A stretch of 64,000 nucleotides of DNA from Tubulanus polymorphus. Taxonomy: Eukaryota; Animalia; Nemertea. Numbering within the stretch: the stretch's first letter is position 1; the number at the start of each line of letters is the position of its first letter. A program made the translations under genes and the position numbers. The DNA lies in assembly GCF_964204645.1 (NCBI RefSeq), contig NC_134029.1, positions 19,214,950 to 19,278,949 on the forward strand, in the 5' to 3' direction. Positions 1-64,000 of the stretch are shown here, in pieces. Under the pieces are notes generated by a model. The model had not been told where the DNA came from and ran no database searches. It worked only from the letters and a program-made list of their open reading frames with translations.

Positions 1-2018
1 AGTCTTGGGTAGAAAATTCCAAGGTCAACCTGCCGAAAATAGGGGTGCATACGCCCCCTGCGCATCCCCTGGATCGACCACTGACAATTCCAAGTAGCAC
101 ACAACATCCTTCGTAAAGAATCAAGAAAAATCCACTACCGCTATTCAATTTTCTCTTGCATTTTATTTTATCATAATTTCATCTCTATACACAATGTTTT
201 GGCATCGATGTCTCGGGGGTCTTTAAACATATCGAAAGACAATTTACAACATCTCATTTACTATTTACATTCATCATAAAATATAAAAGTTTAAATATAT
301 CGATATATATATATATATATAATAATAAAACAATATACTATGTACATACACATGTATTTATTTCGGTAAACAACAGTATTAGGCAAAATACTAGCAGTAA
401 GTAGATTGATTTTCACCTTAAAAACTTAAGAATTAACATCGTCACGATCGACAGTAATACAGCAGCACCTATCAATTAACATGTACAATAGAACCCGCTT
501 ATTCGGATCATTTGGGACGAAAAAAATTCCAGATTAAAAATTTTCTTGTATATTCATGAACAAATGGACTGAAAATAATCTGGATCACACCGAAATCCAG
601 ATTAAGCCGATCCGGATTCAGCGGTTTGACTGTCACTGTACAATGTATAAACAAATTGTATATCAACATTATACAATGAAACTGATTGCAATTTTACACA
701 CAATATTATACTGTAAATATATATACTAAATTATCAGAGCTATTGATTGTTTGTGGAGTACTGATATCTCGGATCACACCTCATACACTATTTTAGAGCT
801 CGTGAAGAAAAAATTGCTTATTTCTCGCGTCATTTGTCAATTACTGGATGAATTGGAAAGGAATTATCATAGTCGGATAGAAACTACGGAAATACAACTG
901 ACTCGGCTTCTGTAAGCACAAGCGGTACAAATTTGATTCCAGTTTGAAGTTTAACTGTGATTCAAAAAGAACAAATTTAAACTCGGAACTTATTCTAACT
1001 AATAATTTCGAAAATTTTTCGAAGGTCATTCAATAAGGTAACTGTTACCATGGTATTTCAACACTGGTTGATATGCGATGACATTCAAAAGCGACGCGCC
1101 GATCGAAAATTGGAATTTCAATAAATCGAGCTTCAGATTTTCGTAACCGATGAGCATTGAATTGCTATTGAGTAATATTGCATTAATAAATACATTCTAT
1201 TACACATTAATCACGATTGCCTATTTCATCAGGTTTATTCATCATAATAAACGATATAAATAACATACTATTATCATATAAGTATCTTGTGCAAGTACTG
1301 AGCGAGATATGTAAAAAGATACACGGTATCATAAGCCCTGGGGTCGTTCATCGAGTATGTACATGCATGCTTGCTGTACGCATGTTGGTAATGTTAATAT
1401 TGGCAAAAATTGTTCGTAAGTTGTGCATACGTGTGTACCTTATGATCGACCCCTTATGTATTACGTAAGGCTAAAAAAATTGATACCTCATTTCTCATTT
1501 TTGCTGAGCTTAAAAGCCTATCTACCCTGTACGTTTTAAAATTATGATCAGGCTAACGACAACAGACCCGGCCGTTATAGAAATGAACTGATTACAAATT
1601 TCAATACGGTTTACAAAATGATGCCGCCGATTAGGAGAAACAAGGTATCATTTCATTTTTGCGTAATTACCTGATTTATTCATCAAAACTGAGATTGCTT
1701 ACCCTCGCATTAACAAACCCTCAAATATCGATGCGCAAATATGGAAGTAAGTAAAAATTACATTTCAGAGGCCCGTCTGCATATGCCCAACATTTAGAAA
1801 AATATAACATACCGGTACACGGTATATCAAATGTTTTGATTTAAAGTTACTGCTGCATTCTGGCCGGTATTCGTGGCAAGTTTTGATTTAGATACTTTTC
1901 AGTTCCTTTCATATTGGCGAGATCTTTGATATTTCATAATTGCCGACATAAATTTCACTGATGTTAACTTTGCTGAATAAGACTGAATATACTGTAGGTT
2001 CGTTTTTTTTAACCATCA

Positions 2019-2139
2019 GGATCCAGTTCTGCAGTTGTGAGTGGGAGTTAACTCTGAGTTAAATAAGTTCATTTTCAATGCGTAACACTATGAGAGAGTG
2101 AAGATTTGATCTTAACTCTCAAACTGCGTAACTGGGTCC
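2019..2139. mobile_element. Short palindromic MITE (family also near 7929-8020 and 32801-32905)
   Basis: GGATCCAGTTCTGCAGTT ... AACTGCGTAACTGGGTCC inverted ends with GAGTTAACTC core. Confidence 0.55.
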
Positions 2140-2460
2140 AGTGAGTTAAACGAACATCGCGCCTCCAGATCGGATTATGCATTTTCTCATACCCTGTATA
2201 ATTTCCTGAATGATTCGACAGATCTATTACTCTGGATGGATTGGACTTGTATTGGCGTAAAAATTGAGCTCATACAAAATATATCTACATTCGGTAGGCG
2301 AAACGACTTTTCAAAATGACAAAAAAAAACAGTTAGTTCATTTCGTGTTTAGTAGCAAAAGGATGATAAAACCGCATACATGTAAAAATATGTTGACGTA
2401 CAAATCACAAAAAACACCGCATTTCCGGTTTTCGTTTCTAGACTGATAGTATAATAGGCC

Positions 2461-2854
2461 TACAACAGAACCCGTTCAATTCGGATCGTCTTGGAAAAAC
2501 AAAATTCAACCAGTTTCTGAGAGATCTAGATTAAACGTAATATTTTACATACATTTCCAACTTTCGCCAAGGTGCTGGGCCGGCTGGTTGCACCAGGTAA
2601 AGGGCTTATTGCATGTGCTATGCTATTGCATTCTGATGGTGGTCGGAATTTAGAAATAATGTATTTCTAGATATTTTCATCGACGAACATCACGAATGAG
2701 GCCCAATAAAAAGTAAATGGTTTTGCTTCATTCAAATCGCCTAAATTTTTTGACATGGACAATTCAACCATGAACGCAGCGAAAGGGTTAAATAATATCC
2801 AGATTTGATCAAAATCTGGATTAAACTGATCCGAATTAGGCGGGTTAGATTGTA
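2461..2854. mobile_element. Tc1/mariner/pogo-type MITE remnant
   Basis: TACAACAGAACCCGTTCAATTCGGATC ... GATCCGAATTAGGCGGGTTAGATTGTA imperfect TIRs with TA ends; related ends near 484-635, 22018-22190 and 27422. Confidence 0.55.
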
Positions 2855-3690
2855 GTAGATTTTTGATGATATTGTTCTAGTAACATCGATAACACTTATG
2901 TATAACGTTCATTCAAAAAAAAAAGATATGGGCGCCAAGTCTACATTGTCAACTTGAAAATTTCACTGCTACAGCAGTAAACTTTCATTTCTCGATACAA
3001 AAATGAAGCACCATCAAATTTATTCACGTTTTAAAAATCAAAGAATAGCAGAATCCAAATTTTTGCTCAAAAACATATTCGAATATCCCAATGTTGTAAC
3101 ACAGTAGAATCAAGCGTAAACATTCAACTTTTTTAAAACGGGATATTCTACACAAAAGGCTGCATAGTCTTTCGATATGTAAATGAGATGAATTCTATGG
3201 TATCAGGACGATTGTCACCCCCCGGACAATTGAAATTAGGACCGCTTACTACTCTAGGACTGATTTGAAGTATGATTTTAAGACATTTGCATTACTCTGA
3301 ACTGTTTAACTAATTGCAATAAATTCGTAAAAATTAACTAGGATTTTTTATAATTTCCGGTATACTATATGTTTCATGTATCTATAAAAAAATACAAACA
3401 AATTTCTAAGTAAAGTTGTCATTGGAGAAAATTTAGAAAATGAAGCTGACTTTCTTGAAAAGTTGTTGCCTGGGGGGGAAATTGTCATAGAATCGTATTG
3501 TAGAGAATTAAAAGGATATCAAAAAGCGATAACCATTTGCATGATGTTTGTTAAAACATTGAGCGTGATTCAGTTGAATGAATGAATGAAATTATCATCT
3601 GCTATTCGAAAATTAAGACATAACTAGAAAACCATTAACGATAAACCTGTCCATAATAAAAAAATGTATGAGAAATCGTCCGATTAAAAT

Positions 3691-6600
3691 CTAGATGTGG
3701 AGTTCTTGTTCGGAGCCCGAAGTGGACATCCTTGGCGCTGGATACGCGTTGATGACCCGCCGTCCGCGAGGCGTCGTCTGTCCCGATCCTCCTAAACTGC
3801 TAGCGTGCGATATACTTCCCTGCGAGCCATTCAACGGCGACACCAACGGACTGCCGGTTGCCAGGGGTGACAACGAAGGAGTGAACGACGGCGTGTAAGC
3901 CGACGATTGGTAAACGTCGTTCGTGATCGGCGATCGCGGAAGCACATGGGATGGGTTTATGACTACCGTTCGCGGCGGAGCCGCGCTGCCGCTCTGCACG
4001 GAACTTGGGCTGTAACTGGGACTGTTTTGTTGACTAGATGAGGACGACAGCTTCGCCAGGGGAGGAGCGTTTGTTATGATCGGTGGCGGCAAGTTCTTCA
4101 TTTTCGCCGGATTGAAACTTGTCGGATACGGCCGTTGCGGCACGATTTGCGTCGGCAGTTTTTTCGGCTGGATGCTCTCGTCTTTGAGCCGCGCGATCTC
4201 GGTGAACACGTGCGCCAACGGTTGATACTGCGGACCCCAGTCGAGTAGATAATCCCAATTGTACGAACCGCTGAATTCCTCTTCGCTATTGATCACGCTC
4301 GACAATGAACCGGCGTTCGACGGCTCGACCTCGTCGAAACCGAGCTCCTGCGAACTGCTGATATTCGAGAGATCCTCGTCCGGCTCGCATTCGGCCAGTT
4401 TACCGTAGATGATATTACCGAGGTCTAGTCCGTCGCCTTCGCCGCCGCCTTCTTCTGAAAACTGATGAATGCTCTCGACCGACGTTGTCGCCGGTTTAGT
4501 CGTCGGTTCGGCGCCGATCTTCGAAACGTCGATGCCTAAACGCGCGAGGTATTCCTGATGATTTTGGACGGAGTGTTCGGACACGTTGTCCTCGTCTTGT
4601 TGAATGCCCGAATCGGGCATCGACTTGCGCGCGAGGCTGTTCGTCTGATTCAACGGCGACGAATTTATGTGGCAAATTTCTTCGTCGTCGTCATTCTCTT
4701 CCGCCGAGCCGCGGCCGCTCGACGCCGAATGCGACTGATCGGACAGCTCCGACGTCGTCATGTTCGGCGTGCTGCTGTATCCGTGCAGTTCGTTGTACGA
4801 CGGCGGTACTAGTTCCGAGCGTTCGGCGCGCGCTTTTATCACCGGCGTCATGTGGCGCACGCCCTGAATCGGCATCGGATCAAACGCGCCGTTGTGATTG
4901 CCGTACTGGATGCTCGCTGTGTCCGACGGCTCATTGCGTTTGGTCGCGCGTTGCCGACACAAGCACAACAAGACGACGACGACGATGACGATGATCGTCA
5001 ATATCGGAAAAACGATTACGAGAACGAACGCCGTTCCCGACAGCATACCGGTCTGCTCGCGCGGGCCCGAGATACCGCAACCTTGACACGTTCGATTTAT
5101 GTCGACCTTCACCATGACGACGTCGTTCAGGGAACCGTCTTTACCGGAGCTGGCTTCGATCAGCAACGACACCGTATCTTGGGGAATCGCGCGACGATGC
5201 CTGTGCTGCGCGTTCGCTCGCTCGTATCGCGGCGCCATCCGCTTTTTGCGCTTGGATTTCGCGTTTTCGCTGAGCGGCTTCGCGACGTACACCGATCCGG
5301 TCGTGCCGTTGATCGCGAAATATTCCTGCGGATCGCGGAACGAGTAGACAATGCGACCGTCTTCGCCACCGTCGGCGTCGGTCGCGCGGACCGTTCCGAC
5401 GACGTCGCCGACCTTCGAGTCGCCGCGTACCGAAAACTGATAACCCTGTTTAAGGAAACTCGGCTTGTACTCGTCGACGCTCCCGATGTTCACCTCGACG
5501 TTAATCGGAACGGTATTTCCTCCGTTGTCGACGGCTTTGACCTTGAAATAGAACTGATTACCGGACGGATCTTCGTAGTCGAACACCTTCTTCGTCGCGA
5601 CGGCGCCGGTCGACGGGTTAATATCGAATAAACCGGGCTGCGCGCTTTCGAGTTCGTACGTCAATTGGCCGTACACGCCGGCGTCCTGATCATTGGCGTG
5701 CGCAGTGAACACGTGTGTGCCGGCCGGTTTATTCTCGTCGACTTTCTCGATGTACATCAACACCGGGAAGAATGGCTTGTGATCGTTGACATCAGCAACG
5801 TCAATCACGACCGTGCAGTACGATGACAACCTCCGCTCGATCGGACACGTTACGCAATCGGTCGCCTGCACGACCAGGCGATGTTGCTTATTGATTTCGT
5901 GGTCGACACTCTTCGCCAGCGTCACGCGCCCGGTTTGCGTGTCGATCGCAAAATTGCCCGCCACGTCGCCGGAAAGTATTGCGTACGCGATTTCGGAATT
6001 CTCGCCGACGTCGTAGTCGTGAGCCGATACTTTCACGATCGCCGTGCCTACCGTGACGCTTTCGTTTATTTTCGCCTTGTATTCCGTTTTGTTAAATTTT
6101 GGCGCCCAATCGTTGACGTCGTCGATGATTATTTTCACCGTGCTCGTGCCGGTTTGACTCGGAGTGCCGCGATCTTTCCCTTGTACCTCCATCACGTACA
6201 AGTTGACGCGCTCGCGATCTAATGATCCGACGATGACTATTTCACCCGTGTTGCTCACCATTTGAAACATTTCGTCTTGATTACCGCTGGTTATTGCGTA
6301 ATCCACTTTACTATTCACTCGCGATTTGTCGGCGTCGACTGCCGTTACTTGAATTACGTTCGTTCCCTTTTTTGCATTTTCTTTGACGTGAATCCTAAAA
6401 ATGGGATAATTCAATTTGATTATTAGTAATCATAATGCGATTATAGCTTCTTTCATGGAAAAAAATAGAAATGAAATTATAGAAATGCAAGAGACCCAAG
6501 GTGGCCGCAAGCTCTTCTTAGAGTCAGAAATTCGAATACTTACTCATATGTTGTTTTCGTGAAAATAGGTTTCTCATCGTTGCGATCAAATATTTTGATA

Positions 6601-9600
6601 TTGACGGCCGCAACTGCTGTCAGCGACGGAGCACCCCGATCCTTAACTATCACTACAAACTGATAGTTTGGTTGCTGCGGGTTGTAAACGACTGTTTTAT
6701 TCGTATATATTGTTCCTGAAAAAAAAAAAATATTTCAAATGTATCGGCTAGGTCCGAGCCACGAGACTGCTCACGTTCGTTAAACAGTGAAGTTTCAGTA
6801 GACATCGCGAAACTTATCAGGGTGGGGAGCTTCATTACCTGTATTCTTATCGATAGAAAACCCGTCGACCGGTATAACGCCCATGCTGTACGTCAGTTTC
6901 GAGTTCAACCCGGAATCGGCATCGCTAGCGTTCATATTCAACACGGCTACTCCGCTCGGAGTGTTCTCCGGCAAAGAAATCTGATAACGAATAATATTCA
7001 AGACACGTTTAGTATACATTGCATCAAAAAATATTCCGAAAGCGATTTCATATTCGGTAACCGCAAAGGAATAACGATACACATCGTTTCCACAGTAACA
7101 TGAAATGCAAATTCCAAGATCTTTCATTCGAGTGTTTTCAATTAGAGCCAAGTCCCAGACCCATCTGTTGTTTGTAAAGGACCCGCCTGTTTTTTCAAAC
7201 CAGCTTTTGTTTCAGGGACTGTGACATATTATGGGACCCTCCTGTTTTTCAAAGGGACCTGGCTCGTTAATTTCTTATTGAAAACACTGCATTCCAATAG
7301 AAAATGGGACCTTCATTAAAGTAAAAACACCATCACATTACAAGGATCTCAACATTTTAATGGTGACTGGTTGATAAAGGTAAATTTCAAGAAAAACTGC
7401 ATTAGAAAGTTACCCTCAGTCGAACTATCGACATCACGGAACTACACCACGTGATTCGTTAAATGAATTTCCCAAATATATTCTGGGGATGCAACAAAAA
7501 TCGATCAAATTCCGATTATTCCCAAAACCGCGAAAAATCATTTTAGAATTACCAAGTTTTCTCGAATTGCTCACAAAACCTACCGTGTACGAATTCCTCG
7601 CGAACGTCGGCGCGTTGTCGTTTTCGTCGATGACATTGACGACCAGGTCGGTCGTAACCGGATGCACCGTGTCGGTTGCTTGAATACGCAGCGTGTACTG
7701 GTGTCGTTTTTCGTAGTCGAGCGGTTTCGCTAGCGTCACTTTTCCGCTCAGTTTGTCGATGGTGAACGTGTTATCCGGATTTCCGCCGCTCGTGAAGTCG
7801 TAAGCCAACGGCGGGCTGAGATCGACGTCGTTCGCGGTCACGGTAGTAATCACCGTTCCTACCGGCGTACCTAGAAATCGAAACGTATCACCTGATTTGA
7901 AATATGTCATTACGCGATGAAAATAACAGGGTCCAGTTCCACAGTTCCGAATTAAGATTTAACTCTCAGTTAACTTGTCAAAATGAACAAACTTAAACTC
8001 AAAGTTAACTCTAACTCACAACTAAGTATTCACTAGTTAGAAACTAAGTATTCACTAGTTAGAAACTAAGTATTCACTAGTTAGAAACTTAGTATTCACT
8101 TGTAAGAATTGGTTAAAAAATATCGAATGCATTGGTATCCTCTTCATAAGTCAAACACGAATTGTGAAGACAATGAGATTCAGAAAAGTAGCCAGGAATC
8201 AGATATTCCCCGACTTCTACCCAATTAGTAAGGAAAGAGCCTAAATTCATTATTTTACCCAGCAGGAAATTCGAAAACCTGGATTCCTTTATTTTCCGTT
8301 AACCGGACGAACATATAGATACATCTTCCCTATGATATCACAGGTGTAATATTGAACATTGCGCAGAAGTCACAATTGAACGCCATCTAATGGCATGAGA
8401 TAAGTGCATGTGACATTGACAACTACTTCTATATGGTGAAGTAATAATTTAACCCTTGACTAATCAATACCCTATAGTGCTGGAGATAGTTTGAAAATTT
8501 CAAAAAGTTCCACCCTAGTGTGTTGAATAACGGGAATACCACTATAGTGCGTCTACACCGCGGCGCAGTGTATTGTTAGTGACTACTATTTCACTATGTT
8601 TGACAGGTGCTGCCATCTTTCAATAGAGATAACAATTAATTACTAATTACATCAATACAGTGCGGTGCGGTGCGGTGTACTGGCAAAATACATCACCAAT
8701 TCATACACCGCACTGCGGTGTAGATGCACTGAAAGGGTTAAAGATGAAACTTACGTTCGGATATATCGACCGGAGGAGGTCGCGGAAAGAACGGCCGATT
8801 ATCATTCGTGTCGATGACCATTATTCGTAGCGTACACGTCGACGTTCGCGGCGGATATCCCTGATCGACGGCTTCGATCAGCAAACGATACGAGTTGCGA
8901 ATTTCGCGGTCGAGAATCAAGTTCGTCGTGACGATTCCGCTGTATGGCGGATCGATGCGGAACGCTCGGTCTTCGTCGCCTTCGATGATCGTGTAGACGA
9001 TTTCGCCGTTCGAGCCTTTATCCGGATCCATCGCCGTCACCTGCGTGACGAACGTATTTCGCGTGGCGCCTTCCCACACCGACGATACGTAGTTGTCCTG
9101 CGTGAACTTCGGCGGATTGTCGTTCTTGTCGACGAGATTCACGGTCAACATCGCGTACGCGGAAACGCCGCTGCCTTCGGCCATGACGGTCAATTTGATC
9201 TGACTGTGGGCCTCGTAATCGAGCTGGGCAGCATTCGACACCGTTATCATACCTGTAAACAGTGAATTTGCAAAAATTAATTATCACAATAAGCATACAT
9301 GTTGGATTTCAGAAACATTGTTTCCGAAACCATGTTTCTTGTAAGCGCACACAACACAAGGAATGCTCAGAAGCATATTTTCCTGTTTCCTGTTTCTGTG
9401 TGCATTTGTACTTTGAAGACATAATCAATACCATGTGTAAGCTGATCATCTATCGACACTATTTCATTGTGAACGTAATAGGTTTCTATGGCCTTCTATC
9501 TCTCATACTGAGAAGATAATATAGCTAGGCTAAATGCAGTTATCAAAGTCTAGCAAGAATAAGGGATATGGATTAAATCATTTTTCATCAACCAAACTAA

Positions 9601-12600
9601 CCAAGAAATAATAAGGTACTGACCATTAGTTAAAGGTATGAATATAGACACTACGCTATGAATATAAATACATATTTTCTAAAGAAATCTTTATTCACCT
9701 TGAGTTGAATCGATAGCGAAAGTATTCGCTTCATTTCCGCTGGCTAGCGAGTAGGTAATAGGGTTTGCGGTATTGCCACCGACGTACGACGCTTGCACCA
9801 TTTTCACGAGCGACCCGACCCGCGAATTCTCTTTTATCTGCGCCGTGTACGACGGACTGTCAAACTGCACGGACGGTCCAACGTTTTGATTACCGACCTG
9901 AATCTCGACAACTCCTGCAAAAAGATACATACGAATTCAAGCAAATGTCGCCTATAATTTCTAACTGTTACGCTGTAAATGCAAATCGACACCAATCCAT
10001 ACCTTTCGAGCTCAACTGAGGTGATCCCAAATCTTTAGCGATTACGATCATTTGGTGGACTTTGAGCGCGGCGTTGTCGAGTAAACGCTTTGTCTTAATT
10101 TCGCCCGTCGTCGAGTCGACTTTGAAATATGGGTTTTCTGCTTCCAGACTGTAGACGACGTTGCCATTGTTGCCCGTGTCTAAATCATCTGCTTCCACCT
10201 ATTGCAAAATCATAAATAGTACAGATTGAAGAAATCTACCAGTCATTTCTGTTAGGGAGTAGTTTTCAACACAAGTTGAAATCTAATATGAAAATATGAG
10301 TTTAATCGAGAATGAACTAGAAATGCATCTGATTTTGAGAATATTCAAGAAATATCTCGAGTAATTAGCCGTGAAGATAGTTGTAACTTGGTTAAAAGTT
10401 TGGTAAAAAGGTCTGTAACAAATCATTGATGCAAACTAATCAAAACCAATCCTAAGATTGAAAATTCATCTATCAAGCCGTGTGCTATGTATACGTAGCT
10501 CGACTTACCCGCAAGACTAAACCGCCGGCCGGCGTGCTTTGAGGGATCGTTTTCTTGTACGGTATCGTTTTGAAAATCGGCACGTTGTCGTTAACGTCAA
10601 GGATGGTAACTTCGACGGATGCGGTTTTCTTACGGGATTTATACTGACCGCCGTCCATCGCGGTAACGTCAAACGAATAGAACGACTTCTTCTCCCGATC
10701 GAACGCACTGAAATACGAATTACAAAATGGAAATTTTAAATGTGATTTTGTGAGAATTTATTTCTATGTACGACATGGTATCATTAATTGATTTGAAAAA
10801 TGTTTCCAACGATACACAAGCGCATAGTGGCAAGAAATATTAGACCCTCCCAAACGATCGTGCCACCCCATAAAACCCCTATCAGGATGGCCAATTTCTG
10901 CCCATTCACAAATCTCCTTGACAATTTTCCCTGACATGTATGTTGTTTTCTGTGACTTGATCTGCTAATAATTCAATCAATAAACACAGTCAAATAGGTA
11001 AGACATAGATGGAAAATATTTGATCCTACGCGTGATTTAACAATCTCAACATACATGTATTTCCCTGACTTTTAGGTTATTTATAGCACTTCCCTTTACA
11101 ATTCCCTGACTTTAGTAAAGAAAAGAAAATTCCCTGACTTTTTCCCGATTCCCAGGCGAGTGGCCTACTTTATAGACCCTTCCAGAAGAGTCTTCCGCAA
11201 AATTCCCTTTTTCGGTTCTAATTCTAGCTTAGCATCTACGATAGGGTCATGTATTTTTCCATTCGAGGTATATACACACCTGACAGTGGTGACAACTCCC
11301 GTTTGACTATCAATCGTGAACATTCCGTTTGTATTATTGCCTAGCGTATACGAGATAGCTCCGTTGATGCCGATATCGTTATCGGAAGTCGTGATGGTTG
11401 TCACCGACGTTCCAATCGGCGCGTCTTCCATCAGTACCTTCGTATATTTCAGACGGCTGAACGTCGGGTCGTTGTCGTTCTTATCGAGCACGGTGACGTT
11501 TATACGACACGTGCTCTCGCGCGACGGCTGACCGCGATCCTTCGCGTGTATCGTCAGACTGTAACTCGGCGTGACCTCGCGATCCAAGGCTGAACACGAC
11601 AACCGGCCAGTGGTCGAATCGAGCGAGAACTTTCCTTCACTGTTACCGGCTGAAAGAGTGAATGATTCATTTTAGTGTCTTCACAGTGATAATAAATGAA
11701 ATGTTCAGAGGCCAATTGCTCAGACGTTGGTTAGAGGTAACCAGTGGATTGCTGACAGTGACTATTAAAAGTTCATTGTTACTATGGTATTTATCCGCCG
11801 GTTACCTTTAATCAACTTTTGAGCAACCGTAGCCCCAGTTTGACTCGAAGGTAACACCATCAGAAATCTAATCTCGTGAGTTAACCTTAACTAATTAAAT
11901 GTGAAACAGACTCCATAGGCAAACCCAGGGGCACATAGAAAAGGCAAGTGCTGAAAAAAAAGGGGATCGGGGTCCCCTCGCAGAGAGACAGACTCCATTT
12001 ACAGATAGTGAACTTAATGCAACCCTCTAGATCTAAACATAAGGCTAAGTTTAAAATCAGTTATCTGTCTGTGGATTAGTTTCACGATTGGATATTTTGG
12101 CAAAACACAAAAGTTGGGATAAGCCCATCCGATGTCGTTAGCTACATACCGATGATTAGATACGTGATATCTGCATTGGCTCCGAGATCTTTATCCATCG
12201 CGCCGACCGTATGTATATCGGTGAACGCGCTGTTCTCCGGGATGCTGATATAATACGTCTGCTTCTCGAATATCGGCGTGTTATCGTTAACGTCAGTCAC
12301 TCGTACGAGCACGGTCGTCGTGTCGTAGCGAGCCGGATACGCGCCGTCCTTCACGTACGCTGAAACATTACAATCAAACGCTTGATTCAGTAATTTGTAG
12401 TGGTGCTATACTTGTAACGCTAGTCGTAACGACAAATCATGATTGAAAACATTCATATTGTAAGCCATTATCAAACTGAACACAAGGGCGGATCTAGGAT
12501 TCCTTGAAGGTGGTGGACATGAAATTTGGAATGGGAACTTAATTTGAAAAGGGCAAATTTGGCAATGTACGCAAGCAATGTTTATAAGAGATGCAAGCGC

Positions 12601-15600
12601 GAACATTCGTTTGGGTTCTGGTGGCCCTCTCAAAGAAAATTGAGGACAAAAGGGACTTTTCTGGCCCTTATCAGAGCCCATTTAGATTTCTTTTTCGCAA
12701 AAAAAAGTTGCCAGATTTTTTGGGAGGCACGCTCGAATTTCGACGATAACTTACGTATATTCAAATGCAAGTAGAAATAGGTGGACAAGGTAAGCATCGA
12801 AATGAATTAAATCTATCGTGTATGTACCTGTGATTATGTAAGAATCTTTCGTCTCGCGGTCGATGTTCCCGGCTGTCGTGACGATGCCCGTACTTTTACC
12901 GACTACGAACTTATTATCGGCGATTCCGTTCGGAATGAAATAGAAAAGCTCGGCGTTGCTGCCCGTGTCTCGGTCGACGGCCTCGATTTTCGCGACGTAG
13001 CTGCCTTCGATGACGTTTTCGCTGACGTTCGCCGAGTAGAGCGGCTGTTTGAAATGCGGCGGGTGATCGTTGACGTCGACGACGTGAACTTCGATGAGCT
13101 GTTCGGACGATCGCGCCGGCGATCCGTGATCGGTGGCGCTGATTCTCAATCGGTACAACTGTTTGAACTCGTAATCCAACAACTTGATGATCGATAACAA
13201 ACCTGCAAAAGGAGTTCAAATGCATTCAACTATAAATCTATGCAATTAAAATGAAAATCAACACAACCATTTCTGTCAACCTCAGTATAAGGTTGCGCCA
13301 TAGACTTCAGATGTAACCGCGAAAAAATTCTTAAGATGATTTTTACTATATAAACTATGTTTAGTGTAGATAAACCTTGGTAGCTAGATGGGAGGTGACA
13401 AACATTACAATGGTTACACAGAGCCCGAATAGCTATCCCTTGAGATGGCATGCCTTACAATAACAGTTCTTTTTGAATTAACTTTCATTTAGACTTTTCA
13501 GCCTTCCACATCAAATATCTCTAAATGATATATCAAATGACCTAACAAATATGGTGTGATTTTTATTTTTGGTAGAACCTGCTTAATTCGGATCATCTAG
13601 GACCAATAAAATAAATCCAGTTTATGAATCCAGAATAAAAACATCATACTTCATACACATTAATGCATGAATAGATAGACTGTAGATATCATCACGATTA
13701 GACCATAATCTGATGGACTGATCTGAATAAACCCTTTCAGTGCTGGCTAATTAATACCCTATAGTGCTGAAGATAATTTGAAAATTCTGAAAAATTCCAC
13801 CCTAGTGTGTTGAATAACGGGAATAGCACTATAGTGCGTCAACACCCTGGCGCGGTATATCGTTAGTTACTAATATTTCACTATTTTTGACAGGTGCTGC
13901 CATCTTTCAAAAGAGATAATTAGTAATTACTAATTAAATCAATACAGCAAAATCCATCACTGATTCATACACCGCACTGATTCATACACCGCACGGTGTA
14001 GACGCATGAAAGGGTTAAGCAGGTTTGATTACACGATGAAATCATTATTCACTAACTTACCGGTTTCATAATCTAACTTGAAATGACTGTCTTCATTCCC
14101 GCTTTCGATACGGTATGTAACTTTGCCGTTGTTGCCCGAATCTGCGTCATCGGCTAGCACGTGCACGACCGGGAAGTCGACCGGTTCGTCTTCCATGACG
14201 TCGACTCGCGGATGTGGAACGAAAATCGGCGCGTTGTCGTTTTTGTCGTCGACCAAAACGCGAACGGTCGTACGCGTTTTACGCCGCACGGCGACCGGGC
14301 CGTTGTCTGATGCGGCGATCACGAGGACGACCTCTTTCAGATTTTCGTAATCGATCGCGCGCGCCGTCGACAACACGCCGGTGATCGCGTCAATCTTGAA
14401 ATAGCCGCCGCTCGGCGTTTCGCTCTCGATCGAGTATCGCACCGTGCCGTTAACGCTCTTATCCTTATCCGACGCCTGGTACCGATTAACCGAATACCCG
14501 ACGCCGACGTTCTCGGGAACGGTGAGTACGATCTTCTCGGCTTCGAATTTCGGCGCGTTGTCGTTCAAATCGAGAATCGTGATGTTCACCGTGAGGAAAC
14601 TGCTTCGCCGGTTCAGCACGTTGCTGTCGACGGCCTGCACGCGCAGCGAGTACGACGACGACGTCTCATAGTCGACTTCGCGGATCGTGTAGATATCGCC
14701 GGTGAGCGAATTTATCCCGAACGAACCGAGCAGGTTACCGCCGACGATGTAGTACTTCACCTGCGCGGCCGAGCCGTGGATTCGCACCGAGCCGATCACC
14801 GTCCCAGCCGGTATTCCCTCGACGACGTTCAGATTGACGACCGTGCTTGGGAATAGCGGTCCGTTTTCGTTGATGTCGAGGACGGATATTTCGACGGGAA
14901 TGGTGGCGACGCGTGACGGTGTTCCGCCGTCGCGAGCCGACACGATCAGCTGGTACGATCCTCCCGTTTCGAAATCAAGAACTTCTTTAGTCGTTATTTG
15001 GCCGGTTATCGAATGAATGGCGAACAAATTACTCGGACCTGAAAAGGGGTTAAAATGGAAACATATTATTTTGAATTTCCTCTTCACAAATTACATAGTG
15101 TCATAAAACACATAGGGCAGTCTGGCCCCCTGGAGTTTTCCATTTTCTAACATGATAATTTCAGAAATTGAGTGAATCTGCAGTTCAATGGAGAAATGCC
15201 TTTGTTTTTAATGTTAGAATTTAATCATTTTCATGAATCATGCATTGATTATGAAACTTGTGGTCAACAGAACATATATAAGAGTTTTCCAGGTCTTTGC
15301 CAAAATTTGTACAATTCTCAAAGTTCTTCTAGACTTTTCTGATTCCCTGAGTGAAATTTCTAGTTTTAAAATGTAACAATTCATTCATTTTTCATTGAAC
15401 ATGCACTGATAAGAAACACGTATTCCCTGATTTCTCTTAGATTTTTCTGATTCTCTGAGTTTTTCAGGTTTTCCAGGTCAGTGGCCACCTAGTAAGATAT
15501 CACAAATTAACACAAACTCACCTGAACTAATAGCATACGACACTTCACCATTGACGCCTAAATCCACATCATTCGCTTTCACCTGCGCGACCAATGTGCC

Positions 15601-18600
15601 TTTCGGTCTATTCTCTTGAACTTTCGCGACGTATTTCCCCGGACGCTGGAACACGGGAACGTTGTCGTTCTCGTCGATGACATTGATGCGTACGTCGACC
15701 GTCGTGCTTTTCGGCGGCGAGCCGTGATCGGCGGCCGAAACGTGCAACACGTACGTACTGTCGACTTCGCGATCGAGTCGAACAGACGTCGATATCAAAC
15801 CGGTGTTCGCGTTTATCGTGAACAGGTCGGTTTTCGTTTCAATTTTATAGCCGATCAACGCGTTCTGTCCTTTGTCCAAATCGACGGCGGATACCGATCC
15901 GACCTGCGTCATATCCGGCCGGTTTTCGTGGACGCTGAACGTATACTCGTCGGCTTGGAATGTCGGGACGTGGTCGTTGTCGTCTTGGACGTGGACGGTG
16001 ATCGAAGCAGTCGCCGACAGCTCCGGTTGGCCATTATCGACGGCCTGGACGGTCAGCGCGAACGTTTCTTTCGGCGCTTGATTGAGCAATTTTCGAACGT
16101 AAACCGAGCCGTCGTTCGGGTAAACGCCGAACCACTCGGCGTCCGCCGACACGCGCAACGTGTACGTAATACGCGCGTTGTTACCGTAATCGCGATCGGT
16201 CGCCGAAACCTGCAAGAACTTCTCGCGTAGTCCCGCTGATTCGCGGATTGTCGCCTTGTACGAAGACTTTGCAAAAACCGGCGCGTTATCGTTGAAATCT
16301 TGCACGGCGACGACGAGCGTCATTGAAGCGCTCTGCGGAGCGGTCGGATTTAAATCGACCGCGCGAATAGTCACCGAATACCTCTTCGTCGCTTCGTAAT
16401 CCATTTGCGATTGCACGCTCACGGCGCCGGTGATCGAATCGATGGCGAACATATTCTGCGGATTCTGCGTCAGCGAATAACGAATCATTCCGTTTTGGCC
16501 GCTGTCTCGGTCGGTAGCGCGAACTTGGTAGATTTTCGTAGCCGGCGGCGTGTTCTCTTTCACCGGGATTTCGATGCTGTTTACGCTGAACTCTGGCTTA
16601 TTGTCGTTTATGTCTGATATCGTTACATTGGCCTGGTAAAGAAAAACATGAAAATTGGTGAAATTTCCCGGTGTCTGGTTCAGTCTTTATACTGCTGGAA
16701 AGTTTCTCAAAATTCTATAGTATAGTGATTTATTTACTTATAGTATGTACATTTTAAACATAATTCCTAAGATATAAACAAATAAATAGGTAAGGAAGGA
16801 CAACCCCCTCTATGTAAGTTATTTCGATAAGCTAGAAGTGTTCCAATGAGTGAACAAAAAGTCCAAAACCATTTCATAATGTACTTGTTAAAGCTAGATC
16901 AATTCCAAAAACAGAAACTCTTAGTCAGTTCCATACGAGGAACCCGTAGTAAATTAAGCAAAAACAGCTCTGAAATTACCTGAGCTCTGCCGAATCTGGG
17001 AGGATTGCCTTGCTGCGCTTGAATGCCGAGCAGTCGCGAGGGTATCGTATCGTGATCCAGAGTCTTGGCGACCGTGATTATTCCCGTCGTTTGTCCGATC
17101 TGAAACATTTGCTGCGGATCACCGGACACTATGCTGTACGTGTTACCTATGAAGAAGAATTATCGAATCAGTCTTAAAGCCCTCAAAAGATCATCTAAAC
17201 GTTCCTGATAATGGCATAGTTTAATCCAAAATGCAGTTCTGAATTCAGTTTATAAAGTTCGTTCTAACCCTGGAATCAATATTTGATTCAGAACTGTGGG
17301 ACTCTGCCCAGATAAAAAAATGAAATGAGATGATTTTAACCCCTTCAGTGATGACACATTGTTACCCTGAAGTGCTGGAGACAATTTGAAGATTTCGAAA
17401 AATTCCACCCCAGTGCGTTGTCTAATGGGCATACACTGCTATAGTACATCTACATTGTGGTGCGATGTTATTGTTAGTTACTAATATTTCCATATGTAGT
17501 TGCCATCTTTCAGTAGAGATAACAGCAACTAGTTACTAATAACATCAATACACCACAATACGGTGTACTATCAAATTAATACAAATTATTACTGATTGAT
17601 ACACTGCACTGGGTTAAAAGGGTAGAACTGAAGTGAATTAAACCATCATGGAAAAGTAAGTATAGATGATTGTTACCTTGTTGTGTTGCTGTAACAGTCC
17701 CCACCGAAGCTCCTGGAGTTGCATCTTCCGGAATGGAGAATTTGAAAAGTAGCGAACTAAAAGTCGGAAGACCCTGATTGGACGAGATGATACTGATCGT
17801 CACCACGGCATTGACGAGCGATTTCATACCAGCGCCATCCGTGGCCGATACTTGTAAATTATGGACGCGTTGTTGACCGGACGTATATGAACTCTGTAGC
17901 TTGATCAAACCTGTAAAGGGAGATTGATACGCCGATAGTGAATTAACTGCCATTCCGAATACCTGGTTACCGTGGCTAAAATTCCATGGATACCACTTTA
18001 GGATAGCACGCTTAGTTATATTATTTAACAAAATTGGAATCAACAGGATCTCAGGCAGAGGCACCTAAGAAGTGAAAAGTTAGGGGGTGTGGTGTAGTGG
18101 GTGAATAGTTTTAAGCCATCAGGCTTTGATCAACTGGTCTTGTCAGAGGTCATGGGTTCAAATCAAGTTACTGGTGAGCCCCTCAGGTTAAGGCAAATAC
18201 CAGCCTATAAAACAGGCCCGTGGTGGCTGCAGTTACTTTGACGTCTGGCATTCCCTTTTATCGGAAAATCGGAGAAAAAAACCTTGAACCTGCGGATAAA
18301 GCCCTTGAGCGGGATGAAAAAAATATGGAGAAGTCTAAATGGCAAATTTTCGATATATATGTCCTCAAATCATTGTATTTTCATGGTTGACCCGTATATT
18401 TTTCCATAATGAATATGCCACTTAGTAACACAGACAAAATCGTCGAAACGGTTATTCATTTGTTATATGGAGGAAGGGGTGGGGGATATTAGGGGGAAGG
18501 GGGAATTCCGCTACGAGAACTCAACGAGACATCGAGCAGCTAACACTGGCGCGATTGAAGAGGTTAATCTGTCACTGGATGCAATGAGTAGTAATACCAA

Positions 18601-21600
18601 TCGATACGCTCGAGAGGTTATACTCTAGTCGTTATATCGCGTCCGAACATTCATCGCGTATAGCTAACAATAATAATGCATTACGTGTGTATATAGATTT
18701 TCAATATTCGCATCCTACGTGCCACCGGTAAATCAGTTGTTTACCTACGCGAACAAGAAACTTTGTCCACGAAGTTAAATTGTTACTGAGTGGTCTTGGT
18801 ATACTACTATTCACGCATACAGAAGGCGTTTTCAAATTATGGGTAATTTCGGTAAATTCTTTTTACAACTGGTCCGAAGTCGCGGTTGCACCATTTACGC
18901 TTCGATTTTACGTTCAACCACATAATTTCAGGAAATTCTTTTACCGGTAATAACTGGTCGAAAGTCGTAGTCATACAGCGTTTGCTTAAATATTACTTTT
19001 AAGAGTTCAAATGAAAATTGATTCACTTTCGCTGATTCAAACATGACTGTATTCAAATCCGATACATAACTACGGTCCTCGTATCATACCAATGAACCGT
19101 TATCAGAAATTTTCAAACGCTGCAGGTCAATTTCAAAGTTCGATCATCATTTCCAAGGTGGGGTTAGCTACTCGGTTGAGGATTAACCCTTTACAGGTCG
19201 ATAGCGTGTTGGATTTTCAAAAATGTAGTTCCACTCATTTTCAATTCCGAAGGATATACATGTTTTAAGCAGAAACGTATTATCTATGAGCAATCATCTC
19301 TGAGATGATTGCTCGTAGGTATATTGTACATATAACTACTACGAACAGAAATCATTCATGGGCCATAACCGAGCATCCTGAACTAAGGCTTTACATCCGA
19401 GAATCCATGTCGAAGCTGGGTTCAAAATTTCAAACGTGGCCGAAATAAATAGTTCTTCTTCATACCTGAGGTTTGACCGATCGTGAAGAGATTGTCCGCG
19501 TTGCCGCCGACGATCGCGTATCGGACGGAGCCGAAATCTCCCGAATCGGCGTCCGATGCGCTGACGAGGGCGACCTCGGCGCCGACGACGCCGTTCTCGT
19601 TCAGATTCACCGAGTACGACGTCGGATAGAACACCGGCCGATTGTCGTTTTTATCGAGGACGGAAATTTTCACCATCGCCGTCGTGTATAGATTATCTGA
19701 AAAATAGAAAATGAAATATTTTCGAATTTTGAAAATAACGGACTAGAATACAAAAAGACACATTCTTAAACAACAGAACCAATCAATTCTCGCTAAGTTG
19801 TTTGCAGGTTCAGGCTGGATGGATGATTGTTTTATATGAATCAAAAGCGGATTTTCCAATCGTGTTCTTTCGATTCAGACAAAAAATTCTGTTAATTCCA
19901 TTGCACAAGTATATCCGATCTCTGATTTTAATCTACTTTAGGCTAAAGAAAATGCCTTCAATCAGGGGCGTTGGAAGCATCTTTTGATTGCCGAGGCCAG
20001 TTGCCGATTTTTGACAGGGACTTATGTTGCTGGGGCGAATTTACTTCAATTTCATCAAAAACATAATAAATCAAAGTAAATAATTGCTGCGGCTTTCACG
20101 GCTTCAGTAGCTGTGGTTCCAATGCCACTGTCAATTAAACCTTTTTGTTTTTCTGCGGTATTGTGGCTAAAATGAAGGTATCGAAACTCATTTCCTTCCA
20201 ATCACTCAATCACTGAATTAGACTCCACACCTTACGTAGGTCGATAAGAAATATTTTGTTTTTAGGCACGTAACAAGATGGAATAAGTTCGGTCGATTTT
20301 AAATATTTCTTTTCAAATCAATGAATTATTAGGATTTATTAGGGATTACATGTTATGTTGTCATACACTCAGAAACTAAAACGCTATCCTATTCTCTGAC
20401 TAGTTAATTAAGCCCGAGACGTGAAAATTGACCAATTTTCAAACAACAGCCCATGGGATTAATACTCTCTTGACTGGATCTCCTAGGGGCGAAAATAGCA
20501 ATTGAGATGACACTCTTATAGCATACTTCATATCTAGGACTTAATTACGGGCTCGGTTTGATCTCTGGGGAAGACCAGTTGAAGATTTTTCAACTTAGAT
20601 GACTATCATATATTTGGAGCTCCCCGTTAATTGCTCGAGCCAAGCAATGCTTTTGTGGTCAGGCTGGTAGATATCGCAGTGGGCGTCACAAACAACAATA
20701 GGGTACTTTTGTCAAGCACATGCTGAGAGCCAAACAGTGAAAGTGCATGTATTGTAGCCGGCTAAATATCGCGCAATTACCAAATTAAGTCTCATATCAG
20801 GGAAACATTTCTGGGAATTTAGAACACACCTCAGAAATGTACTAATTTCTTGAATAGAAGATTAGTATAGAAACATGTACGAAATTTGACTGCACACATT
20901 CCTACGAAAATATCCGAAGACGTATATAAATTAAGAACATACCAAATGATCCCCATTCCAATGACATAGGCCTGTATTTAGCTAAGCCGAATTACAAATA
21001 TGCCTATCCAAACAAGGGCCCTAGATGAATCGAATAAATTTCGTCTGGACACCAAATAATCGTTTAACCCCGGTGATATTTATTCGCTATCAACAAATAG
21101 TTTATGAAACCGATCGCCTTTTTATCTAGGAATGCGCGATATACCGAAGTGCGGGCTAGGGGAAGCAAATACAAATTCCATCAACGCCGATATTGACAAT
21201 ATACCATTACAGGGTTTCCAGTGTTAAGGCCAGGGCAAAAAATTGTGACTTTTTCGGCAATTTTAGACCCATACGAAGGGACTATTTGACACGGAAAGAG
21301 GTACCTTCCAGTAAATTGAGGACCCATAAGGAAGCATTTTCGCAATGCCTTCACCGGAATACTAGTCATGTAGACCAGTCATACATTAAAGGGTAATTCC
21401 ATAACACGTTCCTATATTTTTAATCTTACTGACAGTTGAATTTACAGGCCCAATAAAATACTTCAACAGTCGAATTCGCGACATAATTGCGCGTGAAAAA
21501 TACATGAAAATCAAATTCGGAAAGATTTTTCTATCAATTAGAAAGACAAAGTTGATGTTTGTCCAAACTTTTTCCAAGAGAAGAACGAAGAATGTAATGA

Positions 21601-24600
21601 ATGGAATGCAAGAATATAATGTAACCAATCAGTAACTGGAATATTCCCTAGGCCAACAATAATGATAAAACACCGGTCATTTTGCCATTCGCATTAATTA
21701 TGATTAATAAAGCAAACATTTTTCTAACGTGATAACGGACAGAATCAAGGTATGACTATACGCGTATTGTTGGCGGCTTTCCTTATTTTGTTTGAACGTT
21801 CCAAGCGCCGTTATGAAAAGCGGTGACTTCTGACATTTGATGTCTCCACCCACCTATGTCCTTTGAGGCGCGTGCGGGCTAATGGCGATATTGCGGTTAC
21901 TGTCGCGCCAGGGTCCCTACAGATCAGTCGTTCGTGAATATATGAGTTTTCGTGGTTTTGAAAGCAGTAAATTTCTAATTTTGTGGAAGGAATGTCGCGT
22001 CACTTTTATATCCCTATTACAGTAGACTCCTCCTAAATTGGTATTGTTTATGCGGTAATCCATTAATTCAGTGGTTTTGTTAGCAAATTTTGATCTTTTA
22101 CAGGTACCTAAACTCTGTTTCTAATTCGGTAACTGCCTAATAGGGTAAAAATAAATCCCAACTTAACTGATTTAGGCGTAGTTCACTGTACAACTAAAAA
22201 CTAGACAAAAATTTCTAATTGCCTATTTCTCAAAATTAAAGGAGGTTTGAGCATTTTGTTCAAATTAAAGCAGTTTCAAGAGCCTTGACGAAGCATTTTC
22301 CATTTTGTAGGAGTTATCAAGGAACCAAGGAGTCGTTAGGGCACGGTCTAAGGTGAAATGTACGATATGGGATATGGTACGGTCGTCCGCCTTTGATATC
22401 CGAGCGGCGATTCAGGCGACCGGCGACTATTAAAAAGGTACACGGCGGCTGCGTCGCATTGGCGACCATGCATGCGTGCACGTAAACCGCAATTCGCATT
22501 AAATAACTCTCTTCATTCATACAATAATACACTATCCACAGCATATGGCAAACCATAAACAAGTAAAAACCCTATAATACAGACGGCGGACATTTTTGTT
22601 ATCGTCGAACAAAAGCCTCTTGTAACGCGTCATATCTTACGTATATGACTATGATAAATATTCGAATTATAGGGAAAAACGCACTTGAAAAACTCTGCTC
22701 GAAGAGATATCTTTAACAGTATTAAACTTTATGGCGCCCTGAAATAAATGCCTGAACTACCAATTTGGGTGGGTTAACGTTAGAAATGTTGATAGGAAAC
22801 TACAGTTTAATTGATTTTATTCAGATTTTCACTTATTTTGGACTAAAATTACAGTCCCCACTAGGTTATTTCTATTCAAATGAGAGCACATTATTCGCAT
22901 TTCGTATAATTCGAACAAAATTTTCCAGTACCAGTCGATCCGAATTAAGTGAGTTCTACTACTGTAATAGTTTGTTAGGCGCATCCAAAAGATGGGCCAA
23001 AGATGCAGTTTCTGGTCCCTCCTATTCGGCGGTTCATCATAGCAGCAGCCATTTTGGAGGTTAAGTTTTTCAATAAAAGATGCCCGCCTCCAAAATCCCT
23101 AATATGATGCTTTGAACTAGGCTCAGGTCATGTGATGCATAACTCGTCGCTGATTGGCTACAACCATCTGATCGTGTTGTTGAAATCTTGCGATTCGGTT
23201 TACGACGGGTCGGCGATGAATCCGTCGCGGTCGTGAGTAAACTCACGTCGAAAAGGTTCCCGATGAAAAAATCGCAGACTCGCCTCCTAACGATTTGACG
23301 ATCTGATCGGGCCGTAGGTCGACCTGAGCTTAGCTTAACTACTAAAGAACTTAGTGAAAGTTCAGATATACTTCATATCAACATTGTTGAAGCAATTTTA
23401 CCCGAGGTAGTTGAATGTCTAATAATTGGCATATATTCTCTACGTAAGTAAAAAAAACCCAGAGGAAACTAAATCAGTTGTTCATACACCGCAGGCAATA
23501 AGGGCTATAACATCCCGCAGTACCTTGTGTCACCATACCGACGGTACCGGAATAAAAACGGAGATTAATATAATACACTGCTGTAAATATCCGCGAGCTC
23601 CGACCGAAAAATAGCTTCGCGAAAAGATCTTGAGTCCACAACCACAGGACTGTTAGGCGTGTGAAAATTATGGCATTCTTGAAGTAGGGCTACACAACCT
23701 TATCCCTTAAAACTGAAAATCTGGATAAAATGCCTCCTAGTGCTTCCCGAGGATTGAAATGTATTTTGCTGAATGCTTTAAGTTTACGTGAATACAGCAT
23801 AATTGGCTCTTCTTTAAGTTTTTTTATACATTCCCAAAAATTTCTTCTGTGCGTCAAAAGTACGCAAAATGTTTGGACGGAGAGACTTACGTCGGCTTTC
23901 TTTTCTACCGATGGATACTTCGATATCAGCGCGCGGGGCACTTCGCTTTTCTTATCATACATTATCAAACCCTAGCGGAACCGGATAAGTGGCACCTATT
24001 CGTAACAACGATATCCTGCCCTCAACGCGAAAGTGGTCTAATCAAAAATTCATATACATGTTCCAGACAGGAAAATAATCGCTTGAATTTCTTCTCAAAC
24101 ACAATTCGCCGGCCGTACGGAAATCTAATACGTTCGCTCAAAGAATGCAATCGTATATAATTTTCTTGTAATTCCCCTGAAGGGCAAATAGACGCGAGCT
24201 AAATGCCAACGAGAATTATGCGAAGAAACCAATCCTATTACCCCCGGTACTCTTCCGAGATGAGAGCGTGCAACTTAAATAGGTTTCAAGTAAAGGCACG
24301 ACCCAGTTTGATAGTGCCCAGTTAACTCGATTCTCGACTCAAAAATGTTAGCTCATTTTCAAATATTTTGACTCTATCTACGCTATAGAGTTGACTCTAT
24401 TAATCATCTAGGGCTACGCTCAAATATTCGCTCGAAATTATTGAAATAAAGACCAACGCACACGACACAGGAAAACACTGAAACAGGAGACAGAAATATG
24501 TTTCCGAGCGTTTCCCTGTATCGTGTGGATTTGTGACGTTTTTGAGATAAAACATGTTTGATTCCATGTTTTTAAGTTTTCCGGCGTCATGTGCTTTTAC

Positions 24601-27600
24601 GAGAATCATGGTTTCAGGAAACATGCTTGTTTCAGTGTTTCTAAGTTTCCCTGTGTCGTGCGAACATTTGGATTAAAGGCGGAATATTCTTTCATCTCAA
24701 CTATTTGAAAGAGTGACCATCGTCGTGAGTGAAAATTGGCACAAGATCCAGCTCGGCGATGACCGATGGTAATGCGGTTTTCACATACAGACCTTACGGC
24801 TCTAAGCGTATAACAAAATGCATATCATCGATCTATGCAGCATTTGTCGAGTAACTATCCGATTACAGTCAACGGTTTATATTTCTGACCAAACACTCTT
24901 TCTATTCCGTTGTTTGCCGACTAACAGACAATTCGGACTAGTACACGTCCCGCGTGAAATCGAATCGTGAATTTCAAATACACGATTGATAACAGGGAGC
25001 GACGAGACGTCGTTTGTGACGTCACGGTTAAAAACCCTTTTGGTGCCGACTTATAAGTACCCTAAATTGCGGGAGATCGTTAGAAAATGTTTGAAAAATT
25101 CCAGCCCAGTGCATCAAATAACAGGCATTCGCTATAGTGCGTCTACACCCCCGTACGGTGTATCGTTCGTTACTTAATTAGATTAATACGCCATAGTGCG
25201 TCGTACTAGCAAAGTCAATCACCAATTAATTCACCGCACTGCAGTGTAGATGCACTGAAAGGGTTTTGAACAGATTTCGTGTTAACGCGGGTCGATGTTA
25301 CGCCAGGAAACACGGAACCAAACTGGTTTCAGGTTGTTTCCGAAACCACGTTTCTCATTCCTCATGTTACATACGCCATCTGGTGGGATAGCTGGACCCT
25401 CGTTCTCCCGAGAAATGTACCTGCATCGCTGGCGACGATCTGAAACTCGTAGACACTCGTTCGTTCGTAGTCGAGCGGTCGTTTGATGCAGATCTGACCG
25501 GATTTTTCGTCGATCTCGAATTCGTCGGGCCGCGTAAATCCTGATCCGGTGCCGAGCGAATACGTAACTTGAGCGTTTACTCCGCAATCTGGATCTGTCG
25601 CCGACACCTGCAAATATACAGGTCGTTAGAAGATATATTGAAAGTCAAGGTCATTGTGATTGCAAGGTTTTTTTTATTGAAATTTTGCCATCTCATAAGA
25701 AATATGAAGGGCTTAATGGTAGAATAACCACACTCCAAAGGGGAGAATAGATACTCAGTTAAAAACTATCTACTGATCTACTAAGAGTTTAAAACGTTAT
25801 GTCATTTTAATTTTTTGATTGAATAAATTCTTGATTTTAAAACTTTTAAATCTATAGGCCTATCTATGTGGTGTATGTGATGGGTTTTTATCTAATCACG
25901 AAGGACGAGAAGCATAAAGAGGGTTAACAAATACAGTCACTAGTATCTCATTGATACCTTTTTTCATTCGAAATGGCTTAGCAATAAATTTAGCTCAGTT
26001 AACCAATAAATACTTGATTCATTAATAAAACATTGATACATTCTACAATTGATAATATATACTCTTTTTGGGATATTTGGCTAGACATTGTTATATTGTA
26101 CACGGTATATTGGCTCAAATTTTCCAATTGAATGACCATTCATACATAACTAACACTCTAAAGCCTGCATGCTGTTTTTCGGCGTAGATTAACATTTTAA
26201 AGGTATACGTAATAAATTCTCAAAATTCGCTAAGAATGACCAATGTTCCTTTAATAAGGGTAGGAGGAACCAGCAAGTTATAACGCCTTTTGTTCGACGG
26301 CGGATTATGTCCAGTTGGACTATAGGGCATAAAATAAAGGCATTTATTGTACTTTTATGGACTATATGAGCTATACGACACCGTTTGCAAGTCGGCTTAA
26401 TTACAAAACGGTTGGATTTTACTGAGCCATGCGTGTCCTTGTTCAGTTCGAAACAATATTACTGCCACACCTTACACTTCGCTGTATATACCCCACAGCG
26501 GATACATGTTTGTGTGTCCAACTCGACAAACATTTTGGCCGAAAGCCAACGCGAAAACTGAAATAATTTTCCCAAAGGGCGATCGGGAAAGAAGATTAAA
26601 ATAGTCGATTCAAAGGAGAATTCGGATATGTAATCATAATCAATGAGTTTGAGAGTACTATATGTGAACATTTTAATTCACGTAGGTTCCGAGACAAAAA
26701 TCCTATTAGTCAGTCATGAAAACAAACTCGGGAAAATATCAGAAACATCAAGGTCTTCAGCTTTTACGATATAGGTCTTATAGGTACCATTAGCAGACGC
26801 CTGTAAATTGTGGGGCGTTAGGATGACACATAAGCCCGTAAATTGCGGGGCGTTTGGATGTCAATTGAACATTTCGGCATACACAATGTTCACTTGTCAG
26901 ATTTCAAATGTTTTATGATTTTTCCATAGAGAGCTTTATAATGAAGACGGAACCGCCTGCCTCGTGGCCTGGGGAATTTATGGGACCTATTGCTATTATG
27001 TAATAAATATGTAGACACAAGCAACGTTGTCACCAAATATTACCCAATTAGACCGGAGTGTGGGAATTATGAGACGCTTAGACCCTGCACATGAAAAGTT
27101 GATATGATATGAGTGTTCGATGGTTTGTTAATTTCGAACAATTAAGCACCAATAAAACTAATACCCGATGATCTCGTCGTATCTCCAGGTACCCAGTTGC
27201 CTAGACTACCGTCTGAGTGTATACTTAAAGCATTCCGCGATTATTTTCATATTTTCAGAAAAATCATGATGGTCGAAATTTCATCTCATTAAAGGAACTA
27301 TTTCACCTTCATGATGAATCATGACTATAAACAAGACTACATTAATAAGCAAATCTGATGTGAAAGTGGAAAAAAATGTTTTTCAGTCAATGTCCTCACT
27401 TTGTTGTAGGCCTATATACATGTACGGTAGAACCCGATTAATTCCGATAATTTCGGACCGACAAAATCCTTGCTTACTCAACATTTTTGAGAAATCTGGA
27501 TTAAACATTATATCTTGCATACATGATCGTAGGAGGAGCATAGATAATATCCAGATCAGATAAAAATCAGCCTAACTCGGACACGGCCGAATCAGACAAA

Positions 27601-30600
27601 TTTGACTTTTAACTCATTGCTTTTAATCATTTTCTGATTTCCGAACGTATTTTTCAACCCCCAGCCTCGTGGCCTGGGGAATTTATGGGACCTATTGCTA
27701 TTATGTAATAAATATGTAGACACAAGCAACGTTGTCACCAAATATTACCCAATTAGACCGTCCATCTTACATCAACTTGTTCGACAACATTTCCATCCGC
27801 GAGCCGAAAAGTCCAGTTTTAAGGTTCATTGAAAATGTACTAATTACGTAATAATAAAAATATTGATAACAATAATTTATTTACACTAAAACCCATTATA
27901 GGTATTAGAGGGACTCAAAATTTATGACTAGCGTATCGTTACACCATCTGGTGTGTGCCGGTACCCCTGTTCGAACGACTGCTGCTGCGCATAAGACTTC
28001 AAGACCAAAACCATACGGCGTAAAATCTTGCGCGCAGTTAGTTCCCTACTGACACACTAATGAATAACGCGAGGAACGAGGACACAAAACAGTAGTTCGT
28101 CACGAAAAATATGCCAAAAATTACAACGTGACGCAAAGAATGAATATATACAGCCGATCGCAAGACGACCACGACGACGTTTTTTCGAAATCGGCGAACA
28201 TTCGTCAATCGGCGTTTAGATAAGATCTTCTTTGTGAGCAGACACGACGCTCTGAAGTACTATTCATTGACGAAATTACCGAGCACTCGACCTGAATTTT
28301 ATCCACTTTTCTATAAAAACAGAACGACGACGATGATGACTAAAACCGGCTGGTCGTGTTTTTTTTTCAAGCGAGAATGTGGAAAATTAATCTATCGCGT
28401 CTATGACACGAACGTCGAGTAAATCATTTATCAGTATTTCTCAGTGTTTAACGTCATTCTTCCCTCTATGCGCCGTGTGTGTGAAAAATCAAACATAAAG
28501 AATCGCGGACAGATTGAATTGAATTTGTGAGTTATTAATACTTAATCGAGTTGACAGCTATGAGTTTTAAATCACCGATTACGTGTTGAAATACTCGTTT
28601 GAAAATCGATACGATAGGAACGGCCGAACACGCGTCGATTTTTGGAAACGGAACAAACTTGAAGAAAGACCTATAGAATGATGAAATTGATCTACAACAT
28701 CCATACTTTTTTATGAATTAACTCTCTACATATCACAGGGTGTCTGTCCATTGTCAATGGTTCGAATAACTGAGACCAAAGTTGCGCGTAAATATAGTCG
28801 AGGTCCATGGGCAAATTTCATCGGATGTCCTGGGCGCCTGGGACACTCAAACATTTTTTCAAATAGGCCCATAGATGTTTTGCAATTATCAAAACACAAA
28901 TTTCATAGCTGAGTTGATCTACTTGCATTTGGTTCCACAGAAGCCCACAGAATATCTTTGCTTGTACCTAATTTCTTGGGGTGTATTTGTGCCTTCCTGA
29001 TATTTGCCCTTGAGTTAACAACTAGCAAACGTGTTACATTAGACACGGAAATGACTGACATGAAACTTATAATTGTATTCCCATAAATAAACGAGGGGTT
29101 TTCAAGACTATGATCATTTCTGCCCAAACATTCGGGGCTGTATTTCGCTCGAAATTTCACCGTGTACCAATACACCGTAGATACAAATTATAACTGGCGC
29201 TTGTTGAGCATTCGGACAAAGCATAGCGTGCGTTCGCGTAACCAAACCATCAGCTTGCACAGATTCGAGTAATAAATGAAATATGAATAGTAGGCGAGAG
29301 TTATGTAATAATTTCAATGCGCCTATCAATACTCGATATAGACATCCAGCGTGTACAAGCTGTGATATTACCCATCAAATAGACTGATACTAATGACGGT
29401 ATTCTACATAATTCATGAAGGCGTAGCTTTGAGCCGGGCCCGTGCCGAGAGGGGGTTCAGGGTTAGCAACCAAACCCCCTTAAATTTTCATAGTGCCCTT
29501 CGAAAAGTCAGTGTCAAAAAATTAGGGCCAAGATTTTTCTAAATTTGTATAGAATTTTCATGCTTTTTTGGAAAATGAAAAGTAATCGATTCTAAAATTA
29601 TTTGTTCAGGTACCCGGGCGCTTCATATTTATGATCTGCCCTTTTTCAATAGGAAAGTGCCCCTTTTTGAAATACAACTGTCCCTCAAAAAAGCTGGCCA
29701 CAGGCCTGTGAACTGGAAAAGGGAAATAGTTTTCTTGAAAATATGGAATGAATGGGAAATCAAAATTAGCCTGATAAATATGATATCAAATTGATATTCA
29801 GCAGCATTGTCAATAGACCTACTCTAAGATCTTAATGCTGGCACAGCAGTTGTACAATGACATGCCTTTTTGTTAAAACATATGAAAGTTCATTTATAAG
29901 GGGAAAAGTCTAGTTGACCATATCTAAATATCGCTGACCTTTCAAACTTTCTACGAATTCTAACAACAGAAAATAATTCGACTACAAAAGTCTTGTAGGT
30001 ACTCGAATTTCTATGACGGCTGGTAAAATGTAATAGGTCTGAAGCTTTCGAGAGCAAATTCAATAAAAAGTAGGCTTTTCACGTTAGGTAAAGAGATGAT
30101 ATGAGCAACAATGGGTGGTCTGAACTATTGCCTCATGGGATCACGGTAATGGTCATGACTATTCGGGTTTGGTTTTTGGGAAAAATTTGTTTCTTTACTA
30201 GGGCTCCTATTTTAGTTCTATGATAAACAATCAAAAACACTGATCCTTAAATTTTGGATACATAACTATCCTTGGGGTCAATCTCTCGGAAAATTACTCA
30301 GGGGCCACTATTATTTGACTTGCTTTTCCCCTGACTATTCCATGGCACGTACGTTTTTTTCCATGACTTGGTCTGCTAAGAATTCAACCAATTAACAGTC
30401 AAATATATATGACATAGACAGAGTTTGAATTTAAGTGCAATCTAGCAAATTTCACTGACTTTTCCATGGTTTTAGCTGTATTACAAAATTTCCCTGACCA
30501 TTCCCCGAATTTTTTGATAGATAGATTTTTTGATGAACACTTTTGATAGATGGAAGACATTAAGTCTTGAGCCGAATAATGACAACTTAATACAACGTTC

Positions 30601-33600
30601 CAACCAATTGCGGCAGCAATAGACTCAATTAAGCGGAATTTCGTACCTAGTTTCAACCACCTGTCATTTACTTCGAATTAACACAGGTAATTTTAGCCTT
30701 CATATCTGAATGTCGATATACGCTAGGAACAGCCAGACAATTCACTTATATATAAATACCTTTGCCGATCATAAAAGAAGAATTGGCTTTTGAAAACAGA
30801 TATTGCAGCGCGTTATAATTAACGCCCGGGTATTTTGTATGACAAACGCGATTCAATAGAACCAAAGTCAATGTCGGTGCGAAAATAAAAAAAAAACATA
30901 TACGAAAATTGCTGGTTTCAGCCATTCCCAGTGTAACATATAACACAACGCCAAAAAAAAATCATAATACGCCTAATTCCCGAAGTAAACCCGGTGCTCT
31001 AGATTCGTTTAAAAAAAAGACTTTTCGACCAATTCGTGAATTTCGCTCAAGGAAATTGATCGTCAACGTACATTCGATTCGAGTTCTAAAGGGGCATGGT
31101 CCCTTTAGAATGTAGGAACTGGCAATATCGCCACTGAAAGTATTCGCTGGCCTTAATCTTCGAATTCCAAGCAAAATAAAAAACATTATATACATAACTA
31201 GTCGTCTCTCTCTACCCCTCTCTCGTTTAAAACCACTACAAGCAACAATTGAGTTTTTAACTGAACGTATTTTAGTTTTGTTTACTCTTCGATAATGGGT
31301 TTTCAAACTTGTTCGGATGTCGTCGGGGCCGGGATAACATTACCGGCGTTTAAGAGACGACTGTCGCCCGAAGGTAAACACGTATATTTCGGGATAATAC
31401 GAAATCCTGATGTATTAGTCTGGATTTATCTATTTGGAAGAAAATGTTTTTTTCCCCCGGATAATATCTAATAATCAGTACTGCGAAAAGCGAAGTGCGC
31501 TATCCGATATGACAAATATTTTACGTAAGGATTTCTGCGAAGAGGCCTAATATGGATCGAATCAATATTGGACTATACGGAAAGTATATGATCAGCAAAA
31601 AAATTGCCAGCACTTTTTTCCAGTGGAAAACACTTTGAAAATCTGGGTCCCAACAACGATGTAGGGCTCAGTTAGTTGATCTCTAGTTGATGCCAAGATG
31701 CTGGGATTGCTAAACTCCTCCGCGACTTCAGCCGCAACTTTACCCTTCCAGTGCGTCTACACCGCAGTGCGGTGTATAAATCAGTGATGGGTTTTGTTAG
31801 TACGCCGCATCGCAGTGTATTGATGTTATTAGTAATTAGATTCTATTTCTATTGAAAGATTGCAACACCTGTCAAACAGCGAAATACTAGTCACTAACGA
31901 TACACTGCACCATGGGGTAGACACACTACAGTGGTATGCTCGTTTTTCAATGCACTGGGGTAGAATTTTTTTTAATTTTTAAATTATCTCCAGCACTTTT
32001 GGGCATTGATTAGTCAACGCTGAAATGGTTAAGAGTTGGATCATTTCAATAGTTTTACGATATGAAAACGATATTAAAACGCATTTGTAAACTATTTAAC
32101 TACTCATTCGAGGTATTCGATTTGAGGTAGACCTAACTCGTATATCATCATCATCAATCGCTATGGAACGATCGATTTTTGAAAATATTCAACAACAAAA
32201 ATCGTCGAAAATTTCGATGAAATTCGACCGGATTGGCTGACGTTGGAGAGGTTGTTTCGGTAGTCGTCGAGTCTATATACACGACGCGGACACTCGAATC
32301 CCACTGCTGAACACATCTGCCGTACTCAGACACACGAAACCCACGCGGTATACATAAACACGTACGTGTAATGAAGTAATATCGATAATTCCCCGAGAAC
32401 AATAGACAAAATACACACAACGTTCATTGATCAGTCGATGGCTGTGCTGTCCAGTAGCGCCGGCGAGATGGTGCTGTTAATAGTAATAGCGCGCGAACAA
32501 CAGTCTCAAACAACCTCCTCCATGCTGCTCTACACGCGGCTTAACTTTCACTATATTCTATAGAAATTAGCCATACACGATGCCCACAGATACCTGAACT
32601 CAATCGGAGAATATTTGACCTATCTATCCTAATGCGAGAAAACCAACGATTTATAGGATGAAAAATTGAAACGAAGAGTAAGATATTCTGAAATTGATCT
32701 AAATCCACAGCGTTTTGGCAATTGAGCCTGTTCAACAGGTTTCAATGACTACGACGGCCAAGAGCAAAATTTTCACTCCAGAGTAATCAGTGAAATTTTC
32801 AGGACCTAGTTCCACAGTTCTGAGTAAATACTTGACTCGGAGTTAACTCATCGAAAATGAACTAATTTTAACTCTACGAGTCGTGACGACTGTGGAACTG
32901 AATCCATAGATGAGCAGAAAGCTCAAACTTTGGCCTAAATATTTTCCCAGGAATATTGTCACTAGTGGCCTGCTGTACGATTTAGACAGGTGTTTATCAC
33001 TTTTCGATATGTTTATAGATGACGATTAACTCATATTGTATTAAATACACAATTGTATTTGTATATAATGACCAATAGTGAGATTACCGGTTTATCAATT
33101 GGGAGTTAGGGCAATTCATCAACCAATTGTCATGTTCAGTTTGCTGTGATTGAAGAGATAAGTCATGACAGCCGTTCGTTATAATGATAGCCCAACACTT
33201 ACACGCTGATAAGACCAGTTTACAAAAATACTCCTACAAAGACGATATAACCCTTATGATAAAACACGGTGATAAGTACTCAACAAGATCTTCAACTGCA
33301 CGATAAATGTCATTCAAAGTTCCGTCAAATGACAGGTTGTATAGAAACCAAATGCGATTTTTCCGAATGAATTTTCCAAAAGAAAAACATGGACAAAGAA
33401 GAAATTTTCCGCGAGAAAAAAATTATTTGTACTTTGGTCACTGGCAGAGTCCAATTCATAGGATGTCAGTCCTACTTGAAACGTAATTACCGTATATAAA
33501 TAGCTTAGTGGTGGTGATATTAATGCTTTATTCTTTCAATAATATGATATTGCTGTAGTACATGAAACTCTCCATCGGTGAAGATCTGACAGTTTAGTAT

Positions 33601-36302
33601 TTCACATAATCGATATTCATTCCACGTAAATACTTGAATGTAAGCATAATTTCAGGTATTCGAATTAAAAACCTAATTGAGAATCGGAATAGAAAACAGA
33701 GCGTTGTACTGTATGGGCTTGAATCCGACGCCCGACATTAAAATATAAACGAAATGCTCGCGACCATTTTGTCATTTCCGATTAATACGAGACGTATATT
33801 AATAATGGCTCGGCGCTCTATAGTGGGAAATCGATAATTAAATCAAACATCATCACAACCATTCATTAACGGGACATACTCCCACTTGCCGGGTATATCA
33901 AACATATAGTGCGGGTACGTGTAGCCTAATAAAACCATACTTCATGTTCATTGAAATTAGTCTTTAACAAGAAAGTTAATCATAAATGCATAATTTGATG
34001 CCTCCAAAAGAAATAACGACTATTTTTCGAATCTTCGATGGACTATCGAAATGTTGTTTAATGAAATCTACAAATGTTGCATGACTTAATTAAGGGGTTC
34101 TAGCTGTAATAGGGTACTTCATTGAATTAGTACATCAAGTTATATACACCTATATACCCTGTAAATGACCTTTTTTAAAATCATGATCCAGCTAACAATA
34201 ATAGACCAGGCTGGAATAGAAATGAACTGAGTAAAAATTTGATTGCATTTTACATAAATGACCCGGTCGATTAGGAGAAACGATGTATTGTTTTGTTTTA
34301 GCCTTAAGAAATCTTATTTCATCAATTACAATGTCACAATCATCAGGTAAAAATGTTTTACATTCAACTCCTGGGTACCATGTCTGATGATAATAGCCGC
34401 GATCACACGAGCATTTTTGGTCCGGGCCAGACTTGGCCGACCAAAAACGTTGGACCAGGCCCGAGCCTAATTTTAGCACCAGGCAAATGATTGCGTTTGA
34501 ATTGCAACTGGCACCGGAAATGATCCACTTCGTTTTGTTTGAGCATTGTTGAGTATCGAGTGAATGGTTTGCTTGTGAACACGCTTTCTAATTAGGCACG
34601 GGCCAAATTTGGCCCGGGCCAAATCTTCTCCGTGTGATCGCGGCTAATATACCTACTAAAATCTACGAATTGCTCAGACCAACAAATCGTACTGAAACCC
34701 ATGCCCCTAAATCATGTACTTAATTGTGTAAAAGCGAACTTTTCAATACGTTTATGATGTGAAAAACACGATTTCGTTCATTCACATTCGATCCCCCATG
34801 AAATCGGTTTAATGACTTGGAAATAAAAGCCGTAAAAGTCTCGAGATCTCGAAGGCGAAAATAATTGCCTTTTCCTTAAAAAGAGGAAATATTCTATCGC
34901 CCCAGCGATACAGGCATTTTCAAGGGTTATCGGGTCAGAATGATTTCCTGTGTTTTCCAGACTTGATTAACATCAGTTCTCTCGCGTTAGACCATGAAAA
35001 TTTTTCCCGCCGCCACGACAAAAATTTTTACGACGTCTGAAAATACGTCGGTTTAATCGGCGGAAAATACAAGAAGCAAATTGGTCGAACACTGAAACCT
35101 GTCTCATAAATTTTCAACTATCCAGTAGGCCTATTAGAAACAAAATGAGCACTCACTTAACCCGACAGTGATAACCATAAAACAAGCCAAAAGTTCAAAA
35201 CGGCAAAACAGGCAAAACGGCAAATCTTTCCGTAATCTATTGTATATGCATAGATATATATACATAATATACCCTTTTGATCTGATTCGGACCGATTTCA
35301 CATTTGCCATCGCTCACTACAGGAGTTTCTAGACTGGAAGGCAAAAAGATTAATCAGACTCCTTGAAGACTGCGCAAACTAAATCATATCGGAAACTTGG
35401 GGGTGATCAAACACTGGCGCGGTATATTATCACTGAGTTAAAATGCTAAGCTGGCCTTTCATCTGACATTAAAGAGCGCCACTACAAAAAAAATACACAG
35501 TTGTTTATACAAATATACATATATATTCAAGCAGGCCTAAGCTAGAATGCCGAAATCGAATTGTATCCAAGTCATTTAAGAAAATGCTTAATGTAACCAA
35601 CAGCACAGCCACTCTACAACGCTAAGTTTGACTGATCTACAAGTAACTTCAGCCTTCTAAATTAATTTTATTATCAATTATTTTGATCCTATAGCAAAGA
35701 AAACTGGATTCAGCCAAAAAACCAACAGCGAAGACTCTACAACGCTAAGTTTGGCAGATCTACAAGGAGCTTCAGCCTCCCAAATTAATTTTTCAAATAC
35801 CTATCATTTTGATCCTATAGCAAAGAAAACTGGATTCATCAAACACGTTCAATACATTTCTCAGGTCTTACAATTCATAAGCGTAATTTTTATCAAATCT
35901 TGGTACGAAACTGCTTATTCTTATCGCAGAAGTATGAAAAGATACATATATAGAGTGCCCAAAGTAGAATCCTGCCCCTAGCCGACGAATTTAATGGTAA
36001 TGTTCTTGCTATGGAAACTACGGGTCACGTCGAAGTCAGATTTTATGGGTTTTCGTGCATTCTTAATGTCATTGCTCATAACCATGTACTATAACTTAAG
36101 GCTATGAGTCTTTCCGATATAAACGCATTCAAGTAATGTCGAGCGACGATTATTCAGGCTTGACACAACCGCGGATCGTTTCAATCGTTCTTTTTACAGT
36201 ATATACCTGCAGGCCGGCGTATAAGACGAATACCTGCGGGTCACTAATAAGTCACAACACAGCAGAATGAATAAGAAATACATAAACAACCAACTAATAC
36301 AG

Positions 36303-36362
<60 letters not shown>

Positions 36363-36740
36363 CCGGAACACACATATATTATACAATTTTCAAACGAATA
36401 CTGAATTTTTTGAATGAGCAAGAAAGACGGGATTGGTAAAAATCTTCTTTACCGAATAAAATTCGCAGGGCCTGAACCCACAATTATCGAATAGATTTTC
36501 ATTGGACCCATGAAATCAAGGGTATTTTTTCGATTACAACTTCATAATTATAACAATAATAATAATGATGATAATAATTTATTTTTTAAAGCACTTTAGA
36601 TTAAGATCAATCTTAAAGCTCTCTACGACTCGACGCAATCAGAAAAATTAGTTAAGATAATATTCTAATAAACTTCCATCGAGATTAGTGTAATTTCAAA
36701 ACTTCAATCTCGGTTATGTTTGAACTCATTTTGAGAAATG

Positions 36741-36790
<50 letters not shown>

Positions 36791-39721
36791 AATCAAAGTT
36801 TATGTAAGCGTTTGGAACTACAAGGCTTCAATCTACCATCAAACATAGGCTACAGTTTAGACCGATGAAGCATGGTAGGATTGGAACCACTTATGATATT
36901 ACTATTTTCTAATAAACTAATTTAGTTATTTCAAACTTCATCGAAATATTATACATATTTTTCCCCCACCTATTTTCCCCGCAGCCGGTAAGCTGTACCA
37001 GAACTCTCTCTCCCCTCGCCTCAGGCTAACCATTTTTCACCTGTTCCGAGCAATTATACGAGGCCAGCGTTTTTCCCGGAAAGAAAAGAATTTTCCGCCA
37101 GCAAATTGCGGCGGTGCACTAAAACGTGAGGATTTGTAAATGCGAAAAGTGCGCGGAGAGAAAAGGTTTCCCGTTAAAAACGACAACGGGCGCATTTCGC
37201 TATCGAGAAAATATCTAGAGGAACTATCGACAACAACCTTCAAATATTTGTAAACTGTTAACTCAACGGCCTATATAACATCAAATAAAGAAATATTTGG
37301 TCAGGTAAAGCAAGCTTTTGCGGAGCAAACAACTCGGACAGGAAATGCTGGTCACTCATATTCGAAGCTAAATAGTGACGTAAAGGAAACTACGCAAACT
37401 ACTGATGTTTGTCTCGAAGGAATAAACGACGCTTAACCCCTTAGGCCTAATCAATATCCACCTAGTTGATATAACGTTTTAATAATTGTAGCTCGTGGAG
37501 TCAGACATATTTCATTCGGAGGTTCATTAGTGACAATTAAAACTTCATTGTAACTACATGTATTCTATCTATCCGCCGGTTATCATAAAAAAAACTTTTG
37601 AGCAACTGACCCTAGTATGCTAAGTTCCACCGCCTAAAAAAAGCTTATTTTCTTATGAGTTATGATAGTGCAAATGTGATTAGATTTTTGATATCATAAA
37701 TTCAATCACTTGCACTATATGCCTGAAGATACTCTCTAGAGATCATTTCACCTCTCTAAGGAGAGTTCGAAACACTGTGTCTTTATATCTTTTTTTGACT
37801 CAATAAATTATCAGTTTTCAATACTTTTAATCCGTAAATAGTGGGTTTTATCATATCATATCGTCTCTCCGCGTTTGATTGAGGCTATTCTACCAATAAA
37901 TATATTGACTCATTAGAAATTGAGAATTCTACTTGATATTTTCAACTGTTGTGAAATCATTGGCCGAGATGAAAAACTTACCTTAAGAATGCACGAGTCG
38001 ACATTAGCCGATTCATCGACGGTTGTGTCGTAATAACTCTGATCGAAAACCGGCTGATTATCGTTAACATCCTTGATCGTGACGATGACCGTCGCGTTGC
38101 TCGACAACGGTGGCGAGCCGTGATCGGTGGCCGTAACCGTAATCCTCGGCCGCGAAACCGTCTCGCAATCCAAACGCGACGCCGACATCACGAGTCCGGT
38201 CGTCGCGTCGATGCGAAACCACGCCGAATACGCGCTCGCGACGATGCCGTACGTTATACGCGAGTTGTTGCCGAAATCTGAGTCGGTCGCCGTCACTTTC
38301 ACGACGGACGAGCCGGGCGGCGAAACCTCGGCCAGCGAAGCTTCGTACGTGTCGGCCGTGAATTTCGGCGCGTTGTCGTTTGTATCGGAGACGACCAGGT
38401 TGAACGACTCGCGGCTGGTTAACGGCGGCACGCCGGCGTCGGTCGCGATGATCGTCAGTCGATAGAATGGCCGGCGCTCGCGATCGAGCGGCTTCGATAC
38501 GATCATCAGGTAGACGACGTTGTTCTGCGTCGTCAGTCCGAAATGGCCGTCGCCGCCGTCCAGCGTGACGTTGATGTTCGCGATGAATCCCGGCACGTCG
38601 GGATCGCTGACGGAGATACGCGCGACGTAATCGCCCGGCGATGCCTTCTCTGACAACTTCGGATTGCGATCGTCCGTTAAGAAAACTAAATCGATGGACG
38701 GAGGATGTTCGTTGATGTTGTCGACTTCGATCGACACGATCGCCGTCGTCTCGAGCGGCTGCGTCGCGTTGTCACGCGCGACCACGATCAACTCGTATCC
38801 GTGTTTCGTCTCGTAGTCGAGTCGCTTGTTCAGCCGCACGACGCCCGACGTTTTGTCGATCGCGAACACCTGGTCGGCGTCGCTGCGCGCGCGGTCGATG
38901 AAGTACTCGACGCGGCCGTTTTCGCCGCCGTCCTGGTCGGTGGCGAACACGCGCACGACGCTCGTGCCGATGGTCGCGTTCTCGGGAACTTTCGCCGAGT
39001 AGCGACTCTGGTTGAATATCGGTTGATTGTCGTTGGAGTCGCTGAGCTGCACGATGACGCGCGTGCTGCCCGACAGTGGCGGGTCGCCGCCGTCGTACGC
39101 TACCAGCAACAAGTTATACGTACGCGTGGCCGGGTCGTCGTAGTCGAGATGCCCGGACACGATCAAATCGACGTACAAAATTCCGTCGGCGGCGCGACGC
39201 GAAATCAACGAAAACGCGTCGTTTGTATTTCCGGAGACGATCGCGTAACGCTGCGTCGTGAAATTACCGAAATCCGGATCGATCGCGCTGCCGAGCGCAT
39301 GTTTCGCCCCGCGCGGCGCCGACTCCGAAATCGAGATGATCGTTTCGTCTTTCGAGAACTTCGGCGCGTAATCGTTGACGTCGCTGACCGAAACGGTGAC
39401 AGCGATGTTGTTCGACGACGCCGATATCGCGTTAAACGTATAAACGTCCTGCGTTTCGCGGTCCAAAATGATCTTCGTACGGATTTCGCCGGTGTCCGTG
39501 TTGATGTCGAGGTCGGCCGACACGGGCGATTTCGAGTTATCGAATAAAATATACGGCGGGTTGTCTAATAATCGACCGACTACGCTGTTAGCCGGAAGAC
39601 CTTCCGATATCGATAGGTCCTGATTTAAAGTTACGGCCGTCCCGTGTTTAACTAGTAGAATTATCGTCCAAATTGTCCAGTGAATTATATATTCCATTTT
39701 CAGTCGTTCGAATTGCACCAT
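3691..39721 (-). CDS. ds: Dachsous atypical protocadherin (DCHS1/2-like), 18 coding exons, ~3338 aa
   Basis: Hand-spliced exons (+ coordinates, transcript order): 37982-39721, 25421-25607, 19466-19696, 17677-17910, 16980-17146, 15522-16632, 14061-15038, 12828-13202, 12150-12359, 11280-11649, 10509-10707, 10003-10198, 9699-9914, 8755-9252, 7584-7870, 6839-6980, 6544-6715, 3691-6394. All introns GT-AG, total 10017 nt (divisible by 3). Signal peptide, serial cadherin motifs (DxNDNxPxF, LDYE/LDRE, AxDxD), one TM helix (AFVLVIVFPILTIIVIVVVVLLCLC), Dachsous cytoplasmic motifs SGRGSAE and GSYNWDYLLDWGPQYQPLAHVFTEIARLKD, C-terminus ELHI as in DCHS1. Confidence 0.95.
8021..8100 (+). repeat. 22-bp minisatellite, ~3.6 copies
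   Basis: ACTAAGTATTCACTAGTTAGAA repeated. Confidence 0.9.
8453..8737 (+). mobile_element. piggyBac-like MITE family A, copy 1
   Basis: TTAA|CCCTT...AAAGGG|TTAA; internal sequence shared with copies at 13732, 17340, 25070 and 31743. Confidence 0.8.
13732..14014 (+). mobile_element. piggyBac-like MITE family A, copy 2
   Basis: CCCTTTCAGTGC...GCATGAAAGGG|TTAA; close match to 8453-8737. Confidence 0.8.
17340..17613 (+). mobile_element. piggyBac-like MITE family A, copy 3 (diverged)
   Basis: TTAA|CCCCTTCAGTG...GGG|TTAA with shared core GAAAAATTCCACCCCAGTGCGTTG. Confidence 0.7.
18083..18323 (+). mobile_element. tRNA-derived SINE-like element
   Basis: Pol III A box TGGTGTAGTGG (18090-18100), B box GGTTCAAATC (18155-18164), non-tRNA body ending in an A-run; no cloverleaf. 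Confidence 0.55.
25070..25263 (+). mobile_element. piggyBac-like MITE family A, partial copy
   Basis: Shares TATAGTGCGTCTACACC and the 3' end CACCGCACTGCAGTGTAGATGCACTGAAAGGG. Confidence 0.6.
26959..27760 (+). repeat. 97-bp direct repeat pair, 705 bp apart
   Basis: GCCTCGTGGCCTGGGGAATT...CCCAATTAGACCG at 26959-27055 and 27664-27760. Confidence 0.9.
31743..32028 (-). mobile_element. piggyBac-like MITE family A, inverted copy
   Basis: Starts CCCTTCCAGTGCGTCTACACCGCAGTGCGGTG (reverse complement of the family 3' end), ends CTGAAATGG|TTAA. Confidence 0.75.
34395..34645. mobile_element. MITE with 15-bp TIR and 3-bp TSD (PIF/Harbinger-like)
   Basis: AAT|AGCCGCGATCACACG ... CGTGTGATCGCGGCT|AAT; internal GGCCCGGGCCAAA subrepeats. 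Confidence 0.75.
35611..35838 (+). repeat. Diverged ~125-bp-period tandem duplication
   Basis: ACTCTACAACGCTAAGTTT...TTTTGATCCTATAGCAAAGAAAACTGGATTCA at 35611-35711 and 35734-35838. Confidence 0.85.
36307..36360. repeat. (TA)n microsatellite
   Basis: Read directly. Confidence 0.95.
36744..36783. repeat. (TA)n microsatellite
   Basis: Read directly. Confidence 0.95.
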
Positions 39722-40436
39722 TTTTCTACGTTAACAAAATATGACGGAAAATCTCCTTATATTTCGCGTACATCCGATATGTATATATTCTGTATTAGAG
39801 GGATGACTTTCTGTTCCTATGATTTACGAGGCGTTAGTGTGTTGTGTACTTGAATTCTCCTGCCCACACTTTCATAGTTTGCCCACTGTCACCTGCGAAA
39901 AGAAATAAGGGACTAATTACTCTCAGAGATGGTATTTACTTAGCAACGGGGTGCCAACTATAGACAAATACCCCCTAGAATAAACAATAGGTATAATTGA
40001 ACGACACAAAAGGCAAAGCTGTCAAAGCAGATCAAAAGAGTACTTAGTGGGAGATAGCTTTGTTAGTAATTAGTTAATTACTAAGATTTTATAAACTGAG
40101 GCATGACTAACTTGCTCGAAATTCCCTTTCACGAAACAATAGTGCACACAGTGGAAATCGAGAATTAGCGATTACAGTGTGTTTACTAGAGAATGTTTTA
40201 AAGGGAATGTTATTCATAGAATGCGCTGGACCTACTAGTATGAGGCATCAAATTGTCTAATTATCATCCATGTTAAAATGATATCTCAGGATAGATAGCG
40301 CTGCCATCTACCCAAAATAAAAAAAAAGAAGAATTTTGTTTCTGATATTGTACGTATATAACATGTTGTAGGCCTATTCTCTGTTTTGCTCTAAGCAAAT
40401 GTATTTTGTGAGCAATTATTTATATTCTATTAAAAC

Positions 40437-40872
40437 GGGTCATCCTTATTACGGAGATGACGTATTTTACCGAGATGAACCGAGATGAAATGAAATATAG
40501 CATATCTATTTATTCGTTATCGATTTTAACACTTGAAATCATGTTATATCAGTAATAAATACCTCCTAGAGTCATATTTTACATATTTTTTTTATTTAAA
40601 AAAATTTTGATTACAAATACGAAAACTTGGTTAGCAATAGAATTTCATTGAATTTGATTGATCGAAGATCTCATCTCGGTAAAGTTAAGTTATTTTTCTA
40701 CAAAAATATCCGAAAAAATATGTAAAATATGACTCCAGCAGGCATTTATTACTGATATGATGTCAATTGTTAAAATCGATAAGGAATAAATAAATATGTT
40801 ATATTTTATTTCATCTCGGTTGATCTCGGTTCATCTTGGTAAAATACGTCATCTCGGTAATAAGGATGACCG
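40437..40872. mobile_element. Foldback MITE with long imperfect TIRs and 8-bp TSD
   Basis: GGTCATCCTTATTAC... / ...GTAATAAGGATGACC arms (~150 bp, CCGAGATGA subrepeats); ATTAAAAC duplicated at 40429-40436 and 40873-40880. Confidence 0.85.
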
Positions 40873-41415
40873 ATTAAAACCACACTCTTAAATCAAATGA
40901 TACCTTTGACAAAAAATAAAAGCAATTGTTAATTTTTTAGATTATACTCCGTAACACATTTTGTTTAACTAAATTCAGGGTATAGGCATAACCTAATGCT
41001 TAGTTTCAAGATAAAGTTTAATTTCAAAGTTTAATTTAATATTTTTTCATTTTTATTCAAATTATCTTTAAACAATTCAAAAGTTCATCATGTTTCTAAA
41101 ACTATTATTTACGCTCTACCAAATGTTTGAAAATTCCAGAGCAAATTCATAGAAACACACAATTCCAAATATTTTCAATTAATAATTCAAGTCCTAATTA
41201 AATACATTTAAAATAAGAAAATATTTTTTAAAAATAGTTCGATTTCCTTTCTATTTGTAAAACTTGCTCAAAAAGGTTGTACATTCTTTCTTCATTCGTG
41301 AAAAAAATTTGCAATAATGATGACAAACAAACATTTAATGAAAACAAAATTTCGTGTATCGACAATTGATCACAATAAACTGTATTTATGTTGACGTTTG
41401 TTACGACGCTTTTAC

Positions 41416-41700
41416 CTGTGTTTACGTTTCAAATGCATTTTTGCTGGAATTGAATGGCAATAAAGCCGAATAAACAATCGAAGTTACAATTCTAATCTAA
41501 AACGACATATTTACCAAGATAAATCTAGTTCACGTATTCCATAGGCAGGTAGTTTATCCATTTCACAGCGGACAACAAACAACACCAACGACCAGCTTTC
41601 ATTTGTCATAACTACTAATGCATTGAAGAGTGACAATACAATACAATTCAATATCGACTTTATTGCACCACTGTACACAAAATCTCCACCTGTCGTCGTT
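41416..41700 (-). other. Putative non-coding first exon (5' UTR) of dachsous
   Basis: The ATG-containing exon has an upstream acceptor (pyrimidine tract + CAG at 39893-39895 on minus), implying an earlier exon. Candidate donor CAG|GTAAAA ends an exon at 41416; its 5' boundary is a guess. Confidence 0.35.
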
Positions 41701-42007
41701 TATAGATTCCAATATTTCCGATAACAACGTTCAACGTCTATGAAATAGCGGCGATTTTACAAAAAGATCCAGTTTTAGGGATGAGAGCTTTCCGATTTTA
41801 TCTAGCCTAAAAGGCCTGCCCTATTTAGCTTCATTTCTTAAACAAAAAGAAGAACTATTAAATTCGTTTAATGAATTGTTATTCTTTTCTTAGATATTTG
41901 TTCAATATGAAAAGAATAAACAGATAAACGTTGACCTTTTCCTAGGCCTAGTGCAATGAACAAAATACATTGAATTAAATTTGACTTTTGATAGTTAGCA
42001 ATTCATC
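41700..42007. promoter_or_regulatory. Likely divergent (bidirectional) promoter region between dachsous and MPP10
   Basis: Head-to-head gene arrangement; position inferred from the MPP10 ATG at 42008 and the putative ds UTR exon. No core motif proven. Confidence 0.35.
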
Positions 42008-43554
42008 ATGGCCGCGCCCATGAAACGTGGAACGAAAATGCATGTGCTTGAAAATGTGGACAAAAATCTCCAAAAATACACCGACAAACCGGAGATATTT
42101 TTAAGGTATAGCAATCTTGATTTACGATAATTCTGCTGTTTGTTTGTGCGGCTTGTATATCCCTTAATGATGAAATGACTCGTCAAATTTCAATTCAATC
42201 AAATTAAATTCAAGAAAAAGAATTAAGCACTTATTCTTCGCTCCTAGTCCACTGTCTTCTTTGTAAGCGTTATTTCGTTGCGCTAATGGTGAATGCATTA
42301 TTTTACTTAATGGATCAACATTGATAATTGCTCAATGCAAACAATAGGGCCTACCTGCCTTTTTTTAAATTATACCGCTGCCGATAAGTAGCGCTACTAA
42401 TTTACTCTACTTTTATTTTTTATCACCACTGCGAGTACTGGTAGATCCGAAAATTCATTTAATCATATTCTAAATCGGTCTTAATCGTTGCATTTTCTCT
42501 ACATCTGAATTATTTCAGCACCCAAAAGACGGTCGAGAAGGGGATGAAATCATGTACGAAAGAACTATATGATTTCATGAAAGAGTTCGACTCAGCCGCC
42601 GACTCTAACAGTACCGACGCATTGCCCGAATTGATTGTCGAAAATTTCGACGACGAACAAATTTGGCAGGAAATCGAACTTCAAAACGATCCGCACATCA
42701 GTGGACTCGTGAAGGGTTTGTCTCAATTGATCGCGTTTAAAGGCGATCTGAATTTGCAATTAGCGGACGATGATGATGTCGGACGCGGTGAGAATGAAAG
42801 CGATCAGGAGGAATCGGACCAATCCGAGGATGATGGAAGCGATTCGGAATTCGATGCGGACAATCTCGAAAATGAAACTTACGATTTCGACGATGAAGAT
42901 ATCGATGAATTCGATTTATTAAGAAAACCCGGTGAGGAGTTAGATGACGATGAAGATGACAGTAGCGACATTGGCGAGGATGACGGCGAATGCGGTCGAA
43001 AAAAACTGGTATCGAAGAAACGACGTAAAACTGTCGTCGATGAAAAGTTTTTCAAAATGGCCGACATGGAGGAATTTTTGGAGATGGAAGACGCGAAAGA
43101 AGAGAGACGCTTGAATGGCGACGATGTAAATGATGCAGGAGATATTGATTATTTCACCGAAATTGGCAGCGACGATGAAGGGGATGACGTAGAAGGGGTA
43201 AGTGAAGAGGTAAGGAAATACAGCGTCGCCATTTGAACGGCGGTTGCCTTTCTGTTATCATTCTGCGGTTCAACTCTTGGATATAGTCGATAGTCATATG
43301 CTCAATTGAGTAAACCTAGCTTACCTCGGAATAACTGGGACCGACAAAATCGGTCTGAGGTAAACGAAGTCTGAGTAAATGATTGGAAAATACGTTTAGA
43401 AGTCAAAAAAAATTTTGTGTTGGACATGTCCGAGTAGAGAGAGGTTTACTGTCTTCAAAAATTGGTTTCGTTTATTTTAGGGTAAAAAAGATACCAAGTA
43501 TGGCGACTTCTTTGATTTACCAGAAGGAGAAAATAAGAAAAATGATAGCAATGG

Positions 43555-43587
<33 letters not shown>

Positions 43588-46500
43588 GAATGATGATGGT
43601 GATGAGGAAGAATCTGGGTATGATTTGGGAAAATTGTTGAATAAGCCAAATCTATCCGATTCCTGCTAATTATAGACCTATTCTTTTTCATTGTAGCTTC
43701 AATTTAGAAGATGTTGATGAGGATAATGAAAATGATGACAAAATAAAACACATACCTTTCAAAACTGCGAAACTGTTGTCCGACGACGAAGAAGATAACG
43801 ACGCGTCTCAGAAATCATCGTTTGAAAAGCGACAAGAAAGGGTATGAAATATCATGGAGGCTATCATCCATTTCAAGGGTCTTAATCCACCTCAATTCTT
43901 ACCTACTTCCCTATTTCACATTTTGAATTGGAGCATTAGATTTAAAAGAAATTGTAAACGAGACAGTCAAATTGATAGAATGGAACCTCTTTTATAATGA
44001 ACTCGGATACAATGATTCATCGGATATAACAAATATAGAATTTCGTCCAAAGTATGTTAGACAATTTGATTAATTTCATACTGGATATAACAAACTATCG
44101 GTTATAACGAACATATTTTCTGGTACTGTGTAAGTTCATCGTTACAAAGTTCCGCTGTAGAGCAAAAAACAAACAAGGCGAATTATATTTGAAGATAACA
44201 AGAGAAATCCCACAATAAGTTCAGCCAAAACGAGAAACTTGAATAGAAGAGTTATATATATTTGCGCAACGTTTCGGCTAAAGACTATTAGCCATCATCA
44301 GGCGTACTGAGTACAGGAGAATATTACAAGATATTTATACAAGACCAAAACAATAGAAGCAGAGTGAGTGATTAAATTTGGTCTTGTATAAATATCTTGT
44401 AATATTCTCCTGTACTCAGTACGCCTGATGATGGCTAATAGTCTTTAGCCGAAACGTTGCGCAAATATATATAACTCTTCTATTCAAGTTTCTCGTTTTG
44501 GCTGAACTTATTGTGGGATTTCTCTTGTTATCTTCTTACACGGATATTGTGTATCTTCTCGTCTCATATTTGAAGATCATCAATCCATTATCCACTTCTA
44601 TTGAGCTTTGGCCATGCGGTCCCTGAAATGAATTTCGGTGTGTTTGTGTCATCGCGATATTCTTACCTTCAGTTGCAAAAGCGCATAAGAGAAATGGAAG
44701 ACGTCGCTTTGATGGAGAAACCGTGGCAGCTGTCTGGTGAGGTGACCGGTGGTAAACGTCCTGAGAATAGTCTGCTTCAAGAAAACGTACAGTTCGACCA
44801 AACGGCAAGACCAGGTTAGAACTACTGAAATGATGACGATTAATAAATAAGTAGAGTTATGTTAAACAACGAATATACATGCAAATCTACATTAGATCAG
44901 TTTGATTCTGATTGTGGATAGCGATATCTGGGTAGATTCTACTGCTAAATATGATGTGTGTACCATTTGTAATTTTGGGTTGAAATACTCTATTTTCAGC
45001 TCCAGTCATTACAGAAGAAACGACTAAGCAGTTAGAAGATCTAATAAAGCAGCGCATTAAAGATCAGGTTTATTATCAATCGAGACGTTCTTTACTAGAG
45101 TTAAGGTATTACAATCGGAATGACGTTTGACGGGACTAATTTTCGGTTAATATTTGCATGTAGGCGTGGGATGATGTCACGCGCAAGATTAAACCAAAAG
45201 ATGCGCCGTACGAGTACAAGAAGCGCATCACACTCGATCAGGAAAAGAGTAAGATTAGTCTCGGCGAAGTTTACGAACAGGAATATATAAAACAGACGGA
45301 GGTAAATTGGCCGTTTTGACTGGAATTTCATTTGCCTCACCTGGAATTGATCGTGGTTCTGAAATCGATGATCTGTTCACATTTTAGGAAGAGGCTGAAG
45401 AGAAAGCCGACCCGCAACATGAGGAAATCAAGAAAATGCTGGAATCGCTGTTCATTAAGTTAGACGCTCTTTCTAATTTCCACTATACTCCGAAACCAGT
45501 AAGTATACTGTTCTGTTTTACAAAATGAATCCAAGCGAAACAAAAAATGCATTTAACCTTCTGTAAGTCGGATAAACACTTAAGTCAGAAGAAAAGGTCG
45601 AATATGGCTATTTTCTCATTCGGAAATATATTTTTGTCCCAAAATTGCATATTTGAAATCGGGAACTTACTTGCCTAAGTTGGTAGTATTCTTACGGTGC
45701 GAACAATTAGGATTGTATCAAAACAACTATGGTAGCTGTATGAAGCTATTCATGTGATATTCCCGTCATTGAACCAAACATGCTACAATACAGGGAATAC
45801 ATGTAGGCCCCGCCTCTGATTCAACAAGATAAGTTGAGACGTGCTACATATAAGTTAAAGACCTAAGATTAAACACTCATTTTTTCGAAAGTTTGAAATT
45901 CTGACTTTCTCATACTCAGAATTTTTCTAATTCAAAGAAAATGATCCAGTTGCGAAAGATGCAAAATACGCATGGTTTACTGTATCAGCGTGAAATCATT
46001 GATGTTGATTCAGAATCTGGCTTCTATATATGATAGAGACTTAATGGCTTAAAATCTGTTCATTTCAGGCTATGCCAGAGGTAGAAATAGTCAGTAATTT
46101 GCCGTCAATAGCGATGGAAGAGGTTGCGCCAGTCAGTGTTAGTGATGCAGCGATGTTGGCGCCTGAAGAAATCCAGGTGAGAAAAAAGATAATCTATAGT
46201 ATTATGAAGTGAAATTTGCTCATTCTGTATGAGTTAGGTTGATATTGTCCTATTTTTTTTGTACGATACTTCTAGAAATGTTGTACAAATTCAACCTTGT
46301 GTAGAATACGTTGAACGAGACGGATAGTGCTTTATAAGTTAATTTGTTTATTTGAAGTACGGGCTTTCGCTACTGATGTATATTAACTTTATCAGTGAAT
46401 AAAATCTCTCATTCACGTGATGAAGCTACAATACATTGGTGGCGAAAAGCTCATATTTTATCAGATATCTTGTTTATATGTATGAGCTTTCAATACTAAT

Positions 46501-48137
46501 GTAAAGTAGCTTCATCAGGTGACTGAGAAATTTTCTTCACCTGATGAATTTACAATACATTAGTGGCAAAAGCTTGTACTTCAAATGAACAAATTAACTT
46601 ATAAAGTACTTTCCGTTCCGTTTTACACGTAGAAGAAATTAAAACTTCTCTAGTTCGAGCAGAACCATGTGTTTTATCAGGGTCCCTACGACTCCTTGAT
46701 TCCTTAAAAACTCCTAAACAGAAATTACTTTTAAAGGTACTTGAAACTCCTTTAATTTGGGCAAAATGCCCAAAACTCCTTTGAAACTCTTCAATTTTGA
46801 GAAATAGGCAACTAAGATATTTGTTGTTGCACAATAAACTGTGCCTGAATCGATACTGTTGGATTTTCACCAGGATTCTTTAGTAATGTAAAGCATGAAA
46901 ATTTGCTTACAAAACCACAGAATTATCCGTTCACCTAAATAGCTTAAACAGTACCAATTTAGGAGCAGTTTACAGTAATTGGAATATAAAAGTGATGCAG
47001 AATTTGAAATTTCCTCCTTGAAATCTCCTTATATCCGGCAATGACCAATCTGTAGGGACCCTGGTTATTCTGATTCATATCGATGCTCCATTCATCATGA
47101 TTTTCATCATTCATCATTTTTTGTGTTCAATCTCAAGGAGAAGAATCGCGGCATCGAAATCGGAAAAAGCGAACGAACCGAAACCGACAAGAAGCGCGAT
47201 CGACGTAAGATAAAAACGGCGAAGCGCAAGAAGATCAAGGAGAAAGAACAACGCGAGAAACTCGTCGAAAAAATCAGACCGGGTTTGGGTAACAAGTACA
47301 GTAAAGAACGAGCGCTTTCCGAACTAGAGAAGGCTAGTAAAGCAACGGATAAACTCAGCCTCATTAAGGTATATTTCAGAATATGATCAGATTTTATAGT
47401 ATGGATACTGAGTAGGGTTCATGATGGAACCTCTTTAGGATGAATGTGATGTAACGAATTATTGAATTTAACAAACCTAGATTTTTGTCCACAATGGTCC
47501 GCTGATCGCTGGTCCACCGAAGTTTGTTGTACTACCGCGGTACTTTTCACCTCGTTCAGGATATTCAAAAACATTTTATGTGTAGTTTTATCTTTCCTTC
47601 TTGAGTGAAAAGTTTTTTCAAACAGTTGAATAGATAAGTAGATTAATTTCGTGATTGCAACAGAAAGAAAGTGGAGAAAGCCAAATTAAAGTTGAGGAAG
47701 CTCTATAACAAAAATGTTTGATACAATGTAGACTCTATAATCAGGTCTACTTGGAATGACCCAAGGCTGTATATTTGACATATACATTTTTGGAAAGCCT
47801 TTCAATTTTCTTGATCCTCAAGTAGATATCTAGATATCTAGATAACTTGGTGGCCAACATTACTGGATAAGGCAAAGTCCACTAAACTAATGAATTGTTC
47901 ATCTAACTGATGTCAAATGAAGATTGAATGCTTGCATACATGTACGAAACATTTATCGTAGTTGTTGCTTATGTATATTTCTAGGATAAATCTAGTTCTG
48001 CTAAAAAGTCTCTGACCTCGTCGAAACAGTTCTTCAACCAATTGCAAGATGAAGTTACGTCCCATATAAATCGTCAGAAAGGGGCGCCGCAAGTGAAGAA
48101 AAAGCAAAAAAGTTCCGCTACAAAATTGATGTTGTAA
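42008..48137 (+). CDS. MPHOSPH10: U3 snoRNP protein MPP10, 11 exons, ~669 aa
   Basis: Exons 42008-42105, 42519-43197 (alt donor 43209), 43481-43617, 43697-43841, 44673-44814, 45000-45067, 45164-45301, 45388-45498, 46069-46176, 47138-47368, 47985-48137; sum 2010 nt. Mpp10 motifs [119 protein letters not shown] at 48181. Confidence 0.95.
44191..44535. mobile_element. Inverted Penelope-like pLTR remnant (159-bp arms, 27-bp spacer) in MPP10 intron 4
   Basis: 44191-44349 is the reverse complement of 44377-44535; each arm holds a minimal hammerhead core, as is typical of Penelope-like element pLTRs. Confidence 0.75.
44420..44463 (+). ncRNA. Minimal type I hammerhead ribozyme motif (mirror copy 44263-44306 on minus)
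   Basis: CGC-CTGATGA-T-GGCTA(ATAGTCTT)TAGCC-GAAAC-GTT-GCG: conserved core boxes, 5-bp stem II, palindromic AACGTT in place of stem III, short stem I CGC/GCG. Confidence 0.7.
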
Positions 48138-49535
48138 AAGTGAATCTAGAAATATTTTGTATATAAATAAATTAATTGTAAATAAAACTAAAAGTATTTA
48201 GAATCATTGACTTGCTGGTATTTTTTTGGAAGATTGCAGAAGTTAGAATATTCATATATTGGAATCATTGCCATCCTGTATCGTGGCGTATCCGAATTTT
48301 TGCGAATCAATCGGGATGAATTGACTCGTCAGGGCCGTACCTGGCATTATAATTTTTTTTGGTGGGGGGGGGGGAGGTACCTGAAAAAGGGCAATTCTAT
48401 AGGATAAAACAAATTGTAAAACTGCTCTTTCCAAAATTTCTTGGGGGAGGGCCTTGCAACCCCCCCTTTAAATACGGCAAGCCATCATTCTGCTCATATC
48501 ACCTTGATTAACTTAAAATCGTCTAACGTCGGATATCTCGTTCGTGGTGTAAGCAAATAACACATTCAACGGTTGCGTTTACTAAAATTTAAATTTCGTG
48601 AATTCAAAAATTGAAACGTAACTAAAATAACTACCGTATTTGACTCGTATTGCACGTCTTCCACTCGGGAGTAATTTTACTTAGTCGGTGATTTAACCGA
48701 ATGTGAGTTTGCTACAAGAAAGAACTCCGTTTACAAGACTAAAACCAAAGGGTAGGTTACCCTCGGGATACTTCCTAATAGGCATGAAGTGGGGAACCAT
48801 TTATAGGTAAAACTTCATGTTTCCAGGAGGATTTCGACCCCGAAAAACTTATAATCACATCCTTCCTAGACAGAGATTCGAACCTGATGGAATCGCTCGA
48901 CTCGCTTGTATCCAAATTTCGAAAAATCTTGACAAAACGTTTCCGACACTGACATTTTGAAGTGCACATAGAGAAGTTTATTAGGCGTTCGTTCGCAGGA
49001 ATCCCTCCCTGGATCCGTCACTGGGCAGGCCCTCGTTCCGTGGCGCGAGTCTCGATACCACCAGGTTCTTGCCTAGGGAGGATGTTATAATCACAGATGT
49101 ATGACCGCTGTTAGGATGGTGCGTTCGTTGCACGCGAAGTACATCTGCGAAAAAGATTAAAACATCATGTGAGAAGTTAATATTCAGGAAACCTGTACGA
49201 TGCGAAAATAATTAGAAATCGGCATGTACGACACGTGGAAACATAAAACTGAAAATTGCTGCATTTATAGATTGGTTGGTAATTACTGGGAAGCTCGTTA
49301 TTTTTGTCATTTTAGAATCTCGGAAAATCGAACTTTTAATGATGGATCAGATATCGCTCAAAGATAATCAGCGGCTGAAAAATTGAGAATTCTGTATTGC
49401 TGAGGGAAGTGAATAATTCCAAACATACGTTAGTATAATCTGTTAAGAGCGGCCTTAGCCTGGCGTGACAACCAAGCTGTGGAATTCAAATAGTGAAGGA
49501 ATTTTGTTCTTTGTATCGTAAAGAAATTGTTCGTT

Positions 49536-52500
49536 ATGAATCGGCAGCTGTGGGGGCTGTTTATAGCGTCAATGATCCTCTGTCAAGTTTGCATCGCACG
49601 CGCTGATCGCGTAGAATCTATCGAGGAATCGTCAGTGACGGTAAGTTCGTCTTGTAACAACACGTGGTACCCCATCGATTCTACATCTGGTTATATCGTT
49701 TCACCAAATTATCCTTCGTTAACACGCGGCGTTGAATGTCGCTGGTTAATCAACAGCTCTTTACCAGGAGCCGTTCAAGTTTACTACGACATCGATCCGT
49801 CAATATTCTGTAGTGACAACTACCTTCTCGTCCATGAGTCTGATAACAGATTGTGCGGTGATGGAAAACATGATATCCGCAGTAGCGATTTTATACCGTT
49901 GATGTTTAGGAGTAACGTCGATGGTGCGCGGGGTAGCCGGGTTTTTGTCATATATCGTTACGAACGAAACCGATTGAGAATTAGTCACAACTGTCGATAC
50001 AACTTCTATTTAGATAAACTCAATTCGTCAACTGGTTATAAATTCTTCTTGAAAAGACGAGGGATGCCTAATTGCAAATTATTTTTGAATCGGATCGGAA
50101 TATCACGGGATTATGCGATGAATCTCACATTCATTCAGATCATACTCAAATATCAACCTAGACGTCAATCTACCACTAAAATCCACGATGGATGGAATAG
50201 CAGTGATCCCATTGGTATTATACGAAAACAAACTGGATATCCACCATCATCATTTTATACAAAAACAAACAAAGCCCTCATTTCTTTAAATGTTCCAACT
50301 CAGTTCAAGCTTTTTGTTCAGCTGTATAAGATATCAGATTGGAACGTCTCTAATCCATTGATTCGGATCTCAGATAACGAGTCGTCGGGAGTGCTCATAC
50401 CTAGTGACAAGAGCTTACACGTAATAACCCGATCAAAACACTTACACTGCTGGTCTATCACAGTGCAGGTATTACAGTACGTCATATTCAACTGGACCAG
50501 TGATCTCATCATATCCGGTGACGTCATTGCTGTATATAAACTAGAAGGATTACGTATTGTAGGAACTGATATCTTGCTCGGTTACAACTACTTGGAATCA
50601 TTGAATGTCAAAACCGACGGCTTTCTCGTCATACTATGCGTTTTATTGAGGATGGAAGCAGAAAAGTTGCTACAAAAGTTCAACTATGAAATTAAATCGC
50701 ATTCTTTAGAAGACATGTACGTCTACAAATACCGAGTGAGTATTAGGCCTAAATGATATACTTGAATGCATGTGTTACCCGATTTCTCTTATAGAAGTGT
50801 TTCTATTTTCCAGGTGTTATACTGGCGTGCTCACTATTTGAGACATTCCCAACTTTTTCAATACAAAACGAAATCGATTTACAGAATCAAACGTTTTGAT
50901 TTTAAATGGAATGTCAATATCTATGAAGAAACGGACTTTCAATTTTCAGTTTTATCAGAGAACTGTGAGCGAGCTGGATTTTATATATATGATGGTGGCA
51001 ATTTCACAGCTAGACGCTGTGGTCCGTATTGTCCTGGTTCAAAGGAAGGAGGTTACGGTCGATCTATGATCAGCCTGGTTACATCAGGAGGACCGGTTCT
51101 TATAGTAGCATACGCATACAAATACCTGCCGAGAAAATCTCCGTCAAGACTAGTTATTCGCTCTACTGACTGTGACGGGTATGTTCTACAAGAAGGTGAA
51201 CGTCAAATCAATATAACGTCACACTGTCTTGTGATTACACCAGAAACCCGACGCATTGTTTTCACAAATATTCAAGTGTTATCAAAAAAAGAATATGAAA
51301 TTGGTGATTGTTTGCATAATATTGCACCATCAACAATGAGCTGCAAACGGATCCTAAGTCTCAAGAGTGATATACTGAATAACAGTGTCGTATCGTATAC
51401 CGTGAAATTACGATTTAATAACGCATTGCTGAACTATCGATTTATAATCAAACTGCAAACCAAATGTCAGAGGTTGAAAAAGACTCGAAAAGACTACACG
51501 GGGGTGATGTCCTTCGTAAAGAATGAATGTGGTTTGATACAGTCAGATAATTTCCCAGAAAATGCCGGATATAAACTTCAAACTGTATACTATGCATTCG
51601 GTTGGATGGGATACATTAATTACTTTTATAGATTTTATAGATTCATAATAAAATACATAAGCAAGAGAGTGCCATGTATGGGATCACCAGGATTAGACAA
51701 AACCCCAATCATTCTCAAACAATTTGTTAATGATATATCTAGAAGACAGATCACGCACGAATATAAAATATGCGATAAAAGAGCCGAAGTGGGTACTGTA
51801 TTTTACAGCCTTCTTAGTTACAACTTAGGGCTCGAGGTAAAAAGTCGAGTCCCAACATTTCGAATACAATATACATTTGAAAGACCGCCATCAATAGATA
51901 CGCGTGATAGACCGTGTCGTTCAAAATTTCGGGATTCGGGAATTTCATGCGTAAACTATATCAGAGATGAACGTCTGAATTGGGAGAATGCAGAATTGTA
52001 CTGTAGGCAGAAGTTTGCGGGACATTTACTCAGTGTCAACTCAGAACAGGAAATGACTTCCATGAAAAAATTATTCGCTACATCCTTTCTGCATAATGCA
52101 TATTCACAGAAAGCACTCCTAATGATGATTGGATTAAAACTGCAGGTGAATCAGAATTGAAAATAAGTTACATATGGGAAGTTTTCATATAAGAAAACAG
52201 TGTATTTTATCTTCTATTTTGATTTTTTTTCAGCCAAGTTCTGGTCATTACACGTGGACTGATGGGAAACCATTAAGCTACACTGAGTGGTATAAACCTA
52301 CAAATAACGACACGATACCAGAAGTATTACAAGGATTCATATCTCCTTTAAGAAAACAACCGATAAATGACGTCGATATGCCATGTACAGCGATGGTACT
52401 AAATAATCCACGAGGATCGGCGAACTGGTTTCGATTCCCCTGCAAATTCGAAGAGGTTCACTCGAGTTTCATGTGTGAAACAGAAAGAATCGAAAATTTT

Positions 52501-55485
52501 AAGAATGTAAATGCAAAGTTTACATCTACGAACAATGAAACATATTTGATAGGACAAAATGTATTTCAAGACGCCGGTTTCAATGAATCGAGTTGTTCGA
52601 TTGGTTGGGTAAGCATAAATAAACAATGCTATCAAATACTGACAGACTGGAACAAAGATCGAGTTTTAGATATGATAACTGCGGCAGCGATGTGTCATGC
52701 TATCAATGGTGAAATAGTTACTGCTACGATAAGTTACACAGAAACTGAAACTATGAACTTAGTAAGAACATTTAGCTACCAGCCTGTATATAGCTCTATA
52801 CTAACAATGGCTTCTAATGATAGACTGCTAATTATAAACCCAAAAATAACTAGAGATGAAATAACTTATATTCAATCAGTTAAATGGACGACGAAACAGT
52901 TTGATAATGCGACAGATACAGCGCACTCTGTCTTGTGTTCTTACAACGCAACTAGTGATACGTTAGCTTCTACAAGCAGTTGTAAATCGTGGCAGTTTAA
53001 ATGTAACGATCAAAGATGTATTAGTGACCATCGTGTATGTGACACCAGACACGACTGTCATCACGGTGAAGATGAATTCAACTGTACGGATATAAATAAT
53101 CTATATAGTCAGTTTCAGTGCTATGATGGCCAGGTCATATCAATGAGTGGTTTCTGTGATTTCATGCACGATTGTGCGGATGGTTCTGATGAGAACTCGT
53201 GTTTTCATCCCGCGTGTTTGTCCGAACAATTTCGCTGCAACAGTGGGCGATGTATCAGTCGGTCAAACAGGTGTGACGGAGTCACTGATTGTAAAGACGG
53301 CTCCGATGAAAGTGGATGCACCGCTCAACTGTGCCAGGGGTTCTTGTGTAACAGTGGTGACTGCATTAGTTCTCAGTTGTATCAAGATGGTGTCGTGGAT
53401 TGCAGTGGAAGCCTCGAAGAAGATGAATTAGTGACAGCTACTAATGTTACAATGAATCCTACGATTGAATGCAATAATGAGAACCATTGTACATTTAACT
53501 TCACAAATCTCTGTAAAGCTTCGGACGAACAAAGATGTTCTTTCAATTCTCCGCATTGTTATGCAAGACGTCATAGATGTATTCTAGAAAGAACAGCAAA
53601 TGGTAACCCAGTTTGTAGAAATCTTGAGCACGTATTGAGATGTGAAGAATTTGAATGTCCAGCTAGTACCGTAAAATGTCCAACATCGTACTGTATACCA
53701 ATCAGACAGGTATGCGATGGTCAATCAGATTGTCCTAATTCAGAAGATGAAAAAAACTGTGAGACATTTACATGCCCACGTATGTTCAAATGTGGCCAGG
53801 AAAATCGATGTATTCCACAATCTGAAGTTTGTGATGGCGTCATAAATTGTAAGCATACAACTGATGACGAGGCTTTCTGTAACGTCACCTGTCCGAGAGG
53901 TTGTACATGTCAAGGCTATTTAATTGATTGTAAAAATACTGGTTTAACAGATATCACTCGCCTTTTCCCACCATCAACTCGGGTTTTGGTTTTATCAAAT
54001 AACCGAATCATCTTGAACGCGTCGACGTTATCGTTATTTGTCTATCTTCGTATGCTCAACATCTCCTCCAATGAATTTTCCTATATTTTACCAAACTTGT
54101 TCAAAAACCTGAATAATTTACATACATTAGACCTAACGTATAACAACATAAGATCATTATCCACAAACACATTCACTGGTTTATATAGTTTGAAAGAGTT
54201 ATTCATAACTGAAAATCCACTACGTCATTTGATGGACGATACCTTCCAAGATTTGAAGTCACTTAAAGTTCTTAATCTTGATGGACTTTCCTTATTGGTG
54301 CTTGGTAGAAATGTATTTCGAGGTTTATCTACATTACATTCGTTGAATATCAGCACTAACAGAATCAATCGTATTTCAAGATATGCATTTTCTGGATTAA
54401 CTTCACTTGAAATGCTAGATATAACCAATAACTACAAAGTTATTTCTGTCGACAAAGATGCTTTCAACAACATGACATCTCTAGTCTTTCTAACGTCTGA
54501 TGCTTACAAATTTTGCTGCATGGCTCCTAATGTTGACCAGTGCCTTCCTGAAGCTGACCAATTTTCCTCCTGTTCTGATCTGATGGGTAATACAGCCCTT
54601 AGAGCTATCATCTGGGTAATCGCTGCATTTAGTTTTTTCGCTAATGGAATTGTCATTTCTCTTCGCATTCATGCGATATGTTTCTCCTCAAATCCATCCT
54701 CAGACATCATCATCATTAATGTTGCTGTGTGTGATTTCATGATGTCTATATATCTATTTTTGATCGCGGGAGCCGATCACATTTATAGAGGTATTTACTT
54801 CCTAAATTCAGAATCATGGACGGACAGTTTGTATTGTCGTCTTGCGGGGGTCGTGGTGTTTATTTCTTGCGAAGGTTCATTGACATTTTTGCTGGTAATG
54901 ACGCGTCACAGATTATCAAATATAGTTAATCCATTTTCTGGAAACCCGATTACATCTATAAGATATGTGTGCGTGATTTGTTGTACCTGTTGGATTGTCT
55001 TAAGTGTCATTGCACTACTACCACTTATGCCAGTCCCATACTTTGGAAGCAACTTCTACGGTACTACAGGAGTTTGTTTACCTATGAATTTAATTTCAAT
55101 TGATGTTAGTGCCTGGCAATATTCATTCGCTATTTTCTCTTTATCCAACTCGCTCATACTAGCTACGATAATGGGGACTTATTTTCAAATGTACAGACTC
55201 GTATCTGGAAGCAGGTCTGGTTCGGGTAGAGCTGATCCTACCGAACTGATTCTGGCACGTAGGAGTTTGGTAATAAATCTTTGTAATTTATTTTGCTGGC
55301 TGCCGTTAATAATTGTTCAGTTTTGCGCGGTATTTCGTGTAGAAATACCGAATCAGGTGGCGGCTTGGCTAGCGGTTCTTTTCTTACCGATAAACTCGTC
55401 TCTCAATCCCCTTCTTTACACTATACTGACTATTGATATGAAATCCATACGAGCTAAAACTAAACGCTGGCAACATAGAAAATGA
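49536..55485 (+). CDS. GRL101-like LDLa/LRR rhodopsin-class GPCR with N-terminal CUB-like and C-type lectin domains, 3 exons, ~1927 aa
   Basis: Three supplied ORFs join in phase 0: 49536-50735 (GTGAGT donor), 50814-52145, 52234-55485; introns 78 and 88 bp. Signal peptide MNRQLWGLFIASMILCQVCIARA; CUB (GYIVSPNYP..CRWLI); CTL (LNWENAELYC..GHLLSVNSEQE..IGL..WTDGKPLSYTEW); multiple LDLa (CDGVTDCKDGSDE); LRRs; hinge YKFCC..C.P..DQFSSCSDLM; 7TM with LPINSSLNPLLYT. Confidence 0.9.
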
Positions 55486-56797
55486 AAATAAAATAGCTAC
55501 GTGTATATTCCTACCCAGGAATGGAGTGGCATTACCAGTCAGTACGATGTTTCAATTGTATTTTCTGGTGGGGATATTTCATGTTAGAACATAATTTCAT
55601 ACGTGTACTAGACACCACACTAAGAATATTTAGTTCACCGATTTTTCCACATTTAATGTTTATCATCACTTTCACTGATGCAATGTTAGTACTTCGTATC
55701 GATAATGGAAACAATGAATGCTTTGACTGGGTATCAAGTGTCAATATCTGCAATGAATGTGGGGGAGATATTATGATGGCTGACACGATATAACAATTAA
55801 TGAACGCATTTTTTTTTCGCCCGGATAATTAAAACTTTATCGGTTTCGCAGGTAAAAAAATTTCTCGGTCAAGAAAACCAAACCTTTTGATTTTGACTTC
55901 TCGTGCTAGAAAATTTGCGTTTATATTAAAGTTTATGATCGTGCGTTAAGGCATACCGAAATACTATGCGTATTTTTTTAGTATAGCTCGTATTAGCTAC
56001 CGTAGGTAACAGCTTGCTCATTTATTTACCTGGCACTCGCTAATAAATCAAGTCAGGTACCACTGCGAAGACGCGAAGACAACCCGAGGGGATGACAACT
56101 GAGCTATAGTTCTTTTGATCTTAAAATATGGATTGTCCCTGTTATTTATTTGGTTGGTAAATTTCGTTTGATTTTTTGATTGGATGTCCCTTACAGACCC
56201 ACCACCTGCCGGAAGCGAAACAGGGGTTTGATTTTGAAATCGGACTCGGAATTCGAAGTACAGATATAGTTGTGTGATCGGCGGTCGAGTTTACAAAAGT
56301 ATTTTGTTTAAATCGAAGTACATAATTGGGAAATTCGGTTCCGGTTCATTCAAGCAATCTTCCATTCAGTCTGAACCGGCAAGCGACCGATTGGGTTGAA
56401 TTTTCTTGGCTGCCTAATTTAATACATCGAAATTTTGGAAATAGCTATATTACAAGGTTGAAGATCATTTTGTCCATTTTCAATTTTTTCTGTCGTTTTC
56501 TATACGTGTAAATAGTCCGATAGTTTATTTTAGTTTTTTTTCGGATAGGTGTTGATGTAGAAGTCCTCTAAGTTGATTTTCCTGCGTTTTGACTAGATAG
56601 AAAGGAAGCACATTTCGAAACGCTAATTTTCCAGATGAGAGTATCCGAAGTGTAGTTGTATGACATCGACGGGGCAGCTCCGATAGGATGGGTATCTCCG
56701 TCAAGGGGTGCGCAGTTGATACTTCACATCTGGTGCTGAGTTTGCCTAAAAATAAAAGTTGTACACAGGGAGCAGTTTTGTGTTTCTGATGAATGTA

Positions 56798-56876
56798 GGA
56801 AAAATGGCCAAGGAAAGAATGGCCAAGGTATTTGCCCAGGAAAAAATGGCCACGGAAAAAAAGGCCAAGGAAAATT
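56798..56876 (+). repeat. Modular 14-15-bp GGAAAAA(A)TGGCCAA repeats, candidate terminus
   Basis: ggaaaaatggccaa / ggaaagaatggccaa / ggtatttgccca / ggaaaaaatggccac / ggaaaaaaaggccaa / ggaaaatt read directly. Confidence 0.85.
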
Positions 56877-56970
56877 TATGAGAACTACTGACAATGTTAA
56901 TAAACATTAAGCTTTCAATTTAATGACATCATTTATTTTTCATGGGGCTAAAACAATCAAAATCGGTATA

Positions 56971-57244
56971 ATGAGTTCAGAAATTTGATGAACTTACATT
57001 TAATTTCATTGCATATAATATACAGTGCATAGGTGGATGCGTAGATGAGAGTGAGTTCCAACTAGAAAACAATAATGTCAATAAAAATCAATATTATTGT
57101 CAATATTGTAAAAAATACATCGATAAATCTTACATGGAAAATGTTAGAAATTATATTGATTCACTAGAAATAAAAGATATAATTAAAATTTTAGAAATAT
57201 TACGTAATAAAATTGTGACACACATAAACAGTGAGTGCGCGTAA
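56971..57244 (+). pseudogene. Small Cys-motif ORF, apparently frameshifted just after its ATG
   Basis: Open frame 56975-57244 (VQKFDELTFNFIAYNIQCIGGCVDESEFQLENNNVNKNQYYCQYCKKYIDKSYMENVRNYIDSLEIKDIIKILEILRNKIVTHINSECA*) has no early ATG; the ATG at 56971 is one base out of frame. Confidence 0.4.
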
Positions 57245-57309
57245 CAACAGCTGCTTTTTTTTTGCTTTTTTCCAAAAATAAACACACTTTTTAATATAAA
57301 AGCGCTAAT

Positions 57310-57592
57310 AAAATGATAAAATTGTTCAATATTAAAAGTGTGAGTAAAGTGTGAGTAAAATAATTGAGATTTTCAATATTAAAAGTGTGAGTAAAGTGTG
57401 AGTAAAATAATTGAGATTTTCAATATTAAAAGTGTGAGTAAAGTGTGAGTAAAATAATTGAGATTTTCAATATTAAAAGTGTGAGTAAAGTGTGAGTAAA
57501 ATAATTGAGATTTTCAATATTAAAAGTGTGAGTAAAGTGTGAGTAAAATGATAAAATTGTTCAATATTAAAAGTGTGAGTAAAGTGTGAGTA
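57310..57592 (+). repeat. 47-bp tandem repeat, ~6 copies
   Basis: Unit AATATTAAAAGTGTGAGTAAAGTGTGAGTAAAATAATTGAGATTTTC starting 57328, 57375, 57422, 57469, 57516, ~57563; internal AAAGTGTGAGT doublet. Confidence 0.95.
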
Positions 57593-57609
57593 ATAATTTT
57601 GTTATAAAA

Positions 57610-58523
57610 ATGAAGAAAGAAGAACCCAACTTCAAAATCGAAATCAATGAACCCAATAAATCATTTTCACAGTTTAACATTAAAAATTATATTTCAGCAA
57701 CAAATTTAGTGTCCGCAAGACATTATAAAATTGATAATATTACTGTAATTAATCAAATATTATTAAATGAAACTTATTTAATTACTGAACTAATAGATAC
57801 TTTAGATAATGGCGCCAAAAATCCTAAAATATTTAATACAGTTTTAAATTATAAAGGTAATTTAGATGAAAACATAATAAATATTCTTAAATGTCCTTTT
57901 AATGAAAGAGAAAGTGATATAATACTTTCAAAAGGTAATGATAGGATAGACTTAAGAATTGAAAAACGACAATTATATTATTATAATTTTGATAATAAAC
58001 AAATTATCTATAATGAAAATTCATCAAATATTGGAATTCAATGTGATTTAGATAATGAAAAATCATATAAAGATGTTGCAGTTCAATGTAACTTAGATAA
58101 TGAAATTGTTACGCCTAAATATGAACCTAATGAAAAAGTGTTATGTGATTGTGGAAAATATTATACTCGAAGCAATAAATCCCACCATCTTAAATCAAAA
58201 TATCATAACTCGAAATTAATAATTCAACTCTAAAAATCAAAACAAATAACATAAGAAAAGACTTAACAACATTAAAACATAATTTTGATTTTCGCAATTA
58301 TCCCAAAGATCATGAACTATTTAGCAATGATAATAAAAAGATTCCGGATTTAGAAAATAGTAAATCTTTTAAACATATCGCAATTCAATGTGATTTAGAA
58401 AATGAATTCAAAAGATTTAATCCTAATGAAAAAATTCATTGTTATTGCGGAGGTAAATATTCAAAATCACATAAATCAAAGCATTACCAAACAATTAAAC
58501 ATAAAAACTGGTGTAAAGAGTAA
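57610..58523 (+). pseudogene. Intronless virus-like double C2H2 zinc-finger protein split by a -1 frameshift near 58209
   Basis: ATG 57610, first frame to 58233 ends ...PNEKVLCDCGKYYTRSNKSHHLKSKYH. An overlapping ATG-less frame 58209-58523 ends ...IAIQCDLENEFKRFNPNEKIHCYCGGKYSKSHKSKHYQTIKHKNWCKE*, repeating the QCDL + PNEK + CxCG..H..H module. Confidence 0.65.
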
Positions 58524-58596
58524 CAATTCTACATTGAAAATAAATTAAATAGTCAAATAATTATTGAATTTAGTTAAATGATTTAAATATTTAATA

Positions 58597-60772
58597 GACT
58601 GTTGAAATGATAAATTGTTTGGCTGTTAAAATGATAAATTGTTTGACATTTGAAATGATAAATTGTTTGACTGTTGAAATGATTTGACAGTTGAAATGAT
58701 AAATTGTTTGACAGTTGAAATGATTTGACAGTTGAAATAATAAATTGTTTGACAGTTGAAATGATAAATTGTTTGACAGTTGAAATGATAAATTGTTTGA
58801 CAGTTGAAATGATAAATTGTTCGACTGTTGAAATGATAAATTGTTCGACTGTTGAAATGATTTGACAGTTGAAATAATAAATTGTTTGACAGTTGAAATG
58901 ATAAATTGTTTGACAGTTGAAATGATAAATTGTTTGACAGTTGAAATGATAAATTGTTCGACTGTTGAAATGATAAATTGTTCGACTGTTGAAATGATTT
59001 GACAGTTGAAATAATAAATTGTTTGACAGTTGAAATGATAAATTGTTTGACAGTTGAAATAATAAATTGTTTGACAGTTGAAATGATAAATTGTTTGACA
59101 GTTGAAATGATTTGACAGTTGAAATAATAAATTGTTTGACAGTTGAAATGATAAATTGTTTGACAGTTGAAATGATAAATTGTTTGACAGTTGAAATGAT
59201 TTGACAGTTGAAATAATAAATTGTTTGACAGTTGAAATGATAAATTGTTTGACAGTTGAAATGATAAATTGTTTGACAGTTGAAATGATAAATTGTTTGA
59301 CTGTTGAAATGATAAATTGTTTGACAGTTGAAATGATTTGACAGTTGAAATAATAAATTGTTTGACAGTTGAAATGATAAATTGTTTGACAGTTGAAATG
59401 ATAAATTGTTTGACAGTTGAAATGATAAATTGTTTGACAGTTGAAATGATAAATTGTTTGACAGTTGAAATGATAAATTGTTCGACTGTTGAAATGATAA
59501 ATTGTTTGACAGTTGAAATGATAAATTGTTCGACTGTTGAAATGATAAATTGTTCGACTGTTGAAATGATTTGACAGTTGAAATAATAAATTGTTTGACA
59601 GTTGAAATGATAAATTGTTTGACAGTTGAAATAATAAATTGTTTGACAGTTGAAATGATAAATTGTTTGACAGTTGAAATGATAAATTGTTTGACAGTTG
59701 AAATGATAAATTGTTCGACTGTTGAAATGATAAATTGTTCGACTGTTGAAATGATTTGACAGTTAAAATAATAAATTGTTTGACAGTTGAAATGATTTGA
59801 CAGTTGAAATAATAAATTGTTTGACAGTTGAAATGATAAATTGTTTGACAGTTGAAATGATAAATTGTTTGACAGTTGAAATGATAAATTGTTTGACAGT
59901 TGAAATGATAAATTGTTTGACAGTTGAAATGATAAATTGTTCGACTGTTGAAATGATAAATTGTTTTACAGTTGAAATGATAAATTGTTTGACAGTTGAA
60001 ATGATTTGACAGTTGAAATAATAAATTGTTTGACAGTTGAAATGATAAATTGTTTGACAGTTGAAATGATAAATTGTTTGACAGTTGAAATGATAAATTG
60101 TTTGACTGTTGAAATGATAAATTGTTTGACAGTTGAAATGATTTGACAGTTGAAATAATAAATTGTTTGACAGTTGAAATGATAAATTGTTTGACAGTTG
60201 AAATGATAAATTGTTTGACAGTTGAAATGATAAATTGTTTGACAGTTGAAATGATAAATTGTTTGACAGTTGAAATGATAAATTGTTCGACTGTTGAAAT
60301 GATAAATTGTTTGACAGTTGAAATGATAAATTGTTCGACTGTTGAAATGATAAATTGTTCGACTGTTGAAATGATTTGACAGTTGAAATAATAAATTGTT
60401 TGACAGTTGAAATGATAAATTGTTTGACAGTTGAAATAATAAATTGTTTGACAGTTGAAATGATAAATTGTTTGACAGTTGAAATGATAAATTGTTTGAC
60501 AGTTGAAATGATAAATTGTTCGACTGTTGAAATGATAAATTGTTCGACTGTTGAAATGATTTGACAGTTGAAATAATAAATTGTTTGACAGTTGAAATGA
60601 TTTGACAGTTGAAATAATAAATTGTTTGACAGTTGAAATGATAAATTGTTTGACAGTTGAAATGATAAATTGTTTGACAGTTGAAATGATAAATTGTTCG
60701 ACTGTTGAAATGATAAATTGTTTGACAGTTGAAATGATAAATTGTTTGACAGTTGAAATGATAAATTGTTTA
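58597..60772 (+). repeat. 24-bp minisatellite with interspersed 17-bp variant (left arm)
   Basis: Unit TTGACAGTTGAAATGATAAATTGT; variants TCGACTGTT, AATAAT and 17-mer TTGACAGTTGAAATGAT; block 59338-59759 recurs at 60143-60564 (805-bp offset). Confidence 0.97.
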
Positions 60773-60895
60773 GCTGTAAATTTAATTGTTATTTGATTTA
60801 ATCATTTAAAAGTTTAATATTTTAAAAATGATTTTAAAATATTTAAATAAAAACAAGCAAATGTTTATTAATTTTCTAATTTCTTTCTTAAATAA

Positions 60896-61114
60896 ATGGA
60901 TGGTTTCATTCCAACTGGGAAAAGTGATTTAAAACATTATTTAGTTGCTGGAGGTTTAATTTTAGCTGCGCTTTACTTTTATTATGAAAATATTTCAAAA
61001 GATTTAATAAATGAAAATAATAAATTAAGCAAGAAAATAAAGAAGTTAAATACTAAAAATGGAAATAATTATAAAAACGGTAATAATCACAAGAAAGTTG
61101 TTGAATCAGATTAA
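60896..61114 (+). CDS. 72-aa hypothetical membrane protein (left-arm copy)
   Basis: TAAATG start; hydrophobic helix YLVAGGLILAALYFYY followed by a basic/Asn-rich tail; intact mirror copy on the other arm. Confidence 0.6.
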   Translation: MDGFIPTGKSDLKHYLVAGGLILAALYFYYENISKDLINENNKLSKKIKKLNTKNGNNYKNGNNHKKVVESD

Positions 61115-61150
61115 ATAGTGAATTAATCTATTAAAATCTTTTCTTATTAA

Positions 61151-61432
61151 ATGAGTGAAAATATATTAAATTTGTTAAATCTTATTTACAGAAATCAAGA
61201 GAAAATGAAATTAATTATGATGATTTCAGGGTTACTTTCATTTTCAGTTTATAGTTTGAAACAATTGTTTCATTTTTATGATGATTGTAAAATAAAATAT
61301 ATTGAATTGAAAAATAATATCAATTACATTTCAGATAGAATGAATAATATTAAAAGATGCGAAATTTGTAGTAAAAAATACAAGACGGAAAAAGGATTTA
61401 GAAATCATAAAATTGGGCATAAATTGGAATGA
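61151..61432 (+). CDS. 93-aa hypothetical protein with hydrophobic segment and C-terminal C2H2 finger (left-arm copy)
   Basis: TAAATG start; LIMMISGLLSFSVYSL; CEICSKKYKTEKGFRNHKIGH fits C-x2-C-x12-H-x3-H. Confidence 0.65.
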   Translation: MSENILNLLNLIYRNQEKMKLIMMISGLLSFSVYSLKQLFHFYDDCKIKYIELKNNINYISDRMNNIKRCEICSKKYKTEKGFRNHKIGHKLE

Positions 61433-61869
61433 TTAAATAACAAATTAAAGTAAAGAATTTAAAAAAAATCTCATTTATTGTGTAAAATTGAAATACTTTG
61501 AACTACGACTAAAATTAAACTAAAATAGACAACTTTGTTTATCTAATGAAATTTTAGTTATATTTTAGTTGAATTGTAATTAAAGTTAGTTGCAACTAAC
61601 TTCAACTAGAATTTAACTAGAATTGACTAAAAATTTAAAAAGATTAACAAGACAGTTGATTTAGTGTATTTTTAGTCAATTCTAGTTAAATTCTAGTTGA
61701 AGTTAGTTGCAACTAACTTTAATTACAATTCAACTAAAATATAACTAAAATTTCATTAGATAAACAAAGTTGTCTATTTTAGTTTAATTTTAGTCGTAGT
61801 CCAAAGTATTTCAATTTTACACAATAAATGAGATTTTTTTTAAATTCTTTACTTTAATTTGTTATCTAA
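61433..61869. repeat. Non-coding palindrome core with 33-nt asymmetric centre (61635-61667) and nested hairpins
   Basis: Arm AATTGACTAAAAAT ends 61634 and its mirror starts 61668; perfect 20-bp palindrome AAGTTAGTTGCAACTAACTT at 61583-61602 and 61700-61719. Confidence 0.95.
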
Positions 61870-62151
61870 TCATTCCAATTTATGCCCAATTTTATGATTT
61901 CTAAATCCTTTTTCCGTCTTGTATTTTTTACTACAAATTTCGCATCTTTTAATATTATTCATTCTATCTGAAATGTAATTGATATTATTTTTCAATTCAA
62001 TATATTTTATTTTACAATCATCATAAAAATGAAACAATTGTTTCAAACTATAAACTGAAAATGAAAGTAACCCTGAAATCATCATAATTAATTTCATTTT
62101 CTCTTGATTTCTGTAAATAAGATTTAACAAATTTAATATATTTTCACTCAT
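61870..62151 (-). CDS. 93-aa C2H2 protein (right-arm copy)
   Basis: Identical translation to 61151-61432. Confidence 0.65.
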   Translation of the reverse strand: MSENILNLLNLIYRNQEKMKLIMMISGLLSFSVYSLKQLFHFYDDCKIKYIELKNNINYISDRMNNIKRCEICSKKYKTEKGFRNHKIGHKLE

Positions 62152-62187
62152 TTAATAAGAAAAGATTTTAATAGATTAATTCACTAT

Positions 62188-62406
62188 TTAATCTGATTCA
62201 ACAACTTTCTTGTGATTATTACCGTTTTTATAATTATTTCCATTTTTAGTATTTAACTTCTTTAATTTCTTGCTTAATTTATTATTTTCATTTATTAAAT
62301 CTTTTGAAATATTTTCATAATAAAAGTAAAGCGCAGCTAAAATTAAACCTCCAGCAACTAAATAATGTTTTAAATCACTTTTCCCAGTTGGAATGAAACC
62401 ATCCAT
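62188..62406 (-). CDS. 72-aa membrane protein (right-arm copy)
   Basis: Mirror of 60896-61114 with one I->L change (61037 vs 62265). Confidence 0.6.
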   Translation of the reverse strand: MDGFIPTGKSDLKHYLVAGGLILAALYFYYENISKDLINENNKLSKKLKKLNTKNGNNYKNGNNHKKVVESD

Positions 62407-62529
62407 TTATTTAAGAAAGAAATTAGAAAATTAATAAACATTTGCTTGTTTTTATTTAAATATTTTAAAATCATTTTTAAAATATTAAACTTTTAAATGA
62501 TTAAATCAAATAACAATTAAATTTACAGC

Positions 62530-64000
62530 TAAACAATTTATCATTTCAACTGTCAAACAATTTATCATTTCAACTGTCAAACAATTTATCATTTCAACAG
62601 TCGAACAATTTATCATTTCAACTGTCAAACAATTTATCATTTCAACTGTCAAACAATTTATCATTTCAACTGTCAAACAATTTATCATTTCAACTGTCAA
62701 ACAATTTATCATTTCAACTGTCAAACAATTTATTATTTCAACTGTCAAATCATTTCAACTGTCAAACAATTTATTATTTCAACTGTCAAATCATTTCAAC
62801 AGTCGAACAATTTATCATTTCAACAGTCGAACAATTTATCATTTCAACTGTCAAACAATTTATCATTTCAACTGTCAAACAATTTATCATTTCAACTGTC
62901 AAACAATTTATTATTTCAACTGTCAAACAATTTATCATTTCAACTGTCAAACAATTTATTATTTCAACTGTCAAATCATTTCAACAGTCGAACAATTTAT
63001 CATTTCAACAGTCGAACAATTTATCATTTCAACTGTCAAACAATTTATCATTTCAACAGTCGAACAATTTATCATTTCAACTGTCAAACAATTTATCATT
63101 TCAACTGTCAAACAATTTATCATTTCAACTGTCAAACAATTTATCATTTCAACTGTCAAACAATTTATCATTTCAACTGTCAAACAATTTATTATTTCAA
63201 CTGTCAAATCATTTCAACTGTCAAACAATTTATCATTTCAACAGTCAAACAATTTATCATTTCAACTGTCAAACAATTTATCATTTCAACTGTCAAACAA
63301 TTTATTATTTCAACTGTCAAATCATTTCAACTGTCAAACAATTTATCATTTCAACTGTCAAACAATTTATCATTTCAACTGTCAAACAATTTATTATTTC
63401 AACTGTCAAATCATTTCAACTGTCAAACAATTTATCATTTCAACTGTCAAACAATTTATCATTTCAACTGTCAAACAATTTATCATTTCAACTGTCAAAC
63501 AATTTATCATTTCAACTGTCAAACAATTTATTATTTCAACTGTCAAATCATTTCAACTGTCAAACAATTTATCATTTCAACAGTCAAACAATTTATCATT
63601 TCAACTGTCAAACAATTTATCATTTCAACTGTCAAACAATTTATCATTTCAACTGTCAAACAATTTATTATTTCAACTGTCAAATCATTTCAACTGTCAA
63701 ACAATTTATCATTTCAACTGTCAAACAATTTATCATTTCAACTGTCAAACAATTTATTATTTCAACTGTCAAATCATTTCAACTGTCAAACAATTTATCA
63801 TTTCAACTGTCAAACAATTTATTATTTCAACTGTCAAACAATTTATCATTTCAACTGTCAAACAATTTATTATTTCAACTGTCAAATCATTTCAACAGTC
63901 GAACAATTTATCATTTCAACAGTCGAACAATTTATCATTTCAACTGTCAAACAATTTATCATTTCAACTGTCAAACAATTTATCATTTCAACTGTCAAAC
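62530..64000 (-). repeat. 24/17-bp minisatellite, inverted (right arm), runs off window
   Basis: Reverse-complement unit ACAATTTATCATTTCAACTGTCAA. Confidence 0.97.

Follow-up and report, generated by a model that had tools for sequence, protein, structure and literature searches.

What kind of element is a near-perfect palindrome that carries protein-coding genes on both arms and, in the arm seen, no enzyme to move them? Within the window (i.e., the whole 64,000-nt stretch of Tubulanus polymorphus DNA that was analyzed), an earlier note had described an AT-rich, mirror-ordered block, and 1-kb bins bear this out: GC content was 0.20-0.25 from 57001 onward versus 0.29-0.60 in the 57 preceding bins. 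The palindrome is real: the unique arms, 60617-61634 and 61668-62685, mirror each other about an axis at 61651 with 3 mismatches in 1018 bases, and the 24-bp arrays prolong the mirror, with 2333 bases of symmetry measured through the satellite up to the window end, where at least 2.3 kb had been claimed. Thus, over its inner 2.3 kb, the mirror shows long, modular inverted arms that contain tandem repeats; the right arm's outer 2.1 kb falls beyond the window. If the right arm mirrors the left, the mirror would end at ~66.1 kb and the element would measure ~9.3 kb, rather than the ~66.5 kb and ~10 kb first estimated. The features are:

56788-56872, + strand: putative left end, a 10-bp terminal motif and five 12-15-bp subterminal repeats (TRF period 15, unit split, contig ends)
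56975-57244 (stop to stop), + strand: Cys-rich frame of 89 codons, with no start before CxxC
57325-57593, no strand: 47-bp tandem array, 5.7 copies (TRF)
57610-58233, + strand: 207-aa ORF, an N-terminal domain without assignment plus a CxCG...H...H zinc finger (ORF list, sequence matches)
58209-58523, + strand: second finger-bearing frame, without ATG, a partial tandem duplicate of the C-terminus of the 207-aa ORF
58597-60771, no strand: left 24/17-bp satellite array, 95 units in a higher-order arrangement (TRF and unit typing)
60896-61114, + strand: 72-aa ORF with one hydrophobic stretch (ORF list; constrained across copies)
61151-61432, + strand: 93-aa ORF with a hydrophobic stretch and a C2H2-like finger (ORF list; constrained across copies)
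61519-61665, no strand: nested imperfect palindrome, 79% AT, tip at 61592/61593, including the loop and mirrored at ~61637-61783
61635-61667, no strand: 33-nt loop at the symmetry axis 61651
61870-62151, - strand: mirror copy of the 93-aa ORF, protein identical (ORF list)
62188-62406, - strand: mirror copy of the 72-aa ORF, differing by one residue (ORF list)
62531-64000, no strand: right satellite array, 64 copies of the 24-bp unit, continuing past the window end (TRF and unit typing)

This arrangement agrees with the block order proposed earlier (12-15-bp end repeats, 47-bp array, 24-bp array, 72-aa ORF and 93-aa ORF were all located), and the 72-aa and 93-aa ORFs and their mirror copies all face the centre, as had been stated. 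The 47-bp array ends 17 bases ahead of the ATG of the 207-aa ORF. In the satellite, the order of unit types is common to both arms, but blocks were gained or lost between them. MINCLTVE frames within the arrays were rejected as genes, being by-products of the repeats. A 9-mer is common to the loop and the array unit (it is reached in 385 of 20000 shuffles and in none of 55 control windows), a weak and post hoc observation.

Protein-primed polymerase, integrase, capsid or packaging genes are hallmarks of Polinton/Maverick elements and Polinton-like viruses. None of these was found in the arm seen, where the longest non-array frame has 216 codons, nor was a MULE DDE transposase, or any core viral gene or mobility enzyme; the absence of transposase, integrase and polymerase that the earlier note had asserted thus holds for that arm under ORF lists, Pfam and profile searches. 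Rfam gave no match in 55500-64000, and all PHROGs matches were at E>0.005 and of unknown function.

The explanation we favor, at a probability of roughly 0.55, is a non-autonomous Mutator/Foldback-type transposon in which fold-back repair recopies the second arm from the first. The left end and the arm seen support the earlier proposal of a self-complementary, non-autonomous element with Foldback/Mutator-like ends; assignment to the MULEs is suggested by end anatomy, at the left end, the right end lying beyond the window. Several lines of evidence argue for the transposon: i) the anatomy of the left end, with five 12-15-bp repeats at 56798-56867, fits published animal MULE/Foldback ends (the repeats had been noted before, but the start given then, 56791, gives way to 56788, which the ends of X1 contigs make more likely); ii) X6 depth falls inward, from 277-395 reads at 56929-57055 and 57183-57300 to 167-182 in the 72-aa ORF and 17-21 over the loop (against 4-8 in the flank at 55532-55785, which is single-copy), as if ends were common to many copies and interiors were not, a fall that may also reflect AT bias and the 85% cut-off; iii) eight X1 contigs of the flanking repeat run on without the element behind 56787 (agreement 0.58, loose contig ends). 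Among the records listed, none spans the left junction; the end motif had no match in the viral contigs scanned, and no described element with such a motif was found in the literature. Elsewhere in the window, a palindromic element flanked by an 8-base repeat (40438-40871) also counts for the transposon.

Next to the left end, the cysteine-rich frame reported earlier exists, but not as an ORF with an ATG ahead of its cysteines: the first ATG is codon 54, downstream of CxxC. Its match to zf-U1 was weak (E 0.014, below cut-off). As 570 X6 reads depart from the window sequence at 57130 and one X1 contig rejoins at 57255, the 3' half of this frame appears to have been replaced in the window copy, in which the two outer ORFs are interrupted.

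The element is a repeat family, not a single accident, because both its depth and its variants are multicopy: X1 depth at the loop was 573-600 versus 30-35 for single-copy contigs, and at position 61652 11 of 19 X6 reads differ from the window. The loop and the sequence to its right are also covered by reads of a second sample, from a second study; 17-19 X6 reads lie over the 33-nt loop, and X6 depth was 12 at 61686-61717 (3 of 562 reads fit two places), while in X2 depth was zero beyond 61493. Many X6 reads depart from the window sequence behind 60993 and 61051, and one X1 contig joins the arm at 61411 to the opposite strand at 61673, possibly a joint of the single-hairpin type; in X6, no joint of that type reached 3 reads. 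The short reads showed no pile-up of molecule ends at any site, a negative that does not decide against free hairpin-ended molecules. Among arm sites variable in other copies, 38 of 39 bear one letter common to both arms, and 465 of the 562 X6 reads are <95% alike to the window. The marine metagenome X5 contributed only 4 and 5 short matching pieces, which were not counted as evidence.

Copy differences (the 40 with best support out of 236, tallied by site rather than by event and without phasing) point to coding constraint on the two inner ORFs. In the 72-aa ORF, 7 of 8 listed differences were synonymous and the only listed indel was of 3 bases; in the 93-aa ORF, 7 of 12 were synonymous and none hit codon position 2. 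For both together, the synonymous fraction was 14/20, versus 21% expected (p ~4e-6). As a pattern in the sequence, constraint across copies is thus shown, and the genes on both arms are apparently in working order. The 93-aa ORF matched zf-C2H2_jaz at E 0.0005, below cut-off.

The claim of virus-like cargo is weaker than put forward: of the fingers, only one, CxCG...H...H, looks viral. The 207-aa protein had 20 matches at E<=0.001, in 18 of which the best stretch lay within residues 138-206; P0003 additionally matches residues 39-131. This finger is common to unnamed metagenomic proteins, one of which has a GIY-YIG domain too, and the profile match extends over the finger alone: no Pfam match to a GIY-YIG catalytic domain was found at E<=1 in the 207-aa ORF, and its N-terminal 160 residues scored no better than shuffles against P0002, P0009 and P0021. 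The Atlas clusters are virus-dominated, with scores <0.9 (0.85 for a viral GIY-YIG endonuclease, a lead only). At least one finger probably entered the element from a Polinton-like or large DNA virus. The supposed double-finger ORF does encode two fingers, but in two separate frames (57610-58233 and 58209-58523), the second of which lacks an ATG and repeats the C-terminal 55 residues of the 207-aa ORF. Viral contigs scanned with the 207-aa protein and a two-row alignment yielded no relative, and a word-indexed homologue search at near lengths yielded nothing for the 207-aa, 93-aa and 72-aa ORFs. Two metagenome loci (of 289 candidates) were rejected: their matches were short and of low complexity, and at the DNA level neither resembled the arm. 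Two AlphaFold models had pLDDT 32 and 42, a fold search found no match at E<=0.001, and in a PDB sequence search the best E was 0.08; no fold was assigned.

The centre had been likened to a poxvirus junction. An AT-rich, incompletely paired hairpin is present, with 118 of 156 columns self-complementary (76%; score 148 versus a maximum of 80 in 41 control windows) and a stability equaled by 1 of 200 shuffles (z -3.06). But it is not centred on the axis, its tip (61592/3) sitting 58 bases from 61651, and three of five listed family variants break its pairs while none compensates. One 8-base motif stands beside both axes (61507 and 61625). We infer that this nested 76% hairpin is the remnant of an older axis.

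For the favored transposon, the cycle may run as follows. A MULE-type transposase encoded elsewhere would bind at each outer end, to the 12-15-bp repeats, and the full 9.3 kb would be cut and pasted, with an 8-11-bp duplication left behind. The palindrome would break near its centre and a 3' end would loop back onto a short inverted repeat, with one arm then recopied from the other; such recopying, or arm-to-arm conversion, would keep the arms alike, and one event would have shifted the axis by 58 bases, leaving the older axis as the nested hairpin. In the weakest step, predicted by analogy with VANC in VANDAL MULEs, finger proteins would bind to arrays of the element itself, which lie immediately upstream of the genes, and sustain expression or mobility; a DNA-demethylation role like VANC's is doubtful because the host shows no CpG depletion (ratio 0.86-1.43). 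Arm recopying is favored because the copy-specific letters match between arms while most reads diverge from the window, and the axis shift because the 8-base motif adjoins both axes and the listed variants do not preserve the nested hairpin.

Coding constraint tells against the transposon, as it is unexpected for trans-acting cargo that serves all copies and better fits a self-replicating unit. Such a unit could be a small linear replicon with hairpin ends (satellite to either a large DNA virus or a Polinton-like virus) integrated as a head-to-head dimer, which we regard as unlikely: one arm would be the unit genome closed by an AT-rich hairpin, copying through would yield the palindrome, and a helper integrase or transposase would insert it. 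Arm identity (38/39) and coding constraint would then be explained in one step; moreover, the central hairpin (150 nt, 79% AT, with incomplete pairing), together with its reverse complement, resembles the flip/flop forms of vaccinia, the finger type is common to the GIY-YIG protein and virus-dominated Atlas clusters, and the X1 contig joining 61411 to 61673 could represent a copy that has one central hairpin only. However, in a concatemer junction the axis is the hairpin tip, no single-hairpin joint reached 3 reads in X6, poxvirus hairpins in PMC8956199 are 84-93% AT, three of the five listed variants break pairs without compensation, and neither a relative in the viral contigs scanned, nor a site of many molecule ends, nor a core viral gene was found. 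Rather unlikely, too, is a new kind of animal mobile DNA uniting transposon ends with a hairpin-ended replicon: it would exit as a single 4.6-kb hairpin-closed arm, be unfolded by replication to a palindrome with two ends, and reinsert, each cycle resetting arm identity, with small virus-type finger and membrane proteins selected in cis.

On the other hand, the palindrome might be immobile, an inverted duplication made by in-place fold-back repair of a gene-carrying piece of a larger element whose other copies are mostly non-palindromic. The far greater X6 depth of the left end and 72-aa ORF than of the centre, the many reads departing behind 60993 and 61051, and a mirror visible for the inner 2.3 kb only are consistent with this; yet the loop itself is multicopy with variants (in X1 depth and at 61652) and reads run on into the right arm, and we consider it unlikely as well. 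That the structure arose in library preparation or assembly, whether as a fold-back chimera or because two copies were wrongly joined at a short natural hairpin, is very improbable. None of the reads and contigs listed crosses the loop with 31 bases to either side of it, and the window stops short of the right end; but three substitutions and whole blocks of array units differ between the arms, unlike in a copy of one molecule, the arms have copy-specific letters in common, unlike two random copies, and X6 depth reaches 12 at 61686-61717 though only 3 of 562 reads fit two places. Misassembly, which the earlier note had named as a refuter, is thus unlikely from arm differences, array blocks and read cover of the loop, all in short reads and contigs.

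A family that is almost wholly palindrome, with arms kept matched and constrained protein-coding genes on both, is unusual: in the accessible parts of the literature compared, Foldback elements are either transposase carriers or non-coding. It would directly test how foldback arms are homogenized and why a non-autonomous element maintains genes. If a free form with hairpin ends exists, cut-and-paste elements and linear viral replicons would be connected by a new route of transposition. An open-access literature search found no description of a gene-carrying palindromic element of this kind; new here are the mostly synonymous copy differences, the 38 of 39 copy-specific letters common to the arms, and the nested hairpin. 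The earlier note had overlooked the membership in a repeat family, the coding constraint and the homogenization of the arms.

The following comparisons draw on the accessible portions of the cited sources. Muta1 and Muta5 of Aedes aegypti (PMC5225508) and Tm1 of Meloidogyne (PMC3169594) have a short terminal motif followed by 9-15-bp repeats, like the left end here, and non-autonomous derivatives alike at the ends only (many Muta1 copies have common ends and differing interiors); unlike here, their TIRs are ~150 bp, and non-autonomous Tm1 copies are described as lacking significant coding potential. The Tetris foldback of Drosophila virilis (PMC4079207) is also non-autonomous, with modular arms, internal tandem repeats and an unknown mobilizer, but its arms are shorter (<=1735 bp) and, as described, without conserved ORFs. 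VANDAL MULEs with the anti-silencing protein VANC (PMC5735166) likewise unite an accessory gene with fast-evolving non-coding tandem arrays, but they are plant, autonomous and non-palindromic; the likeness is one of layout, and array binding here is predicted. The poxvirus concatemer junction (PMC8956199) has inverted arms, tandem repeats and an AT-rich hairpin, incompletely paired, that occurs as two complementary forms, whereas here the tip is off-axis, the hairpin is separated from the arrays by ORFs, and genes for viral replication or a capsid are not seen. Long satellite-bearing arms are already known from Rehavkus-like foldbacks of Tribolium and leech, with satellites inside arms >11 kb long (bioRxiv 10.1101/2024.12.02.626372); Rehavkus-1_HR is 10,679 bp (PMC6446971). 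The likeness lies in very long inverted arms, satellite arrays of variable length and a size of ~10 kb. Compared by description, however, Rehavkus has a central region (with transposase if autonomous), whereas here the arms meet at a loop of 33 nt and each contains constrained ORFs.

Within the window, the palindromic element has the following parts.

56788 (putative left end) onward: left arm of the element
56975-57244: Cys frame
57325-57593: 47-bp array
57610-58233: 207-aa finger ORF
58597-60771: left 24/17-bp array
60896-61114: 72-aa ORF, mirrored on the right arm
61151-61432: 93-aa ORF, mirrored on the right arm
61519-61665: second, imperfect palindrome
61635-61667: loop
62531-64000: right 24/17-bp array, cut by the window end

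GC falls to 0.20-0.25 from 57001 onward, and about a symmetry axis at 61651 the arms (60617-61634 and 61668-62685) are complementary at 1015 of 1018 positions, with a 33-nt loop between them. The 72-aa and 93-aa ORFs are complete on both arms, and array ends lie 17 and 125 bases upstream of two start codons. The left and right 24/17-bp arrays have their order of unit types in common but differ by whole blocks, so that the right array is shorter; a fully mirrored right arm would stop near 66,096 by computation. The "double-ZnF ORF" of the earlier note resolved into two finger-bearing frames overlapping at 58209-58233, the second of which lacks an ATG and repeats the end of the first, while its Cys ORF has no start codon ahead of the cysteines in frame.

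Evidence from beyond the window came from public runs with the same species label: X1, which may be the source sample; X2; and X6, raw Illumina DNA from a different sample and study, of which 12% was read. Within the element, the comparison with these runs covered the sequence on either side of 57301-60789. Half of the 40 best-supported differences (of 236) were located in the two inner ORFs. Among these 20, 14 were synonymous (7/8 and 7/12) versus 21% expected (p about 4e-6, for unphased sites that are not independent events), and none changed codon position 2. Moreover, the sole ORF-internal indel of the six listed was 3 bases long, the other five (1 or 17 bases) being non-coding. This pattern points to translated, selected proteins, for which a homologue search, confined to near lengths, found no relatives.

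For the 207-aa protein, a HMMER search against 1.84 billion representatives returned 20 matches, none at 1e-10 and nearly all confined to the finger. None of ten relatives looked up was informatively named; all were metagenomic except one NCBI member, which carries Pfam GIY-YIG plus the finger. Atlas neighbours were virus-dominated GIY-YIG clusters (0.84-0.89; leads only). A GIY-YIG domain in the protein itself was not supported by domain, pairwise or profile comparison, and neither structure models nor a fold search gave a fold. P0003, an unnamed 269-aa metagenomic protein (1038-base contig) with an N-terminal domain and finger as in the 207-aa ORF, also aligned to the N-terminal part (score 84 vs 37 +/- 6 for shuffles, 0/500; best of 22 tested), thus placing the protein in a wider family. 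Only for the finger is a viral origin plausible.

X1 depth was 30-35 for single-copy contigs without differences and 337, 462 and 1779 for single arm contigs; X6 reads numbered 277-395 at the left end (two bins), 167-182 at the 72-aa ORF, 17-21 at the loop and 4-8 in single-copy flank. Depth not being a copy number, these values are taken to indicate no more than that related ends number in the tens and that there are several related centres. Eight X1 contigs diverge from the window past 56787, immediately ahead of a 10-bp motif and five 12-15-bp repeats, and we infer 56788 as the left end. The element appears inserted in a different and far more abundant repeat (56113-56787; X6 depth up to about 3600), which has a sharp left edge near 56113 and of which a diverged copy lies at 19686-19928 (minus strand). 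The segment 57130-57254 differs in sequence from most related copies, shows loose ends at 57130, 57214 and 57254, shares its final 40 bases with another repeat and is likely a captured or swapped piece.

The window is animal DNA. It carries cadherin exons, one exon of Mpp10 and, up to 55485, a long frame for an LDLa-LRR-7TM receptor. This frame is uninterrupted for 1111 codons (52150-55485) and highly multicopy (X6 depth 159-1741 over 53500-55531 vs 4-8 in flank), a large, intron-poor receptor expansion that is possibly mobilised; directly upstream, open frames at 49497-50756 and 50766-52160 resemble the receptor's CUB and lectin parts. Three small palindromic MITE-like elements (40438-40871, flanked by an 8-base direct repeat; 44191-44535; 46314-46622) and a dispersed repeat of ~300 bases (8447-8746, 13730-14019, 17338-17575, 25032-25265, 31735-32030; copies 75-89% alike, in cadherin introns and elsewhere) are also present.

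An artefact is very improbable: fold-back copying of one molecule is unlike the element, since the arms differ in substitutions and array blocks. In X6, position 61634 was covered by 17 reads and 61652 by 19, variants included, the mean depth was 12 at 61686-61717, and just 3 of 562 reads fitted two places; this depth thus suggests that reads cross the loop. X2 depth was absent beyond 61493, and the 21 pieces listed included no loop-spanning record. At 38 of the 39 listed arm sites at which other copies vary, the window's letter is found on both arms, and 17 bases absent from one X1 contig (depth 337 of 525) are present in both. Divergence is 0.3% arm to arm, and 465/562 X6 reads are <95% alike. 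One arm, by these comparisons, has been repeatedly reset to match the other by some process. A local inverted duplication is rather improbable.

The nested palindrome (118/156 columns, 79% AT, tip 61592/3) includes the loop, so the centre is a hairpin overlapped with its own reverse complement (117-bp period). It recalls the flip/flop forms of poxvirus ends, in which, according to the excerpt of PMC8956199, the tip coincides with the axis, whereas here it lies apart. Among five variants listed in the nested hairpin, three break pairs, two fall at unpaired sites and none is compensatory. Because the tip is off the axis, the variants are uncompensated and an identical 8-base motif occurs at 61507 and 61625, we prefer to read the nested hairpin as the probable fossil of an earlier axis that a fold-back event would have left behind. 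One X1 contig (depth 43), joining 61411 to 61673 on opposite strands, comes from a further head-to-head copy whose centre is different, and it fits either a fossil axis or a poxvirus-like hairpin. A dimer of a hairpin-ended replicon, which this resemblance would suit and the off-axis tip would not, is unlikely.

The element behaves like a foldback transposon and is a putative member of that class. Our main reading (probability roughly 0.55) is a foldback MULE mobilised by a transposase supplied in trans, in which one arm would be recopied from the opposite arm via fold-back repair or conversion, and finger proteins would act on the arrays before the start codons, as VANC does on VANDAL arrays (excerpt of PMC5735166). 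This last is the weakest step, and the absence of host CpG depletion makes a VANC-like role in DNA demethylation doubtful. In the portions cited, MULE target duplications are 8-11 bp (PMC6446971), the foldback form may arise in other superfamilies too (PMC4079207), and PMC6431247 and PMC9168764 contain no matching element. The left-end anatomy resembles that of Aedes MULEs, in which non-autonomous derivatives have common ends around variable interiors (PMC5225508), and of Tm1 (PMC3169594), as far as the excerpts describe them. Long satellite-bearing arms likewise occur in Rehavkus-like foldbacks, at >11 kb (10.1101/2024.12.02.626372, in part). In the literature searched, no element was found that combines genes under constraint on each arm, a middle consisting of a bare loop and near-complete arm identity.

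Follow-up and report, generated by a model that had tools for sequence, protein, structure and literature searches.

The window, by which we mean the whole 64-kb stretch of DNA analysed here, consists in its host part of animal DNA, as judged from ORF translations and a domain scan that revealed cadherin exons, Mpp10 and an LDLa-LRR receptor. The large cadherin exons, recognised from their translations, occupy 3691-39721 on the minus strand and Mpp10 lies within 42544-48969 on the plus strand; these two genes mark the host as an animal. Further to the right, three abutting plus-strand ORFs of 406, 464 and 1103 aa (49536-55485), with matches to CUB (weak), LDLa (six), LRR and 7tm_1, look like one large receptor gene split into three pieces with almost no introns, the 464-aa ORF lying outside the domain scan.

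At about position 57000 the GC content drops from 0.40 to 0.19-0.25, which marks the beginning of an AT-rich insert (GC of 0.23 in 57020-58596 versus 0.40 in 1-56700). From left to right, the insert carries an 89-aa frame, a 47-bp array, frames of 207 and 104 aa, a 24/17-bp array and ORFs of 72 and 93 aa, and all of the insert ORFs are oriented toward the centre of a giant palindrome. The 89-aa open frame (56975-57244, plus strand), which contains a CxxC and has no ATG at its start, gives the approximate left end of the insert, and this end is probably truncated. Immediately to the left of it we observed five copies of a 15-bp repeat (56800-56874), which resembles a transposon subterminal repeat and may be the outer end of the element or a separate insertion. 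Repeat finding placed 5.7 tandem copies of the 47-bp unit at 57325-57593 (plus strand). The 207-aa ORF that follows (57610-58233, plus strand; from the ORF list and domain scan) ends in a CxC...H...H zinc-finger tail, and the 104-aa zinc-finger frame (58209-58523, plus strand) is its paralogue, the two forming a tandem pair (57610-58523) whose common part is the C-terminal zinc finger. Repeat finding also delineated the minisatellite array, which has 95 units of 24/17 bp with higher-order repeats (58597-60771, plus strand).

The non-array part of the left arm of the palindrome (60772-61634, plus strand) contains two small ORFs. The 72-aa ORF (60896-61114, plus strand; mirror copy at 62188-62406, minus strand) has an N-terminal hydrophobic stretch resembling a membrane anchor, and the 93-aa ORF (61151-61432, plus strand; mirror copy at 61870-62151, minus strand) combines a hydrophobic stretch with a C2H2-type zinc finger. 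The right arm (61668-64000, minus strand) leaves the window within its tandem array; this mirror array (62531-64000, minus strand) aligns with the left array over 62 units without a mismatch, with four unit-level gap events between them.

Domain scans of the ORFs detected no transposase, replication or integration gene in the visible insert. No Rep family was found in any of the five insert ORFs scanned (5/5), the longest non-array frame in 56900-62530 being 216 aa. The 93-aa ORF matched Pfam zf-C2H2_jaz with an E of 5e-4, below the curated cut-off. For the 207-aa ORF we obtained 20 unnamed matches at E<=0.001, none of them at 1e-10 and nearly all covering the finger only; in the 10 that were checked the names were absent or 'hypothetical'. 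The Atlas clusters nearest to this ORF consist of viral GIY-YIG and zinc-finger proteins, one cluster being mostly from Preplasmiviricota, and all score below 0.9. Word-index protein searches, among proteins of near length, returned no match for the 207-, 93- or 72-aa ORFs, and IMG/VR held no relatives of the 72- and 93-aa ORFs. In metagenomes the 72-aa ORF gave short matches only, at two loci (19 and 29 query residues), neither being a real homologue. PHROGs yielded nothing better than E 0.005 for the insert ORFs, and Rfam gave no matches in 56500-62600. IMG/VR gave no matches for the array and spacer patterns and one exact match to the 20-bp palindrome described below; the latter lies in GC-rich DNA with unlike flanks, and was taken as chance.

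The arms of the giant palindrome (60595-61634 and 61668-62707, axis 61651) are near-identical, with three mismatches in the first 984 bp (at 61501, 61436 and 61037). Between them lies a 33-nt spacer (61635-61667), as the initial annotation had reported. Each arm also contains a perfect 20-bp palindrome (61583-61602 and 61700-61719), again in agreement with that annotation, and the 'about seven' AACTA(A/G)AAT-like motifs that it had noticed in both orientations correspond to seven RACTARAA motifs in 61500-61634, five forward and two reverse, a density of 52 per kb versus 0.28 per kb in 1-56700. Further perfect palindromes are found at 61257-61272 and 62030-62045 (16 bp each) and at 13917-13936 (20 bp); the last of these sits in host DNA, and so a 20-bp palindrome by itself is not exceptional in the window. 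A 9-mer common to the spacer and the array unit was considered as an iteron and rejected, being at chance level (573 of 5000 shuffles).

The spacer is also part of a second symmetry, an AT-rich (21% GC) imperfect palindrome of 172 bp, hereafter H (61506-61678), with its axis at 61592/61593. The symmetry of H runs through the whole spacer, which falls entirely within its right arm: 68 of 86 letters pair between 61507-61592 and 61593-61677. The tip of H is the 20-bp palindrome at 61583-61602. H folds with -27.2 kcal/mol on one strand and -25.2 kcal/mol on the other, compared with shuffle means of -13.6 and -12.3, and none of 100 shuffles folded as well on either strand. All six neighbouring windows of 173 nt were weaker (-10.0 to -18.0 kcal/mol). 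The left-arm hairpin likewise folds better than chance on the plus strand (z of -3.3 to -3.8), and the folding model gives a plain hairpin as the best fold of the full centre. Within H the spacer pairs with 61516-61550; in this register 27 of 5000 shuffles scored as well. The test was anchored to a register selected on the basis of the data, and when the spacer was aligned locally to the arm with no anchor, no signal emerged (1025 of 2000 shuffles as good).

The last 11 letters of H (61668-61678, plus strand) have two possible partners. Nine of the first 10 pair with 61506-61516, in the full register of H, and all 11 pair with the nearer 61624-61634 (plus strand), our candidate for a mis-register priming site. 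When forced, the near-register fold reaches -24.1 kcal/mol versus -27.2 kcal/mol for the full H register, and the equilibrium pair probability in the model is 0.006 for the near versus 0.98 for the correct register. Since the correct register dominates at equilibrium, mis-priming would be rare or kinetic. Fold-back copying from the near register reproduces the arrangement in the window exactly, with its 33-nt loop, 117-bp duplication and near-identical arms. The duplication is seen as a mirrored extra copy of most of H (61679-61796, minus strand), which contains the second 20-bp palindrome and has a 117-bp period (TRF reported period 117 at 61552-61767); a period of this length is expected if 61668-61678 switched from one of its two partners to the other.

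The initial annotation is thereby confirmed in part: its letters are correct and its geometry was misread. It had regarded the spacer as non-random on account of an internal stem, AGATTAAC/GTTGATTT (61641-61648/61655-61662). This stem pairs as written, yet 344 of 5000 dinucleotide shuffles reach an 8-bp stem with no more than two G-T pairs; furthermore, the stem exists on a single strand only (4 bp on the opposite strand), and forcing it costs +1.5 kcal/mol in the fold of the full centre. Nor is the spacer structured by itself, given that 140 and 153 of 200 shuffles fold as well (z of +0.7). What is non-random about the spacer is its in-register partnership with 61516-61550 within H, not the internal stem. 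The 20-bp palindrome was described as nested in ATTTTAGTTGAA (61562-61573)...TTCAACTAGAAT (61601-61612); the axis of this pair is at 61587 versus 61592/3 for the palindrome, two letters are shared, and the nesting is not clean. A branched cruciform with self-folded 20-bp palindromes, which had also been proposed, comes out at -186.7 versus -205.7 for the plain hairpin, that is, 19 kcal/mol worse in the model. The suggested likeness of the centre to a telomere fits H, which is AT-rich and incompletely paired about 61592/3, but not the tip at 61651.

Other copies of the element were present in contigs of three runs (X1, X2 and X3), all belonging to a single study of one organism; X2 and X3 do not cover the centre, which bears neither way, and no RNA run was among those listed as containing the element, which has no bearing on its expression. 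The window may itself derive from X1, rare variants are lost from contigs, and summed depth is not copy number. In X1, 277 contigs fall on 60775-62527, 47 of them with at least 99% identity, 74 with 95-99%, 84 with 90-95% and 72 with under 90%. The element is a diverged multi-copy family in the host. At the start of the 72-aa ORF (60893-60951 and its mirror) the summed X1 depth is about 10,700 and 11,600, versus about 460-1,740 at the centre, and the small gene therefore seems to be present in many more, and more diverged, copies than H. Among the variants listed for the 72-aa ORF (7 of 40 rows, from 146 in total), which fall on four sites, all four sites are synonymous third positions; for the 93-aa ORF, two of the six rows listed are synonymous.

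The comparison of the centre was made in run X1 only and comprises 43 contigs, with eight of 44 pieces and 6 of 12 loose ends listed. Conservation among copies, which the initial annotation had named as a check, was seen for the spacer, which is common to many copies (depth of about 600) and free of variant rows at 61643-61667. It was not seen for the 20-bp palindrome: at 61599 a different letter, present in 461 of 1100 depth, breaks it, and 61593 varies too. At 61627 another letter (758 of 938 depth) breaks the perfect repeat round the spacer, and the listed rows contain no mirrored change at 61675. Three of the eight listed pieces enter the spacer (records 6, 7 and 8), where matching stops close to the end of H (at 61672, 61660 and 61673, respectively), and among the eight none bridges the spacer into 61679 and beyond. 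The deepest X1 contigs are short, lie outside the eight listed pieces and might contain the same junction as the window; the three long contigs come from diverged copies, with 9-13 differences. The deepest X1 contig lacks 17 letters at 61490-61506 (337 of 525 depth), at the left edge of H, so that subfamilies differ at the base of the hairpin. At 61540 and 61762 both arms of the window have a letter that is seen in none of the six X1 contigs there (971 of 971 depth differs). This letter, common to both arms, makes it likely that one arm was copied from the other.

The flip and flop isomers that had been anticipated are hinted at by two contigs, as distinct from raw reads, and one of the two can be explained by a deletion. 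Record 8 switches to the inverted arm at 61411, as would be expected of a flop isomer or of a junction with its centre in H, and equally of a 217-bp deletion from the form in the window. Record 4 joins the arm to several letters that characterise the other side of H (61559, 61571 and 61576, and a gap at 61561) and is without three further opposite-side letters (no rows at 61565, 61579 and 61582). These hybrid letters point to homology and exchange between the two sides of H.

We consider it slightly better than an even chance that H forms the self-priming hairpin end of an AT-rich, multi-copy element of mobile or virus-like kind, and that the giant palindrome arose when this end folded 117 bases out of register and was then copied; the tip at 61651 is likely a fold-back scar. 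In the proposed sequence of events, H is predicted to fold as a long mismatched hairpin about 61592/3, and the reiterated RACTARAA motifs offer its last 11 letters the nearer partner at 61624-61634, at a modelled cost of about 3 kcal/mol. A free 3' end at about 61678 would have paired there, with the spacer looped out, and primed synthesis back along the element. Replication of such a hairpin-capped molecule would have produced the head-to-head duplex now in the chromosome; alternatively, a template switch at a replication fork would yield an identical junction. The arms would later have drifted by three substitutions and several gains or losses of array units, and the short motifs are putative binding sites for a protein of the element, for example a zinc-finger product. 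Fold-back priming at repeats of 5-9 bp is documented in the available part of PMC7999016, and that of PMC10766186 documents inverted junctions formed at short repeats separated by about 40-80 bp. Within the window we saw no flank or target-site duplication that would prove H to be an end.

The initial annotation had instead treated the three-axis centre as the family's standard functional junction, serving a palindromic replicon or concatemer as its origin or resolution site. The dense motifs in both orientations agree with such a role, as do the spacer common to many copies, without variant rows at 61643-61667, and the inverted arm that another diverged copy carries to the right of the spacer. 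The role is nevertheless unlikely, given that the spacer by itself is unstructured, that the branched form is 19 kcal/mol worse and no CRS lies near the centre, that the 20-bp palindrome and the repeat round the spacer vary, and that all three listed spacer contigs depart from the window's sequence before 61679. The summed X1 depths (451 in the arm, 604 in the inner arm and 594-632 in the spacer) also look nearer to 1:1 than to 2:1, a weak indication, as depth is not copy number; overlapping contigs could double the summed depth of the spacer, and a 2:1 ratio of arm to spacer would then be possible.

The ORFs within the arms, one of them with only synonymous variants among those listed, make it improbable that a Foldback-type DNA transposon, with a vestigial loop, a functionless centre and long composite TIRs, accounts for the entire palindrome. 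Such a transposon would account for the 15-bp subterminal-type repeat just left of the insert (56800-56874), but would leave H and its register shift unexplained; moreover, the visible insert has no transposase and its left end looks truncated. The long arms, with internal tandem repeats and unequal unit numbers between them, are in themselves like the Foldback-like TIRs described in the accessible portion of PMC3169594. It could also be argued that the palindrome at 61651 is a library or assembly artefact, namely an inverted amplification chimera or the wrong joining of a multi-copy repeat in assembly, with H nonetheless real. Fold-back chimeras are common after whole-genome amplification, according to the available parts of PMC13265396 and 10.1101/173872; none of the eight listed pieces bridges the spacer and 61679 onward, and identity between the arms is 99.7%, with a letter common to both that X1 lacks. 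The three site differences and four unit-level array events between the arms are, however, more than a fresh copy should show, even if a mixed assembly remains compatible with them, and an X1 contig also has the inverted arm to the right of the spacer, which leaves an artefact quite improbable.

Compared with known systems, partly by published descriptions, the element could not be placed in a recognised family. The pattern T6-N7-9-YAAAW, which we take to be that of the poxvirus concatemer resolution sequence (CRS), a feature adjacent to the poxvirus hairpin on either side, has eight matches in the window (6.7 expected) and none in 58435-64000, and near the centre, where a resolution site had been inferred by the initial annotation, there is no sequence of the poxvirus type. 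The CRS printed in PMC13668194 fits this pattern. The poxvirus hairpin telomere, as presented in the available portions of PMC8956199 and PMC13668194, is similar to H in form, both being AT-rich and incompletely paired. In the poxvirus layout (PMC8956199, Fig. 1 legend) the tandem repeats lie between the hairpin and the first ORF, whereas here H and the array are separated by two ORFs. In poxviruses the long arms are centred on the hairpin tip, whereas here the arm axis is at 61651 and the hairpin axis at 61592/3, although other copies may differ (records 4 and 8). Also unlike poxviruses, the element has no poxvirus gene and exists in many diverged chromosomal copies.

With the rolling-hairpin termini of parvoviruses, to the extent that they are covered by the accessible text of PMC1185569, the locus shares a terminal palindrome in duplex extended form, whose refolding would prime a dimer, and reiterated short motifs. 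Unlike these termini, the insert contains no NS1/Rep gene or known nick site, and has minisatellite arrays and small zinc-finger ORFs instead. The fold-back and ODIRA palindromes in the available parts of PMC7999016 and PMC10766186 resemble the locus in being near-perfect and giant, here with an 11-bp inverted repeat and a 33-nt unpaired spacer at the axis; the present case differs in that priming would have used an alternative register within an older imperfect hairpin of 172 bp belonging to a mobile element, which leaves three dyad axes 58.5 bp apart. Foldback and Mutator-like elements (Tm1, in the same portion of PMC3169594) likewise have long composite inverted arms with internal tandem repeats differing in number. 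The present element differs from them in its ORFs inside the arms and its structured centre; its outer ends and any target-site duplication, for which 8-10 bp would be expected in such elements, lie beyond the view of the window.

No polymerase, integrase, ATPase or capsid gene of the Polinton/Maverick type is found in the visible 7 kb, the Atlas match of the 207-aa ORF being only a lead. Polinton ends are protein-primed and are not known to be hairpins. Their features, as listed in the accessible text of PMC8969392, are a coding set within a 15-40 kb element, TIRs and a 6-bp TSD. The canonical Helitron end (a 3' hairpin, then CTRR before T, from the same text) was looked for and rejected: CTRR occurs at 61606, 61617 and 61627, in all three cases followed by A, and the element sequence continues.

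What merits following is the 172-bp hairpin with its mismatches, which belongs to an unclassified multi-copy element that carries genes; the structure is real and had been partly misread. Were the palindrome only a fold-back scar or an amplification chimera, the locus would be ordinary. Under our preferred reading, in which H is a terminal hairpin that folded out of register, the locus illustrates how a slip of register between repeated motifs of an imperfect hairpin can give rise to a giant palindrome, and a giant palindrome with a 33-nt loop may persist long enough for its arrays to diverge. A wider proposal, which we offer tentatively and regard as doubtful, is that an animal genome harbours a hitherto undescribed family of linear, hairpin-ended, virus-like DNA elements that would self-prime in the manner of poxviruses and parvoviruses from a mismatched 172-bp flip/flop hairpin, without the poxvirus resolution site, and whose head-to-head intermediates would integrate; the present locus would then be a fossil primed in the wrong register. 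In a limited body of literature, taken by title or the start of the abstract, we found no hairpin-ended or head-to-head elements in invertebrates or among animal transposons. The hairpin-telomere strategy is known from poxviruses and parvoviruses, and if H is indeed the end of a self-priming element, this animal would carry many chromosomal copies of a hairpin-telomere replicon.
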